Shown here in pieces: positions 1 through 64,000 of a stretch of DNA of 64,000 nucleotides (within the stretch, counting starts at the first letter, position 1; every line of letters begins with the position of its first letter). Made by a program: the position numbers and the translations under genes. The notes beneath the pieces are model-generated. The model saw only the letters and a program-made list of their open reading frames with translations, searched no databases and was not told the origin of the DNA. This DNA comes from Hyalangium minutum. Lineage in GTDB: Bacteria; Myxococcota; Myxococcia; Myxococcales; Myxococcaceae. The stretch covers positions 1 to 64,000 of the forward strand of contig NZ_JMCB01000003.1 in NCBI RefSeq assembly GCF_000737315.1, read 5' to 3'.

Positions 1-161
1 TGAAGCTGCCGGAGAACGTGGAGATGGTGATGCCGGGCGACAACATCGCCATCGAGGTGGAGCTCATCACCCCTGTGGCCATGGAGGCGCAACTGCGCTT
101 CGCGGTTCGCGAGGGTGGCCGTACGGTGGGCTCCGGCGTTGTGGCCGAGGTTATCGAGTAA
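1..161 (+). CDS. tuf: Elongation factor Tu, C-terminal part (gene starts before window)
   Basis: Frame from nt 3 reads [52 protein letters not shown], the EF-Tu C-terminus; TAA at 159-161. Confidence 0.97.
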
Positions 162-173
162 GTAGTTTGACGA

Positions 174-206
174 CACCCTGACGGCCACAACCTGGCTGTC
201 AGGGTG
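174..206 (+). terminator. 14-bp hairpin after tuf (terminator or mRNA-stabilising stem)
   Basis: CACCCTGACGGCCA-CAACC-TGGCTGTCAGGGTG, one G-U pair; no clear U-tract. Confidence 0.5.
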
Positions 207-220
207 ATGACGGAATAGAG

Positions 221-249
221 TTGCAACCAGAGGGGTGTGGTGGTACATG
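221..249 (+). promoter_or_regulatory. Putative sigma70-type promoter of the S10 operon
   Basis: TTGCAA, 17 nt spacer, TG-n-TACATG; the -10 element lacks the final T. Confidence 0.45.
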
Positions 250-344
250 CCGCGCCCCTCGTCTGAAGCACGGCTCTGTGACATCCAGGGGACGTCGGTC
301 GTAACGCCTCCACTGCTAGGGGCCGTCTAAGAGGTTTTTTCGAA

Positions 345-653
345 ATGGCGACAACGAAGATTCGCATCCGGCTGAAGGCGTACGACTCGAAGCTCCTGGA
401 CCAGAGTGCCGGGGAGATTGTTGAGACGGCCAAGCGCACGGGCGCCAAGGTGGCCGGTCCGATCCCCCTGCCCACGCGCATCAACAAGTTCACGGTTCTG
501 CGTTCTCCGCACGTGGACAAGAAGAGCCGCGAGCAGTTTGAGATCCGCACGCACAAGCGCTTGCTCGACATTCTCGAGCCCACCCAGCAGACGCTGGATG
601 CGCTGATGAAGCTGGATCTGTCGGCGGGCGTTGACGTGGAGATCAAGTCCTAG
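345..653 (+). CDS. rpsJ: 30S ribosomal protein S10
   Basis: [10 protein letters not shown]...GPIPLPT...[21 protein letters not shown]. Confidence 0.99.
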
Positions 654-703
654 GAAGCGGGGCAGGGCGGGAGTGGTTTCACTCCGACCCGCGAGGAAAT
701 GTC

Positions 704-1327
704 ATGGCGAAGTTCAAGGTAATCGACCTGGATGGCAAGCAGGTGTCGGAGATCGAGCTCTCCGACGAGGTGTTCGGCGCTGACCCGAACCCCCACCTCC
801 TCTATGAGGTGGCAAAGATGCAGCAGATCAACCGGCGTCGCGGCACGGTCGGGGTGAAGAACACCTCGCTGGTCAGCGGCGGCGGCAAGAAGCCCTGGAA
901 GCAGAAGGGGACCGGCCGCGCTCGTCAGGGCTCCATTCGCGCCTCCCACTGGGTGGGCGGTGGTAAGGCCATGGCTCCCAAGGCCCGGGACTACTTCTAC
1001 CGTCCTCCTCGCAAGGTCCGTCAGGGCGCGCTGCGCGCTGTGCTGTCCCTGCGCGCCAAGGAGAACTCCCTGTTCATCCTGGACGGCTTCAAGTTGGACG
1101 CCCCCAAGAGCAAGCAGGCCTTCGACGTGCTGACCAAGCGCCTGAAGCTGGAGAACGCGCTGGTCATCGACGAGAAGGGCAACATCAACCTGCACCGCAG
1201 CGTGCGCAACCTCGAGAAGTTCGATGTGCTGCCGCCCGAGGGTCTGAACCTCGAGTCCGTGCTGCGCCACAAGCAGCTGGTGCTCACCTCCGCGGCCGCC
1301 AAGGCCATCCAGGAGGCTCTGTCATGA
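704..1327 (+). CDS. rplD: 50S ribosomal protein L4
   Basis: [21 protein letters not shown] motif. Confidence 0.99.
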
Positions 1328-1617
1328 AGCTCCACGACGTCATCAAGGGTCCGCTCATCACCGAGAAGCTGGATCAGGCCCGCGAGAAGTTCCGCCAGTA
1401 CTCGTTCATCGTGGACAAGAAGGCCACGAAGATCGATGTGGCGCGCGCGGTCGAGAACCTCTTCAAGGTCTCTGTCGAGGGCGTTCGCACCAACATCGTC
1501 CACGGCAAGGTGAAGCGCGTCGGCAAGAGCATTGGCCAGCGCCCCAACTACAAGAAGGCCATCGTCACCCTCAAGGAGGGCGACAAGATTGAGCTCTTCG
1601 AGGGAGGGACGGCCTAG
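1324..1617 (+). CDS. rplW: 50S ribosomal protein L23
   Basis: [10 protein letters not shown]...YKKAIVTL; ATGA overlap with rplD. Confidence 0.98.
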
Positions 1618-1649
1618 GCGCACCGCGCTGACCGTCTGAGGAAACCACC

Positions 1650-2495
1650 ATGGGCATCAAGAAGTACAAGCCGACATCCGCCGCTCGTCGCCTGATGACG
1701 GTGTCCGACTTCGCGGACATCACCAAGGACACGCCGGAGAAGAAGCTCACCGCTCCCCTGAAGCGCTCGGGAGGCCGTAACGTTCACGGCCACATCACCC
1801 GGCGTCACCAGGGCGGTGGCCACAAGCGCCGCTACCGCGTCATCGACTTCAAGCGCCGGGACAAGGATGGCGTGCCGGCCAAGGTCGCCTCCGTGGAGTA
1901 CGACCCGAACCGCACCGCCAACATCGCGCTGCTGCACTACGCGGACGGCGAGAAGCGCTACATCCTGGCCCCCGTGGGCTTGGCCGTGGGCGACACCCTG
2001 TTCGCGGGCCCGAGCTCGGACATCCGTCCGGGCAACTGCCTGCCGCTGCTGAACATCCCGGTGGGTACGGTCATCCACAACGTGGAGCTGAAGCCGGGCC
2101 GCGGCGCGCAGATCATCCGCTCGGCCGGCACCTCCGGCCAGCTGATGGCGAAGGAGGAGCGCTACGCTCAGGTGCGTCTGCCCTCTGGCGCGGTGCGCAA
2201 GGTCCTCATCGAGTGCCGCGCCACCGTGGGCCAGCTCGGCAACATCGAGCATGAGATCATCCGCATCGGTAAGGCGGGTAAGAGCCGCTGGCTGGGCATC
2301 CGGCCCACCGTCCGCGGTCTGGCGATGAACCCTGTCGACCACCCGCACGGTGGTGGTGAGGGTAAGTCCGGCCAGGGTAACCCGCACCCGGTGTCGCCGT
2401 GGGGCAAGAAGACCAAGGGTCTCACCACGCGCACCAACAAGCGGACTGACAAGTTCATCGTGAGCAAGCGCCGGCAGGGACCGCGCAGCCAGTAG
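1650..2495 (+). CDS. rplB: 50S ribosomal protein L2
   Basis: [30 protein letters not shown]. Confidence 0.99.
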
Positions 2496-2517
2496 CTCAT
2501 AGCCCAAGGATTCTGAA

Positions 2518-2805
2518 ATGGCTCGTTCGATCAAGAAGGGACCGTTCGTCGACGATCATCTCCTCAAGAAGGTGGAGGATATGATCAAGACGAACCAGAA
2601 GAAGGTCGTGAAGACGTGGTCGCGGCGCTCCACCATCCTGCCGGAGTTCGTCGGTCACACCTTCGCGGTTCACAACGGGAAGAAGTTCATCCCGGTCTTC
2701 GTGACGGAGAACATGGTCGGTCACAAGCTCGGTGAGTTCGCGCCGACTCGGACCTTCGGTGGGCACTCGGCGGAGAAGAAGGTCGCCAAGGCTCCCGGTA
2801 AGTAA
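2518..2805 (+). CDS. rpsS: 30S ribosomal protein S19
   Basis: [12 protein letters not shown]...TWSRRSTI...[11 protein letters not shown]. Confidence 0.99.
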
Positions 2806-2823
2806 TCCGGACCGCACTAGGAG

Positions 2824-3174
2824 ATGACGATGGAGTCCACTGCACATCTGCGCTACGTCCGCATGTCGCCCCGGAAGCTCTCCACGGTGGCTGCGCTCAT
2901 CCGCGGCAAGCCTGTTGAGGCCGCGCTGAACATCCTGAAGTTCACCCCCCGCGCGGCGGCCGCCCCGGTGGCCAAGCTCATCAAGAGCGCCGTGGCCAAC
3001 GCGACGGACAAGTCCAAGGGCCAGGTCGACGTGGATACTCTCTACGTGAAGACCATCTCCGTGGACCAGGCCCCCACCCAGCGCCGGTACATGCCGCGCG
3101 CCATGGGCCGGGCGACCCGCATCAACAAGAAGAGCGCCCACGTTCACGTGGTGCTCGCCGAGGCCAAGAAGTAG
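2824..3174 (+). CDS. rplV: 50S ribosomal protein L22
   Basis: RMSPRK...LIKSAVANA...PRAMGRA; operon position. Confidence 0.98.
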
Positions 3175-3208
3175 CCCTCCGGGCCTTCAATCTTTAAGGA
3201 GAAGCACG

Positions 3209-3871
3209 TTGGGACAGAAAGTTCATCCGATCGGGTTCCGCCTCGGTGTCATCAAGACCTGGGACAGCAAGTGGTTCGAGCACAAGAACTACGCCCAGTG
3301 GCTGCATGAGGACATCCGCATCCGCGAGTTCGTGAAGAAGTCGCTCAACCACGCGGGCGTCTCCAAGGTGGAGATCGAGCGCGCGGCCAACAAGGTCAAG
3401 GTCAACGTCCACACCGCGCGTCCGGGTATCGTCATCGGCAAGCGCGGCGCGGGCATCGAGACGGTGAAGAAGGACCTGCAGCAGTTCACCAAGAACGAGG
3501 TCTTCCTCAACATCGTCGAGGTCCGCAAGGCCGAGACCGACGCGCAGCTGGTGGCCGAGAACATCGCCACGCAGCTCGAGCGCCGCATCGCTTTCCGCCG
3601 CGCCATGAAGAAGGCGCTGCAGACGGCCATGAAGTTCGGGGCCAAGGGCATCCGCGTGGCCTGCTCGGGCCGCCTGGGCGGCGCGGAGATGGCGCGCTAC
3701 GAGTGGTACCGCGAGGGCCGCGTGCCCCTGCACACCCTGCGCGCTGACATTGACTACGGCTTCGCCGAGGCCAAGACGACCTACGGCAAGATCGGCTGCA
3801 AGGTCTGGATCTGCCGCGGTGAGGTTCTGCCGGGTAAGGGCGGCCAGGCCCCCCTGCCCACCAACCGCTAG
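3209..3871 (+). CDS. rpsC: 30S ribosomal protein S3 (TTG start)
   Basis: [12 protein letters not shown]...[15 protein letters not shown]. Confidence 0.99.
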
Positions 3872-3926
3872 CTTGAGCTCCCCGGGGCGCCCACGGGTGC
3901 CCCTTTGGGGATGAAGGACACCGACG

Positions 3927-4346
3927 ATGCTTCAGCCTGCTCGTACCAAGTACCGCAAGATGCACAAGGGCCGGACCCCCGGCCGGGCCTATCGCGGCAG
4001 CGACCTCACCTACGGTGAGTACGGCCTCATGTCCCTGCAGCCGGGGTGGATCACCTCGCGCCAGATCGAGGCGGCCCGTATCGCCATGACCCGCCACGTG
4101 AAGCGCGGCGGCAAGATCTGGATCCGGGTGTTCCCGGACAAGCCCATCACCAAGAAGCCCGCCGAGACTCGTATGGGTACCGGTAAGGGTGGCGTGGAGT
4201 ACTACGTGGCGGTGGTGAAGCCGGGCCGCATCCTCTACGAGATGGAGGGCATGACGGCCGAGGTGGCCACCAGCGCGCTGAAGCTCGCGCAGGCCAAGCT
4301 GCCTGTGCTCACCAAGATCGTGAACCGCAGCGCGCTGTCGCTCTAG
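3927..4346 (+). CDS. rplP: 50S ribosomal protein L16
   Basis: [11 protein letters not shown]...[11 protein letters not shown]...RMGTGKG. Confidence 0.99.
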
Positions 4347-4368
4347 TGGCTGCGCGAGGAGACTGAAG

Positions 4369-4581
4369 ATGGCGACTGCGAAAGAGTTGAGGGAGTTGGC
4401 GGCGGAAGACCTGCAGCGGCGCGCGGATGAGCTGCGCGGCACGCTGTTCCAGGACCAGCTGAGCATGCGGACGGGCAATCTGGACAGCCCCACCTCGCGT
4501 ACCCAGCACCGCAAGGACCTGGCGCGGATCCTCACCGTGCTGACCGAGAAGAAGCGGGCCCCCGAGAAGACGGATAAGTAG
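4369..4581 (+). CDS. rpmC: 50S ribosomal protein L29
   Basis: KELRE...RKDLARILTVLTE; operon position. Confidence 0.95.
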   Translation: MATAKELRELAAEDLQRRADELRGTLFQDQLSMRTGNLDSPTSRTQHRKDLARILTVLTEKKRAPEKTDK

Positions 4582-4661
4582 CACCCGGCAGCCCCCTGGG
4601 AAGGGGGCGCCACTTCCCCCGGGACATCCTGGGGAACACTGACTGACAGGCGAGATTCACG

Positions 4662-4979
4662 ATGGCTGAAGAGACCCAGACCACCTCCGCTCCAGAGACT
4701 TCCTCCCGTGGCCGTCCCAAGACGCGCGTGGGGATCGTCACCTCGAACAAGATGCAGAAGACGGTGGTCGTCACCGTCTCGCGCCGTGCGCCGCACGCCA
4801 AGTACGGCAAGATCTTGAGCATGCGCGAGAAGTACAAGGCGCACGTCGAGGACCACGACTACCCGAAGAAGATCACCATCAACGAGGGTGATCGCGTCCG
4901 CATCGCTGAGACCAAGCCGGCCTCGAAGGACAAGCGGTGGCGGGTGGTCGAAGTGATCGAGAAGAGCAAGAACGTCTGA
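4662..4979 (+). CDS. rpsQ: 30S ribosomal protein S17
   Basis: [14 protein letters not shown]...[18 protein letters not shown]. Confidence 0.98.
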
Positions 4980-5011
4980 GCCATTGGGCTCGCGGCTGAG
5001 GAGACTTCCAA

Positions 5012-5380
5012 ATGATTCAGATGACGAGCGTGCTCGATGTGGCGGACAACTCGGGCGCGAAGAAGGTGTTCTGCATCAAGGTGCTCGGTGGTTCGAAGCG
5101 CAAGTACGCGTCGATCGGCGACGTGATCGTCGTGTCGATCCGCGAGGCGCTGCCGAACTCGAAGGTGAAGAAGGGTGACGTGGCCAAGGCCGTGATCGTC
5201 CGCACCAAGACCGAGGTGGGCCGTCCGGACGGCAGCTACATCAAGTTCGATGGCAACTCCGCCGTCCTCATCAACAAGGACATGGAGCCCATCGGCACGC
5301 GTATCTTCGGGCCGGTGGCCCGCGAGCTGCGCGCCCGCAAGTTCATGAAGATCATCTCGCTGGCGCCGGAAGTCCTCTAG
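5012..5380 (+). CDS. rplN: 50S ribosomal protein L14
   Basis: [17 protein letters not shown]...[13 protein letters not shown]. Confidence 0.99.
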
Positions 5381-5418
5381 GACAGCAGGCCCGCAGGCGA
5401 GTGTAAGAGAGGAACCCC

Positions 5419-5748
5419 ATGCAGAAGCTCAAGGTTGGAGACACCGTGCAGGTCATCTCGGGCGCCGAGCGCTCGGAGAAGACGCCTGCCACCAAGCGCG
5501 GCAAGGTGCTGAAGATCGACCACGACGCCGGCCGCGTCACGGTCGAGGGACTCCGGATGGTCAAGCGCCACCTGCGCAAGACCGCTCAGAGCCCCGAGGG
5601 CGGCATCATCGAGAAGGCGGGCACCATCGCTCTCTCGGACGTCCAGGTGGTGTGCACCAAGTGCGACAAGCCGACCCGGGTGGGTATCCGGGCGGATGGC
5701 ACGGACAAGAAGCGGTTCTGCAAGAACTGCGACGCCCTGATTGACTAG
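5419..5748 (+). CDS. rplX: 50S ribosomal protein L24
   Basis: KLKVGDTVQVISG KOW motif; position after rplN. Confidence 0.97.
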   Translation: MQKLKVGDTVQVISGAERSEKTPATKRGKVLKIDHDAGRVTVEGLRMVKRHLRKTAQSPEGGIIEKAGTIALSDVQVVCTKCDKPTRVGIRADGTDKKRFCKNCDALID

Positions 5749-5921
5749 GTAACCGGGTTGGGGCATGTATGCGCGCCCTTTGGCCACCTGTGGCCAGAGG
5801 CGGGCAGACAGGCTGACACGAGGGCCCGAAGCTTTGGGCCCTCTCGGTGTTTCTGAGATTCCAGATGTACTGATCGGGGCCGCTGGGTCCACGACGGCGC
5901 TCCGAAGCAGAGGACCACACA

Positions 5922-6587
5922 ATGGCTGACGAGAAGAAGGCCGACCAGGCCGAGAAGAAGGAAAAGAAGGAAAAGAAGGGCCGCAAGAAGGAAGACGTCA
6001 AGAAGGCGGGATTTGCGGCCAATATTGAGGAGGGCCTCGAGGCGAAGCCGGCGCGGCTGAAGCTGCGCTACCGCAAGGAGGGCGTCCCTGCTCTGATGAA
6101 GGAGCTGAGCCTGAAGAACCCGTACCAGGTTCCCAAGCTCGAGAAGATCGTCGTCAACATGGGTCTGGGCGAGGCGCTCGCCAACAACAAGATCCTGGAG
6201 TCCGCGGTGGACCAGCTGGGCGCCATCACCGGCCAGAAGCCCATCATCACCCGCGCGCGCAAGTCGATCGCGAACTTCAAGCTGCGCCAGGGCCAAGCCA
6301 TTGGCTGCGCCGTCACGCTGCGCGGCGACCGGATGTACGAGTTCCTGGACCGCCTCATCTCCGTCGCGCTGCCGCGCGTGCGTGACTTCAAGGGCGTGTC
6401 CCCCAAGGCCTTCGACGGGAAGGGCAACTACACGCTCGGCGTCCGCGAGCAGATCATCTTCCCTGAGATCAACTACGACCAGATCGAGAAGGTGAAGGGG
6501 CTCAACATCAGCTTCGTCACCACCGCGCGCAACGACGAGCAGGGGTTGGCGCTCATGCGTCACTTCGGCATCCCGTTCCGTACGTAA
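5922..6587 (+). CDS. rplE: 50S ribosomal protein L5 with Lys/Glu-rich N-terminal extension
   Basis: [14 protein letters not shown]...PRVRDFKG...FPEINYD. Confidence 0.98.
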
Positions 6588-6610
6588 CTCCTCAAGGAAT
6601 CCATCAATCC

Positions 6611-6796
6611 ATGGCCAAGCTCTCCAAGATCGCCCAGGCGAAGCGCAAGCCGAAGTTCTCGGTGCGTAAGTACAACCGCTGCCCGCTGTGCGGCCGTCCC
6701 CGCGCGTTCCTGCGCAAGTTCCAGATGTGCCGCATCTGCCTGCGCCTCCGCGCGCTGCGCGGTGAGATCACCGGCGTCACCAAGTCGTCCTGGTAG
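6611..6796 (+). CDS. rpsN: 30S ribosomal protein S14 type Z (zinc-binding)
   Basis: 61 aa, RCPLCGRPR...CRIC. Confidence 0.98.
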
Positions 6797-6963
6797 CCGG
6801 AAGAGGGTGCCCCAGGCTGTGAGGCCTGGTCCCCTGGCGCTGCACGCAGCGCCGAAACGTTAAGAGCAGTGCGATCGCGGCGAACCCCCGGGATGGGCCC
6901 GGCAGGCGCGGCGGTCGAAGTCGCGGAGAGCCTCGGAGTTCTCCGCCTGGAAGGTTGTCACCC

Positions 6964-7362
6964 ATGCCGGTCAATGATCCTGTCGGCGACATGCTGACCC
7001 GCCTGCGCAACGCCTCGCGTGCGCGGCACGACAAGGTTGTCATTCCTCACTCGAAGCTGAAGGTCGAGATCATCCGCGTCCTCAAGGAGGAGGGCTACAT
7101 CGGGGACTACACGATCCACGAGCGCAAGCCCCAGAGCGAGATCACCGTTCAGCTGAAGTACGGTCAGGACCGCAGCTCCGCCATCAGCGGCATCCGCCGC
7201 GTGTCCAAGCCGGGCCTGCGCCGCTACGTGCCGATGCGCGACATTCCCCGCGTCCTGAACGGCATGGGCATCGCCGTGCTGTCCACCTCCAAGGGCATCC
7301 TGTCCGACGGCGAGGCGCGCAAGCAGAACCTCGGCGGCGAGCTGCTCTGCACCGTCTACTAG
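6964..7362 (+). CDS. rpsH: 30S ribosomal protein S8
   Basis: [13 protein letters not shown]...[10 protein letters not shown]...STSKG; ATG 6964 preferred over TTG 6955. Confidence 0.98.
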
Positions 7363-7423
7363 CCAGTTGCCTGGCGCCGCGGCCCGGAAGGGTCGCGCTC
7401 CGGGCAGACCTTACGAGGCCATC

Positions 7424-7990
7424 ATGAGTCGCATTGGAAAGCTGCCGATCAAGCTGGACGCCAAGACGAAGGCAGCCGTCGCCGGCAAGAAGGTCAACTT
7501 CGAGGGCCCCAAGGGCAAGCTGTCCGTCAATCTCCCCGCCAAGGTGAAGGTGGAGATCAAGGACGGCAACGTGGTGGTGGTCCGCGAGGATGACTCCCGC
7601 GAGGCTCGGAGCCTGCACGGCCTGGCCCGCACCATCCTGGCCAACGCCGCCAAGGGCGTGAGCACGGGCTTCGAGCGCCGCCTGAGCATCCGCGGCGTCG
7701 GTTTCCGCGCCGAGGTGAAGGGCAAGAGCATCCAGTTCTCGCTGGGCTACTCGCACCCGGTGGTGTTCAACCTGCCGGAGGGTGTCACGGCCGAAGTGGA
7801 TAAGACGGCCCGCACCGAGGAGAGCCTCCCGACGGTGGATCTCACCCTGCGCTCGGCGGACAAGGAGGCCCTGGGGACCGCCGCCGTGAAGATCCGCGCG
7901 CTGCGCCCGCCCGAGCCGTACAAGGGCAAGGGCATCAAGTACGCCGAGGAGAAGGTTCGCCGCAAGGAGGGCAAGACCGGTACGACTTAA
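7424..7990 (+). CDS. rplF: 50S ribosomal protein L6
   Basis: MSRIGKLPI...LRPPEPYKGKGIKY; start at MSRIG. Confidence 0.98.
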   Translation: MSRIGKLPIKLDAKTKAAVAGKKVNFEGPKGKLSVNLPAKVKVEIKDGNVVVVREDDSREARSLHGLARTILANAAKGVSTGFERRLSIRGVGFRAEVKGKSIQFSLGYSHPVVFNLPEGVTAEVDKTARTEESLPTVDLTLRSADKEALGTAAVKIRALRPPEPYKGKGIKYAEEKVRRKEGKTGTT

Positions 7991-8095
7991 TCGTCGTCCG
8001 TGCCCTGAACGTTCAACCCCGCGGGCTCCTCTGGGGGCCCGCAGTCATCCGGAGGCGGAAGGCCTCATCGCCGCCGGAAGGAAGAGAAAGCAGCC

Positions 8096-8449
8096 ATGGC
8101 TACAATCGATCCGCGCATCAAGAGGAAGAACCGCATCCGCAAGAAGCTCTCGGGTACCACCGAGCGCCCGCGGCTCACGGTTTACAAGAGCCTCAAGCAC
8201 ATCTACGCCCAGGTGGTGGATGACTCCACCGGCAAGACGCTGGCGTATGCCTCGTCCCTGTCCAAGGAGCTCAAGGGCCAGGATGAGGGCGACAAGAAGG
8301 CCGACGCCAAGCGCGTGGGCAAGCTGATCGCCGAGAAGTGCAAGGCGGCCAACGTCGGGGCGGTGGTGTTCGACCGCAACGGCTTCCCTTATCACGGGCG
8401 CATCGCCGCCGTGGCTGACGCCGCGCGCGAGGCCGGGCTGAAGTTCTAA
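8096..8449 (+). CDS. rplR: 50S ribosomal protein L18
   Basis: [16 protein letters not shown]...[12 protein letters not shown]. Confidence 0.98.
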
Positions 8450-8473
8450 GAAATTCGAAAGGAAGCTCTCCAA

Positions 8474-8995
8474 GTGGCAACTCCGATCAATCCGAACGAC
8501 CTGGACCTCACCGACCGCGTGGTGAACATCAACCGCGTGGCCAAGGTGGTGAAGGGTGGCCGCCGGTTCTCGTTCGCCGCCCTCGTGGTGGTGGGTGATG
8601 GCAATGGCCATGTGGGCGTGGGCCTGGGCAAGGCCAACGAGGTCCCCGAGGCCATCCGCAAGGGTGGCGAGAACGCCAAGAAGAACCTGTTCCGCGTCCC
8701 GCTGTCGGGTCACACCATCCCGCACGAGGTGCTCGGGCACTTCGGCGCTGGGTGGGTGCTCCTGAAGCCGGCCAGCGAGGGTACGGGCGTCATCGCCGGT
8801 GGTGCGGTGCGCGCGGTCCTCGAGGCGGCGGGCATCCGCAACATCCTGACCAAGAGCCAGGGCTCGCGGAACCCCCACAACGTGCTGAAGGCCACGGTGG
8901 CGGGCCTGAAGCGGCTGCGCTCGGCCGAGCAGGTTTCCCGGCTGCGCGGTAAGGACGTCGAGACGGCCAAGCTGGCCGGTGAGGCGAGGACCTAG
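8474..8995 (+). CDS. rpsE: 30S ribosomal protein S5
   Basis: [25 protein letters not shown]. Confidence 0.99.
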
Positions 8996-8997
8996 TC

Positions 8998-9258
8998 ATG
9001 GCGCTCAAGGTGAAGCTGGTGAAGAGCTCCGCTGGCTCTTCCAAGGAGATGCTGGACACCATCCGCGGGCTCGGGCTGAAGAAGTTCGGCGACGAGCGCC
9101 TGCTCAAGGACACCCCGTCCAACCGGGGCCTGGTGTTCAAGGTGAAGCACCTGGTCTCCAGTGAGACGGTGAGCCAGGAGGCTCCGGCCCCCAAGCGCCG
9201 GAAGCCCCGTAAGATCATCGTCCGTGACCGCGCCCGGGCCAAGGCGGCCAAGAGCTAG
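8998..9258 (+). CDS. rpmD: 50S ribosomal protein L30 with basic C-terminal extension
   Basis: LKVKLVKS...TIRGLGLKK...DTPSNRG...KVKHLV; position between rpsE and rplO. Confidence 0.93.
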
Positions 9259-9315
9259 GACGGATTCGTTCCGCGGGCCCCGCGAACCGGGGCTGCCGCG
9301 CATGAGGACTTCAAG

Positions 9316-9846
9316 ATGTCGACGACTCTCAACAACCTGAAGCGGCCGCATAACTCGTGGCACCGCAAGAAGCGCGTGGGCCGCGGGCAGGGTAGCGGTC
9401 TGGGCAAGACGGCAGGCCGTGGTGGCAAGGGCCAGAAGGCTCGTTCCGGCAACATGCGGTTCGAGGGCTTCGAGGGCGGTCAGAGCCCCCTGCAGCGCCG
9501 GCTGCCGAAGTTCGGCTTCATCTCGCCCAACCGCGTCATCTACGCGGTGGTGAACCTGGCGGACCTCGAGCACGCGTTCGAGGCGGGCGCCACGGTGGAC
9601 GAGGCCGCGCTGAAGGCCAAGGGCCTGGTCAAGGGCCGCTATGACGGCGTGAAGGTGCTCGGCCAGGGCGAGCTCTCCAAGAAGCTCACCCTCAAGGTGC
9701 ACAAGCTGTCCGGTAAGGCCCAGGAGGCCATCCAGAAGGCGGGCGGCGCAGTTGAGGTGCTCCCCCTGGTGGCGCACAAGCCTGAGTCTGCCTCGAAGGC
9801 TCACTCTGGCAAGGGCGTCAAGGCCCCCAAGCAGACGAACGCCTAG
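9316..9846 (+). CDS. rplO: 50S ribosomal protein L15
   Basis: [32 protein letters not shown]. Confidence 0.98.
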
Positions 9847-9974
9847 CTGTGCTGGGCCGCGCTTCACTTTGGGTGGTGCGCGCCGGTTCGCTTGTGTAGG
9901 CTCACGCGCCCCTCTCCTTCGTGGATTGGGGCGCTGTCGTTCTATCAGGACCTTTCGAAGGGGATGGCTCCGTC

Positions 9975-11321
9975 GTGGCACTGAATGCCTTCGCCAACAT
10001 TTTCCGCATCGCGGAGCTGCGCAACCGGCTCGCGTACACGCTGGTGCTGCTGGCGGTCTACCGCCTGGGCATCTTCATCAACACGCCGGGCGTGGATCGC
10101 GCGGCGATGAACGCGTTCATGGACGCCCAGAAACAGTCGGGCGGCCTGGTGTCGCTGTTCAACCTGTTCTCCGGTGGCGCGCTGGAGCAGATGTCCATCT
10201 TCGGCCTGGGCATCATGCCGTACGTGTCCGCCTCCATCATCATGCAGCTGCTGGCGGTGGTCATCCCCAGCCTGGAGCGGCTGCAGAAGGAGGGCGCGGC
10301 GGGACGGCAGAAGATCAACCAGTACACTCGCTACGGCTCCATCGTCCTGTCCGTCATCCAGGGCATCGGTATCTCCCGCTGGCTGGCCTCGCTGGGCCGC
10401 AGCGACGCGGGGCAGACCGGCTTCAACCAGATCGTCGTGCCGGATGACAGCGTGTGGTTCACCTTCATGACGGTGATCAGCCTTACCGCTGGCACGGCCT
10501 TCATCATGTGGCTGGGCGAGCGCATCACCGAGCGCGGCATCGGCAACGGCATCTCGCTCATCATCTTCGCCGGCATCATCGCGGGCCTGGTGCCCGCCTC
10601 CAAGCAGCTGTTCGACCTGACGTCGCAGGGCGCCCTCGAGCCTGCGATGCTGGTGGCGCTGGGCGTCTTCATGCTCGTGGTCATCGCGGTCGTGGTCTAC
10701 GTGGAGCGAGGCATGCGGCGCATCCCGGTCCAGTACGCCAAGCGCATGGCGGGGCGGCGGATGTTCGCGGGCCAGGCCACTTACTTTCCGATGAAGGTGA
10801 ACAGCGCGGGCGTGATCCCGCCTATCTTCGCCGGCGCGCTGCTGTCCTTCCCGGCCACGCTGGGCACCTGGTTCCCCTTCCTGAACACGTTCCGCCAGGG
10901 CCTCGAGGGCAACCCGTGGCTCTATGACGGCCTGTTCGTCCTGCTCATCATCTTCTTCGCCTACTTCTACACCGCGCTGACGTTCCGGCCGGATGACGTG
11001 GCCGACAACATCAAGAAGCAGGGTGGCTACATCCCCGGCATCCGCCCGGGCCGCCAGACGGCAGACTTCATCGAGCGCGTGCTCAACCGCATTACCTTCG
11101 GCGGCGCCGTCTACCTGGCCATCATCTGCGTCATCCCCTCCATCATCACCAACACGCTGGGGGTGCGCTTCCAGTTCGGCGGCACCGCGCTGCTGATCGT
11201 CGTCGGCGTGGCGCTGGACACAGTGCAGCAGATCGAGGGCCACCTCATCAGCCGCAACTACGAGGGCTTCGCCGGTCCGCGCGGCCCGCGCATCCGTGGC
11301 CGGGTCCGGGTGGCGGCCTAG
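9975..11321 (+). CDS. secY: Preprotein translocase subunit SecY
   Basis: SIFGLGIMPYVSASIIMQLL, GIGNGISLIIF, IPGIRPG; GTG start at 9975 inferred. Confidence 0.99.
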   Translation: MALNAFANIFRIAELRNRLAYTLVLLAVYRLGIFINTPGVDRAAMNAFMDAQKQSGGLVSLFNLFSGGALEQMSIFGLGIMPYVSASIIMQLLAVVIPSLERLQKEGAAGRQKINQYTRYGSIVLSVIQGIGISRWLASLGRSDAGQTGFNQIVVPDDSVWFTFMTVISLTAGTAFIMWLGERITERGIGNGISLIIFAGIIAGLVPASKQLFDLTSQGALEPAMLVALGVFMLVVIAVVVYVERGMRRIPVQYAKRMAGRRMFAGQATYFPMKVNSAGVIPPIFAGALLSFPATLGTWFPFLNTFRQGLEGNPWLYDGLFVLLIIFFAYFYTALTFRPDDVADNIKKQGGYIPGIRPGRQTADFIERVLNRITFGGAVYLAIICVIPSIITNTLGVRFQFGGTALLIVVGVALDTVQQIEGHLISRNYEGFAGPRGPRIRGRVRVAA

Positions 11322-11473
11322 CCGGTGAGTTTGTTTCACGGACGCCTCTCTCCGGATGGCCGGGGAGGGGCGTCTCGTCGTTCAGGGATAGTCAGTCGTG
11401 CACGGGGAGCGAGTTCGAGGGTTGGCGCCGCGGGCTTCCCGTGCGTTCCTTCGAAGGAGCTGAAGAGGAGCAC

Positions 11474-12121
11474 ATGAACCTGATCCTGTTGGGCCCGCCG
11501 AACGCGGGAAAGGGTACCCAGGCGAAGAATCTGTTCCGGGACTTCCAGATCCCGCAGATCTCCACCGGGGACATCCTCCGCAAGGCCGTGAAGGATGGGA
11601 CGGAGATGGGCAAGATTGCCGGGCCGCTGATGGCCTCGGGCGCCTATGTCCCAGATGACATCGTCATTGGCATCGTCGAGGAGCGGCTCAAGCAGCCGGA
11701 CTGCGCCAACGGCTTCGTGCTGGATGGCTTCCCTCGCACCACTCCCCAGGCGGATGCCCTGGAGCGGATGCTGGCGAAGAACGGCAAGAAGATCGAGGCC
11801 GTGGTCTCGCTCGAGGTGCCGCACGAGAAGCTCATCGAGCGCGGCTCCGGCCGGCGCTCCTGCCCGGTGGATGGCAGCGTCTACCACGTCATCCAGAGCC
11901 CTCCGAAGCGGGCCGGGTTCTGCGACAAGTGCGGCGCGGGCCTTGTCCAGCGTGACGACGATCACCCCGAGGTGATCGAGAAGCGGCTCAAGAAGTACGA
12001 CGCCGAGACGTCGCCGCTGAAGGACTACTACGCCAAGAAGGGCTTGCTGAAGACCATCGACGGCGTGGGGCCCGCCGAGGGTATCTACGCGGAGATCAAG
12101 GCCGCCATCGGGAAGCCCTGA
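11474..12121 (+). CDS. adk: Adenylate kinase
   Basis: MNLILLGPPNAGKGTQ, STGDILR, LDGFPRT. Confidence 0.98.
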   Translation: MNLILLGPPNAGKGTQAKNLFRDFQIPQISTGDILRKAVKDGTEMGKIAGPLMASGAYVPDDIVIGIVEERLKQPDCANGFVLDGFPRTTPQADALERMLAKNGKKIEAVVSLEVPHEKLIERGSGRRSCPVDGSVYHVIQSPPKRAGFCDKCGAGLVQRDDDHPEVIEKRLKKYDAETSPLKDYYAKKGLLKTIDGVGPAEGIYAEIKAAIGKP

Positions 12122-12135
12122 GCGTGTAGATCCCC

Positions 12136-12894
12136 ATGGCCCAAGTCGAGATCAAGAGCGCGGACGAGATCGCCCTCATGCGTGAGGCCGGCCGAATCGT
12201 CTGCGAGATCCTCGACGAGCTCGAGAAGGCCGTGGCCCCGGGGGTTACCACCTGGGACCTGGATGCCCTGGCCGAGAAGCTCATCTACGCCAAGGGAGCC
12301 AAGCCAGCGTTCAAGGGCTACCTCGGCTTCCCGAGCTGCCTGTGTGCGTCCATCAACGAGGAAGTCGTACACGGCATTCCCTCCAAGAAGCGGAAGCTGG
12401 CGGCGGGCGACCTGATGAAGCTGGACTTCGGGGTGGTGTACCGGGGGTTCTTCGGGGACTCGGCGCGCACCGTGCCGGTGGGGAAGGTGGGGCAGGAGGC
12501 CCTGGCGCTCGTTAATGTCACCCGGCAGTCCCTGCAGAAGGGGATTGCCGCGGCGGTACCGGGCAACCGGATCGGCGACATCAGCCACGCGATCCAGAGC
12601 TACGTCGAGGCGCATGGGTATTCCGTGGTGCGCAGCTTCACGGGGCATGGGATCGGCCGCAAGCTCCACGAGAAGCCAGAGGTGCCCAACTACGGTTCGC
12701 CGGGGTCGGGCATGAAGCTCCGTTCGGGAATGACCATCGCCATCGAGCCCATGGTCAACCTGGGAACCGATGAGGTAGGCCTCCTTGAGGACGACTGGAC
12801 GGCGGTGACGCTCGACTCCAAGCTTTCCGCCCACTTCGAACATACCGTGCTGATCACGGATCATGGCCCCGAGGTGCTCACCCGGAGGTCCTAA
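12136..12894 (+). CDS. map: Methionine aminopeptidase type I
   Basis: SINEEVVHGIP, FTGHGIG, AIEPM, AHFEHT. Confidence 0.98.
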   Translation: MAQVEIKSADEIALMREAGRIVCEILDELEKAVAPGVTTWDLDALAEKLIYAKGAKPAFKGYLGFPSCLCASINEEVVHGIPSKKRKLAAGDLMKLDFGVVYRGFFGDSARTVPVGKVGQEALALVNVTRQSLQKGIAAAVPGNRIGDISHAIQSYVEAHGYSVVRSFTGHGIGRKLHEKPEVPNYGSPGSGMKLRSGMTIAIEPMVNLGTDEVGLLEDDWTAVTLDSKLSAHFEHTVLITDHGPEVLTRRS

Positions 12895-12970
12895 GAGGGC
12901 CTGCCCCGGCGAGAAATACGTTGTTATCATGAGGGGTTGGTAGAAGTTTGGAGCGGGCGCTTCTGGGTAC

Positions 12971-12999
12971 TTGCCACTTCGGGACCAAAGTGCTATCCC
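12971..12999 (+). promoter_or_regulatory. Putative sigma70-type promoter upstream of infA
   Basis: TTGCCA, 17 nt spacer, TG-n-TATCCC. Confidence 0.4.
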
Positions 13000-13052
13000 G
13001 CCGCGCTTCCAAGAGTTACTGAGTTACTGGTGGTCCGGAAGAGGGTTTTCGA

Positions 13053-13271
13053 TTGCCGAAGGACGATTCGATCGAAGTTGAGGGGACCGTGATGGAGCCC
13101 CTGCCCAACGCGATGTTCCGCGTGGTGCTAGACAATGGCCACAAGGTGCTCGCGCACATCTCCGGCAAGATGCGGATGCATTTCATCCGTATTCTGCCGG
13201 GCGATAAGGTCAAGGTGGAGCTGTCCCCCTATGACCTGACCCGTGGACGGATCACCTACCGGGCGAAGTAA
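13053..13271 (+). CDS. infA: Translation initiation factor IF-1 (TTG start)
   Basis: [16 protein letters not shown]...[15 protein letters not shown]. Confidence 0.99.
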
Positions 13272-13343
13272 TCGGGCCCGCCCGCTCTTCAGGCGGGCAG
13301 CCCTTGCAGACTTTTCTAATTCACGAAGGAAGGAAGTAGCGCC

Positions 13344-13460
13344 ATGAAGGTTCGGGCGTCCGTCAAGAAGATTTGCGACAAGTGCAAGGTGATCCGCCGC
13401 AAGGGGATCGTCCGCGTCATCTGCGCCTCCAACCCGCGGCACAAGCAGCGCCAGGGCTAA
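13344..13460 (+). CDS. rpmJ: 50S ribosomal protein L36 (too short for the ORF track)
   Basis: Read directly: [38 protein letters not shown]. Confidence 0.98.
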
Positions 13461-13509
13461 CGGGCAACCGTTGGCTCCAGACCAACTCCACTGAAGAAGG
13501 AATGTAACG

Positions 13510-13896
13510 ATGGCTCGTATCGCCGGTGTCGATCTCCCGCCTGCCAAGCGCGCGGTGATCTCGCTCCAGTACATCTACGGGATCGGTAACAAGACCGCCC
13601 ATGAGATCTGCGCTCACGCGGGGATCGCGCTCGAGACCCGGACCAAGGACCTGACCGATGATCAGGCCCGTAAGATCCGTGAGTACATTGAGGCCAACCT
13701 CAAGGTTGAGGGTGACCTGCGGCGCGAGGTGACGATGAACATCAAGCGTCTGATGGACCTGGGCTGCTACCGGGGCCTCCGTCACCGCAAGGGCCTGCCC
13801 GTCCGCGGCCAGCGCACCCACACCAACGCGCGCACCCGCAAGGGTCCGAAGCGCCGCATCGTTCGCGCCAAGCCGGCTGCTCCGGCGGGCCGCTAG
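13510..13896 (+). CDS. rpsM: 30S ribosomal protein S13
   Basis: [10 protein letters not shown]...[17 protein letters not shown]. Confidence 0.99.
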
Positions 13897-13970
13897 ACGT
13901 TCCTCCCCACTGCGCCAGCGCCGCCTAGGCTCTGGCGTCGATCATCTACTCCTCAGGAGCTCCGACTCTC

Positions 13971-14417
13971 ATGGCTGAAGAAGTCCAGACCCCTGCCGCC
14001 GCCACGACGACCCCCGAGGGTGGTGGCGAGACCGCTGCGGCCAAGAAGGCCAAGCGCAAGGGCAAGAAGAACATCCTCAACGGCGTGGTCCACATCCAGT
14101 CCACGTTCAACAACACCATCATCACGATCACGGACGTGTCCGGGAACGTGATCTCGTGGTCCTCGGCGGGCGCCCGTGGCTTCAAGGGCAGCCGCAAGTC
14201 GACCCCGTTCGCCGCGCAGGTTGCCGCCGGTGACGCCGCCGCCAAGGCCATGGAGCACGGCCTGAAGACGGTGACGGTGCTGGTGAAGGGCCCTGGCGCT
14301 GGCCGCGAGTCCGCGCTGCGCGCCCTGGCCGCCGCTGGCCTGAAGATCACCCTGATCCGCGACGTGACGCCCATCCCGCACAACGGCTGCCGTCAGCCGA
14401 AGCGCCGCCGCGTCTAA
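13971..14417 (+). CDS. rpsK: 30S ribosomal protein S11
   Basis: [11 protein letters not shown]...RKSTPFAAQ...[11 protein letters not shown]. Confidence 0.99.
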
Positions 14418-14480
14418 TTCCCTCATCCGGGTCCTGCCTGAGAGGGCAGGGCCCTAGACCACCTCTGAAGGAGAAGTTCC

Positions 14481-15107
14481 TTGGCTCGTTACACCGCCAG
14501 CGCCTGCCGCATCTGCCGGCGCGAGAACCTGAAGATGTACCTTAAGGGCGATCGCTGCTACACGGACAAGTGTGCCATCGAGCGCCGCCCGTATCCCCCC
14601 GGCCAGCACGGCCAGGGCCGCGTGAAGTTCTCCGGCTACGGCGTGCAGCTGCGCGAGAAGCAGAAGGTCAAGCGCATGTACGGCCTGCTCGAGAGCCAGT
14701 TCCGCGGCTACTACCACCGCGCGTCCGCGGCCAAGGGCAAGACGGGTGAGAACCTCCTGCAGCAGCTGGAGCTCCGCCTGGACAACGTGGTGTTCCGCAT
14801 GGGCTTCGCGGACACGCGCAACGAGGCTCGCCAGCTGGTGCGTCACGGCCACTTCAAGGTGAACGGCAAGCGGGTGAACATCCCCTCGTTCGCGGTGAAG
14901 CCGGGCAGCGCCGTCGAGGTGGCCGAGAAGAGCCGCAAGGTTCTGCGCATCTCCGAGGCTCTGGAGACTGTGGACCGCCGCGGCGTGCCGCAGTGGATCG
15001 ACCTGGACAAGAAGGCCTTCAAGGGGACCGTGAAGACGGTGCCGAACCGCGAGGACCTGACCATGCCGATCCAGGAGCAGCTCATCGTGGAGCTCTACTC
15101 CAAGTAG
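14481..15107 (+). CDS. rpsD: 30S ribosomal protein S4 (TTG start)
   Basis: [26 protein letters not shown]. Confidence 0.99.
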
Positions 15108-15293
15108 GCCTGAGGCCCCTCAAGGGCCTGATTGCCTGCTTCAGGCGCCCTGGCGGCCTCCGCCGGGGCGTCGTGCTTCTTTCTGGCCGGTTCGTCCGGC
15201 CTCGGTTAATCGTCGTACCCCCCGCGTCTCCATCCTCCTGCCGTTCTGGCGGGTAAGTCGGTGGTGGAGTGCGCTTCGAGAGGTAGCAACACC

Positions 15294-16340
<1,047 letters not shown>

Positions 16341-16523
16341 TTGTTTCCGTAGGACCTCGGCCCGCGCCGTGACACGGCTTCACGCGGCGCGGGAAGAGGG
16401 GGCCCCTCCCCATAAAAGTGGGGGCCTATTGGCAATAGCGGACCTCGGTGTCGAGTCCGCTCTTCCCACCCGGTACCTGATACGGCCGGTGTGGTGGAGC
16501 CGAGAGGCTCCGGAGTCACGCTC

Positions 16524-16949
16524 ATGCGTCACAAGGTTGGACAGAGGAAGCTTCACCGCACCACGCCGCACCGGCTCGCGATGCTCAACAACATGGTCAC
16601 CTCGCTGCTCGAGCACGAGGCGATCCGCACCACCGTCCCCAAGGCCAAGGAGGCCCGGAAGATGGCGGAGCGGATCATCACGCTCGGCAAGCGCGGCGGG
16701 CTGGCCAATGTTCGTCTGGCTGCCCGAATCGTGAAGGACAAGGACGTCCTCCAGAAGGTCTTCAGCACCTACAAGGACCGCTACGCCAGCCGTAAGGGCG
16801 GCTACACCCGCATCATCAAGCTCGGCTTCCGCCGGGGTGACGCTGCGGAGATGGCCCTCCTGGAGTTGGTGGACCGTCCCGCCAAGGCTGCCCCCGCCGA
16901 GGGTGGTGAGGCCGAGGGTGAGGCGAAGACCGAGGAGAGCAAGGGCTAA
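16524..16949 (+). CDS. rplQ: 50S ribosomal protein L17
   Basis: [10 protein letters not shown]...TTVPKAKE...[15 protein letters not shown]. Confidence 0.99.
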
Positions 16950-16980
16950 TCGCCCGGCTCTCACGCCGACGCCGTCACGG

Positions 16981-17017
16981 AGCGTCCTTCCCGCGAGGGA
17001 AGGGCGCTTTCGTGTTT
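16981..17017 (+). terminator. Rho-independent terminator closing the alpha operon
   Basis: AGCGTCCTTCCC-GCGA-GGGAAGGGCGCT stem with GNRA loop, followed by TTCGTGTTT. Confidence 0.8.
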
Positions 17018-17032
17018 CTGGGGGCTGGGCTG

Positions 17033-17701
17033 CTACTCGCCGACGGCCTGGCCGTTCTTCACCAGCTCCGCCTTGCCGTCGTTCGTCTTCATCTCCGCGC
17101 TGACGAAGCGCTCGTCGCCGGGCATGGGCCCCGTGGGGCCCAGCAGGTTCTTGGGCGTGAGCGTGACGTCGCCCCCGGGAGCCACTTTGTCCACGATGGC
17201 CTTGTACTTGCCGTTCACCGTGAAGATGACGTTCTCCCACGGATCGTCATCCGTGTTGCTCACCAGCAGCGCTGGCGACGCCTTGGGGCGATCCGCGTTC
17301 GGCAGCACGATGACTCGCGCACCCAGGTCCGCCGTCTTCACGCCTTGGCCCGGGCAGGCGATCACGATGCTCACCAGCGAGATGAAGGCCCAGCCTCCGA
17401 TGATCCCCGCTTTCGCCTTGAAGAAGCGATCCGAGGACCGGAAGTCCTGGAACATCTCCTTCAGCATCGACAGGCCGTTGAGGAACTGGTTGGACGCCTC
17501 CGAGGCGATCCGCTGGCCTACCTGACCTTCGGCCTTCTTCCCCGCCGGGCCGGCGCGCGCCGCGCTGAGCGCGCGCATGTTCGGGTTGGTCGGCACACGC
17601 GGCATTCCGGGACTGGAGACCGTGCGCTGAGGAGTCGCCGCCGAGTCCGAGGACCCCGCCGGCGGAGCATTGTGATCAGGCACCTTGCGACCGTCGCTCA
17701 T
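17033..17701 (-). CDS. Hypothetical membrane-anchored protein
   Basis: Disordered N-terminus, one hydrophobic segment (IIGGWAFISLVSIVIA), beta-rich C-terminus; co-oriented with the upstream genes. Confidence 0.75.
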   Translation of the reverse strand: MSDGRKVPDHNAPPAGSSDSAATPQRTVSSPGMPRVPTNPNMRALSAARAGPAGKKAEGQVGQRIASEASNQFLNGLSMLKEMFQDFRSSDRFFKAKAGIIGGWAFISLVSIVIACPGQGVKTADLGARVIVLPNADRPKASPALLVSNTDDDPWENVIFTVNGKYKAIVDKVAPGGDVTLTPKNLLGPTGPMPGDERFVSAEMKTNDGKAELVKNGQAVGE

Positions 17702-17737
17702 CGGACAGCCAGTGTAGAGGCGCCGGGCGCCCGGTGG

Positions 17738-19129
17738 CTACTCCTGAGCTTTCACCTGCTGCAGGGCCCTCGAGGCCAGCGCGTTGTCTGGCTGCTCCTC
17801 CAGGACCTTCAGGAGCCACTTCTCCGCCTCCGCGCCCGCTGCCTTGCGATCCTCGGGCTTGCGCGTCCGCGTCGATTGCTCGGCGAAGAGCAGCCCCAGC
17901 CGCAGCGCAAACTCCATGTTCTCCGGGTCTTTTTCGACCACATACCGCAGCTCGCGCTCGGCCGCCGGGAAGTCGCCCTCCAGCTGGTACACCACCGCCA
18001 GCTGGCCCCGCGCGGGCACTGCGTTCGGAGACAGCCACGTGAGGATCTGGAACGCCTCCCGTGCCGCCTTCAGGTCCCGCTTGTCCAGGCTCAGGTTTCC
18101 CAGCCGGAACCAGGCCTCGTCCAGCAGCGGGTTGAAGGCCACCGCCTTGCTGAAGGCCTCCCGCGCCGCCTCCGCCCGCTGCCGCGAGAGGTACAGCTCC
18201 CCTAGGTAGAAGTAGTTCTTGCCGTCCTTGGGCGAGAGCTCGATGGCCTGCTTGAACTCGTCCACTGCCCGCCCCGCGTCGTCCAGCCGCTGGTACGCCA
18301 GCCCCAGCAGCGCGTGCACCACCGCCAGGTCCGGGTAGTCGTGGAGGATCTCCTCGAAGGCCAGGATGGCCTGCTGCGGTACGTCCAGCTCCTGCAGGAA
18401 GCGCATGCCCTCCTCGAGCTTGCCCTCGGCCGCCTTGGGGAAGCTGTTGAACGGGTCCGCGATCTGGTTCATCAGCGCTCGCGCCGTCGTTACCTCCGGA
18501 GGCGTGGGCGCCGCCCGGACCACCGCGTTGAGCGCCGCCACGGCCCCCGCGCTGTCTCCCGTGCGGTGCAGCGCCTTGGCCAGCGGGAGCCGGACGGCGG
18601 CACGAGCCGGGGCCAGCTCGGCGGCGCGGCGCAGCGGGCCCAGCGCGGCGCTGTACTGCTCGGACTCCAGCAGGGCGATGCCCAGGCGGTAGTGGAACTC
18701 GGCCTCGTTGGGGGCCAGGGCGATGGCGCGCTCGAAGGCGGCCACTGCCGGGGCTCCGGCGTCCGAGGCCCGCGAGAAGTACGCCAGCCCGAGCATGTAG
18801 TGGTTCACTGCCCGCTCGGACTGGGTGTTGCGGCGCTGGAGCTCGGCGATCCACGCGTCCGTCCGCCCCGACTTCACCTGCGCTTCCGTGAGGGTGCGCG
18901 CCACGTCGAGATCGCCCGGGCTCTTGGCGTGCAGTTCCTCCAGGAGCGCCAGGGCCTTGGCCGGCTGGTTCTGCTCCATGTAGACGCGGGCCTGCTCGCG
19001 CGGGGTGAGCACCCGCTCCATCGAGGCGCTGTGCTGGCAGCCGGTGAGCAAGGTGCCGCTGAGCACTGCGGCCAGGGTGGTGCAGCGGAGGAGAGAGGCG
19101 CGGCGGAGAGCGAGGGGCTTCACGGTCAA
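17738..19129 (-). CDS. TPR-repeat lipoprotein
   Basis: Lipobox LLTGC; multiple TPR units (AEFHYRLGIALL...AAELAP, EAWFRLGNL). Confidence 0.88.
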   Translation of the reverse strand: MTVKPLALRRASLLRCTTLAAVLSGTLLTGCQHSASMERVLTPREQARVYMEQNQPAKALALLEELHAKSPGDLDVARTLTEAQVKSGRTDAWIAELQRRNTQSERAVNHYMLGLAYFSRASDAGAPAVAAFERAIALAPNEAEFHYRLGIALLESEQYSAALGPLRRAAELAPARAAVRLPLAKALHRTGDSAGAVAALNAVVRAAPTPPEVTTARALMNQIADPFNSFPKAAEGKLEEGMRFLQELDVPQQAILAFEEILHDYPDLAVVHALLGLAYQRLDDAGRAVDEFKQAIELSPKDGKNYFYLGELYLSRQRAEAAREAFSKAVAFNPLLDEAWFRLGNLSLDKRDLKAAREAFQILTWLSPNAVPARGQLAVVYQLEGDFPAAERELRYVVEKDPENMEFALRLGLLFAEQSTRTRKPEDRKAAGAEAEKWLLKVLEEQPDNALASRALQQVKAQE

Positions 19130-19131
19130 GA

Positions 19132-19926
19132 TCAGGAGGTCTTCGAGGCAGGGGGGGACGGTTCGCGGAAGCCTTCGTGCCCCGCGGCGGCGACAGCGTC
19201 CTCGAGGTCTCCGCCCTTGCCGCCGAGTTCCAGGCTCTGGGCGATGATCACTTCCCGGACAGCCCGGGCCAGGCCCTCGCGGTCGTTCGCGGCAAAGGCC
19301 GTGGTGTCGATGGGCTTGCCGATCTTCACGTGGACGGGGCCGGGGACGATGTTCCAGGAGTTCTTGGGCATGATGGAGCCCGTGCCTTCGACGGTGACAG
19401 GACAGATGGGCACGCGGGCCTCAAGTGCCAGGGCGAACGGCCCCTTCTTGAAGGGGAGGATCCGCCCGTCCGGCGAGCGGGTGCCCTCCGGGTACAGGAA
19501 GATGCTGGTGCCGCTGCGGATCTTCTGCCCGGCGCGCTGGAGCGAGGTGATCGCCGCCTGCCGGTTGGAGCGGTTGACGAAGACGTGCCCCGCCACCCAC
19601 AGATACCAGCCGATGAAGGGCACCCACCCCAGCTGGCTCTTGGCCACGTAGCGGAAGGGCACCGGCACCGTGACGAAGTGCGCCGGGATGTCCAGGGTCG
19701 ACTGATGGTTGGAGACGTAGATGGTCGGCCGCTTGGGATCGACGTTCTCCTGGCCGTGCACCACCAGACGGGCACCGCCGGCCCACAGCAGCACAGGCGA
19801 CCACAGGTGGCGGCAGATCCACACCGAGGCGTCCCCACCGAGCAACAGAGCGGTCAGGGAGGCGAACGGGAACAGGAACGCCGTCCACGCGCCCGCAACG
19901 AACATGCAGAAGAGTTTACGTGGCAT
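19132..19926 (-). CDS. plsC: 1-acyl-sn-glycerol-3-phosphate acyltransferase (PlsC family)
   Basis: NHQSTLD (HX4D), YPEGTRS, PFKKG. Confidence 0.93.
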   Translation of the reverse strand: MPRKLFCMFVAGAWTAFLFPFASLTALLLGGDASVWICRHLWSPVLLWAGGARLVVHGQENVDPKRPTIYVSNHQSTLDIPAHFVTVPVPFRYVAKSQLGWVPFIGWYLWVAGHVFVNRSNRQAAITSLQRAGQKIRSGTSIFLYPEGTRSPDGRILPFKKGPFALALEARVPICPVTVEGTGSIMPKNSWNIVPGPVHVKIGKPIDTTAFAANDREGLARAVREVIIAQSLELGGKGGDLEDAVAAAGHEGFREPSPPASKTS

Positions 19927-20099
19927 ACGAGGCTTGAGAGTGTGAGCCTGCCATACCCAGGGCCCTCGCGCGGCTTCGTCGAGAGGGTCTTTTCGGACGG
20001 CCTTCCTGCCGCCCCGGAGGGGAGGCAGGTTCTAACACGCCCAGTCCATGCCTTTGGGACTGGTATGCGCCGCCCGGTGCGGCTACAAGCAGGGGTGGC

Positions 20100-20714
20100 G
20101 TGGCCAGGAAAAAGTTCATCGCCGTCGCGGGTAATATTGGCGCCGGGAAGACGGAGCTCACCTCGTTCCTCTGCCGGAAGTACGGCTTGACGCCGTACTT
20201 CGAGCCGAACGACCAGAACCCCTACCTGGCCGACTTTTACAAGGACATGAAGAAGTGGGCCTTCCGCTCACAGATCTTCTTTTTGACCCATAAGTTCCGG
20301 CTGCACCGCGAGCTGGAGCGTCAGCCCGGAACGGTATTGCAGGACCGGACCATCTACGAGGACGCGGAGATCTTCGCCAAGAACCTTCACCGGCAGCGCT
20401 TCATCGACAAGCGGGACTGGCAGATGTACCGGGAGCTGTACGAGACGGTGGCCCAGGTGCTCACCCCGCCGGATCTGATGATCTACCTGCGCTGCCCCGT
20501 GCAGACCCTCAAGGAGCGCATCCGCCTGCGAGGCCGCGTCATGGAGAAGGACATCCCCACGCTCTACCTCAAGCGCCTGAACGCCCTCTATGAGGAGTGG
20601 TTCAGCCACTACAAGATGTCGCCCGTGCTCGTGCTGCCGACCGACAAGCTCGACTACCTCACCAACCTGGTGGATCGCGTGGATCTGTTCCGCCAGATCG
20701 AGAAGCACCTGTGA
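20100..20714 (+). CDS. Deoxynucleoside kinase family
   Basis: IAVAGNIGAGKT, QDRTIYED, PDLMIYL. Confidence 0.92.
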   Translation: MARKKFIAVAGNIGAGKTELTSFLCRKYGLTPYFEPNDQNPYLADFYKDMKKWAFRSQIFFLTHKFRLHRELERQPGTVLQDRTIYEDAEIFAKNLHRQRFIDKRDWQMYRELYETVAQVLTPPDLMIYLRCPVQTLKERIRLRGRVMEKDIPTLYLKRLNALYEEWFSHYKMSPVLVLPTDKLDYLTNLVDRVDLFRQIEKHL

Positions 20715-21886
20715 AGGAGGTCTACGTCCTCGCCGTCGAGTCGTCTGCTCCCATCCCGTTGGAGGAGCTGCGCCCCGCGTTCGAGTCGGAAGACGTGCGC
20801 TTCGCGATGCTGGAGGGCGGGAACGGTTTCTCCGTCCATGCTGAGGGCACTCAGGTCGAGGTGCGCTTCGACACCCAGCGGCCCACGAAGGGCGTGGATC
20901 CCCGCCTGCTCACTGGCAGCGAGGAGGCTCAGAAGGCGTTCCAGCGCACCCAGGGCTATTACTGGCTCTCCGTGGAGCCGGGCTCCGGGCCTCAGCCCAC
21001 CGTGCCCGTTTTCGAGGCCCTGTGGTGCGCGCGCACGCTGATGGAGCAGACGCAGGGCGTGCTGCTGGACCTCACCGCGTACAAGCTGCACGACGTGGCG
21101 GACGTGGTGGAGATCACCGAGCTGGACTTCGACATTCGCGACCACGTCAACCTGCACGCCGTGGCCGCCATCGAGGGCGATACGCCCCTGTGGGTGCACT
21201 CGCACGGCATGGAGAAGTTCGGCACCCGGGACTTGGAGATCTTCCACCTGGGCGAGGAGGACCTGCTGGCCGCGGAGATGTTCCTCCATGAGCTGTGCAC
21301 GGACATGGCCTTCGGCCAGGGCCCCGGCGCTCGCAAGGAAGTGCATACCAGCGAGGGCCAATCCTTCCGGCTCGTGCCCTCCGAGGAGGCCCGGGTGAAC
21401 CTGCTCGGCGTCCCGCTGGAGACCTTCGAGGGCCACGAGGCCCTGTTCCTCAGCGTCGTGTCCCCGCTGGGCCGGCACAACACCGCCGAGTTGCTGCGCC
21501 CCTACCGCGAGCGCTTCGTCCCCGAGCCCGAGGAGCGCACCGAGTCCCTCCGGCTCGAGGCCCAGGCCCTGCTGCCTGCCTTCAAGGCCCGCTTCGGCCG
21601 CAAGGGGCTCATGGAGCCGCTCACCTTCCTGGTGCGAGCGCCCTTCGAGACCCACCCCGAGGGCCAGGCCGTCGAGGAGAACCTCTGGCTGGAGGTGGTG
21701 GCCTGGGAAGAGGGCACCGTGGTGGGCAAGCTCGTGGATGGCGCCGTCCACACCACCGAGTGGCGCAAGGGCGCTCACGTGGAGGTGGATGAGGAGCACA
21801 TCAACGCGCTCGCCATCAGCCACGAGGGCCGCACGCTGGACGAGGAAGAGATCCGCGCGCTGCTCATTGCCGAACGGCCCATGTAG
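20711..21886 (+). CDS. Hypothetical protein with DUF2314/YegJ-like C-terminal domain
   Basis: GTGA overlap with dNK; C-terminal FLVRAPF...ENLWLEV...GKL resembles DUF2314. Confidence 0.7.
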   Translation: MKEVYVLAVESSAPIPLEELRPAFESEDVRFAMLEGGNGFSVHAEGTQVEVRFDTQRPTKGVDPRLLTGSEEAQKAFQRTQGYYWLSVEPGSGPQPTVPVFEALWCARTLMEQTQGVLLDLTAYKLHDVADVVEITELDFDIRDHVNLHAVAAIEGDTPLWVHSHGMEKFGTRDLEIFHLGEEDLLAAEMFLHELCTDMAFGQGPGARKEVHTSEGQSFRLVPSEEARVNLLGVPLETFEGHEALFLSVVSPLGRHNTAELLRPYRERFVPEPEERTESLRLEAQALLPAFKARFGRKGLMEPLTFLVRAPFETHPEGQAVEENLWLEVVAWEEGTVVGKLVDGAVHTTEWRKGAHVEVDEEHINALAISHEGRTLDEEEIRALLIAERPM

Positions 21887-21898
21887 GCTCCGCGCTCC

Positions 21899-23608
21899 AT
21901 GCCAGCCCTGCTGCTGCTCTCCGGTCCCTCCGCCGGCCGCCGCTATGAGGTGGTTTCGGACGTCTCCATTGGCCGCAGCCCGTCGTGCGAGATCCAGCTC
22001 GACGACGACAAGGTGTCCCGGCGGCACGCCCACATCTTCTTGAGCGAAGGGCAGATGCGCGTCCGGGATCTGGGCTCGCGCAACGGCACGCTCGTCAACG
22101 GAGAGCGCCTCCAGGGCGAGGCGCGCTTGGTGCCCGGCGATCGCATCCAGGTGGGAGAGACGACCGCCCTCTACGAGCCGCTCACCCAGGCCGCCTTGAC
22201 GGAGCAGGCGCCGCTCGATGCCCGCCATGTCCCCATCGCCGAGGTACTGCCGCACGTGGGGCCCGAGGCGGCTCTGCTGTCCGCTGGGGTGGCCCTGCTG
22301 GGCGCCACCAGCGAGGCCATGGTGCTGCGGCGGTTGGTGGACGAGGCCCTTCATGCCTTGAGCGCGGATCGGGCCGCGGCGCTGCTCGGAGGGCAGGGTG
22401 GGTTGCTCACCGCGGCGGTGTCAGGCACGGCCTCTGTGGAGGTTCCGCGCGTCATGGCGAGCCTGGCGCTGGAGCAGAAGGAGGTCGTTTCCACGGCCAA
22501 TGCCCTCTGTGCTCCCTTGGTGGCCGCCGGAGGCATGCCGTTCGGACTGCTGTATGTGGCGTGTGATGAGCCGCGCTTCAGTGCGAAGGATGCGGGCATC
22601 GTGGCCGCGCTGGGGCGCATGGGCGGCGAGGCGTACACCGCCATGCACTCCCGGATGGAGGAAGAGCAGGCCCCCGTTCAGCTCGTCGGCACGTCCCGGC
22701 CGTTCCGCCGCATGGTGGAGCAGGCCCGGCGCGCGGCTGCCAGCGCCGCTCCCGTGGTCATCTCCGGCGCCCCCGGAAGTGGGAAGAGCCTCCTGGCCCG
22801 GTTCATCCATGTGCACTCCCCTCGGGCGCTGGGGCCGCTGGTGGCGGTGGACTGCCGTCTGCCGGGGCCTGCCGTGGAGGAGTTCCTCTTTGGCCGCGCG
22901 AGTGCTCCCGGGCTTCCGCCGCGCTCGTCCGCGCTCCTGCGCGCGGATGGAGGGACGCTGCTGCTCCAGCACGTGGAGGGGCTCTCGGGCGCCACGGTCG
23001 AGCGGCTGGTGCGGCTGCTCGCGCGCAAGGTGGCTCCGGCCCGGCAAGGAGGCGAGGAGCCTGTCAATCTGCGCCTCATCGCCACTGCGATCGAGCCCAC
23101 GCAGCTCCTGGCCGCCAAGGGCGGGCTGGATCCCGCCCTGGCCATGGCGCTGTCCGGACTGGAGATCGAGGTGCCGCCCCTGCGCGAGCGCCGCGCCGAT
23201 CTGAGCGCCTTGTTCGAGCACTTCGCCGCCCGGGGCGCCCAAGCCACCCGGAAGCCACCTCCGGTGCTCAGCCCGGGGGCCAAGCGCCTCCTCGTGGACT
23301 ACGCGTGGCCACAGAACGTGAGCGAGCTGAAGCTGGTGGCAGAGCGGCTCGGGCGGCTGTACTCCGGCCGCGAGGTGCACGCGCTGCGCTTGCCTCCGGA
23401 GATCCAGGAGGGCTCGGCGGAGGCCAAGCCTCGCAGCCTGCAGGAGATGGTCGAACGCCTGGAGCGGGAGGCCATCGTCGAGGCGCTCCAGTCCGCGGGA
23501 GGCCGGAAGATCCGCGCGGCCGAGCAGCTCGGCATCAGCCGCCCCACGCTGGACAAGAAGATCGAGGAGTACGCCATCCAGTTGGAGAAGCCACGGCGGC
23601 GACAGTGA
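21899..23608 (+). CDS. FHA-GAF-AAA+-Fis HTH enhancer-binding-like protein, degenerate ATPase
   Basis: FHA IGRS...SRRHA...DLGSRNGT; Walker A GAPGSGKS; PPLRERR; HTH AAEQLGISRPTLDKKI. Confidence 0.88.
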   Translation: MPALLLLSGPSAGRRYEVVSDVSIGRSPSCEIQLDDDKVSRRHAHIFLSEGQMRVRDLGSRNGTLVNGERLQGEARLVPGDRIQVGETTALYEPLTQAALTEQAPLDARHVPIAEVLPHVGPEAALLSAGVALLGATSEAMVLRRLVDEALHALSADRAAALLGGQGGLLTAAVSGTASVEVPRVMASLALEQKEVVSTANALCAPLVAAGGMPFGLLYVACDEPRFSAKDAGIVAALGRMGGEAYTAMHSRMEEEQAPVQLVGTSRPFRRMVEQARRAAASAAPVVISGAPGSGKSLLARFIHVHSPRALGPLVAVDCRLPGPAVEEFLFGRASAPGLPPRSSALLRADGGTLLLQHVEGLSGATVERLVRLLARKVAPARQGGEEPVNLRLIATAIEPTQLLAAKGGLDPALAMALSGLEIEVPPLRERRADLSALFEHFAARGAQATRKPPPVLSPGAKRLLVDYAWPQNVSELKLVAERLGRLYSGREVHALRLPPEIQEGSAEAKPRSLQEMVERLEREAIVEALQSAGGRKIRAAEQLGISRPTLDKKIEEYAIQLEKPRRRQ

Positions 23609-23649
23609 GGGCACCATCCCGCTTGTCCCCCCGTGCCCCCGCAGCGTAG

Positions 23650-24564
23650 ATGCCCCCCATGAGCTTCCGTTACTCCGACGAGGTGCGTCGCGCCCTGGAC
23701 ACGAAGGCGCCGCTGGTGGCGCTCGAGACGAGCGTGGTGGCCCAAGGCCTGCCTTACCCGGACAACCTCCGCGCCGCGCGCGCCTGCGAGGAGGCCGTTC
23801 GCAGCGCCGGTGCCGTGCCCGCTCCCATCGCCGTGGTGGATGGCGAGGTGTGGATCGGTCTCGAGGAGGCCGCCATGCTCCGGCTCGCCGAGGGCAAGGA
23901 GAAGCTGATGAAGCTCGGCTCGCGCGATCTGCCCGTGGCCATCGCCTTGAAGGCCTCGGGGGGCACCACCGTGAGCGCCACCTGTGAGCTGGCCGCCGCC
24001 GCCGGCATCCGCGTCTTCGCCACCGGCGGCCTGGGCGGTGTCCACCGGGGCGTCAGCGAGCACTGGGACATCTCCCAGGACATTGGCGCGCTGGCCCGCT
24101 ACCCCGTCGCCGTGGTGTGCGCCGGCGCCAAGTCCATCCTGGATCTGCCCAAGACGATGGAGGCCCTGGAGACCGCGAGCGTGCCCGTCATCGGCGTGCG
24201 CACCAGCGAGCTCCCATCCTTTTATAGCCGCAGCTCGGGCATGCCGCTGGAGCACCGGGTCGAGGACGCCGTCACGGCCGCTCGCATCGTCCGCGCCCGG
24301 GGCGAGCTGGGGCAGGGGGGGCTCGTCTTCGCGCTTCCGCCACCCGACGAGGCGGCCCTGCCTCGGGAGGACGTGGAGCGGCACATCGCCTCCGCGCTCG
24401 CCGAGGCCGAGCGCCAAAGTATTCGAGGCAAGGCCGTCACCCCGTTCCTGCTCGGGGACATGGCCCGGCGCACGGGAGGCCAGAGCCTGAAGGCCAACCT
24501 GGCCCTCCTGGCCAACAACTCGCGCTTCGCCGGAGAGCTTGCCGTCGCTTTGACGCGGGGATGA
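23650..24564 (+). CDS. psuG: Pseudouridine-5'-phosphate glycosidase
   Basis: VALETSVVAQGLPYP, GGTTVSAT, FATGGLGGVHRG, DISQD, GKAVTPFLL. Confidence 0.93.
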   Translation: MPPMSFRYSDEVRRALDTKAPLVALETSVVAQGLPYPDNLRAARACEEAVRSAGAVPAPIAVVDGEVWIGLEEAAMLRLAEGKEKLMKLGSRDLPVAIALKASGGTTVSATCELAAAAGIRVFATGGLGGVHRGVSEHWDISQDIGALARYPVAVVCAGAKSILDLPKTMEALETASVPVIGVRTSELPSFYSRSSGMPLEHRVEDAVTAARIVRARGELGQGGLVFALPPPDEAALPREDVERHIASALAEAERQSIRGKAVTPFLLGDMARRTGGQSLKANLALLANNSRFAGELAVALTRG

Positions 24565-24628
24565 CATGACCGGAGGGGCAGCTTCACGAAGCTGCTTTTG
24601 AGGTGGCATGCTCTAGGGAGGCCCCTGC

Positions 24629-26200
24629 ATGCCAGCACCTTCCATTCCGGCGGATGAAGCCCAGCGCCTCAAGGCTTTGTGGGATCTGTGCGTGCTGGAC
24701 ACCCCGCCGGAGGAGCGGTTCGACCGCATCGTCCGGATGGCGGTACGGCTCTTCCAGGTGCCCATCGCCTTGGTGTCGCTGGTGGACAAGGACCGGCAGT
24801 GGTTCAAGGCCCGGTACGGGATCGCGGAGCTGTCGGGGCCTCGCAACACCTCGTTCTGCGGCCACGCCATTCTCCATTCCGAGATGCTGGTGGTGCCGGA
24901 CGCCACCCTGGACCCTCGCTTCCTGGACAACCCGAATGTCCTGGACGCGCCCCACGTCCGCTTCTACGCGGGCCAGCCGCTGAGGGCGCCCAACGGAAGG
25001 CTTGTCGGGACGCTGTGCGTGGTCGACTACAAGACCCGCGAATTCAGTGAGGAGGATCGTCGCGCCTTGAGGGACTTGTCCGCGTGGACGGAGCTGGAGC
25101 TGTCCATGAAGGCGCTCCAGGAGGCCCAGGCCGCCGTCAAGCAGCTGGATCACTTCTTCGAGCTGTCGGCGGACATGCTCAGCATCACCAACCTCGAGAG
25201 CCGGCTGCTGCGCTGCAGCGTCTCCTGGAGCCGGACCTTGGGCTACTCCACCACGGAGCTGAGGGACATCCGGTTGCGCGAGCTGTTCCACCCGGAGGAT
25301 CTCCCCCAGGTGCTCGAGGCTCGACAGCGGGCCATCGAGGGCAGGCCACTCCCCAGTGTCGAGTGCCGCATTCGCGACCGCGCTGGCACCTGGCGCTGGC
25401 TCCAGAGCAACTTCATCTTCAATCCCGCCGAGTGTGTCTTCTACTCGGTGGCCCGGGAGATCACCGAGCAGAAGCAGCTGGAGAGCGAGCACCGCCGCGT
25501 GGAGCAGCTGAAGGACGAGTTCGTTTCCACGGTGAGCCACGAGCTGCGCACGCCGTTGACGTCCATCCGCGGGGCGCTGGGGCTGCTGAAGGGCGGCATC
25601 GCGGGTCCACTGCCCGCGGAGGCCGAGGAGCTCATCTGGATCGCCCAGGACAACAGCGATCGGCTGCTGCGCCTCATCAACGACATCCTGGATCTGGAGG
25701 GGCTGGAGACGGGCCAGCTCTCCTTCAAGCGGGAGCCGCTGCCCTTGGGCGAGCTGGTCACCCAGGCCGTCGTCGCGCAGCGGGGCTACGCGGCGCAGTA
25801 CGGCGTGAAGCTGGTGGTGGCACTGGACTCCGAGGCGCGGGCCTTGGTGGATGCGGACCGCTTCCTCCAGGTCATGGCCAACCTGTTGTCCAACGCCATC
25901 AAGTTCTCTCCCCAGGGCGAGACGGTGCAGGTCCGCCTGGCGCGGCTGCCGGGCGGCCTGCGCGTCAGCGTGGAGGATCACGGGCCGGGCATCCCCGAGT
26001 CCTTCCGCTCGCGCATCTTCCATAAGTTCGCCCAGGCGGACGGCTCGGACACCCGCCGCAAGGGGGGCACGGGGCTGGGGCTGTCCATCACCCAGGCGCT
26101 CGTGGCGCGGATGGAGGGCACCCTGAGCTTCGTCTCCGAGGAAGGGGAGGGCAGCACCTTCTTCGTGGTGCTGCCCGAGTGGACGCCGCCGGAGCCTTGA
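24629..26200 (+). CDS. GAF-PAS sensor histidine kinase
   Basis: DTPPEERFDRI GAF, PAS, VSHELRTPLTSI, NLLSNAIKFS, GGTGLGLSI. Confidence 0.95.
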   Translation: MPAPSIPADEAQRLKALWDLCVLDTPPEERFDRIVRMAVRLFQVPIALVSLVDKDRQWFKARYGIAELSGPRNTSFCGHAILHSEMLVVPDATLDPRFLDNPNVLDAPHVRFYAGQPLRAPNGRLVGTLCVVDYKTREFSEEDRRALRDLSAWTELELSMKALQEAQAAVKQLDHFFELSADMLSITNLESRLLRCSVSWSRTLGYSTTELRDIRLRELFHPEDLPQVLEARQRAIEGRPLPSVECRIRDRAGTWRWLQSNFIFNPAECVFYSVAREITEQKQLESEHRRVEQLKDEFVSTVSHELRTPLTSIRGALGLLKGGIAGPLPAEAEELIWIAQDNSDRLLRLINDILDLEGLETGQLSFKREPLPLGELVTQAVVAQRGYAAQYGVKLVVALDSEARALVDADRFLQVMANLLSNAIKFSPQGETVQVRLARLPGGLRVSVEDHGPGIPESFRSRIFHKFAQADGSDTRRKGGTGLGLSITQALVARMEGTLSFVSEEGEGSTFFVVLPEWTPPEP

Positions 26201-26206
26201 GTGTGG

Positions 26207-26773
26207 CTACGGGCCTCGCACCGCGCTCCAGAGCGACACCGCGCCGAACAGGAAGAAGAGCGAGGCGGCGACCCACCGCAGCCACTTCATCTGCACCTTG
26301 CCCGCGAGCTTGTCGCCCAGGAACACCGCCAGCCCGTCCGAGAAGAGCATCCCCAGCGTCGTGCCCGCCGTCACCAGGAGCACGGACTGGTAGCGCGCGG
26401 CCAAGGCCACGGTGGCCAGCTGCGTCTTGTCTCCCATCTCCGCCAGGAAGAAGAGGATCGCCGTGGTGAGGAAGGCGCCAAAGCGCGGCGGCTTCTCGGA
26501 TTCCTCGAGCGTGTCCGGCTTGAGCGTCCACAGCCCGAAGCCGATGAAGGTGGCCGCCAGCACCGCCGCCATGATCCGCGGGGAGACGTGCGAGGACACC
26601 CACGTGCCCACGCTGGAGGCCAGCGCGTGGTTGGCCAGGGTGGCCGCGAGGATTCCGGCCATCACCACCCACGGCTTGCGGAACCGGGAGGCCAGCGAGA
26701 ACGCGAGCAGCTGGGTTTTGTCGCCCATCTCACTGGCGGCGACGAGGAGGAAAGAACTCACCACGGCTTCCAT
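26207..26773 (-). CDS. TMEM165/GDT1 (UPF0016) family Mn2+/Ca2+ exporter
   Basis: Two E-x-GDKT motifs (ASEMGDKTQL, AEMGDKTQL); SD AAGGGAG upstream of ATG 26773. Confidence 0.93.
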   Translation of the reverse strand: MEAVVSSFLLVAASEMGDKTQLLAFSLASRFRKPWVVMAGILAATLANHALASSVGTWVSSHVSPRIMAAVLAATFIGFGLWTLKPDTLEESEKPPRFGAFLTTAILFFLAEMGDKTQLATVALAARYQSVLLVTAGTTLGMLFSDGLAVFLGDKLAGKVQMKWLRWVAASLFFLFGAVSLWSAVRGP

Positions 26774-26851
26774 CACGACACTCCCTTGTCGAGGCCGAGG
26801 TGTCGTGGGAGCACTGCGCGCGCACGAGCCTCGGCCAGGTTTCCCTGTCCG

Positions 26852-26955
26852 AAGGTCTCGTTCGCCTCGCACAGCGAGGTGAGGGCCCGGGCTGTTACCA
26901 GCCAGTGTGTCGAGCTCCCCGGCGCCGATGGTTTCCGGCGCGAACTACTCCCCTT
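26852..26955 (-). ncRNA. yybP-ykoY manganese riboswitch
   Basis: Minus strand starts AAGGGGAGUAG and ends GAGACCUU (P1 AAGG/CCUU), the recalled hallmark ends of this family; lies directly upstream of a UPF0016 exporter. Confidence 0.82.
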
Positions 26956-27006
26956 ACTGGAGTGCTGGATACCAGCCTCCGTGCCGCCTGCCAACAGGCA
27001 ATGCGG

Positions 27007-27498
27007 CTAGCGCTTGCGCGAGAACCAGCCCATGAGGCTCTCGAGCTCCCGCTTGTCCACGTCGTCGAACGTGGCCTTGTGCTCGGAGTCGATGTCCAGC
27101 ACCGCCATCAGCTCGCGGTTGGGCCCGAACACCGGCACAACGATCTCCGACACCGAGCGCCCATCGCAGGTGATGTGGCCCGGGAAGGCGTGTACGTCCG
27201 GTACCACCACCGTCTCGCGCGTGGCCGCCGAGGCGCCACACACGCCCTTGCCGAAGGTGATCTCCAGGCACCCCAGCGTGCCCTGGTAGGGGCCGACGCG
27301 CAGCAGCTTGCCCGGCTGGACCACCCGGTAGAACCCGGTCCACAGGTGACCGAACGCGTGGTGCAGCAGGCAGCTCATCGTCGCCATGGCGGTGATGTCG
27401 TCGTCAACGCCCTCCAGCACCGCCTCCACGTGCTGCTTGAGCTCCGCATACGCTTCCGCCTTCGGCCGGTCGCGCAGATCCAGGGTGACTTCAGCCAT
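27007..27498 (-). CDS. msrC: GAF-domain free methionine-(R)-sulfoxide reductase-like protein
   Basis: WTGFY, VGPYQG..C, GKGVCG, VPDVHAFPGHITCD..SEIVVP, LDIDS. Confidence 0.88.
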   Translation of the reverse strand: MAEVTLDLRDRPKAEAYAELKQHVEAVLEGVDDDITAMATMSCLLHHAFGHLWTGFYRVVQPGKLLRVGPYQGTLGCLEITFGKGVCGASAATRETVVVPDVHAFPGHITCDGRSVSEIVVPVFGPNRELMAVLDIDSEHKATFDDVDKRELESLMGWFSRKR

Positions 27499-27643
27499 CG
27501 GTGAGTCCTCAAGAGATGGATGCCGGCCGCGTCACCGCGCCAGCGGGCCCCTTTTACATGGAATCGCACCCCGCGCGAGAGGAGGCACGCAGGACCCAGG
27601 GGAGGGACACTCCCCGGGTGGGCTGCACGCTTGCCATGCCGCG

Positions 27644-28735
27644 TCAACCCGTGGCGTTCGCGGGGGGAGCCGCCGTGGGCTCGGACTTCTGGGAAGGCTC
27701 GGCCTTCGGGGCTGCGGCGGCCTTCTCCGAGGCGGAGGCCTTCTCCGGCTTGGACAGCATCCCGTAGCGCTTCGCTGCGGACTCCAGGATGCGCCCCACG
27801 AGTTGGAGGTAGGACATGCCCTTCTCCCGGGCGCCCATGGCCAGCTCGCTCTTGTCCTCCAGGTAGGGGTTCGGGTTCACCTCGAGGACGTAGGGGTCCC
27901 CCTCCTTCGAGATGCGGAGGTCGATGCGCGCGTAGTCCTGGAGCTTGAGCCCCCGGTAGGCGAGCAGCGCCGCCCGCTCCACCCGCTGGCGCAGCTCCGG
28001 CGAGATGTTCTGGGCGATGACGAGCTTGGGCGAGCCCTCCGTCTCCGGGCCGAACTTCACCTCCCGGTCCGAGATGGTGGGCTTGTTCTTGTCCCAGTTG
28101 CCGAAGTCCAGCTCCACGATGGGGAGGATCTCCGGCATCTCCTTGGGGCCAATCACCCCCACATACACTTCGCGCCCCTCGATGAACTCCTCCGCGAGCG
28201 CCTCGTCCTGCAGCTCCTTGCGGATCTCCTGCACCCGGCGCGTCAGGTCCTCCCAGTTGTGCACCAGCGACTTCTTGCCGATGCCAATGGAGGCGTCGCT
28301 CCGGGAGGGCTTCACGATGAGCGGGAACTCCAAGTCTCCGTGGGTCTCCACGGTGACGCCGTCGAAGGTGGCGAAGTCCGCGGTGGGGATCTCGTGGTAC
28401 TCGAGCAGCTGCTTGGTGAGGATCTTGTCCTGCGCCAGCAGCAGCCCCGCCGTCCCCGAGCCGGTGAACTTCACCCGCGCCATCTCCATCAGCGCCGCGA
28501 CGTTCACCTCCATCCGGTAGTCCTCGGCGAACGTCTCGCAGAGGTTGAACACCAGGTCGCACTTCGACCGGGCGATCGATTGGAGGATGTCCGACACGCC
28601 GTCGCTCACGGCGATCAGCGAGGCCTCATGGCCCAGCTGCCGCAGCGACTCGGCCACCTGGGTCACGACGGGGTCCACGGGCTCCCCGTCCGGCTGGTAG
28701 TGAAGCACGGCGATCTTCAAGGGCGGAACGGGCAT
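27644..28735 (-). CDS. ATP-grasp ligase, D-Ala-D-Ala ligase-like
   Basis: VFNLCE, FTGSG...QDKILTK, PLIVKP, EEFIEGRE, DYARIDLR, LEVNPNP. Confidence 0.88.
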   Translation of the reverse strand: MPVPPLKIAVLHYQPDGEPVDPVVTQVAESLRQLGHEASLIAVSDGVSDILQSIARSKCDLVFNLCETFAEDYRMEVNVAALMEMARVKFTGSGTAGLLLAQDKILTKQLLEYHEIPTADFATFDGVTVETHGDLEFPLIVKPSRSDASIGIGKKSLVHNWEDLTRRVQEIRKELQDEALAEEFIEGREVYVGVIGPKEMPEILPIVELDFGNWDKNKPTISDREVKFGPETEGSPKLVIAQNISPELRQRVERAALLAYRGLKLQDYARIDLRISKEGDPYVLEVNPNPYLEDKSELAMGAREKGMSYLQLVGRILESAAKRYGMLSKPEKASASEKAAAAPKAEPSQKSEPTAAPPANATG

Positions 28736-28813
28736 GGCCCTTCAAGTGTAAGGCGTCACCGCGCGCCGTGCACCCAGGCACGCGAACGGCTCCGTACTTT
28801 TGCCCGGCGGTGA

Positions 28814-29881
28814 TCAGTCCACCTCGAAGAAGCGGTCCGTGTAGAGGTAGTTCATCGCCAGCGCTGTCGCCAGCGAGGTGAGCTTGGTGAGGTACTCGCG
28901 CGTCTTGTCCAGGTGGATGCTCAGCCGCAGCGCCGTGGTGCGCTCGATGAGGTGCTCCACCAGCGCCAGCACCACCGGACGGCCCACGCCGCTGTACTGG
29001 GTGACCGCCTGGATGAGCGACTGGCGCTCGGCACGCACGAGCGTCTCCGCGCTGGCCGGCGCCGTGTCGGGCGGCTCGAACAGGCCGAGCAGATCCTGAT
29101 CCAGGTGCTCGCGCAGCGACAGCTCCACGCGCTCCTCGAGCTGGCGCTGGCGGTAGTGATCGAGGACCGTCTCCTCCATGTCCTCCACGTCCAGATCACG
29201 CTCGGCCAGCTGCACCAGCGGCGAGGTGCGTCCCACGCGCTGAATGACCTTCTCCATGTACTCGAGCTTCTTGAGCGCGGCCCAGCCCGCGTATCGCTTG
29301 CGCCAGTCCAGGCCGGGCGTCAGGAAGACCGCGAACGTCTCGGCGAAGTCCTCGTCCGGATGCTTCTGCGCGTACCAGCCGGAGATGTGCACCACGTACT
29401 TCCGGCTGAACGGGCGCGGCTTGTACGTCTCGTCGTAGGGCTTGGAGTAGTCCCCGAAAATCTTCCGCCACTCGTCCGTGTCGTAGAGGCGATAGGCGTA
29501 GTTGAAGGCGTGCCCGGCCTCGTGGCGCAGGTACATGAGGATCTCGCGCTCCGTCTCCGCGTCGCCGCTCAGCTCCGCCTCGATGGAGTGCAGGCGAGGG
29601 TCCGCCAGGTAGAACGGCAGCCCGATGACAGGCACGCCGGACGGGCAGCCCCACTGATCCGACAGGTAGCACTCCGGCCGGAACGAGATGGCCTTGCTCT
29701 CCAGCTCGCTGTAGAGCTGCTGGATGTAGCGCTCGAGGGCCGTGCCCTTCAGGTGGAGCCTCAGGTCCTTGATGCGGGCCTGGAGCAGTGCCTCGCGCTC
29801 GGGACGGCGCGGGGAGTCGGCCGCCTCGTGCGGGTCGGCCAGGGTCTTTTCTCGGAAGGTGATCTGGGAAGGTTGGAGCAT
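28814..29881 (-). CDS. Putative zinc-binding metallopeptidase (HExxH; Peptidase_Mx-like)
   Basis: LRHEAGHAF, YAQKHPDEDFAETFAVFL. Confidence 0.85.
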   Translation of the reverse strand: MLQPSQITFREKTLADPHEAADSPRRPEREALLQARIKDLRLHLKGTALERYIQQLYSELESKAISFRPECYLSDQWGCPSGVPVIGLPFYLADPRLHSIEAELSGDAETEREILMYLRHEAGHAFNYAYRLYDTDEWRKIFGDYSKPYDETYKPRPFSRKYVVHISGWYAQKHPDEDFAETFAVFLTPGLDWRKRYAGWAALKKLEYMEKVIQRVGRTSPLVQLAERDLDVEDMEETVLDHYRQRQLEERVELSLREHLDQDLLGLFEPPDTAPASAETLVRAERQSLIQAVTQYSGVGRPVVLALVEHLIERTTALRLSIHLDKTREYLTKLTSLATALAMNYLYTDRFFEVD

Positions 29882-30048
29882 CGGGTCCCCAAGGGGCCCC
29901 GAAGTCTAATGGCGAGCCCTGGGGGGTAAATTGGCTTGCCCCCAGCTACATGCAAAGGGTTGAAAAGACTGAATAATATGGGCACAAACCAGCTTGCCGG
30001 GCCGGTGGGAGACCGGCCCAGCGAGGGGTGCCCAGGTAGGCAGGAGGG

Positions 30049-31761
<1,713 letters not shown>

Positions 31762-31883
31762 TGGCCGCGGAGTATAGGCAAGCCGTGGCTAGGGTCCCAA
31801 GGGGGTAGAGCGGCGGTTGGGGGGCAAGCAGGCAATCATCCTGTTCCCGGCGGCGCTCCGGGCTGTTACATCCCCCAGCCGCC

Positions 31884-33857
31884 ATGAGCCTCCTCATCGC
31901 CCAGGATGTCTGCCTCTCCTACGGGAAGAAGGTCCTCTTCGACGACGCCAGCTTCACGATCGGCCCCCGGGATCGGGTAGGCCTGGTGGGAGCGAACGGG
32001 ACGGGCAAGAGCTCGTTGATGAAGATCATCGCGGGCGCGCAGCACGCGGACTCGGGAACGCTGACGTTCGCCCGAGGGACGCGCATCGGCTACCTGCCGC
32101 AGGAACTGGCGGGGCTTCCCTCCGGGACGGTGGTGGAGGCGGTGCTGAGCACCGTGCCGGGCCGCGACTCGCTGGAGGCCCGGCTGAAGAGCACCGAGAA
32201 GGCGCTCGCTGAGGCCCCGGACGAGGAGACCCAGCTGGAGCTGTCCCAGGAACTGGCGGACCTGCACGCGGAGCTGGATCACTTCGAGGACCACTACGGC
32301 CGGCACCACGCCGAGCGGATCCTCAAGGGCCTGGGCTTCCGGGACGCGGACTTGGCCAAGCCCACGGGGGCGCTGTCGGGCGGGTGGCGGATGCGCGCGG
32401 CGCTGGCGGGGTTGCTGCTCCAGGATCCGGACCTGCTGCTGCTGGACGAGCCCACCAACCACCTGGATGTGCCCACGCTGACGTGGTTCGACGGCTTCCT
32501 GAAGCGGTCGAACAAGGCGCTGATCCTCATTTCGCACGATCGGGACTTCCTGAATCGGCAGGTGGGGAGGGTGCTGGCGCTGGAGATCGAGGGCCTGCGC
32601 ACGTACGTGGGCAACTACGACGCCTACAAGCGCCAGCGGGCCGAGGAGATGGAGCTGCTGCGGGCTCGGGCGGCGAAGGTGGAGGCTCGGCGGGCGGAGC
32701 TGCAGGCGTTCATCGATCGGTTCGGCGCGAAGGCGAGCAAGGCCACGCAGGCGCAGAGCCGCGCGAAGATGCTGGCGAAGCTGGAGGAGGTGCACCTGCT
32801 GGAGGAGCGCGACACGGTGCACTTCCGGTTCCCGGAGGTGGAGCGCTCGGGGCGGGACGTGGCGATGCTGGAGGGGATCCAGAAGAGCTACGGCAGCCAC
32901 GTGGTGTACTCGGGGCTGGACGCGCGGGTGGAGCGGGGGCAGCGGATCGCGGTGATTGGCGCGAACGGCGCCGGTAAGACGACGCTGCTGAAGATCATGG
33001 CGGGGGAGCTGGTGCCGGACGGGGGCCAGGTGAAGCTGGGACACAACGTGGTGATGGGGTACTACGCGCAGCACCACGCGGACACGCTGGACAAGCGGAA
33101 CACCATCATTGAAGAGGTGCGGCCGCTGGCGGCGGACAAGCCGGAGAGCTTCGTGCGCGGGGTCCTGGGAGCGTTCCTGTTCTCGGGCGATGACGTGGAC
33201 AAGCCGATTGGCGTGCTGTCCGGAGGCGAGCGGGCGCGCGTGGCGCTGGCGAAGCTGTTGCTGCGGCCGTCGAACTTCCTGCTGATGGACGAGCCGACGA
33301 ACCACCTGGACCTGGACTCGACGGAGATGCTGATCGATGCGCTGTCGAAGTACGGGGGGACGCTGGTGTTCGTGTCGCACAACCGGGCGTTCGTGAACCG
33401 GCTGGCGAGCCAGGTGTGGGACGTGGTGGAGGGGAAGGTGGTGCCGCACACGGGGAACCTGGACGAGTACCTGTACCACCAGGAGCAGGTGCGGCTGGCG
33501 GCGGAGGCTGCGGCGGAGGCCGGGGAGAAGGGGAAGGGGACGGAGAAGGCGGCTCCGGTGGCGCTGACGGAGAAGGACCGCAAGCGGATGGAGGCGGAGG
33601 CGCGCCAGCGCCGGAGCGTGGTGGAGGGGCCGATCAAGAAGGAGATCGCCCGGATCGAGGAGCGGATCTCGAAGCTGGAGGCGGAGCAGAAGGAGCGCGA
33701 GGCGCAGCTGGCGGATCCGGCGCTCTACAACGACTTCGCGCGGGCCAAGCCGCTGATGGACACCCACCGGGCGGGCAAGGAGGCGCTGGAGACGCTCTAT
33801 ATGGAGTGGGAGGTGGCGCAGGAGAAGCTGGCCGCGGCCTCCGCGTCCCTGGGATGA
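31884..33857 (+). CDS. ABC-F family ATPase
   Basis: Two ABC domains (GANGTGKS/LSGGW/DEPTNHLD; GANGAGKT/LSGGE/DEPTNHLD), no TM segments, C-terminal coiled coil. Confidence 0.96.
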   Translation: MSLLIAQDVCLSYGKKVLFDDASFTIGPRDRVGLVGANGTGKSSLMKIIAGAQHADSGTLTFARGTRIGYLPQELAGLPSGTVVEAVLSTVPGRDSLEARLKSTEKALAEAPDEETQLELSQELADLHAELDHFEDHYGRHHAERILKGLGFRDADLAKPTGALSGGWRMRAALAGLLLQDPDLLLLDEPTNHLDVPTLTWFDGFLKRSNKALILISHDRDFLNRQVGRVLALEIEGLRTYVGNYDAYKRQRAEEMELLRARAAKVEARRAELQAFIDRFGAKASKATQAQSRAKMLAKLEEVHLLEERDTVHFRFPEVERSGRDVAMLEGIQKSYGSHVVYSGLDARVERGQRIAVIGANGAGKTTLLKIMAGELVPDGGQVKLGHNVVMGYYAQHHADTLDKRNTIIEEVRPLAADKPESFVRGVLGAFLFSGDDVDKPIGVLSGGERARVALAKLLLRPSNFLLMDEPTNHLDLDSTEMLIDALSKYGGTLVFVSHNRAFVNRLASQVWDVVEGKVVPHTGNLDEYLYHQEQVRLAAEAAAEAGEKGKGTEKAAPVALTEKDRKRMEAEARQRRSVVEGPIKKEIARIEERISKLEAEQKEREAQLADPALYNDFARAKPLMDTHRAGKEALETLYMEWEVAQEKLAAASASLG

Positions 33858-33878
33858 AGTGCTGACAGGCCCGCGCCC

Positions 33879-34361
33879 ATGAGCCTTCCTCCCGCAGCCG
33901 TCCCCGTCTCTGTCTCCAAGCGGATGGCCGTCGAGTTCATTGGGACGGCGCTGCTGCTGGCGACGATCGTGGGGTCCCGCCTCGTGGGGGAGCGGCTCTC
34001 GGGCGGCATGGTGGGCATCACGTACCTGGTGAACACCCTGGCGACCGCCTCGGTGATCGGCATGCCCGTCTTCTCCTGGCCCAACCCACCGAGAGCCACG
34101 CTCACGGAGATCACCGGTGAACTCCTGGAACGGCATGCCGTCGTTCCGCTCCCAGAGGCGCTGGACGATGCCGATCTGTTCATCACGCTGGGCTCTGCGC
34201 GCGACTGGCAGGCGCTGGTTGACGTCGTCCATGTCCATTGGGAGCTCCCGGCGTTGGCGGGGCTTGAGTCGGCGCGGTCTCATCAGGTGGTGGAGGAAGT
34301 CCGGGTGCGCGTGAAGCAGTTGCTGAGGGAGCTGGGGGTGGAGCGGCTGCGCGGCGTATAG
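33879..34361 (+). pseudogene. Chimeric ORF: AqpS/MIP N-terminus fused to a Cys-less ArsC/LMW-PTP C-terminus (probable ars relic)
   Basis: VEFIGTALLLATIVGS...VNTLATA resembles AqpS TM1-2; ADLFITLG...HWEL...VRVRVKQLL resembles the ArsC C-terminus; no NPA motif and no Cys. Confidence 0.55.
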
Positions 34362-34432
34362 AGGCGTACACGCAGTCCGCGAACGGGGGTGGCCCCATTG
34401 AGCGAGCCGCCAATCGGTGCGATAGCAAGCGG

Positions 34433-35113
34433 ATGCTCTCGCACTTCGAGATGTTGGGACGGATCGCGGCGGGTGCGCTCCTGGGAGGCGCCATCGGGTA
34501 TGAGCGGGACCGGCATCGGCGGCCGGTAGGGCTGCGCACGCACCTGCTCGTGTCGATGACCTCGGCGACCTTCATGGTCGTCTCCTCCCAGTTCGCTTAT
34601 TTCCAGGGCTTCGAGCCTGGAGGCGGGGTGGAGGTTGACGCGTCCCGCATCGCGGCCTCGGTGGTGTCGGGCATCGGCTTCCTGGCGGGAGGTGCCATCC
34701 TGCGCACGGGGGCGACGGTGCAGGGGCTGACCACGGCTGCGGGATTGTGGCTGGTGACGGCGATCGGGCTGTCGGCGGGCTCGGGGATGTACTGGGAGGC
34801 CAGCTTCGTGACGGTGCTGGGGCTGATCGCGCTCACGTTCCTTCGCCGCTTCGAGGACAAGGACGATGCCCTGGTGCGGCGTCGGCTTGCCCTGGTGGTC
34901 TCGCCAGGGACGGGGATCCATCAAGTCACGGCGCTACTTCAGGGCCTCGATGTGCGCGTGTTGGACATCGAGTACGAGCGCCATTTCTCGGGGGAGCGGC
35001 ACACCACGGTGACTCTGGACGCGCAGATTCCGGCCTCGGTCACACCGGACAAGCTGGTCGAGGGGCTGGAGCAGGCCGAGGGCATCATCTCCATTCATGT
35101 CCGCGGTGCGTGA
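34433..35113 (+). CDS. MgtC/SapB family protein
   Basis: GGAIGYER...GLRTH, RIAASVVSGIGFLAGGAI, GLTTAAGLW. Confidence 0.93.
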   Translation: MLSHFEMLGRIAAGALLGGAIGYERDRHRRPVGLRTHLLVSMTSATFMVVSSQFAYFQGFEPGGGVEVDASRIAASVVSGIGFLAGGAILRTGATVQGLTTAAGLWLVTAIGLSAGSGMYWEASFVTVLGLIALTFLRRFEDKDDALVRRRLALVVSPGTGIHQVTALLQGLDVRVLDIEYERHFSGERHTTVTLDAQIPASVTPDKLVEGLEQAEGIISIHVRGA

Positions 35114-35149
35114 CGGACAGGCTCACAAGTCCCCGGATAGCAGCCTCAC

Positions 35150-35908
35150 TCAGCCCGGAGTCACGCGCCCGCCAATCTCCGGGAAGCGCTCATACGCGCG
35201 CAAGAGCGCCTCCAGGTGCGCGGGGTTGTCGAGGTCGAGCGGCGTCTCCGTAAGCCGAACGACCCACCCGCCCGTTGCAGTGCGCCGCGCCCGAGAGAGC
35301 AAATCCGCATCGCGGGCAGGGTCGGGGAACCCGATGGCTTGTGCAGCGGCTGCCGACCAGTAGTTCAGCCACCCGAGGTGATGAGGAATCGCTGGCAAGC
35401 GAATGTGCTGGGGGAGGTTGAGCGCTGGGAGCCTCCGGGGCGGGACATGCGGCTGATCCATCGAGTGGCGAATTTGTTTCGCCATCTCCGGCGCCACGCC
35501 GTCCGGCAACATGCGCCCCCAGAACGCGCGTGCGCCTTCCGCCACGCCTTCCAGCACATCCGCCGCCGCTGCGATGCTGGCCGCATCCAGCGGCAGCTCT
35601 GCGTGGACTTCAAATTGGGACTGGCCGCCCGCGCTGAGGCGCGCAGGTCTTCCCCACCCCGTCACCGTCACGGGGTAGCTCTCGTCGCCGTTGCACAGCA
35701 GAGGGAGCTTCCCGCGCGCGCTCGCCTCAGCGAGCCACCCATCGCGTTGCGGCAACGCGATGGGTCGCCCCGCCTTTGACAGCTCCCATTCCAAGCGCAC
35801 ACCGGGGAGCGCCCGTTCGATTCCGTGGACGACTGCGAGCGTGCGACCGTCGTCGCCCACAAGCGCAGGCGCGTAGACGATGAGGATCAGGGTTCTCTGC
35901 TGGGTCAT
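35150..35908 (-). CDS. Myxobacterial DUF5953-like protein (putative immunity)
   Basis: LGWLNYWSAAAAQAIGFPDPARD...GGWVVRLTETPLDLDNPAHLEALLRAYERFPEIGGR; overlaps the upstream lipoprotein stop. Confidence 0.75.
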   Translation of the reverse strand: MTQQRTLILIVYAPALVGDDGRTLAVVHGIERALPGVRLEWELSKAGRPIALPQRDGWLAEASARGKLPLLCNGDESYPVTVTGWGRPARLSAGGQSQFEVHAELPLDAASIAAAADVLEGVAEGARAFWGRMLPDGVAPEMAKQIRHSMDQPHVPPRRLPALNLPQHIRLPAIPHHLGWLNYWSAAAAQAIGFPDPARDADLLSRARRTATGGWVVRLTETPLDLDNPAHLEALLRAYERFPEIGGRVTPG

Positions 35909-36618
35909 CGCTTGCACCCCGTGACGACAATGTTGAGGGTGAAATCCCGCTCGAGCAACGCGTTCTTGTGCTCTTGGGTGCTCACCCCAACGACAAAGCC
36001 ATAGCCACATGCCTCCGCTTTGTCTCGCTCTTCCTGCAACAACGGCACTTGCTCCAGAATCGTCTGCCGCCGGATGAAGGCGTTGTACGTGTCAAATCGA
36101 TGGGTCTTGATCTCCCACAGCACACGCACGCCGACTTGCAGCGCATCAAAGCGCTTGCCGTCAACGAGTACGTCATTGCCGGGGTAGCGGTTCGGCGGGA
36201 ACTGATCGGCGCACTGGTTATGCGGGTCATCTTCGCCCGCGTGCGGCACTGGGATGGGCTCGCACTCTGGGCGGCGGCGCTCCGCCGTCACCGGGGCAGG
36301 CGGGTCCCTCCTGTTCGCACTGGACCTCTTTGGTGTGGCGTTCGCCTCCGGTTCCTGCGAGGCCCGAGGCGCGTCTCCGGCCCAAAGTCCCGGCTCCCGG
36401 GTGGGCGGCAACACGCGTTTGTGCGGGCTCGGTGGCAGGGGCTGGGGGCGAACCTGCCCTGGCTGCCCGGGGGTGGGCAGGCCCGTGCCGGGCACGGCGG
36501 GTGGGCGCACAGGCGCCCAAGCGTAGGTCTCAGGCGCCTCTTGAGAGGTGGCGCACCCAGCGACGACGACGGCAACGGCAATGGCTTGGCGGAGTGGGCT
36601 GCAAGTTCGGAAGCTCAT
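35905..36618 (-). CDS. Lipoprotein with C-terminal PD-(D/E)xK-like domain (DUF6310-like, putative toxin)
   Basis: Lipobox VVAGC; KRFDALQ...LWEIKT; start ATG 36618. Confidence 0.72.
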   Translation of the reverse strand: MSFRTCSPLRQAIAVAVVVAGCATSQEAPETYAWAPVRPPAVPGTGLPTPGQPGQVRPQPLPPSPHKRVLPPTREPGLWAGDAPRASQEPEANATPKRSSANRRDPPAPVTAERRRPECEPIPVPHAGEDDPHNQCADQFPPNRYPGNDVLVDGKRFDALQVGVRVLWEIKTHRFDTYNAFIRRQTILEQVPLLQEERDKAEACGYGFVVGVSTQEHKNALLERDFTLNIVVTGCKR

Positions 36619-36659
36619 TCCACGTTCTTTTATCGAAGAGGGGCGGTGCGGGAACGAGG

Positions 36660-38129
36660 TCAGGGTTCTCCGGACGTGGGTGAACGTGGCGCATCGAACG
36701 TCGCGCGGATGCACTTGCCGTCGTACTCGTAAGCACCCGCACCGCAGGGCGGGTCCTTCTTCGAGATGAACCAGCAGGCCCCCAGGGCCTCGAGTTCATA
36801 GTCAGTATCGCAGGGCGGCTTCTTCTGCCCCGGCTGCGGAGCTTTGGGCATCGGAAGCCCCACCACGGAAGTCGCAGAAAGCACTGGAGGCGCTTGCACC
36901 ACCGACAAGAGGGCCTCCTCCCCCACGCCCGCGTCCGGTGCATCCATCGGCGGCACGTGATGCTCCTCCGTAATGGGAAGAGGCACAGGCTCCGGTGAGT
37001 TTCCGCCATGCCGGAACTCCGTCACTGCGAACACCAAGAGCCCGCCTGCCACGCTCGCAGTGGCCCATGAGAGCCAGAGCGGAAAGGTGTTGCGGAGGGC
37101 AGGGCGTTCGCGCTCCGTCGAGGGCCGTGCACTGCCCCTCTTTCTGGAGTGATTCGAAGGCGTGAGCTTGCGAGGAACCTCGTGCTCCGTGGGGACGGCT
37201 GCCGAAGTCTGGACAATGAGGGCATCCACCCGCCGGTCTGTTTGGTTTGCGGCCCGTTCCAGCGCCCGGACGATCTGCGCAGTGGTGCCGCGGTCCCGCG
37301 GATCCTCCGCCAGCAGGCGGAGAATGGTGCCCTCCAACTCCGGCGCGACTGCCGCGAACTCGCTGGGGCGCAGCAGCTTGCGTGGCTCCTCGGCGCGAGT
37401 CTCGGAGACAGGAGGAGGATAGCTTCCGGTCACCAGCCGGTACGCCGTCACCCCCAAGGCATACAGGTCATCTGAAGGGCGCGCTTCCCACCGGGCCTCG
37501 AGATCCTTGCGGTACTTCCACATGAAGCGCAGCAGTTCAGGCGCGCGGTAGGGCGTGGTGCCCGGCGGCACGAGGGTGTCGGTGAGGGCCCGAGCCTCCG
37601 GGAACCACGCTGCGCCGAAGTCAAGCAGCACCGCCCGCCCCTCTGGGGTGACGCGGATGTTGTCGCCTTTGACATCCCGGTGGATCACCCCTCGGGCATG
37701 CAGGGCCTCCAGGGCGCGGGCCACCGGCGCCAGCACCCGCAGCACCTCCCGGTTGGAGCGCGGCTTCTGGCGGAACCACTCGTAGAGGGTGGTGCCATCC
37801 ACCCACTCCATCACGATAAACGGGTAGCTATGGCCATCCGGTGAGGTCCAGCTCCCGAGCTCGTAGAAGCGCGGAACACTGGGGTGCTGAATCAGCTGGA
37901 GGATGTGCGCCTCTCGCTCGAAGCGCGGGTCGTCTGCCTGTTTGGCCACCTTCAGGGCCACGGGAGGAGCCGAGGGATCATCGGCTCGCCGGGCCCGGAA
38001 CACCACGCCATAGCTCCCGGAGTCGACGCGCTGCAGGAGGAGCCACGGGCCCAGGGTCGAACCCGCCGCCAGCACCTGGGACTTCACGAGGCCCACCACG
38101 TCATCACTCAAGAGAACTCCTCCAGCCAA
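36660..38129 (-). CDS. Ser/Thr protein kinase with TM helix and Cys-rich C-terminus
   Basis: GSYGVV, VALK, HRDVKGDN, DFG, GTTPYRAPE; start uncertain. Confidence 0.9.
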   Translation of the reverse strand: MAGGVLLSDDVVGLVKSQVLAAGSTLGPWLLLQRVDSGSYGVVFRARRADDPSAPPVALKVAKQADDPRFEREAHILQLIQHPSVPRFYELGSWTSPDGHSYPFIVMEWVDGTTLYEWFRQKPRSNREVLRVLAPVARALEALHARGVIHRDVKGDNIRVTPEGRAVLLDFGAAWFPEARALTDTLVPPGTTPYRAPELLRFMWKYRKDLEARWEARPSDDLYALGVTAYRLVTGSYPPPVSETRAEEPRKLLRPSEFAAVAPELEGTILRLLAEDPRDRGTTAQIVRALERAANQTDRRVDALIVQTSAAVPTEHEVPRKLTPSNHSRKRGSARPSTERERPALRNTFPLWLSWATASVAGGLLVFAVTEFRHGGNSPEPVPLPITEEHHVPPMDAPDAGVGEEALLSVVQAPPVLSATSVVGLPMPKAPQPGQKKPPCDTDYELEALGACWFISKKDPPCGAGAYEYDGKCIRATFDAPRSPTSGEP

Positions 38130-38266
38130 GGCAGAGCGCCGGAAGGAAACCTACCGCATGGGTCTTATGACATAAACCCACTCTGTTGGGTTGAGGCAGG
38201 AGGAGGACTCCGTCGGTCCTTCACTCCGGTGAAGGCGCCTCGCAGGGCTGGTAGGCTGGGGCCGAC

Positions 38267-38623
38267 ATGTCCACGGACTCCGCCACCCAGCCTGCCGAGC
38301 TCACCCCCCGCCAGACGTTCGCCGGCGTCGTTCAACACTCCGCCAGCTTCGTGGCCATCATCGGCATCAGCGTGCTCTTCCTCCCGTGGTTCTCGGGAGT
38401 CTGGGCCCTCGGCGCGAGGATCGGCTTCTGGGGGTCGGTGGCCCTCACCGTGCTCGAATGCATCCACGTCGGCGTGTCAGCCCTCGCGACCGTTACGCTC
38501 AACGCCGCCGGCAAGCCGCGGCCGGGCGAGAGATGGATGGTGGCCTCCAACGCCGTGCAGATCGCAGGAGCGGCCGCAGGCATCGCCCTGGTCCTCTTCC
38601 TGCGCTCCAAGCTCTGGAGCTGA
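38267..38623 (+). CDS. Small hypothetical membrane protein
   Basis: About 3 hydrophobic segments; GC3-biased codons. Confidence 0.65.
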   Translation: MSTDSATQPAELTPRQTFAGVVQHSASFVAIIGISVLFLPWFSGVWALGARIGFWGSVALTVLECIHVGVSALATVTLNAAGKPRPGERWMVASNAVQIAGAAAGIALVLFLRSKLWS

Positions 38624-38631
38624 GAGCGCCC

Positions 38632-38928
38632 TCAACCCGTTTTGCGATGAGAGGCGCTCCGCAGGGGAGGGGACTCCGCCGCCGCCCGGGGCTCTGGCGG
38701 CTCCCGGCGCACCGGGGGCTGAGGCTCCGGCGCCGCCACCACCGACAGCGCCGGTTCCTGCGGCGGGTGGAGGAAGAAGCGCACCACGCGATCGAGGTAC
38801 TCCTCGACGGAGAGCCCTAGCTTCTTGGCGAGCTCGACGGTGTTGCCATCCACGAGCACTTTGCGCGACGGCGTCCCGGGTTTCGGGGCGGCCTGCGGAG
38901 CTTGAGGCTTCTGGGATTGCATGGGCAT
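38632..38928 (-). CDS. Small hypothetical protein
   Basis: Helical core NTVELAKKLGLSVEEYLDRVVRFF flanked by Pro-rich tails. Confidence 0.6.
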   Translation of the reverse strand: MPMQSQKPQAPQAAPKPGTPSRKVLVDGNTVELAKKLGLSVEEYLDRVVRFFLHPPQEPALSVVAAPEPQPPVRREPPEPRAAAESPPLRSASHRKTG

Positions 38929-39020
38929 TCCTCTGTCAGGTGATTGACATAGGAATGCAGCAAGCCATGAAGATGGGCTGTACTACTTTCGGGGTACGAC
39001 TCTGCGGCCGCCTGCTCCTT

Positions 39021-40064
39021 TCAGCTTCGATGCACGGGCAGCGTAGGAGGTATCGCCCCCGAGAGCGCTCGCATCGCCGAGGCCAGGGCTTCCACCGTGA
39101 CCGTGGACTCCGCGGCGCCCAGGCGCAGCGCCGCCTGGGGCATGTGAGGGGCGACGCAGCTCTCCGGGGGCTGCACGAACGTGAGCCCGCCCGCCCGGCG
39201 GATGGCCAGCAGCCCCGCCGCTCCATCCGAGCCCGTGCCCGTCAGCACCGCCCCCGCCGCCCGGTTGCCATGCGCCCGCGCCAGCGAGGTCAGCAGTGCG
39301 TCTCCCATCGCCAACTGCCGCCCGTGGATCAGCTCCACCTGCAGCTCCCCCGTCGGGAGCACCTGCAGCTGGTGCCCGTCCGGTGGCAGGTAGACGTGGC
39401 CCGCCTCGGGCTTCGTGCCCGTGCGCGCCACTTGCAGCTCCAGCGCCGAAGCCGCGCTCAGCCACTGGCGCAGCCCCGAGGTGAAGCCCACCGACACGTG
39501 CTGGGCGATGAAGAGCGGGTAGGGGAGGCTCGGCGGCAGCAGGGACAGCAACATCGCCAGCGCCGGAGGCCCTCCCGTGGAGGCCACCAGCCCAAAGCCG
39601 TGCACCCGCCCGCTGCGCAGCACCGGCGGCGGTGTGGGGTGGCTCAGCCGCGGCTTGCGGCTCCCCAAGGGAACCTCCGCCATGGTCCGGATCGTGTGGA
39701 TCAACTGCTGGCCGAAGCTCGTCAGGCCCTCCCGGCCCGGCGTGGGCTTGGGCATCACCTCCAGGGCTCCGGCCTGCAGCGCCTTGAAGGACAGCTCCGC
39801 GTCCACCGCCCCGGAGATGACGAGGATGCGGCTGGGCGACTCGGCCATGATGCGCTCGGTGGCGTTGATGCCATCCATCCGCGGCATCCGGACATCCAGC
39901 GTGACGACGTCTGGGCGGAGCGCCTGCGCCATCGCCACGGCTTCCTTCCCATCGTTCGCGGTGCCCACCACTCGGATGTCCGGGGCCGCCGCCAGCAGTC
40001 CGGTGAACATCCGCAGGATCGTGGGCGAGTCGTCCGCGATGAGAACCTGGACTGGCCTATTCAT
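39021..40064 (-). CDS. cheB: CheB-type REC-methylesterase (copy 1)
   Basis: ADDS...LDVRMP; ASTGG, AQHV, LTGTGSDG. Confidence 0.92.
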   Translation of the reverse strand: MNRPVQVLIADDSPTILRMFTGLLAAAPDIRVVGTANDGKEAVAMAQALRPDVVTLDVRMPRMDGINATERIMAESPSRILVISGAVDAELSFKALQAGALEVMPKPTPGREGLTSFGQQLIHTIRTMAEVPLGSRKPRLSHPTPPPVLRSGRVHGFGLVASTGGPPALAMLLSLLPPSLPYPLFIAQHVSVGFTSGLRQWLSAASALELQVARTGTKPEAGHVYLPPDGHQLQVLPTGELQVELIHGRQLAMGDALLTSLARAHGNRAAGAVLTGTGSDGAAGLLAIRRAGGLTFVQPPESCVAPHMPQAALRLGAAESTVTVEALASAMRALSGAIPPTLPVHRS

Positions 40065-40234
40065 GAGCACCTCGGAGGGCCGTCGAGAGCGCTGCGGAGG
40101 GTGAATGAATAGCCTGGATCCACATGGGCGTCCCCCCTACCCAAGTAGAACGATGATCAGGGTCTGGCCGTCGTGACTTCCGTGGCGAAGTGTGAACCGA
40201 CCACCACTTGAGCGAGGGCACCTGCCGCCGTGTT

Positions 40235-41287
40235 TCAGTTCCGAACCGCCGGAGTCACGGGCGCCGCGCCCGTGAACGAGCGCATGGCCGCGGCCAGGGC
40301 TTCGAGCGACAGCATCTGATCCGTGGCGCCGCTGCGCAGCGCGGCCTCGGGCATTCCCGGGACGACACAGCTCTCGGGGCTCTGCGCGAAGGTCCTCCCG
40401 CCCGCCTTGCGGATGGCCAGCAGCCCTGCCGCCCCATCCGAGCCCATGCCCGTGAGCACTGCCCCCGCCGCCCGGTCCCCATAGGCCAACGCCAGCGAGG
40501 ACAACAGCGTGTCTCCGAGTGAGGCCTTGCCAACGGGGATCGGCTCGACCTGCAGATCCCCCGCGAGTGTGACTTCGAATTGGTGCCCGTCCGGCGGCAG
40601 GTACACGTAGCCGGGCTGAGGCCGCACGCCCGTCTGCGCCACCTCGAGCTGCAGCGAGGACGCCGCGCCCAGCCACTGGCACAGGCCCGCGGTGAAGCCC
40701 ACCGACACGTGCTGGGCAATGAAGATCGGATACGGCAGCTGCGGAGGCAGCAGCGACAGCAGGTGGCAGAGCGCCGGAGGTCCTCCCGTGGAGGCCACCA
40801 GCCCAAACCCTGTCACCCGCCCGCCCTGGGGCGCGGGGGCCACCGGGCTCGGAGCCTGCGCGGGGGCCAGCGCCACCTGCCGCTGGCTCACCGGCAGCTC
40901 GGCCATGGTCCGGATGATGTGGATCAGCTTCACCCCGAAGTTGGCCAGCCCTTCCAGGTTGGGGCGCGGCTTGGGCATGACCTCCAGCGCCCCGGCCTGC
41001 AGCGCCTTGAAGGACATCTCCGCATCCACCGCCCCCGAGATGACGAGGATGCGGCTGGGGGCCTCGGTCATGATGCGCGAGCTGGCCTCGATGCCATCCA
41101 TCCGCGGCATCCGCACGTCCAGGGTGATGACGTCCGGCTGCAGCGTGCGTGCCAGCTCCAGGGCCTCGGCCCCATCCTTCGCCGTGCCCACCACTTGGAT
41201 GTCGGCCGCTGACGACAGCAGCGCCGCGTACATCTTCAACATGGTGGGCGAGTCGTCAGCGATGAGGACCCGGATGGTGGAGCTCAT
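40235..41287 (-). CDS. cheB: CheB-type REC-methylesterase (copy 2)
   Basis: ADDS...LDVRMP; ASTGG, AQHV, LTGMGSDG (intact triad). Confidence 0.93.
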   Translation of the reverse strand: MSSTIRVLIADDSPTMLKMYAALLSSAADIQVVGTAKDGAEALELARTLQPDVITLDVRMPRMDGIEASSRIMTEAPSRILVISGAVDAEMSFKALQAGALEVMPKPRPNLEGLANFGVKLIHIIRTMAELPVSQRQVALAPAQAPSPVAPAPQGGRVTGFGLVASTGGPPALCHLLSLLPPQLPYPIFIAQHVSVGFTAGLCQWLGAASSLQLEVAQTGVRPQPGYVYLPPDGHQFEVTLAGDLQVEPIPVGKASLGDTLLSSLALAYGDRAAGAVLTGMGSDGAAGLLAIRKAGGRTFAQSPESCVVPGMPEAALRSGATDQMLSLEALAAAMRSFTGAAPVTPAVRN

Positions 41288-41364
41288 GTGTGCACCTCGG
41301 AGGCAGGGGCGAGACTGCCCCAGAAACCGGATTCACGCCATGCACAGGTGAGCCCCGAAGCCCG

Positions 41365-42390
41365 TCAAGCGCCCGAGGACGACATTCCCTCCAGCTGGCG
41401 GATGATGGTGGCCAGCGCCTCTGGGGACACCTTCGTCTCCGTGGACTTGTTGCGCAGCGCGGCCTCCGGCATCGACGGCACCAGGCACGTCTCCGGATCC
41501 TGGGCGAAGGTGAGCCCGCCCGCGCGCTTGATGGCCATCAGGCCCACCGCGCCCTCCTCGCCCATGCCGCTGAGCACCGCGCCCGCGGCGTGCTGGCCAT
41601 AGGCTCGGGACAGGGACGCCAGCAGCAGATCCCCCGAGGGGAACGTGGTGCCCGAGGCCTTCTCGATGACGATCTCGCCCTGGAGCCCCACGCGCAGGTG
41701 GTGGCCATCCGGGGCCAGGTACACGGTGCCCGGCCGAGGCTGCTCCGAGGCGCGAGCAATCTCCACCGGCAGCGGAGACAGCGAGGACAGCCAGCGGTGC
41801 AGGCCCACGGTGAAGCCCGGGGTGATGTGCTGAGCGATGAAGACGGGGTAGGGCAGGCTGCGCGGCAGCAGCCACAGCAGCGAGGCCAGCGCCGTGGGCC
41901 CGCCGATGGACGAGAACAGCCCAAAGCCACCGATGCGCCGGCCCGCGGGCAGCGGCGGCGGGTTGGCGTGGCCCTCACGGCGCTTGGTCACCAGCGGCAC
42001 CTCCGCCAGCAACCGGATGGCCGACAGCAGGCGTACACCAAAGCGCGCCACATCCTCGGGAGAGCCCTGCGGCTTGGCGATCACCTCCAGCGCTCCGGCC
42101 TGGAGCGCGCGGAAGGACAGATCCGTGTCCGGGGCGCCGGACACCATGAGGATGCGGCAGGGCGTCTCGGCCATGATGCGCTCGGTGGCGCCCAGGCCAT
42201 CCATGCCCGGCATCTGCACGTCCAGGGTGATGACGTCCGGCTTGAGGGAGCGCGCCAGGGCCACGGCCTCCTCGCCGTCGCGCGCAGTCCCCACCACGGT
42301 CACGTCGGGCTGTGCCGACAGCAGCCGGGTGAGGACCTGGAGCATGGTGGGGGAATCGTCGGTGAGGAGGACTTGGATGGGCTTGCTCAT
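41365..42390 (-). CDS. cheB: CheB-type REC-methylesterase (copy 3, divergent active site)
   Basis: TDDS...LDVQMP; SSIGG, AQHI, LSGMGEEG (Asp replaced by Glu). Confidence 0.9.
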   Translation of the reverse strand: MSKPIQVLLTDDSPTMLQVLTRLLSAQPDVTVVGTARDGEEAVALARSLKPDVITLDVQMPGMDGLGATERIMAETPCRILMVSGAPDTDLSFRALQAGALEVIAKPQGSPEDVARFGVRLLSAIRLLAEVPLVTKRREGHANPPPLPAGRRIGGFGLFSSIGGPTALASLLWLLPRSLPYPVFIAQHITPGFTVGLHRWLSSLSPLPVEIARASEQPRPGTVYLAPDGHHLRVGLQGEIVIEKASGTTFPSGDLLLASLSRAYGQHAAGAVLSGMGEEGAVGLMAIKRAGGLTFAQDPETCLVPSMPEAALRNKSTETKVSPEALATIIRQLEGMSSSGA

Positions 42391-42483
42391 GCGGTTCTCC
42401 GGAACTCTTTTCGGGGGAGGAATCTACCCCATGGGTGGGGTCCTCGCCTACGACCTACCATGTAACAGTGTAACCAACATGTA

Positions 42484-44697
42484 TCACCCGGCCTTGCGTT
42501 TCTTTTCACGCCGGGGACTGGCCTCAGGGGAAGGTGGCGAAGGGGGCAGGGCCGGCCGAGTCGAGGGGAAGGGCGTACCATCCGTGGGGCCGGTTTCTAC
42601 CCCCGGTACTTCCGCCGGGAGAGCGGGCAGGCGGATGACGAAGGTGCACCCCTCGCCGGGTTTGCTGTGCACGGCGATGCTCCCCCCGTGATTCTTGACG
42701 ATGCGCTGGCAGATGGCCAGCCCCAACCCTGTACCCTTTTCCTTCGTGGTGAAGAAGGGCACGAAGATGTGCTGTTGCTGGTCCAACGGAATCCCTGGCC
42801 CGGTGTCCGAGACGTGAACCTCGACGAACTCGTTGACGGTGCCGCCGCGGAAGTCTCCGAAGCGGTCCTGCTTCACGGTGCCCACGGTGATGCGCCCGCC
42901 CGGAGTCCCAATGGCCTGCACCGCGTTCTGGACCAGGTTGATGAGCACCTGCTTGAGCTGCTCTGCATCTCCGTCCACGCGCGGCGCCGTGAGGTCCAAC
43001 TGGACGGCCAGCTCGATCTGCTTGGGCACATCGTTCTGGATGAGGCGCATGGTGCGGGTCACCACCTCATTGAGGTCCGTCTGGCCAAAGTTTTGCTTCA
43101 GCGGCCGAGCGTAGTCCAGGAACGCCGTCACCACGCCATTGAGGCGGTTGACCTCTTCGACGATGACGCCCAGGAACTCGCCGTCCTCGCCCGGGAGCCG
43201 CTTCGGATCCAGGCACTGCGCCGCGCCCTTGATCGCCCCCAGGGGGTTGCGGATCTCGTGCGCCAGGCCCGCCGCCATCTCGCCCAGGGCCGCCAGGCGG
43301 TCGCGCTCGCGGATCTTTTCATACAGCTTGGAGTTCTCCAGCACCGTTGCCAGGCGCTCGGCCACCGTGAGGATGAGGGCGATCTCGTCCGAGGCGTAGG
43401 CCTCCGGCACGCGCTCGTCCCACAGGTTCAGGAAGCCGATCACCCGATCGTTGCCCACCAGCGGCACGGAGATGCCGGACTTCATCTGCAGCAGCGCGGC
43501 GCGCGTGTCCTGCAGGCGCTTGAGCTCGTCCCGGAAGCGCTTGCCCTCGGCCGCGTGCATTCGCAGCGCCGCCAGCCGCGTGTCCACGTTCTCCAGCAGC
43601 ACCGCCTTCTGCCCCGAGGCCGCCGCCAGCAGCAGGCCGCGCGCCGCCGCCGTGTCCAGGAAGCCCTCGGGCGGAGGGCCGCGTGAGTCCAGCAGCCGGT
43701 AGCCCGGACGATCCTCCGCCATCATGTACACGGAGGTATGGGTGACGCGGCCCGTCTCGTGGAGCGCGTCCAGCACCATCCGCGTCACCTCGGAGATGTC
43801 GATCACCGTGGCCATGCGCGCCCGGAGGTTCCCGAGCACTCGCAGCAACTCGAAGCGCTCGCGGAAGAAGATGGCCACCACCTGCTCGTCCACCTTCACG
43901 CGCAGGGGCTCCATCAGGATGATGGTGACGAAGGCGGCCACCACCGTGTTGAAGACGAAGAGGCTCGCGTTCTCCTTCACCCACACGGTCAACACCGTGA
44001 AGACGGCGGCCAGGATGAAGGCCAGCACCGTCTGCGAGGCGATCTTCCCCAGCAGCTCGTGCAGGTCCATCAGCCGCAGCCGCAGCAGCGTCTGGGAGAG
44101 GAAGAACAGGTACATCGTGGAGAAGATGGGCCCCAGCGGCGGCAGGGGAATGTCGTAGCGCCGGCCCACGAGGTCCACGGCCGCGAGGACGATGGTGACG
44201 CCTGCGCCCAGGGCCAGGTACATCAGCCGCAGCCGCTCGATGCGCGATTGCTGGCTGCGCACCTGGTTGAGCAGCAAGCTCACCGAAGTCAGCAGGGTAC
44301 CGAGCACCCAGACGCTCACCGCCACGCGCGCCCAGTTCTGCTGCGCCAGCGGCGTCACCGCCACCGCCAGCCCGAACACGCCTGAGAGCAGGGCGAGCCG
44401 CCGGCCCTGCATATGGGCCTCTTTGCTGACGCCCAGGAACTCCAGGAAGAAAGAGACGGCTGACAGGGGGACAAGCGAGGCGAACAGGATGGTGGCGCCC
44501 ACCGCCGTTCTGGACACCCAGCCGGGCTCGGGGAAGATGCCCGCGAAGAACAGCGCCAGGTAGTACCCCGCCACCGTGAGGGCGAAGACGGAATACAGTG
44601 TCACCACCCGAGGGCGGCCCGGCCGCAAGAGCATGGCGAGCCCGAGCGCCAGGCCGACGAGGGATGCAAGCAGGGCGCTCTGAGTGCGGATGTCCAT
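42484..44697 (-). CDS. Membrane sensor histidine kinase with GAF domain (NtrB/PilS-like core)
   Basis: Multi-TM N-terminus, GAF, LAHEIRNPL, NLVQNA, DTGPG, FFTTK..GTGLGL. Confidence 0.95.
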   Translation of the reverse strand: MDIRTQSALLASLVGLALGLAMLLRPGRPRVVTLYSVFALTVAGYYLALFFAGIFPEPGWVSRTAVGATILFASLVPLSAVSFFLEFLGVSKEAHMQGRRLALLSGVFGLAVAVTPLAQQNWARVAVSVWVLGTLLTSVSLLLNQVRSQQSRIERLRLMYLALGAGVTIVLAAVDLVGRRYDIPLPPLGPIFSTMYLFFLSQTLLRLRLMDLHELLGKIASQTVLAFILAAVFTVLTVWVKENASLFVFNTVVAAFVTIILMEPLRVKVDEQVVAIFFRERFELLRVLGNLRARMATVIDISEVTRMVLDALHETGRVTHTSVYMMAEDRPGYRLLDSRGPPPEGFLDTAAARGLLLAAASGQKAVLLENVDTRLAALRMHAAEGKRFRDELKRLQDTRAALLQMKSGISVPLVGNDRVIGFLNLWDERVPEAYASDEIALILTVAERLATVLENSKLYEKIRERDRLAALGEMAAGLAHEIRNPLGAIKGAAQCLDPKRLPGEDGEFLGVIVEEVNRLNGVVTAFLDYARPLKQNFGQTDLNEVVTRTMRLIQNDVPKQIELAVQLDLTAPRVDGDAEQLKQVLINLVQNAVQAIGTPGGRITVGTVKQDRFGDFRGGTVNEFVEVHVSDTGPGIPLDQQQHIFVPFFTTKEKGTGLGLAICQRIVKNHGGSIAVHSKPGEGCTFVIRLPALPAEVPGVETGPTDGTPFPSTRPALPPSPPSPEASPRREKKRKAG

Positions 44698-44805
44698 GTT
44701 CGGGAGAACAGTCTAACCTGTGTCCACGTCCGGAAATTTTTTGAGTGGTCCCAGTTGTCCTCGGGCGTGCCCGAGCACATCCACCAGGGCTCAGTGTCCG
44801 CCCCC

Positions 44806-47226
44806 ATGAAATCCGCCCTTTCGCTGATTGCCCTCGTTTCTTTCGCGCAGCTGGCCTCGGCCCAGCCGGTGGCCGATGCCCCGGCCACGGCTCCGCAGCC
44901 GCGCACTGACGGCGCGCCGCCCGAGGCGCAGCTGCGTCCCCTCCCGGACACGGAGACGGCACCGCTGCCCCCCGGCTACGTGGAGATCTTCAACCCCGCG
45001 TTCCCGCTGCCCGTGGTGATGGCGCCTCCCGCCAAGAAGGAGGAGGCCAAGGCAGAGGTTCCGCGCGGCAAGGCCTACGGGCTGGACGAGCTGACGCCGT
45101 ACTTCGCCGCGGGCAAGAAGAAGGAGGCCAAGGCCGCCTTCGACAAGGGCTTCTACCTGAAGGCCCGGGAGCTGCTGCAGGACGAGGGCAACTCGGCGCC
45201 GGTGCGTTACCTGCGGGCGCTGAGCGCGGTGCGCGCGGGAGATGATGTCCGCGCGGCCAGCGAGATGGCCTCCCTGGCGGAGGACTACCCGGCGCTGCGG
45301 GATCGCTGCCTCACGCACGCGGGCATGGCGCTCGAGGATCTGAGCCGCTTCGACGAGGCGGCGAAGCTGCTCGACCAGGTGTCGCAGGACTCGAAGCTGT
45401 ACGTGGATGCGCGGCTGGCGCTCGGGCGCGTGCTGCGCAAGAAGAAGGACTACGACGGGGCCATGGCCGCGCTCACGCCGCTGGCGGATCGGCCCGCGCC
45501 GCTGTTCGGCCGCAACGTGGGTGCCGAGGCGCTCATGGCCATCGCCGACATCGCGGTGGAGAAGAAGGATCGCAAGCGCGAGCAGGAGGCGCTGTGGCGG
45601 CTGTGGTCCCTGTACCCGCTCTCGCCGCTGACCAAGCAGGCCGATCGTCGGCTCAAGGGCATCAAGCCCCCGGTGGACGCCCAGGTGGCGCGCGCCGAGC
45701 AGCTCATCGAGCTGCACCGCAACAAGCAGGGCCTCACGGTGCTGGAGCCGCTGCTGACTGCGCTGGCGCTGCCGGATCCGCTCGCCTGCCGCGCGCACTT
45801 CGCCTACGGCAAGGGCCAGCGCAAGGAGCGCAACCACACGAAGGCCATCTCCGTGCTCACGCCGGTGGTGGACAAGTGCCAGGATGCGGATCTGCTGCCG
45901 CGCGCCATGTACGTGCTGGGCTCCTCGCGCTCCATCGTGGACCAGAAGCGTGGCCCGGAGACGTACGAGCGGCTCGCGCGCGAGTTCCCCGGCCACTCCT
46001 TCGCGGACGACGCGCTGTTCTACGCCGCTGACCTGTACGTGAAGACGGATCGGCCGGGGCAGGCCCTGGAGCGGCTCCAGGAGCTGGAGAAGAACTATCC
46101 GCAGGGCGACTTCCTGGGCGAGGCGCTCTTCAAGGCGTACTGGATTGCACGCACCTCGAAGGTGCCGGACGGCGGGCTGCCCATCCTGGAGCGCATCGAG
46201 AAGCGCTTCGCTGACGCGGACGAGACGTACGACGTGGAGCGGGCCCAGTACTGGCGGGCGCGGACATTCCTGGAGCGCGGCAACAGCAAGGACGCCGTGG
46301 CCCTCTTCGAGCGGCTCGCGCTGGAGCACCCGGCCACGTACTACGGGCTGATGGCCCGTGCGCAGCTGGGCGAGATGGACAAGGAGCGCTTGGAGAGCAT
46401 CGGTCCGCAGCTGGTGTTCACCGCGGAGCGTGCCAGCCCGTGGCCTCTGCACACCGGTCCCGCCATGGAGAAGGATCCGCACTTCCTGGCGGCCGTGGAG
46501 CTGCTGCGCCTGGGCTTCCCCGAGGCCGTGTCCTCCGAGCTGCTCGCCGTCAACCGCAACGGCCTGCCCACCGAGCCCGTGCGGCTCATCGTTCATCTGC
46601 TCTCGATGGCGGGGGACCAGCGCGCGGCGCACGCCGTGGCGCGCGTGTCCCTGCGCAGGGATCTCAGCGGCCGCATCACTCCGGAGACGCGGCCGGTCTG
46701 GGAGATCGCCTATCCGAATGCGTACCGCGAGCTGATCGAGAAGCACACGAAGGAGGCCGGGGTGGAGCCGGATCTCCTGCAGGCGCTAATGCGCGAGGAG
46801 AGCGCGCTGGACCCCAAGGCCCTGTCGTGGGCGGGAGCGCTGGGGCTCACCCAGCTGATGCCCACCACGGCGAAGGCGGTCGCGCAACAGTTGAAGATCA
46901 AGCGCTTCCGCGTGGAGTCCCTGCTGGATCCGGACATGAACATCCGCATCGGCGCGCACCACCTGGGCGAGCTGGTGAAGAAGTTCGGCGGCAACGCGCC
47001 GTTCGCGGTGGGCAGCTACAACGCCGGCGCCGGAGCGGTGAACCGCTGGCGCTCCGAGCGCAGGGGCATGCCGCTGGATGCGTGGGTGGAAGAGGTGCCG
47101 ATCGCGGAGACGCGCGGCTACATCAAGCGCGTGCTGCGCTCCTACAACACCTACCAGCTCCTCTATGGCCGTCCGGCCAAGGCCTCTGCGGTGAAGTCCG
47201 CGGGCCTAGTACCGGGGGCTCGCTAG
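44806..47226 (+). CDS. Soluble lytic transglycosylase with TPR-like superhelix
   Basis: Signal peptide; MREES, GALGLTQLMP, YNAGAG, ETRGYIKRV. Confidence 0.94.
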   Translation: MKSALSLIALVSFAQLASAQPVADAPATAPQPRTDGAPPEAQLRPLPDTETAPLPPGYVEIFNPAFPLPVVMAPPAKKEEAKAEVPRGKAYGLDELTPYFAAGKKKEAKAAFDKGFYLKARELLQDEGNSAPVRYLRALSAVRAGDDVRAASEMASLAEDYPALRDRCLTHAGMALEDLSRFDEAAKLLDQVSQDSKLYVDARLALGRVLRKKKDYDGAMAALTPLADRPAPLFGRNVGAEALMAIADIAVEKKDRKREQEALWRLWSLYPLSPLTKQADRRLKGIKPPVDAQVARAEQLIELHRNKQGLTVLEPLLTALALPDPLACRAHFAYGKGQRKERNHTKAISVLTPVVDKCQDADLLPRAMYVLGSSRSIVDQKRGPETYERLAREFPGHSFADDALFYAADLYVKTDRPGQALERLQELEKNYPQGDFLGEALFKAYWIARTSKVPDGGLPILERIEKRFADADETYDVERAQYWRARTFLERGNSKDAVALFERLALEHPATYYGLMARAQLGEMDKERLESIGPQLVFTAERASPWPLHTGPAMEKDPHFLAAVELLRLGFPEAVSSELLAVNRNGLPTEPVRLIVHLLSMAGDQRAAHAVARVSLRRDLSGRITPETRPVWEIAYPNAYRELIEKHTKEAGVEPDLLQALMREESALDPKALSWAGALGLTQLMPTTAKAVAQQLKIKRFRVESLLDPDMNIRIGAHHLGELVKKFGGNAPFAVGSYNAGAGAVNRWRSERRGMPLDAWVEEVPIAETRGYIKRVLRSYNTYQLLYGRPAKASAVKSAGLVPGAR

Positions 47227-47259
47227 CGCGCGTGGCCCAGGTCTTCTAGACTCGGGCCC

Positions 47260-48650
<1,391 letters not shown>

Positions 48651-48654
<4 letters not shown>

Positions 48655-49244
48655 TCGAAAGTGCCGTCCTGGTTCTGAACCGGAACTACCAGCCTGTCCA
48701 CGTCACTTCCGTCAAGCGCGCCTTCTCCTTGCTGTACCAGGGCGTGGCCAAGGCCATTGACGACCAGTACCGGCTCTACGAGTTCGCCGACTGGGCCGCG
48801 CTGAGCGCCACCACCGACTGCATCACCACGGTGAACCGCTCCATCCGCGTGCCCCGCGTGCTGGTGCTCTCTGTCTACGAGTACCTCCCCAAGGGCCGGG
48901 TGCGCTTCTCACGTCTCAACATCTACGCGCGCGATCACGACACCTGCCAGTACTGCGGGCGCACCCTGCCTCGCTCGGAGCTGAACCTGGATCACGTGCG
49001 GCCTCGCTGTGACGGAGGCAAGACGACGTGGGAGAACGTTGTCTGCTCGTGCGTGCCCTGCAACCTGAGGAAGGGCGGGCGCACCCCGGAGCAAGCAGGG
49101 ATGAAGCTGCTGCGGAGACCTTTCCGCCCGAAGTGGACGCCGCTGTTCCGCGGAGCCATCCGGCGTGTCACCTACCGTGAGTGGTTGCCCTTCCTGAGGG
49201 TAGAGGACGCCTCTTACTGGAACGTGGAGCTGCTGGACGAGTAG
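48651..49244 (+). CDS. HNH endonuclease (McrA/HNH_5-like)
   Basis: RDHDTCQYCG...DHVRPRCDGG...WENVVCSCVPCNLRKG; ATGA overlap with selA. Confidence 0.92.
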
Positions 49245-49386
49245 CGCGGCCCCGGTCCTCTGGGGCCGAGTGTGGCCGATTTTTCTCCGAGTGGGTCCCC
49301 GAGGGGCACGGATGCGTCCGTGCTCCAGACATCCGGGCCGAGGCTCGCCCCCCATGGCGAGCCCTGCGGCAGGGAAGGGGACACAC

Positions 49387-51039
49387 GTGAAACAGAATCG
49401 GTTGCTGATGCTGGGCGCGCTCGCGATCGTCTTCAGCCTCGTGGGCTGTGACTGCGGCGGCGGAGATTCGAAGCCTCCCATCGAGGAGCCGGACGGCGGT
49501 ACCACTCCCTCGGATGGGGGAACGGACATCCCCGACGGAGGCCCCGGCTCGGTGTGCCTGGCGCAGGGGGCGGCGTGCAGCCGGACCTCGGGGGCCCAGT
49601 GCTGTAACGGCGTGTGCGGCGCGGACAATGTGTGTCCGGCGCCCAATGAGCTCTGCAAGAGCCCCAACGAGGTCTGCCAGACGGGCGGCGAGTGCTGCAC
49701 CAATATCTGCTCGAACGGCAAGTGTGCCTCCAACCTGTGCAAGGACGTGGGCCAGGCCTGCGCCACCGCCGAGGACTGCTGCACCAAGACATGCACCGGC
49801 GGCACGTGTGCGAACGTCCCCGGCAACGTCTCCAGCTGCAAGGTGCTGGGCCAGGCTTGCGCCTCGGGCGCGGAGTGCTGCTCCACCAACTGCCAGGGCG
49901 GCGTGTGCACCCGCGCCTATACCTGCAAGGCCTACGGGGACGTGTGCCTCACGGACGCGGAGTGCTGCGGCCAGTCGTGCTCCTCGCCGGACGGTGTCAC
50001 GGCGGGCCGCTGCGAGTTCATCACCGGCGGTGGTGGCGGTGGCTGTCGGCAGGACGGCAACCCGTGCTCGGGTGGCTCCGGGTGCTGCTCGCGCACCTGC
50101 GTGGATCTGGGCTACGGCGCCACGGTCTGCCAGCCCGTGGGGGGCTGCAAGCTCACGGGTAACGCCTGCAACGCGGCCAATGACTGCTGCGGCGGCGGGA
50201 CCAACCCCAACGGCTCGGTGACGTGCGCGGGGGGACGGTGCGACAACGGCCAGAGCTGCAACGGCGTGGGCAACATCTGCGGCTCCGGCAAGCTGCCGGA
50301 TGGTGGCACCACGGACATCAACGCCTCGCAGAACTGCTGCGACGGCCGCAAGAACGTCTGCAAGGTGGACTCCTCGGGCGTGCCCCGCTGCTTCGGCGGC
50401 GGCAGTACCCAGTGCCCTACGGGCTACACGGGCACCGCGCCGTGCTGCATCAACGATGGCCAGAACTGCCAGTTCTCCGACCAGTGCTGCGGTGACGCCC
50501 TCTGCCTGCCCAACGGCAGCGGCGGGCTGAGCTGCCAGCGGCCCACGTGCTCGCCGGTGGGGGCTCCCTGCACCTCCGAGGCTGGCGGCACCTCGGCCTG
50601 CTGCGCGGGCTCCAGCTGCTTGCCGGTGGACGAGCTCAACTTCGCCTGCCAGGCCCCCCGGCCGCCCACCAGCGGCACGGATGGCGGCACCGGCGGGACT
50701 CCGGACGCGGGGCCGGCGTGTAAGGCCAACGAGACGGCCTGCACCTCGCCCTCGCAGTGCTGCTCGGGCATCTGCACGGGCGGTCTGTGCAAGCCGCCCG
50801 CCCTGTGCCAGCCGCAGAACGGGGCCTGCACCTCGGGGGCGGACTGTTGCCAGGGGCTGCGGTGCGACGTGCCGTCCGGCTCCACGACGGGCACCTGCCA
50901 GCCGGGCGCCGCATGCTCGGCCAGCGGCCAGGCGTGCTCGCCCTCGGTGGGCTGCTGCTCCGGCCTCAGCTGCGAGACGGCCTCCGGGACCGCCTGCGAC
51001 GGCACCTCGGCGTGCCTCTGCATGGTGATCCTCAACTAG
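49387..51039 (+). CDS. Cys-rich repeat lipoprotein (about 13 C-C-CC-C-C units)
   Basis: GTG start, lipobox LVGC; tandem six-Cys units. Confidence 0.85.
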   Translation: MKQNRLLMLGALAIVFSLVGCDCGGGDSKPPIEEPDGGTTPSDGGTDIPDGGPGSVCLAQGAACSRTSGAQCCNGVCGADNVCPAPNELCKSPNEVCQTGGECCTNICSNGKCASNLCKDVGQACATAEDCCTKTCTGGTCANVPGNVSSCKVLGQACASGAECCSTNCQGGVCTRAYTCKAYGDVCLTDAECCGQSCSSPDGVTAGRCEFITGGGGGGCRQDGNPCSGGSGCCSRTCVDLGYGATVCQPVGGCKLTGNACNAANDCCGGGTNPNGSVTCAGGRCDNGQSCNGVGNICGSGKLPDGGTTDINASQNCCDGRKNVCKVDSSGVPRCFGGGSTQCPTGYTGTAPCCINDGQNCQFSDQCCGDALCLPNGSGGLSCQRPTCSPVGAPCTSEAGGTSACCAGSSCLPVDELNFACQAPRPPTSGTDGGTGGTPDAGPACKANETACTSPSQCCSGICTGGLCKPPALCQPQNGACTSGADCCQGLRCDVPSGSTTGTCQPGAACSASGQACSPSVGCCSGLSCETASGTACDGTSACLCMVILN

Positions 51040-51081
51040 TCGTGCCGAGGAGTCGACGCGGAGGGCGGGACGGGTTTTGAT

Positions 51082-52098
51082 GTGGGCGCTTTGAAGCCCG
51101 CACCTGTTCCCTCCGCGTCGGTCTCTCCCACTCCTTCACCCATCCCCGGTCCGCCGGGGCTCTCCAAGCGCGCGCGCCCTCGGCGGGTCATCGCCGTGGG
51201 CGGCGGCAAGGGGGGCATCGGCAAGACGCTCGTGTCGGCCAACTTGGGCATTGCCCTGGCGCAGGCGGGCATGCGCGTGCTGCTGGTGGACGTCGACCTG
51301 GGCGGCGCCAACCTCCACACCTGTCTCGGGGTGGGCCAACCGAACGCGACGCTGTCGGACTTCGTCCGCAGCAGCAAGGTCCAGATCGAGGACATCATCA
51401 TCCCCACCGGTGTGCCCCAGCTGTCGCTGATCGCGGGCGCCCAGGACGCGCTGGACGCGGCCAACCTCAAGTACGCCCAGAAGCAGAAGCTGCAGCGCGC
51501 GCTCATGGCCCAGCAGGTGGACTACCTGCTGCTGGATCTGGGGGCGGGCACCAGCTTCAACACCCTGGATTTCTTCCTGATGGCGGACCACGGCGTGCTG
51601 GTGGTGCTGCCCGAGCCCACCGCCGTGGAGAACGCCTACCGCTTCGTCAAGGCGGCCTTCTTCCGCCGGCTGCAACAGGTGGAGGCGCAGTACGGCATCG
51701 AAGACCTGGTGGAGAGCGCTCTCACCACGCGCGAGGGGGCCCTGCGCACGCCGCATGACTTCATCGCTCAGGTGCGCCAGCATGATCCCAACGCGGGCGC
51801 CCGGCTGGAGCGGGATCTGCAGTCGTTCCGCATCCGCCTGGTGGTGAACCAGGCCCGCACGGACGCGGACATGAACGTGGGCACCGCGGTGGTGTCCGCT
51901 TGGAAGAAGTTCTTCGGCCTGGAGATGGATGAGCTGGGAGCCATCCGGTACGACGACGAGGCCTGGCGCGCGGTGCGCAAGCGCAGGCCCATCCTCCTCG
52001 AGCGTCCCGACTCGGCCGCCGCCCAGGGACTTCAGCGCATCGCTGCGCGTATCCTGACCCTCGATAGCCCCGGAAGCGCCGGGTTTTCCACGCCATGA
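51082..52098 (+). CDS. MinD/FlhG(FleN)-like P-loop ATPase
   Basis: Deviant Walker A GGGKGGIGKT, DVDLGGANL, LDLGAG, PEPTAVENAY. Confidence 0.92.
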   Translation: MGALKPAPVPSASVSPTPSPIPGPPGLSKRARPRRVIAVGGGKGGIGKTLVSANLGIALAQAGMRVLLVDVDLGGANLHTCLGVGQPNATLSDFVRSSKVQIEDIIIPTGVPQLSLIAGAQDALDAANLKYAQKQKLQRALMAQQVDYLLLDLGAGTSFNTLDFFLMADHGVLVVLPEPTAVENAYRFVKAAFFRRLQQVEAQYGIEDLVESALTTREGALRTPHDFIAQVRQHDPNAGARLERDLQSFRIRLVVNQARTDADMNVGTAVVSAWKKFFGLEMDELGAIRYDDEAWRAVRKRRPILLERPDSAAAQGLQRIAARILTLDSPGSAGFSTP

Positions 52099-53672
52099 AG
52101 CCTTTCGAGCAGCAGACCTATTACGAGCTCCTCGAGATCCCCGTCTCCGCGCCGGACGAGGAGATCCGCGCCGCTTACACCCGGGCCCTCGAGACGTACG
52201 CGCCTGACTCCGTCGCGGTGTACGCCCTGGTGGATCCTGGCCAGGTCGATGCTTTGCGCGCCCGGCTCACCGAGGCGATGGAGATCCTCACCGAGCCGGA
52301 CCTCCGCGCCGAGTATGACCGGATGATCGGCGTGAGCCGCGCCGACTCGAGTGCCGTGAAGGCCCTGACCCCCGCGCTGGCCGCGGCTGCTCAGTCCGTC
52401 CCGTCCCAGGAGACTTCCCAGCCTCCCGCCGCTCCAGCGCCCGAGGCCGCTCCTGCGGCGCAGACGCCCGCTTCCGCGGTGGTGGCGGCTCCCTCCGCGC
52501 CTGAGCCCGCCCCGGCGGCTGCTGCTTCGGCTGCTTCGGCTCCCACTCCCACCGCTTCGTCTGCCCCGGCCTCCACGCCTCCCCAGGCTGAGCCTGTCGC
52601 AGCCCCTGCGCCCGCTGCGCCTGCGGTTGCCGCACCCACGCTTGCCGTGCCCGAGGCTCCGTTGGGGATGCCGGGGATCGTCACGCCGAGCCAGGTCCAT
52701 GCGGCGTTCCGCAGCTATGCCATTTCGTATGTGCCCGTGCTGGTGCCCGCGCCCGCGCTGATCAGCACCGCGGTCGCCTCGCCGTTCGTGGCCTCGGGGC
52801 AGGCAGAGGCGGCACCTCCCGCACCGGAGGCACCGGCTGCCGCGCCCGCGGCTCCGGCTCCCGAGGCTGTCGCGGCCCGGGCCGTCGAGCCGGTACCTCC
52901 CGCAGCTGCTCCTGCGAGCACGGCCAGCGCAGCACCTCAGAGTGCAACGAGCACTCCCGCCGCCACGTCCGTTGCATCCTCTGAGCCTGCCGCTGTTTCC
53001 ACACCCGCCCCCGCGCCGGTGGCTGCCTCGCCAGCGCCTGCCCAGGTGCGGGTGAACGACGAGGACGAGGTCTCCGGAGTCCGGGCCCCGCTGCCCGAGC
53101 GGAAGGAGACGCCTGCCGCGGCCTCGCAGCCCACAGCCACGCCTCCCGCGCCGCCCGAGCGCCTCACGCGGCCTGTTCCCACGCCGCCGCCGCTGCCTCC
53201 CGGAGGCCGCCGCCCCGCGCGCCCGGCCGGCCCACCGACGCCCGTTCCCAGGGCTGACGCAGGGAAGGGGAGCGCGCGTCCGGGCTCGGGTCCGGGCATG
53301 GACCTCGAGGAGGCTCAGCAGATCGCCCAGGAGACCGCCATCGCCACGGCGGAGGCGGCGCTCGCCCAGGTGGCCGCCAAGGCGCGTGAGCCGAGGCCCA
53401 AGCCCATCGAGCTGCCCCCCAACACCGAGTTCAACGGCGAGGTGCTCCGGCAGGTCCGCGAGAGCCGGGGCCTGTCGCTCTCGCAGCTCGCCGAGCGCAC
53501 GCGCATCTCCAGCAAGCACCTGGAGAATGTCGAGGCGGACCGCTACACCGCGCTCCCCGCCACCGTGTACCTGCGCGGCATCCTCATGAACATCGCCCGC
53601 GAGCTCGGGTTGGATCCGCTCAAGGTCTCCCGGAGCTATCTGACTCTGGCCGCAGGGCCGAAGAAGAAGTAG
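52095..53672 (+). CDS. J-domain-like N-terminus, long Pro/Ala linker, C-terminal XRE/RodZ-type HTH
   Basis: YYELLEI...EIRAAY...YAPD; GEVLRQVRESRGLSLSQLAERTRI...VYLRG; ATGA overlap with the ATPase. Confidence 0.85.
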   Translation: MKPFEQQTYYELLEIPVSAPDEEIRAAYTRALETYAPDSVAVYALVDPGQVDALRARLTEAMEILTEPDLRAEYDRMIGVSRADSSAVKALTPALAAAAQSVPSQETSQPPAAPAPEAAPAAQTPASAVVAAPSAPEPAPAAAASAASAPTPTASSAPASTPPQAEPVAAPAPAAPAVAAPTLAVPEAPLGMPGIVTPSQVHAAFRSYAISYVPVLVPAPALISTAVASPFVASGQAEAAPPAPEAPAAAPAAPAPEAVAARAVEPVPPAAAPASTASAAPQSATSTPAATSVASSEPAAVSTPAPAPVAASPAPAQVRVNDEDEVSGVRAPLPERKETPAAASQPTATPPAPPERLTRPVPTPPPLPPGGRRPARPAGPPTPVPRADAGKGSARPGSGPGMDLEEAQQIAQETAIATAEAALAQVAAKAREPRPKPIELPPNTEFNGEVLRQVRESRGLSLSQLAERTRISSKHLENVEADRYTALPATVYLRGILMNIARELGLDPLKVSRSYLTLAAGPKKK

Positions 53673-53751
53673 TCGGCGCACAACGGCAGGCGTGGTAGGA
53701 CTTGCCGTTAAAGTTGACTGGCCGCATTTCCGTCCCTATGAAAGAAGCGCA

Positions 53752-54015
53752 ATGACAGAGGAAGAAAAGGTCAAAGCGATGCGGCTCGCCCGCGCCATTG
53801 CCTCGGACATCTCGCTCTACAACGAGCAGAAGATCATCAAGGGCATTGAGCAGGACAACCTCTTCGAGGTCCTCAAGGACGAGCTCGACGAGGGGCGTGA
53901 GCTCTACAAGAGCCGCGTGAGCGCCGAGATCTTCACGAAGACGAACTTCTTCGAGCGGGCCATCAACGACATCGTCCTGCGCTCCAAGGCGCACGTGAAG
54001 TCGAAGATTTGGTAG
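53752..54015 (+). CDS. romX: Small conserved 87-aa protein, probable polarity factor RomX
   Basis: RLARAIASDISLYN; about 10 kDa and directly upstream of rluD, matching my recollection of the M. xanthus romX locus (not verified by alignment). Confidence 0.65.
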   Translation: MTEEEKVKAMRLARAIASDISLYNEQKIIKGIEQDNLFEVLKDELDEGRELYKSRVSAEIFTKTNFFERAINDIVLRSKAHVKSKIW

Positions 54016-54950
54016 CTCCCGAAGCGCGCGAGCACCAGGCCCCGCCCGAGGCCCGTGGCGAGCGGCTGGATCAGCACCTCGCGCGCGCCCATCCCGATCT
54101 CACCCGGTCCCGTCTCCAGGGGCTCATCGAGGCGGGCCACGTCCAGGTGGACGGCCGGCCCGCGAAGGCCTCGCTGCGGCTGCGCGGCGGTGAGCGGCTC
54201 TCCCTCCACATCCCCGCGCCCGTGGCGGCCGTGCCGGTGGCCGAAGCGCTGCCGATCGACGTGCTCCACGAGGATCGGGATCTCGTCGTGGTGAACAAGG
54301 CGGCGGGCATGGTGGTGCACCCGGGGGCGGGGCACGCCTCGGGGACGCTGGTCAACGCGCTGCTGCACCGGGTGAAGGATCTGGCCGGAGTGGGCGGCGA
54401 GCTGCGGCCGGGCATCGTCCACCGGCTCGACAAGGACACCACGGGGTGCCTCGTGGTGGCGAAGAACGAGCGGACGCTCGTGGCGCTGCAGAAGGCCTTC
54501 AAGACGCGCGCGGTGGAGAAGACGTACCTGGCGCTGGTACACGGCCACCCCAAGCCCGAGGGCCGCATCGAGACGCTGTACGGGCGCCACCCGGTGCACC
54601 GGCAGAAGTTCACCGGCAAAGTCAAAGAGGGCAAGCCCGCGATCACGGTGTACCGGACGCGCGAGCTCTTCGAGGGCGCCGCGCTCGTCGAGGTGGACCT
54701 GCTGACGGGCCGCACGCACCAGATCCGCGTGCACCTGGCCGAGGCGGCGCATCCGCTCTTGTGCGATGCGTTGTACGGCGCCGGGCGCAAGGCGAAGGGG
54801 CCAGTGCTCGAGGCCCAGGAGGCGCTGGGGCGCCAGGCGCTGCACGCGTGGCGGCTCGCGTTCACGCACCCGCGGACGGGCAAGGCGCTGAAGCTGGAGG
54901 CGCCGCTGCCCGCGGACTTCGAAGCAGCAATCGCGCGTCTCCGCAATTGA
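54009..54950 (+). CDS. rluD: RluA/RluD family pseudouridine synthase
   Basis: S4 domain RLDQHL; VNKAAGMVVHP, IVHRLDKDTTG, TGRTHQIRVH, QALHAWRL. Confidence 0.93.
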   Translation: MVAPEAREHQAPPEARGERLDQHLARAHPDLTRSRLQGLIEAGHVQVDGRPAKASLRLRGGERLSLHIPAPVAAVPVAEALPIDVLHEDRDLVVVNKAAGMVVHPGAGHASGTLVNALLHRVKDLAGVGGELRPGIVHRLDKDTTGCLVVAKNERTLVALQKAFKTRAVEKTYLALVHGHPKPEGRIETLYGRHPVHRQKFTGKVKEGKPAITVYRTRELFEGAALVEVDLLTGRTHQIRVHLAEAAHPLLCDALYGAGRKAKGPVLEAQEALGRQALHAWRLAFTHPRTGKALKLEAPLPADFEAAIARLRN

Positions 54951-55100
54951 ACTCCAGGGCAGGGTGCGTGCTCGCGCGGCGCGTCACTCACCCCGGGGGA
55001 GGAAGGGAGCGTCTCCCCCCAACTATCGGGTCCACATTCACTCCTCGTAAGATTCGCGTGGGCTTCGGAGCTGACGTCGGGCGCCCAGAGATCTCAAGAC

Positions 55101-56084
55101 ATGTCGCTCAAGACGCGATGGCTTGCGAGCATGTGGGGGGTGATTTTGGGAGGGATCGTCATCACGACGATCGCGAGCTCCAGCCTCAGCATCATCGGCC
55201 TTGGGCTGCTGTTGCTGCCGCTGCTGGGGTTCATCGTCTGGAGGCTCGTCAATGACATGGTGCGTGAGCTGACGGAGACTCAGCGGCGGCTCGCCTATTC
55301 GGAGAAGATGGCCGCGGTCAGCCAGCTCGCCGCGGGCGTGGGACACGAGATCAACAACCCCATCACCTATGTCTCCGCCAATCTCGGCTTCGCCACGGAG
55401 ATCCTCGCCGAGCTGAGCGGTACCTCCCGGACTGCGGACTCCCCGCCGCTGCCTCCCGAGGTGGCCGAGCAGCTCCGCGAAGTCTCCGAGGCCCTGCGGG
55501 AGGCGCAGGATGGGGCCCAGCGCGTGGCCCGCATCGTGAGGGATCTGCGCACCTTCGCTCAGCCCGGCAATGCGGCGGGGCAGCTGGTGGAGATCCGCTC
55601 CATCATCGAGTCCGCGCTGAAGCTCGCCTCCAACCCCCTCCTGCTCCGGGCGCGTGTCTTCTGTGACTTCCAGGTGGAGATCCGGGTGAGGGCCCCCGAG
55701 GCGCGGTTGGTCCAGGTCTTCATGAACCTGCTCGTCAATGCGGCACAGGCCATTCCTCCTGGGCACGTCGAGGAGAACGAGGTCCGCGTCACCACGTCCC
55801 TGGGGACCGAGGGCTTCATCGTGGTGGAGGTGAGTGACACGGGGCAGGGCATGCCTCCCGAGGTGCTCAAGCGGTTGTTCGAGCCCTTCTTCACCACCAA
55901 GCCGGTGGGGCAGGGCACGGGCCTGGGGCTGTCCATCTGCCGGAACGTCATCGAGGGGATGGGGGGCACCCTGACGGTGCGTAGCACCGTGGGGAAGGGC
56001 AGCGCCTTCCGGATCACCTTGCCCGAGGCGGGGCCTCTGGGCGCGCAGTTCCCTCAGGACGCGGGGGCGGCTCTGCGCGGGTGA
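55101..56084 (+). CDS. Two-TM histidine kinase without an extracellular sensor
   Basis: VGHEINNPI, NLLVNAAQA, DTGQGM, FFTTKPVGQGTGLGL. Confidence 0.92.
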   Translation: MSLKTRWLASMWGVILGGIVITTIASSSLSIIGLGLLLLPLLGFIVWRLVNDMVRELTETQRRLAYSEKMAAVSQLAAGVGHEINNPITYVSANLGFATEILAELSGTSRTADSPPLPPEVAEQLREVSEALREAQDGAQRVARIVRDLRTFAQPGNAAGQLVEIRSIIESALKLASNPLLLRARVFCDFQVEIRVRAPEARLVQVFMNLLVNAAQAIPPGHVEENEVRVTTSLGTEGFIVVEVSDTGQGMPPEVLKRLFEPFFTTKPVGQGTGLGLSICRNVIEGMGGTLTVRSTVGKGSAFRITLPEAGPLGAQFPQDAGAALRG

Positions 56085-56222
56085 GCAGGGGCCGTGCGTT
56101 CCATGTTGGTGCACCTCGCCTCAATCTGGAGCGAGCAGGAGATCCAAACTGGACGGGAATTCCCTCGGTTCCGAGCGGCTCCCGTCTGAAACGGTGCAGG
56201 CACGCGGCTCGCATGGGTGGGG

Positions 56223-58538
56223 ATGAACCCCCAACGAGCAGGTGTCCGCGTGCCTCCGCCGAACAACAGCAGCGAAGCCATCCAGCGCATCTCCCTGAAG
56301 AACCGCGAGTACGCGTACATCGAGGACGCCAACCGCGGTGTGGTGCTGGTGGAGATCGGCCCCAAGGTGCTCACGCTGGAGGCCCACCTCACCCTGGTGA
56401 CCAAGAGCCGGATGATCGAGCTGGGCACCGGCAGCTGGTGCGTGGTGCGCAACCCGGTGGTGCGCGAGGAGGGCAAGGTCTCGTTGGACGACTTTGGCCA
56501 GGCCCGTATCGCCGTGGGCGATCGCGAGGTCCGCGTCGGTCCTCAGGTGTTCCCGCTGTACCCCGGTGAAGAGCTCGAGGGCGAGATCACCCCCGAGTAC
56601 GTGCTGGGAGTCTATGACGCGCTCCGGCTGCGCGCGCTCACGGCGTTCATGGATGAGCGGACCCCGGGTGGGCCGCGCCGCCGCGAGGCCGGTGACGAGT
56701 GGCTCGTGCGAGGCCCTGGCCGCTACGTCCCGAGCGCCGCAGTGATGGTGGTCTCCACCGAGAAGGCTCGCGTCCTGAAGGAGACCGAGTACTGCATCGT
56801 GCTCAACCCCGTGGATCGAACCACTGGGAAGATCCAGGAGGGCCGCCGCAAGGTCATCTCAGGCCCGGACGTGTTCTTCCTGGAGCCGGGCGAGCAGCTC
56901 GAGGGCGACGTCCGTCGCAAGCACGTGCTCTCGGAGATGCAGGGGCTGAAGCTCCAGGCGCTCGATGACTTCTCCGAGCCGGAGGAGGGCGGCGAGCCCC
57001 GGCTGCGCAAGGCGGGTGACACGTGGATCGTCCGTGGCCCGCGCACCTACGTGCCGAACGAGAAGGTCGTCATCCAGAAGGAGATCGTCGCGCTGTCGCT
57101 TGGCCAGGGCGAGGGCCTCTACGTGAGGGATCTGCGCTCCGGCAAGGTGTCGCTGGTCCAGGGGCCGTGCCAGTTCATGCCCGAGGCCCACCAGGAGCTG
57201 CACGAGAAGCGGCTCTCGCCGGATGCCGAGGCGCTGCTGGGCCTGGCGCCGCCCGCGCAGGCGCCGCACCTGGCCGCCGTGGAGGGCAAGGAGGGCAAGG
57301 CGCCGCCGCGTCCGTCCGCCAGCGCTTCGGATCGGGTGGACCGTACGCGCGCCATCGTGCTGCGCATCGAGGACAACACCTCGGTGCTCATCAACGACTT
57401 CGAGACCAACCACGCCCGGGTGGAGTTCGGCCCCGCGAAGGTGATGCTGCGCCCCTACGAGGACGTGACGGTGCTCGACTTGTCCGGCGGGACGCCCAAG
57501 CGCCCGCGGCAGCTCAAGGTGCTCATGCTGCGCCTGGGGCCTGACTTCGCCACGGACCTGTTCGAGGTGGCCACGCGGGACCACGCGCGCCTGCGCATCA
57601 AGCTCTCGTACAAGTGGCAGTTCGACGTGGAGGGGGACTCAGAGAAGGACAAGGCCATCTTCCGGGTGAACGACTTCATCGGCTACGTGTGCGAGAACCT
57701 CGCGTCGCGCATCCGCCAGGTGGCGGCGGAGAACGACTTCGAGACGTTCCACAAGAACGCGAGCGTGCTGATCCGCCGTGCCATCTTCGGGGTGGATGAG
57801 GCGGGCAAGGCGCGCAAGGACCGCCTGTTCAGCGAGAACAAGCTGCGCATCATCGACATCGACATCAAGGACATCGCCCCGGTCGATGACAAGACGGCGC
57901 TCAAGCTGCGCGAGGCCATCGACACCAACATCCAGATCCAGCTGGATGCGTCGAAGCAGGAGGCGCAGGCAGCGGCCGAGCTGAAGCGCATCCGCAGCGA
58001 GGAGGAGAAGCAACTGGCGGATATCTCCAGCCACCGGAAGTCGGAGGCGGAGCGCCAGTCGCTCATCGAGCTGCAGAACAAGAACCATCAGCTGGCCACG
58101 CTGAGCCACGCGAAGGTGGAGGCCGAGGCGCAGCTGGAGAAGGCGCGCGTGGAGAGCGAGGAGGCATTGGCCCGAGCCGAGGCCGAGGCCCGCGCGTCCC
58201 GCATCCGCACCGAGGCGGAGCTCGAGCGCGAGCGGATGATGTCGGAGGTGACGCTGGAGCGGCAGAAGAAGCTGAATGATCTCGAGGTGGATCGTCAGGC
58301 GCGGCTGGCGGCGGTGGAGGCTGATCAGTTCCGCCAGCGGGTCGAGGCGCTCGGGGGCGGAGAGAACTTCGTCAAGGCGGTGGCCGCGCAGGCACAGGCG
58401 GCGGTGGTGGGCGGCCTGGACAAGGTCGTCTTCCTGCCGAGCGGCTCGAACCTGAACCTGTTCGACTCCATGCAGGGGCTGCTCGGCCCTGGAGGCAAGA
58501 ACGGGGTGACGGGCGACAAGAACACCGGCACCCACTGA
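56223..58538 (+). CDS. Major vault protein (MVP) homologue
   Basis: MVP repeats (PLYPGE, AGDEWLVRGPGRYVP, FFLEPGEQLE, AGDTWIVRGP, EGLYVRD), LGPDFATD...TRDHARL shoulder, DFIG...ASRIR...FHKN, long cap helix, NLNLF cap ring; ATG 56223 (or GTG 56217). Confidence 0.93.
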   Translation: MNPQRAGVRVPPPNNSSEAIQRISLKNREYAYIEDANRGVVLVEIGPKVLTLEAHLTLVTKSRMIELGTGSWCVVRNPVVREEGKVSLDDFGQARIAVGDREVRVGPQVFPLYPGEELEGEITPEYVLGVYDALRLRALTAFMDERTPGGPRRREAGDEWLVRGPGRYVPSAAVMVVSTEKARVLKETEYCIVLNPVDRTTGKIQEGRRKVISGPDVFFLEPGEQLEGDVRRKHVLSEMQGLKLQALDDFSEPEEGGEPRLRKAGDTWIVRGPRTYVPNEKVVIQKEIVALSLGQGEGLYVRDLRSGKVSLVQGPCQFMPEAHQELHEKRLSPDAEALLGLAPPAQAPHLAAVEGKEGKAPPRPSASASDRVDRTRAIVLRIEDNTSVLINDFETNHARVEFGPAKVMLRPYEDVTVLDLSGGTPKRPRQLKVLMLRLGPDFATDLFEVATRDHARLRIKLSYKWQFDVEGDSEKDKAIFRVNDFIGYVCENLASRIRQVAAENDFETFHKNASVLIRRAIFGVDEAGKARKDRLFSENKLRIIDIDIKDIAPVDDKTALKLREAIDTNIQIQLDASKQEAQAAAELKRIRSEEEKQLADISSHRKSEAERQSLIELQNKNHQLATLSHAKVEAEAQLEKARVESEEALARAEAEARASRIRTEAELERERMMSEVTLERQKKLNDLEVDRQARLAAVEADQFRQRVEALGGGENFVKAVAAQAQAAVVGGLDKVVFLPSGSNLNLFDSMQGLLGPGGKNGVTGDKNTGTH

Positions 58539-58555
58539 GGTTTTGAGCACAGTGT

Positions 58556-58595
58556 GGGGCGGGCTTCTTCCCTCCATTGGACAGAAGTCCGCCCC
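58556..58595 (+). terminator. 13-bp hairpin after the MVP gene (attenuator or mRNA stabiliser)
   Basis: GGGGCGGGCTTCT...AGAAGTCCGCCCC, one G-U pair; no U-tract. Confidence 0.5.
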
Positions 58596-58636
58596 TCGGC
58601 TTGTCGCAGGCCCAGCACTCGGTGCATTCAGAACGC

Positions 58637-59005
58637 ATGGCCATCGCAGAGGTGCACATGAGGCTGGGGAAGTTGCTCGGCAGCATCGATGAGGTGCTGG
58701 GCACCCCCAAGGTGGATATTCGCTCGATTGAGCGGCTCATCGATCAGGCGCGCTGGGCGAAGCTCTACATCGACTTCGAGCTGGCGTTTAAGCCCTACCG
58801 CGACGTCCTGGATGCGGACTGGGGCACGCGCAAGTTCGTGTCGGAGACCTCGGCGCGCCAGATGTTCGAGGAGTTCCGCACCCGGCTGGGCGACGTGGCG
58901 GCGGAGACCGCGGGCCATGTGCCGCTGCGCAACCTCCGGGCTCGTGTCGAAGGCGTCCTCAACGTTGCCCAGCAGTGGTGGGGAACACTGGCCCATCCTT
59001 CTTGA
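58637..59005 (+). CDS. Small hypothetical helical protein downstream of MVP
   Basis: 122 aa, GC3-biased codons, same strand as MVP; no family recognised. Confidence 0.7.
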   Translation: MAIAEVHMRLGKLLGSIDEVLGTPKVDIRSIERLIDQARWAKLYIDFELAFKPYRDVLDADWGTRKFVSETSARQMFEEFRTRLGDVAAETAGHVPLRNLRARVEGVLNVAQQWWGTLAHPS

Positions 59006-59050
59006 TGCGTGGGGCCTCTGCTCCGGTGTTGCGCCGGGAGGAGGCAGGGG

Positions 59051-60307
59051 TCAGCGGTGCAGATGGGACTCGGTCTGCTCCAGGTGGCGGCGGGCCTGGG
59101 TGAGGGCCCGCTCCGCGACGGCGGCCTGCTCATCGGCGCGCTCGGCTTCTTCGGTCTGAGCGCGCTCGGCCTCCTCGGCGTTCTGGAGTTCTTCGCGGGC
59201 CTGACGGGCCAGATCCTCGGCGGCTTCGAGCGCCTCGCGTGCGCGGTGGACTTGGGTCTCGGCAGTCTCGAGGACCCGGCGAGCCTGGAGGGTCTGGGCC
59301 TTCATGGTCCGCAGTGCCGCCTGGGCGCGTACCAGGTTGTGGCGTGCGTTCTTCTCGGCCAGGGTGGCCTCGTCCGCGCTTTGCTTGGCCTCCCGGCGGA
59401 GCTGACGCAGCTCCACATCGCGCTGGCGCCGGGTCTCGGCCTCCGCTTCTTTATGGGCCTTGCGCTTCTGAGCGGGAGACTCAGCCGGGACGGCATGCGG
59501 CTTCGGACTCGGCATGGTCCGGACCGGGATTTGTTCCTCTTCCTCCCGAGGCGCCCAAGGGCCTCGCAGCACCTTGGCGTCCGCGCGATGAGGCGTGGGG
59601 GCAGGGCGTGCCGGGGTTTTCTCGGGACGGCGGCTGGGCGGTGGCTTTGGAGGCTTGGGGGCGGGGCGTTCCGGAGCAGGGCCGACGAGCATGAGCGGGG
59701 AGAGTGACCCGAAGCCGGAGCTGCGGAGCGGCTGGGTCAAGGTGCCCCGGGCGAGGATGGCGCGCTCCTCGGCCGTGCCCAGCGCGGCAGCGCGCAGGGT
59801 CTCTTCGACCTGGCGGATGAGATCTCCCGTGGCGTCACGGCCCAGCGCACTCAGCGAGGCGTTGACGTCCTTCATCAAGACTTCGAGCGACTGTTGAAAG
59901 GTGCGGTTGGCATCCTTGAGCTGATCGGTGGCCAGCCCGGACATGGCGCGGCGGTGGGCCAGCTCCAGCGCATGGGCAGAGGAGAGGAACTGATCCATGT
60001 GCTCTGGCTGTCCCTGGGCCAGCCGGTTGACGATCCACGCGGGGACAACGGGGCGCTTGAGCTTCTTGATCGCCTGGGCTTCCTGGGTGTGACCCTCGGC
60101 GGTGAGCGCCTTGGCGAGCGCATCCCGTGTGCGGGTGAACTGATCCAGGGGCAGGGCGTACAGGGCGCGTTGCCGGGCGGCGATCTCCGCCTCGGAGCTT
60201 CCTTGCTTGCCCCGCGAACCGGGAGGCGTTTTCGAGCGAGACGCCACGGGTTCAAGGTGCGATCCGGCGGCGCGAAACGGCAAGTACCTGACTTCCTGGA
60301 GCGCCAT
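59051..60307 (-). CDS. Hypothetical protein: conserved helical N-terminus, Pro-rich linker, coiled coil
   Basis: LYALPLDQFTRTRDALAKAL...KLKRPVVPAWIVNRL; C-terminal heptad-rich E/A/R region. Confidence 0.75.
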   Translation of the reverse strand: MALQEVRYLPFRAAGSHLEPVASRSKTPPGSRGKQGSSEAEIAARQRALYALPLDQFTRTRDALAKALTAEGHTQEAQAIKKLKRPVVPAWIVNRLAQGQPEHMDQFLSSAHALELAHRRAMSGLATDQLKDANRTFQQSLEVLMKDVNASLSALGRDATGDLIRQVEETLRAAALGTAEERAILARGTLTQPLRSSGFGSLSPLMLVGPAPERPAPKPPKPPPSRRPEKTPARPAPTPHRADAKVLRGPWAPREEEEQIPVRTMPSPKPHAVPAESPAQKRKAHKEAEAETRRQRDVELRQLRREAKQSADEATLAEKNARHNLVRAQAALRTMKAQTLQARRVLETAETQVHRAREALEAAEDLARQAREELQNAEEAERAQTEEAERADEQAAVAERALTQARRHLEQTESHLHR

Positions 60308-60316
60308 GCCTGCTAA

Positions 60317-61294
60317 TCAGTCAGCAGGCTTCGTCGAGGCTGCTTTCCGGGCCAGTTCGAGCTGCTCGCGGATCCACTCTCTGTAGAAGTAGGTGCTTGT
60401 GTACTCGGAGAACTCGACAGGGGCGCGATAGCTCGTCTTCGCGATCCCGACGAGCTCCAAGGCGTCGCCGTTCTCGCGGAGGCACGGGCCTCCACTGTCT
60501 CCAGCCAGTGCGTACGAGGCGGTCTCCCGCATCAGGAGCGGCTCTCCCTCGGAGAAGGTGGGCGGAATGAGCAAGGGCTTCGCGATGCGAAAGGTCTTGC
60601 CGTCCGTCTCTTCCAGAGATGCGACCTCATTGGTGCCTATCCGGCGAGCACCGCCATCCTCAGCATTGGGTCTCGTGACACCGTAGCCCACGCTGATCAC
60701 GGGTTCTGAGACACGGACCTTGGTGCGAGAGAGAGGAACGGCACGGAGTCCGCCAACGAGCGGTCGATCCAGGACAATGACTGCGAGGTCCGCATTGCTG
60801 GAGAGTTCCCGGCTGTCCGACTCACGGGCGTAACGGATCTTGAGCTCCGGATGAGGACGAACCCGCCCAGTGTGCGAGATGACATCTGCTGGCCACTGCA
60901 GGTCCTCTCGCAGGATGCTTCTCTGCTCTTCTGAGAGGGGCCTGTAGCGGACGGTCGTCACAGTGGCGGTCTTGGCGCACTGGGATGCATCAACGACGAA
61001 GGTCCCTGCGTCTTCGGGAGTGGTCCCTGCATGGGAGGCGCACACGCAGTGACCAGCCGTGAGAATGAGCTGAGCATGGGTGAGCACCCCGCTGCACGTT
61101 TTGAAGGCTACGCCTTTCCTGCTATCGAAGGTCGCGGTGACCCTGACGGTCGAGGCGTAGCGGTTCGAGGCATCCAGGACACTCTCCGAGACAATGGAGT
61201 AGCCACCGCTGGTCTGCTGCACCGCACCAGGACCCGCACAGCCGATGAGGGCTGTGAGCGGGAGCCAGATAAGGCATCTTGTGAAAGGGCTCAT
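60317..61294 (-). CDS. Trypsin-like (S1) serine protease lipoprotein
   Basis: Lipobox LIGC; TAGHC, DLAV, GDSGGP triad. Confidence 0.9.
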   Translation of the reverse strand: MSPFTRCLIWLPLTALIGCAGPGAVQQTSGGYSIVSESVLDASNRYASTVRVTATFDSRKGVAFKTCSGVLTHAQLILTAGHCVCASHAGTTPEDAGTFVVDASQCAKTATVTTVRYRPLSEEQRSILREDLQWPADVISHTGRVRPHPELKIRYARESDSRELSSNADLAVIVLDRPLVGGLRAVPLSRTKVRVSEPVISVGYGVTRPNAEDGGARRIGTNEVASLEETDGKTFRIAKPLLIPPTFSEGEPLLMRETASYALAGDSGGPCLRENGDALELVGIAKTSYRAPVEFSEYTSTYFYREWIREQLELARKAASTKPAD

Positions 61295-62208
61295 GGGACC
61301 TGACCTTCAGCGGTGTGCCTGAGTTCACTCCGCACCCACGCTTGATATCCGTGGATGCTCGTGCAGGCTGCGCCCCTTCCCAGGTTCCTGCTGGAGACTC
61401 CGACGAGGAGGGAATGGCCCGAGTCTTCGCGCAGGCAGGGGCCGCCGCTGTCGCCCTTGTAGAGGTGTCCAGACGGTTGCCTCACCAGGATCCTTGAGTC
61501 GCCAGCCACGGGAGGTCTCGTGGCCGTGTTTCTGCTGAACCGGCGGTTTTGATCATAACGATCATAGATCTCATCGTAGGCCTGCCCGGCGATGATGAGG
61601 GTCTCGGGAGGTTGAGCCTCCGTGCGTGCCATAAGGACAGGGGAGATCGCTTCTTCCACGGGACTTTCCAAGTGAATCATCGCAAGGTCCGCGACGCTGG
61701 AGACAACTTCTCCGTGGTCATTCAGGAGCACGCGGAACGCCGGGTGGGGATGGACCACTCCCAGGTAGAGCGCGCTGCTGGAACTGGCTTCATCCTCCAG
61801 GCCTGGGACGGGGGTGTAGAGGATCGTCGAGACGGCCGCCCTCTGGGCGCAGTTCGAAGCATCCATGAGGGAGGCGGACTGCGGGGCGCATAGGCAGTGC
61901 GCAGCTGTCAGGACAGCCCGGCGGTCCACCAGCACGCCGCTGCATCGCTTCGACTGCTCGCCGAGACGGGCGCCGACCACCACCGCCGAGGCGTAGCGGT
62001 TCTCCTTGTCCAACTTGCCCGCGAGCAGGAGCCGATCCGCCTCGATGGTCAGGGCCAGGGACTCCCCGAGCTCCCCAGCGATAGGGCTCGTGACAGTCCT
62101 GGGGGCCGCAGGGGCAGGGGGAGGTCTCGGGGCCTGGCACCCATCGCAGCCCACGAACGCGGTGAGCGCCAGAAAGGCTGTGGCGAGCCAGCCCCGAGGG
62201 GAGGGCAT
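61291..62208 (-). CDS. Trypsin-like (S1) serine protease lipoprotein
   Basis: Lipobox FVGC; TAAHC, DLAM, GDSGGP; 4-nt overlap with the next gene. Confidence 0.9.
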   Translation of the reverse strand: MPSPRGWLATAFLALTAFVGCDGCQAPRPPPAPAAPRTVTSPIAGELGESLALTIEADRLLLAGKLDKENRYASAVVVGARLGEQSKRCSGVLVDRRAVLTAAHCLCAPQSASLMDASNCAQRAAVSTILYTPVPGLEDEASSSSALYLGVVHPHPAFRVLLNDHGEVVSSVADLAMIHLESPVEEAISPVLMARTEAQPPETLIIAGQAYDEIYDRYDQNRRFSRNTATRPPVAGDSRILVRQPSGHLYKGDSGGPCLREDSGHSLLVGVSSRNLGRGAACTSIHGYQAWVRSELRHTAEGQVP

Positions 62209-62209
62209 C

Positions 62210-63532
62210 TCAGAGGCCGGCCAGCGACATGTTCTGCTGGCGCTTGGACAGCACCTTCACCGGCTGGATCGCCATCACGCGCATGAAGACCTGGAGCAAC
62301 TCCGGGTCGAACTTGTTGCGCATCTCCGTCCACATCAGCATCAGCGACACCTCGGGCCCATACGCATCCCGGTACGGCCGCTTGCTCGTCAGTGCGTCGA
62401 ACGCGTCGCAGATGGCGATGACCTTCGCGTACACCCCGAGGCTCGTCTTCGGGATGATCATCTGGATGTTGCCGCGCGTGTCCCGCACCGCCGTCCCGAA
62501 GTCCGCCTTGTGCTCGAACGTCGTCACCACCCGCAGCAGCGTCGAGCGCGTGATGCTCTTCTCCATCAGGATGTTGCGCACCGAGATCAGCGGCGCCTTC
62601 TGGATCAGCACCTTCTCCTCGGACGTCAGCGCCCCGCGCTTCGTCGCCAGCTCGTCCGGGATCGTCGACATCCCCGCGTCGTGGAACAGCGCGATGTAGC
62701 CCAGGTCCCGCAGCTGCGGCTTCGTCAGCCCCAGCTCCGCCCCGAACACGATGCTCATCAGGCACACGTTCACCTGATGGAACACCAGGTACTCCGACTC
62801 GCGCTTCGTGGTGGTCATCCCCAAGAAGTGCGTTCGCTGATCGTACGAGATGTCCACCAGATCCTGGACGAGCCGCAGCGCCTTGGACGTGTTCATCGGC
62901 TTCCCGGCCCGCACCGACTCCAGGTACTTCTGCAGGAAGAACACCGCGCGCGCGTACACCGTCATCGCGTACTTCTTCCGGTCGACCTTGTAGTCGCCCG
63001 GGTTCTCCAGCTTGTCCGCCTCCTTGGCCAGCTTCTCGCGCAGCTTGGAGAACTTGGCGACCTTCATGTTCAGCAGCTTCCGGTCCGCCAGGCCCTCCTC
63101 GCTCGCCTCCGAGGTCTGCTCCTTGCTGAAGATCCATACGAAGTTCTTCAGCTCCGGCAGGGTGATCGGCTTGGAGATGGAGAACCCACCCACGTCCTTG
63201 GCCCGCATCTCCGACAGCAGGTAGCGCTGGTTCTCGATGGCGTTCAGGTCCACCTTCACCAGCATGCTGTTCAGGTAGAAGGAGTCCTTCACCCCCACCA
63301 GATCCAGCCGCCCCTCCTTGGAGACGATCTGGTTCATGATGTCCTGCAGCTGCGTCAGCGGCTTCTCGAAGACGGCGTTGTCCGGGTCATACATCTTCAC
63401 GGACCGCACCAGCATGTAGAGCCCGGACACCATCCCGCGCGCCAGCGTCTGCAGCTTGTCCGAGTGCGCACGGCCATACTCGCCACCGCTGCTCTCGCTC
63501 TGGGCCTGGGTGATTTTCAAGTTGTCGGCCAT
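62210..63532 (-). CDS. HD-GYP-like protein with degenerate GYP motif
   Basis: ALFHDAG, ICDAFDALTSKRPYR, KFDPELL; the expected HHExxDGxGYP is replaced by FEHKADFG. Confidence 0.85.
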   Translation of the reverse strand: MADNLKITQAQSESSGGEYGRAHSDKLQTLARGMVSGLYMLVRSVKMYDPDNAVFEKPLTQLQDIMNQIVSKEGRLDLVGVKDSFYLNSMLVKVDLNAIENQRYLLSEMRAKDVGGFSISKPITLPELKNFVWIFSKEQTSEASEEGLADRKLLNMKVAKFSKLREKLAKEADKLENPGDYKVDRKKYAMTVYARAVFFLQKYLESVRAGKPMNTSKALRLVQDLVDISYDQRTHFLGMTTTKRESEYLVFHQVNVCLMSIVFGAELGLTKPQLRDLGYIALFHDAGMSTIPDELATKRGALTSEEKVLIQKAPLISVRNILMEKSITRSTLLRVVTTFEHKADFGTAVRDTRGNIQMIIPKTSLGVYAKVIAICDAFDALTSKRPYRDAYGPEVSLMLMWTEMRNKFDPELLQVFMRVMAIQPVKVLSKRQQNMSLAGL

Positions 63533-63536
63533 GGCT

Positions 63537-64000
63537 TCATGCCTCCTCTACCGGCGCCGCGTCTCCGAACAGCGCCTTCTTCGTCTGGTACATCGCCTTG
63601 CGCGCCGCGGTGAGCACCTCCACCGGCTGCGACTTGTCCTCCACCACGCCCTGCAGCACCTTGTACGCGTGGATGTTGCACGCGCCCGCCAGCCCCAGGA
63701 TGGCGACCAGCTTGTCGTCCATCACCTTCTTCTTGCTCAGCAGCGAGGGCTTCGCCGACAGGATCTGCGTCAGGAAGGTGAACGCGTTGGGCACGCCCGT
63801 GGAGCCCAGCGCCGAGTAGAAGGCGGCGCGCTCGTCCGCCGTCTTCTTTTCGAAGTCCGAGGCCCGTATCACCCGCAGCACATCGATGTACGCCTTCTCT
63901 GGGTCGAACTCCGGCAGCAGCTTGGCCGCCTGCATCCGTACCTGGGAGACGGGATCGTGCAGCAGCTCCGCGAACAGCTTGCGGCTCTCGGCGGAGTGGC
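63537..64000 (-). CDS. HEAT-repeat protein, C-terminal part (starts beyond window)
   Basis: Frame open to window edge: ...HSAESRKLFAELLHDPVSQVRMQAAKLL. Confidence 0.8.
   Translation of the reverse strand, partial: HSAESRKLFAELLHDPVSQVRMQAAKLLPEFDPEKAYIDVLRVIRASDFEKKTADERAAFYSALGSTGVPNAFTFLTQILSAKPSLLSKKKVMDDKLVAILGLAGACNIHAYKVLQGVVEDKSQPVEVLTAARKAMYQTKKALFGDAAPVEEA

Follow-up and report, generated by a model that had tools for sequence, protein, structure and literature searches.

The orthologue of the eukaryotic vault-shell protein in Hyalangium minutum is genuinely homologous to major vault protein (MVP) by Pfam, phmmer and Foldseek, and within the window (the whole stretch of DNA that was analysed, 64 kb in length) it is best read as the product of a single-gene, sigma-54-dependent module. 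This seven-repeat protein would assemble by itself, with no need of dedicated partner genes, into a vault-like cage, hollow and located in the cytoplasm. We put the probability of this reading at roughly 0.6. The vault particle is a 78-mer, a D39 barrel made of two 39-mer MVP half-shells joined at the waist. In the proposed Hyalangium cage, the repeats, together with the SPFH-like shoulder and the long cap helix, would mediate lateral packing of the subunits, each half-shell would be closed by its cap ring, and two half-shells would join through R1 at the waist. Since each subunit lacks two repeats, the barrel would fall short of the 67 nm of the eukaryotic vault by some 8-12 nm (a rough estimate from vault dimensions) and would be unable to dock a PARP4-type partner. 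Expression would be conditional, with an unlinked NtrC-type enhancer-binding protein acting on conserved upstream dyads. The original prediction had spoken of a vault-like nanocompartment, a reading that draws on homology; assembly and particle size are likewise predictions here, as would be any cargo or physiological role assigned to the cage. In a published modelling study, the orthologue from Corallococcus was found to fold and dock as MVP does. The elements of the module are the following, with residue numbers in the domain map counted from the ATG at 56223.

56093 to 56160, plus strand: conserved upstream block with dyad-symmetric elements, seen on aligning the upstream regions of 9 and of 23 orthologues
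56198 to 56213, plus strand: putative sigma-54 (RpoN) type -24/-12 promoter, AGGCACGCGGCTCGCA, from conservation across myxobacterial loci
56236 to 56244, plus strand: Shine-Dalgarno-like sequence GAGCAGGTG, 5 nt before the GTG and kept in nearly all orthologous loci
56250 to 58538, plus strand: MVP coding sequence (762 aa, 84.7 kDa, pI 5.9, without transmembrane segment)
56274 to 56780, plus strand: counterparts of R1 and R2 of the rat protein plus one repeat of the R3/R5 type (aa 18-186, aligned by phmmer with rat MVP 5-172)
56781 to 57536, plus strand: equivalents of rat R6, R7, R8 and R9 (aa 187-438; MAFFT, Pfam, phmmer, AF2)
57537 to 57887, plus strand: SPFH-like shoulder (aa 439-555; PF11978, Foldseek)
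57888 to 58352, plus strand: cap-helix domain (aa 556-710; phmmer, alignment, AF2)
58353 to 58535, plus strand: cap-ring region (ring aa 711-755, ...VVFLPSGSNLNLFDSMQGLLGPGG) and variable C-terminal tail (aa 756-771)
58556 to 58595, plus strand: terminator-like hairpin 18 nt past the stop (13-bp stem rich in G+C; T-run absent)

The assignment to the MVP family is supported by several lines of evidence. An uninterrupted open reading frame on the plus strand extends from 56217 (GTG) or 56223 (ATG) to 58538, and its translation carries LGPDFATD, TRDHARL, DFIGYVCENLASRIR, FHKN, APVDDKT and NLNLF...GLLG; every motif quoted from the sequence in the original prediction is present. In the HMMER comparison with the Pfam Vault and MVP_shoulder families that it had proposed as a check, all MVP models score above their gathering thresholds and are the sole Pfam matches, with E-values of 2.4e-45 (MVP_shoulder), 7e-34 (Vault_2), 1.2e-29 (Vault), 3.7e-22 (Vault_3) and 2.4e-6 (Vault_4). 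The corresponding bit scores are 102.5 for PF01505 (cut-off 27), 116.6 for PF17794 (23.6), 78.7 for PF17795 (28.8) and 28.1 for PF17796 (22.9), while PF11978, the MVP shoulder, reaches 153.8 bits along the entire model (positions 1-118 of 118). A phmmer search against the PDB recovers the rat, human and rabbit proteins with E-values of ~1e-132 to 1e-139 (best, rat MVP, E=7e-139), in alignments that span R1 through the cap ring, and the domain order is common to all of these eukaryotic shells (rat 4V60/4HL8, human 9BW5/9MXJ, rabbit 9Z4W), to which identity amounts to 36-38% over ~83% of the length. The AF2 model (pLDDT 80) contains seven beta-repeat domains, a shoulder and a long helix, with pLDDT above 90 in the beta-domains and of 50-79 in the cap helix and cap ring, the lower values being expected for a monomer model. 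NCBIfam holds no model for this homologue, which explains the "hypothetical protein" labels.

The claim that the protein displays the full architecture of MVP was borne out for the order of its regions (repeats, SPFH-like shoulder, a cap helix of ~155 residues and cap ring, in agreement between Pfam, phmmer and AF2) and failed for the repeat count. By phmmer, MAFFT and AF2 there are seven repeat domains, as opposed to the nine (R1-R9) of rat, human and cyanobacterial MVP. The difference resides in a gap of ~105 residues, the equivalent of two PF01505-type repeats, at aa 186/187 (MAFFT columns 200-306), which in the MAFFT alignment is shared by all myxobacterial sequences and by several other bacterial ones. 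The absent repeats are two of the R3-R5 type, the PARP4 docking region, and hence the Hyalangium protein lacks the PARP4 MINT docking surface of its eukaryotic counterparts. Elsewhere, the equivalent of R8 contains a variable, disordered loop (aa 340-372), the cap helix (AF2 helices 556-599 and 606-709) has the length of rat 647-802, and cap helix and cap ring together align to rat 647-853 without large gaps, the cap-ring region matching rat 803-853 with a conserved NLNLF...GLLG motif. Repeat number varies across the wider family, which includes many shorter representatives. The loss of two repeats could alter curvature or subunit number, or could prevent closure, and the seven-repeat form constitutes a natural experiment on how repeat number relates to cage geometry, useful for vault nano-engineering.

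The shoulder and the helix that follows it raise the question of a different kind of cage. Their Foldseek matches to HflK/C, flotillin, prohibitin, stomatin and erlin are significant, SPFH cages are numerous in bacteria, and membrane association in situ is known for some eukaryotic vaults; the protein might then be an SPFH-type scaffold forming a single-layer ring or half-cage at the inner membrane, in the manner of HflK/C, flotillin, stomatin or QmcA, and not a closed vault of two halves. In SPFH cages (HflK/C, flotillin, prohibitin, stomatin, QmcA), as in MVP, a domain of the SPFH fold leads into a long helix, and the helices bundle to close a dome, but those cages are membrane-anchored single domes with neither an N-terminal beta-repeat barrel nor a waist. 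In the Hyalangium protein, the SPFH domain comes after ~420 residues of soluble beta-repeats and there is no N-terminal membrane anchor: hydropathy peaks at 1.33 (Kyte-Doolittle, 19-residue window), with no hydrophobic segment, transmembrane helix, hairpin or lipobox, and for want of such a segment a soluble, cytoplasmic protein is predicted. The place of an anchor is taken by seven soluble repeats under strong purifying selection, the residues joining half-vaults are conserved, and the 17 highest Foldseek matches of the AF2 model are MVP chains (best full-length E ~1e-52 to 1e-42), ranking above the SPFH cage proteins by ~40 orders of magnitude in E-value. We therefore regard a membrane scaffold as unlikely, and favour the closed, two-half cage.

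Self-assembly into such a cage has indirect support from conserved waist residues, from the constraint on the cap ring and from the published docking of the Corallococcus orthologue. The residues of the interface that joins half-vaults have been named in PMC12280208, and those of the R1 equivalent (A19, I20, R22, N37 and E53) correspond to A6, I7, R9, N22 and D39 of rat and human MVP, the first four being identical and the last changed from D to E, so that the waist appears largely conserved. A basic "keyhole" loop, TPKRPRQLK (aa 424-432), immediately precedes the shoulder and keeps the KRP core of eukaryotic MVP, and D521, F522 and W545 are conserved as well. The pocket that binds NAD+/ADP-ribose in the human protein (R437, R504, K506, R507, P508, H509, R511, L517, D521, F522, W545, P565 and K573), on the other hand, is identical at six of its 13 positions (K, R, P, D, F, W) and differs at the other seven, which read E, T, R, L, R, N and E, with the loss of several basic residues. 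Given the retained keyhole loop, there is a weak possibility of a nucleotide-like ligand.

In the region upstream of MVP, conservation starts abruptly 9 nt past the stop of the unrelated upstream kinase gene, and sequence farther upstream of 56093 is unalignable between genera. Within the conserved block, a dyad TCCATGTTGG lies at 56100-56109, centred at about -119 from the predicted transcription start, and a second dyad, TCCAAACTGGA, lies at 56143-56153, centred at about -76; between them, the element CTGGAGCG at 56126-56133 is the inverted repeat of the GCTCCA of site A in the orthologues. The sequence TCCANNNTGGA occurs four times in the 64-kb window, against 0.69 expected copies. These dyads make a candidate enhancer (UAS) that an NtrC-type activator might bind. 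Downstream, AGGCAC-GCGGC-TCGCA at 56198-56213 resembles the sigma-54 reference (TGGCAC-N5-TTGCA, with GG at -24 and GC at -12 in canonical spacing), its GG falling at 56199-56200 and its GC at 56211-56212, and predicts a transcription start at ~56224. As a single-sequence match this is not significant (9 matches versus 16 expected, with 2 mismatches), and the case for sigma-54 rests for that reason on conservation: of 24 myxobacterial loci, 23 carry GGCA[CT]-N5-T[CG]GCA in canonical GG/GC spacing ahead of MVP, both dinucleotides being invariant in these 23, and the promoter columns are nearly invariant amid variable surroundings that include a 10-nt indel. The dyads are retained together with the promoter element in the same proportion of loci despite differing flanking genes. 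Outside the core clade the element is absent from the two homologues compared, one 66% identical (L022) and the other 50% identical (L081), the latter having an AT-rich, sigma-70-like upstream region. No gene for a sigma-54 activator lies within 10 kb of MVP in any locus. An FHA-type activator is encoded at 21899-23608, 33 kb from MVP, and nothing indicates a link between the two.

The same region bears on where translation begins. The start column common to the aligned orthologues, which have ATG or GTG at this point and read MPP(S/P)NNSSEAIQ, corresponds to the GTG at 56250, and this GTG is the probable start of MVP, giving a protein that begins MPPPNNSSEAIQ, rather than the ATG at 56223. 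Given the predicted transcription start at ~56224, that ATG would lie outside the mRNA or at its extreme end. A further upstream alternative is the GTG at 56217.

The gene neighbourhood is best read as that of a monocistronic, self-contained module. MVP here lies between an RluD-type pseudouridine synthase gene and genes that vary with lineage, and a histidine kinase gene has been inserted on its upstream side, while in the closest loci the RluD-type gene directly precedes the MVP module. A tblastn search with 18 window proteins against 80 MVP loci, together with de novo clustering of all ORFs within 6 kb of MVP, revealed synteny only within a genus, flanking genes being different between genera; no partner gene is conserved in any lineage or shared between myxobacteria, cyanobacteria, Chloroflexi or sulfur bacteria, no gene family co-occurs with MVP across lineages in these 80 loci, and the context of the 50%-identical homologue is equally uninformative. 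Two neighbours were considered and discarded, namely the histidine kinase (55101-56084), which is absent from the closest loci, and a downstream 142-aa ORF considered as cargo, which is adjacent in only three of ~24 loci and from which MVP is separated by the terminator-like hairpin. An RNA partner fared no better, the Rfam scan of the whole window at gathering thresholds returning only an L17 ribosomal leader and no vault RNA. Positions 345-16949 are taken up by a ribosomal-protein operon, and domain scans of 38 predicted genes in the 17-64 kb interval gave no TROVE, PARP, vWA or TIR domain. The stretch thus contains no TEP1/TROVE or PARP4 gene, as had been stated from the sequence, nor any vWA gene or vault RNA, and in this it departs from the eukaryotic vault. 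The accompanying suggestion of a role in defence or predation found no backing, since PADLOC matched neither MVP nor the kinase before it nor either of the two ORFs that follow, and no neighbour is conserved; the 64-kb window as a whole offers no clue to function.

The distribution of the gene invites an account in terms of transfer. Of 185,579 species genomes, 80 MVP loci were kept; MVP is found in Corallococcus, Hyalangium, Archangium, Vitiosangium and Melittangium, and the kept loci include no record from Myxococcus, Stigmatella or Cystobacter. This patchiness and the changing genomic position between genera, together with the eukaryote-to-bacterium transfer of bacterial MVPs suggested by Daly et al. 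2013 (PMC3762200), would fit a horizontally acquired relic that is drifting or has been co-opted as a non-assembling soluble protein. We consider this very unlikely. Omega is ~0.1 in every folded domain, and amounts to 0.11-0.16 in three comparisons within Myxococcaceae and Archangiaceae, indicating strong purifying selection, and to 0.33 against the 66%-identical homologue. The cap ring is the most constrained segment, with dN = 0 and dS of 0.56-0.77 against the Hyalangium and Vitiosangium orthologues (two of three comparisons), while the C-terminal tail evolves freely. Codon composition is that of a native gene (GC3 of 0.92, similar to that of adjacent genes), and the sigma-54 promoter conserved with MVP is bacterial and lineage-specific. 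Furthermore, identity is 92-94% to the Hyalangium, Vitiosangium and Archangium orthologues and 85-89% to those of Corallococcus and Melittangium, which have 757-759 aa, seven repeats and the same promoter module, but only 35-39% to eukaryotic and cyanobacterial MVPs, two groups that share 53-57% with each other. These values point to a deep, separate seven-repeat bacterial lineage, which has further short-form bacterial relatives. As for mobile elements, no plasmid-borne MVP was found, and the phage matches were limited to 25%-identical ORFs in huge uncultured phages.

Nine-repeat bacterial MVPs (850-896 aa), which occur in filamentous cyanobacteria, Chloroflexi and large sulfur bacteria, are 53-57% identical to eukaryotic MVP and 38-40% to the Hyalangium protein; they too are stand-alone genes without a conserved neighbour, and their hosts are gliding or filamentous. 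Many are annotated as "colicin uptake protein", and the literature reports a coiled-coil similarity to TolA domain II, whence a TolA-like envelope protein might be envisaged for Hyalangium as well. Nonetheless, the similarity is confined to the Ala/Glu/Lys-rich cap helix, Pfam returns MVP models only, there is no N-terminal membrane anchor and no tol/pal genes are adjacent, making this the least probable of the readings considered. Asgard archaeal MVP homologues (Nat Microbiol 2026, PMC12962969) are, by their published description, a likewise shortened prokaryotic form with cap helix, shoulder and fewer repeats; these have five repeats, their connection to MVP was drawn mainly from structure, and modelling gave a closed ten-subunit cup, a cage that has not itself been observed. 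The same paper notes that prokaryotic MVP homologues have been described only in few Bacteria.

The existence of the gene is not new, since orthologues from Corallococcus and Melittangium (85-89%) already appear in in-silico work. The accessible portions of these sources list C. coralloides H8MNI3 (Daly et al. 2013, PMC3762200), an Enhygromyxa salina homologue (Sokolskyi 2019) and the C. coralloides and Melittangium boletus MVPs (2023 phage-MVP preprint), all of the same orthologous group as the Hyalangium MVP, and in those portions repeat count, promoter and monocistronic structure are not mentioned. In agreement with the original prediction, our full-text searches of the literature returned no experimentally shown bacterial vault particle. 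What is new here is the monocistronic module, with its conserved sigma-54 promoter and dyads, the lack of a conserved partner, the purifying selection and the largely conserved residues that join half-vaults, the predicted promoter being a bacterial feature that sets this gene apart from its eukaryotic counterparts.

On a broader and more tentative view, to which we give somewhat less than even odds, Myxococcaceae and Archangiaceae make a native bacterial vault that is shorter, seven-repeat and cargo-gene-free, and that would be signal-induced through sigma-54 and a dedicated enhancer-binding protein. This view would include, with the same reserve, a deep split of the bacterial MVP lineage from the nine-repeat lineage of eukaryotes and cyanobacteria, and the inducing signal might conceivably be starvation-induced development or stress. 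The function of vaults has been an open question since 1986. If the view is true, these bacteria would provide the first genetically accessible system in which to dissect it, and the finding would bear on a prokaryotic origin of vaults. A partner-free bacterial orthologue under strong selection, encoded by a single 2.3-kb gene with a defined and probably inducible promoter, offers direct experimental handles, and finding the activator that binds the conserved dyads would show when the cell calls for the cage.

Finally, the downstream boundary of the module is marked by the terminator-like hairpin, which has a predicted free energy of -31.3 kcal/mol (z = -4.4; none of 200 shuffles folds equally well) and is also present in another of the loci (L002). 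The hairpin and the TTG "start" of the next ORF overlap, and the ATG at 58637 is the more likely start of that ORF.

The open reading frame (ORF) in which the original prediction recognised a gene for major vault protein (MVP) is real and was correctly identified, as profile, sequence and structure searches alike bear out. In a window with a G+C content of 63-72%, this single ORF carries the codon-position signature of a real gene (G+C of 0.71, 0.41 and 0.92 at first, second and third positions):

56217 or 56223 to 58538, + strand: MVP ORF

All MVP-specific Pfam models exceed their curated cut-offs on its product (MVP_shoulder, E = 2.4e-45; Vault_2, 7e-34; Vault, 1.2e-29; Vault_3, 3.7e-22; Vault_4, 2.4e-6), and phmmer aligns it, at E = 1e-132 to 7e-139, with MVP of rat, human and rabbit as resolved in vault structures, over the span from the first N-terminal repeat (R1) through the cap ring. 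The AlphaFold2 model, obtained from an alignment of 62 sequences, has a mean pLDDT of 80, with values above 90 in the repeats. It predicts seven domains of beta-repeat type, an alpha/beta shoulder and a helix ~150 residues long, and its top 17 Foldseek matches in the PDB are MVP structures only (best full-length E = 1e-52 to 1e-42). Homology to MVP is hence confirmed far beyond chance.

The next Foldseek matches (E = 1e-6 to 1e-3) are the SPFH cage proteins HflK/C, flotillin, prohibitin, stomatin and erlin, which cover the shoulder and helix. The main rival explanation is that the protein forms a single SPFH-style dome at the membrane. We consider this improbable, given that MVP has no anchor of any kind and that its waist is conserved; no hydrophobic segment was found in the 762-aa product. 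Another reading, a TolA-like envelope protein, is unlikely. The best-supported reading, to which we assign a probability of about 0.6, is that this one gene product would be conditionally expressed and self-assemble into a cytoplasmic vault-like cage. With two repeats fewer per subunit, such a cage would not reach the length of the eukaryotic vault; it would also do without nearby-encoded residents of the PARP4 or TEP1 type.

The full architecture initially proposed holds for R1, shoulder, cap helix and cap ring, and fails for the repeats, which phmmer and MAFFT put at seven, with a gap of ~105 residues. Counting from ATG 56223, residues 18-189 pair with rat 5-172 and residues 127-758 with rat 220-853 (phmmer). 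The one gap follows residue 186, spans exactly two PF01505-type repeats of cyanobacterial and eukaryotic MVPs (MAFFT), and is common to all myxobacterial orthologues (745-766 aa) and to other bacterial short forms. The absent repeats are part of R3-R5, the surface of which is the docking place of the PARP4 MINT domain in human vaults. The length of the cap helix equals that of rat. The residues at the half-vault interface of human and rat structures (A6, I7, R9, N22 and D39; PMC12280208) have as equivalents A19, I20, R22, N37 and E53 in the phmmer alignment, and N37 is invariant across 62 sequences.

Purifying selection on the gene is strong, with an overall omega (Nei-Gojobori) of 0.11-0.16 against three Myxococcaceae/Archangiaceae orthologues, ranging from ~0.02 to 0.2 per folded domain in these comparisons, and of 0.33 against a 66%-identical relative (locus L022). 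Constraint is strongest in R9, the shoulder and, above all, the cap ring, for which dN = 0 and dS = 0.56-0.77 against Hyalangium and Vitiosangium. The N-terminal tail, the C-terminal tail and the R8 loop (residues 340-372), also disordered in the AlphaFold2 model, evolve freely. The cap ring has no known role apart from the closed oligomer, and its extreme constraint points indirectly to assembly. In human MVP, NAD+, ADP and ADP-ribose are bound between neighbouring shoulders. Six of the 13 named human pocket residues are identical here (K426, R427, P428, D441, F442 and W465) and seven differ (E354, T424, R429, L431, R437, N483 and E491); the keyhole loop TPKRPRQLK stays basic throughout the bacterial clade. 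Binding of an anionic, nucleotide-like ligand would thus be permitted.

The regulation of the gene points to a self-contained unit. Some 160 nt before the MVP start can be aligned across genera despite different upstream genes, and alignability sets in abruptly at ~56093, 9 nt past the stop codon of the preceding kinase gene. Anchored alignment of 23 loci defines four conserved elements, listed here with the 3' hairpin:

56100-56109 and 56143-56153, upstream of the sigma-54 element: conserved, dyad-symmetric TCCA-N3-TGG(A)
56126-56133, upstream of the sigma-54 element: conserved, dyad-symmetric CTGGAGCG
56198-56213, + strand: sigma-54-type promoter AGGCAC-GCGGC-TCGCA, exact GG-N10-GC geometry (consensus TGGCAC-N5-TTGCA)
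third conserved element: Shine-Dalgarno-like GAGCAGGTG
fourth conserved element: GTG or ATG start
58556-58595, 18 nt past the MVP stop: 13-bp G+C-rich hairpin (-31.3 kcal/mol, z = -4.4)

The sigma-54 element precedes MVP in 23 of 24 myxobacterial loci, its columns nearly invariant and the adjoining spacer variable, with a 10-nt indel. On its own, the sigma-54 match carries no significance in a single sequence so rich in G+C (9 matches against 16 expected at two mismatches), and the claim rests on this conservation. The element is absent from L022 and from a 50%-identical homologue (L081). The L022 contig is labelled Planctomycetota, yet its MVP is of myxobacterial type, without the sigma-54 module; a long, nearly perfect inverted repeat (~35 bp per arm) lies 5' of it at 9840-9930. 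The TCCA-N3-TGG(A) dyads are centred at ~-119 and ~-76 relative to the predicted transcription start, the usual position of enhancer-binding-protein sites. In none of the loci is a sigma-54 activator encoded within 10 kb of MVP, and the only one in the window (21899-23608, + strand; FHA-GAF-sigma-54-activator-HTH_8) is 33 kb from the promoter.

The most likely start codon is GTG 56250, preceded by the conserved GAGCAGGTG; the predicted transcription start at ~56224 leaves ATG 56223 no room. The GTG 56250 column is ATG or GTG in aligned orthologues, whose proteins begin MPP(S/P)NNSSEAIQ, and the resulting product has 762 aa, 84.7 kDa and a pI of 5.9. The 3' hairpin is common to locus L002. Given the conserved upstream elements and this hairpin, we predict a monocistronic, portable unit of enhancer, sigma-54 promoter, ~26-nt leader, MVP and terminator. 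A sigma-54 promoter stays inactive until an AAA+ activator has itself been activated, which makes conditional expression the natural inference; development, motility and stress responses are known to be under the control of activators of this kind in myxobacteria. Elsewhere in the window, ~1.5 kb without a confident gene call (35113-36660) contains a loose sigma-54-consensus match (35901-35916, + strand). In Corallococcus loci L013, L015, L016 and L018-L021, an AT-rich CGATATTGAAAATGAGAATCGTTATCGA resembling a Fur box follows the MVP stop by ~15-45 nt and probably goes with the downstream gene.

The surroundings of the gene are as follows:

345-16949, + strand: S10/spc/alpha-type ribosomal-protein operon, read as such from a run of short ORFs
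16438-16494: L17 ribosomal-protein leader, the window's only Rfam gathering-level match
upstream on the MVP strand, in order: SLT/TPR transglycosylase; SelA; HNH nuclease; 589-aa protein of unknown function; MinD/ParA ATPase; DnaJ-HTH (RodZ-like); pseudouridine synthase; 327-aa soluble histidine kinase
55101-56084, + strand: this kinase, HisKA and HATPase core only, directly 5' of the MVP module
downstream of MVP: 142-aa ORF; 418-aa Pro/Ala/Glu-rich ORF, opposite strand; two trypsin-like proteases; HD-domain protein (PF13487 HD_5)

The upstream genes are of housekeeping type. Across the 80 loci compared, neighbours are conserved within the genus only: the 142-aa ORF comes after MVP in just three loci, and every flanking gene differs in Archangium, Vitiosangium and Corallococcus. 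At L004 and L007, the closest genomes, the RluD-type pseudouridine synthase gene (PseudoU_synth_2 and S4 domains) lies directly 5' of MVP, abutting the candidate enhancer, and the kinase is missing at that position, which marks it as a local insertion; a regulatory link to MVP is speculative. The nearest likeness of its core is to those of the Myxococcus EspA/EspC kinases. The initial observation that no TEP1/TROVE or PARP4 gene is present stands: TROVE, PARP, vWA and TIR domains are absent from the predicted genes scanned at 17-64 kb, vault RNA and Y RNA are not among the Rfam matches in the window, and PADLOC returns no match for MVP or the genes immediately around it. No gene family is found beside MVP both in myxobacteria and in other phyla (80 loci and the L081 context); bacterial MVP genes are orphans.

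Among the remaining genes, selA (selenocysteine synthase) and, after it, a 197-aa HNH endonuclease gene overlap by 4 nt (47260-49244, + strand), a pairing kept in L004 and L007; in PADLOC, the HNH protein weakly matches HNH domains of the PtuB and type II restriction kinds. The 589-aa ORF (49270-51039, + strand) has an odd codon-position composition (GC2 0.67), overlaps high-GC3 antisense ORFs and is matched by no model of Pfam, NCBIfam or PADLOC; given its 70-73% conservation at L004 and L007, it probably encodes a genuine low-complexity protein. On the - strand, three tandem paralogous genes, each for a response-regulator receiver plus CheB methylesterase (341-350 aa; 39024-42390), are followed by a GAF histidine kinase (42484-44697), and the two tandem trypsin-like serine proteases (325 and 305 aa; 60317-62208), with weak PADLOC matches to LmuA, adjoin the HD-domain gene (62210-63532).

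Bacterial homologues had been said to be known from surveys, with no established particle, and the literature searched agrees. Daly et al. 2013 (PMC3762200) list Corallococcus coralloides H8MNI3, which folds and docks like MVP in silico; Sokolskyi 2019 covers Myxococcales, Cytophagales and Oscillatoriales and notes a link to gliding motility; and in a 2023 preprint, the MVPs of C. coralloides and Melittangium are the sister group of a cluster of eukaryotes and cyanobacteria. A 2026 paper (PMC12962969) describes Asgard homologues with five repeats and still holds prokaryotic MVPs to be known from few Bacteria only. The papers found gave no account of a bacterial vault seen as a particle, nor of a cargo or a phenotype. 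The H. minutum protein thus belongs to a known, uncharacterised group and is not the discovery of a new system; as far as the texts consulted go, three points would be additions to published accounts: an architecture of seven repeats, the gene's orphan status across phyla and its sigma-54 module. For the vault problem, the gene is a starting point that lends itself to experiment, the compartment itself being predicted.

The nearest proteins are those of Hyalangium, Vitiosangium and Archangium (91-94%), Melittangium (89%) and Corallococcus (85-87%), which points to a Hyalangium-like member of the Archangiaceae as the source of the window. Scanning one genome per species (185,579 species) yielded 98 relatives, the best 80 of which comprise these five genera, many filamentous cyanobacteria, Chloroflexi/Anaerolineae and large sulfur bacteria (for example Thiomargarita, Parabeggiatoa and Thiotrichaceae). 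Myxococcus, Stigmatella and Cystobacter have no record among the best 80 of 98, and distribution within the order is therefore patchy. In the identity matrix, the nine-repeat MVPs of eukaryotes, cyanobacteria and Chloroflexi share 53-57% identity, myxobacterial MVPs only 35-39% with any of them, and 41-51% with their closer kin, other short bacterial forms. Library-wide, the family comprises 220 clusters at E ≤ 1e-30 and 969 at E ≤ 1e-10 (clustered at 50% identity), many of them far short of 760 aa. These values and counts argue, in an unrooted comparison, for a deep, bacterial, seven-repeat lineage instead of a recent import from eukaryotes, and a decaying eukaryotic import is unlikely. MVP-like proteins also occur in jumbo phage genomes, as distant ORFs (~25% identity over 67-73% of the query) in huge uncultured phages of 462-735 kb: LR756500.1 (21231-23378), and LR756501.1 and LR756503.1 (17794-19566).
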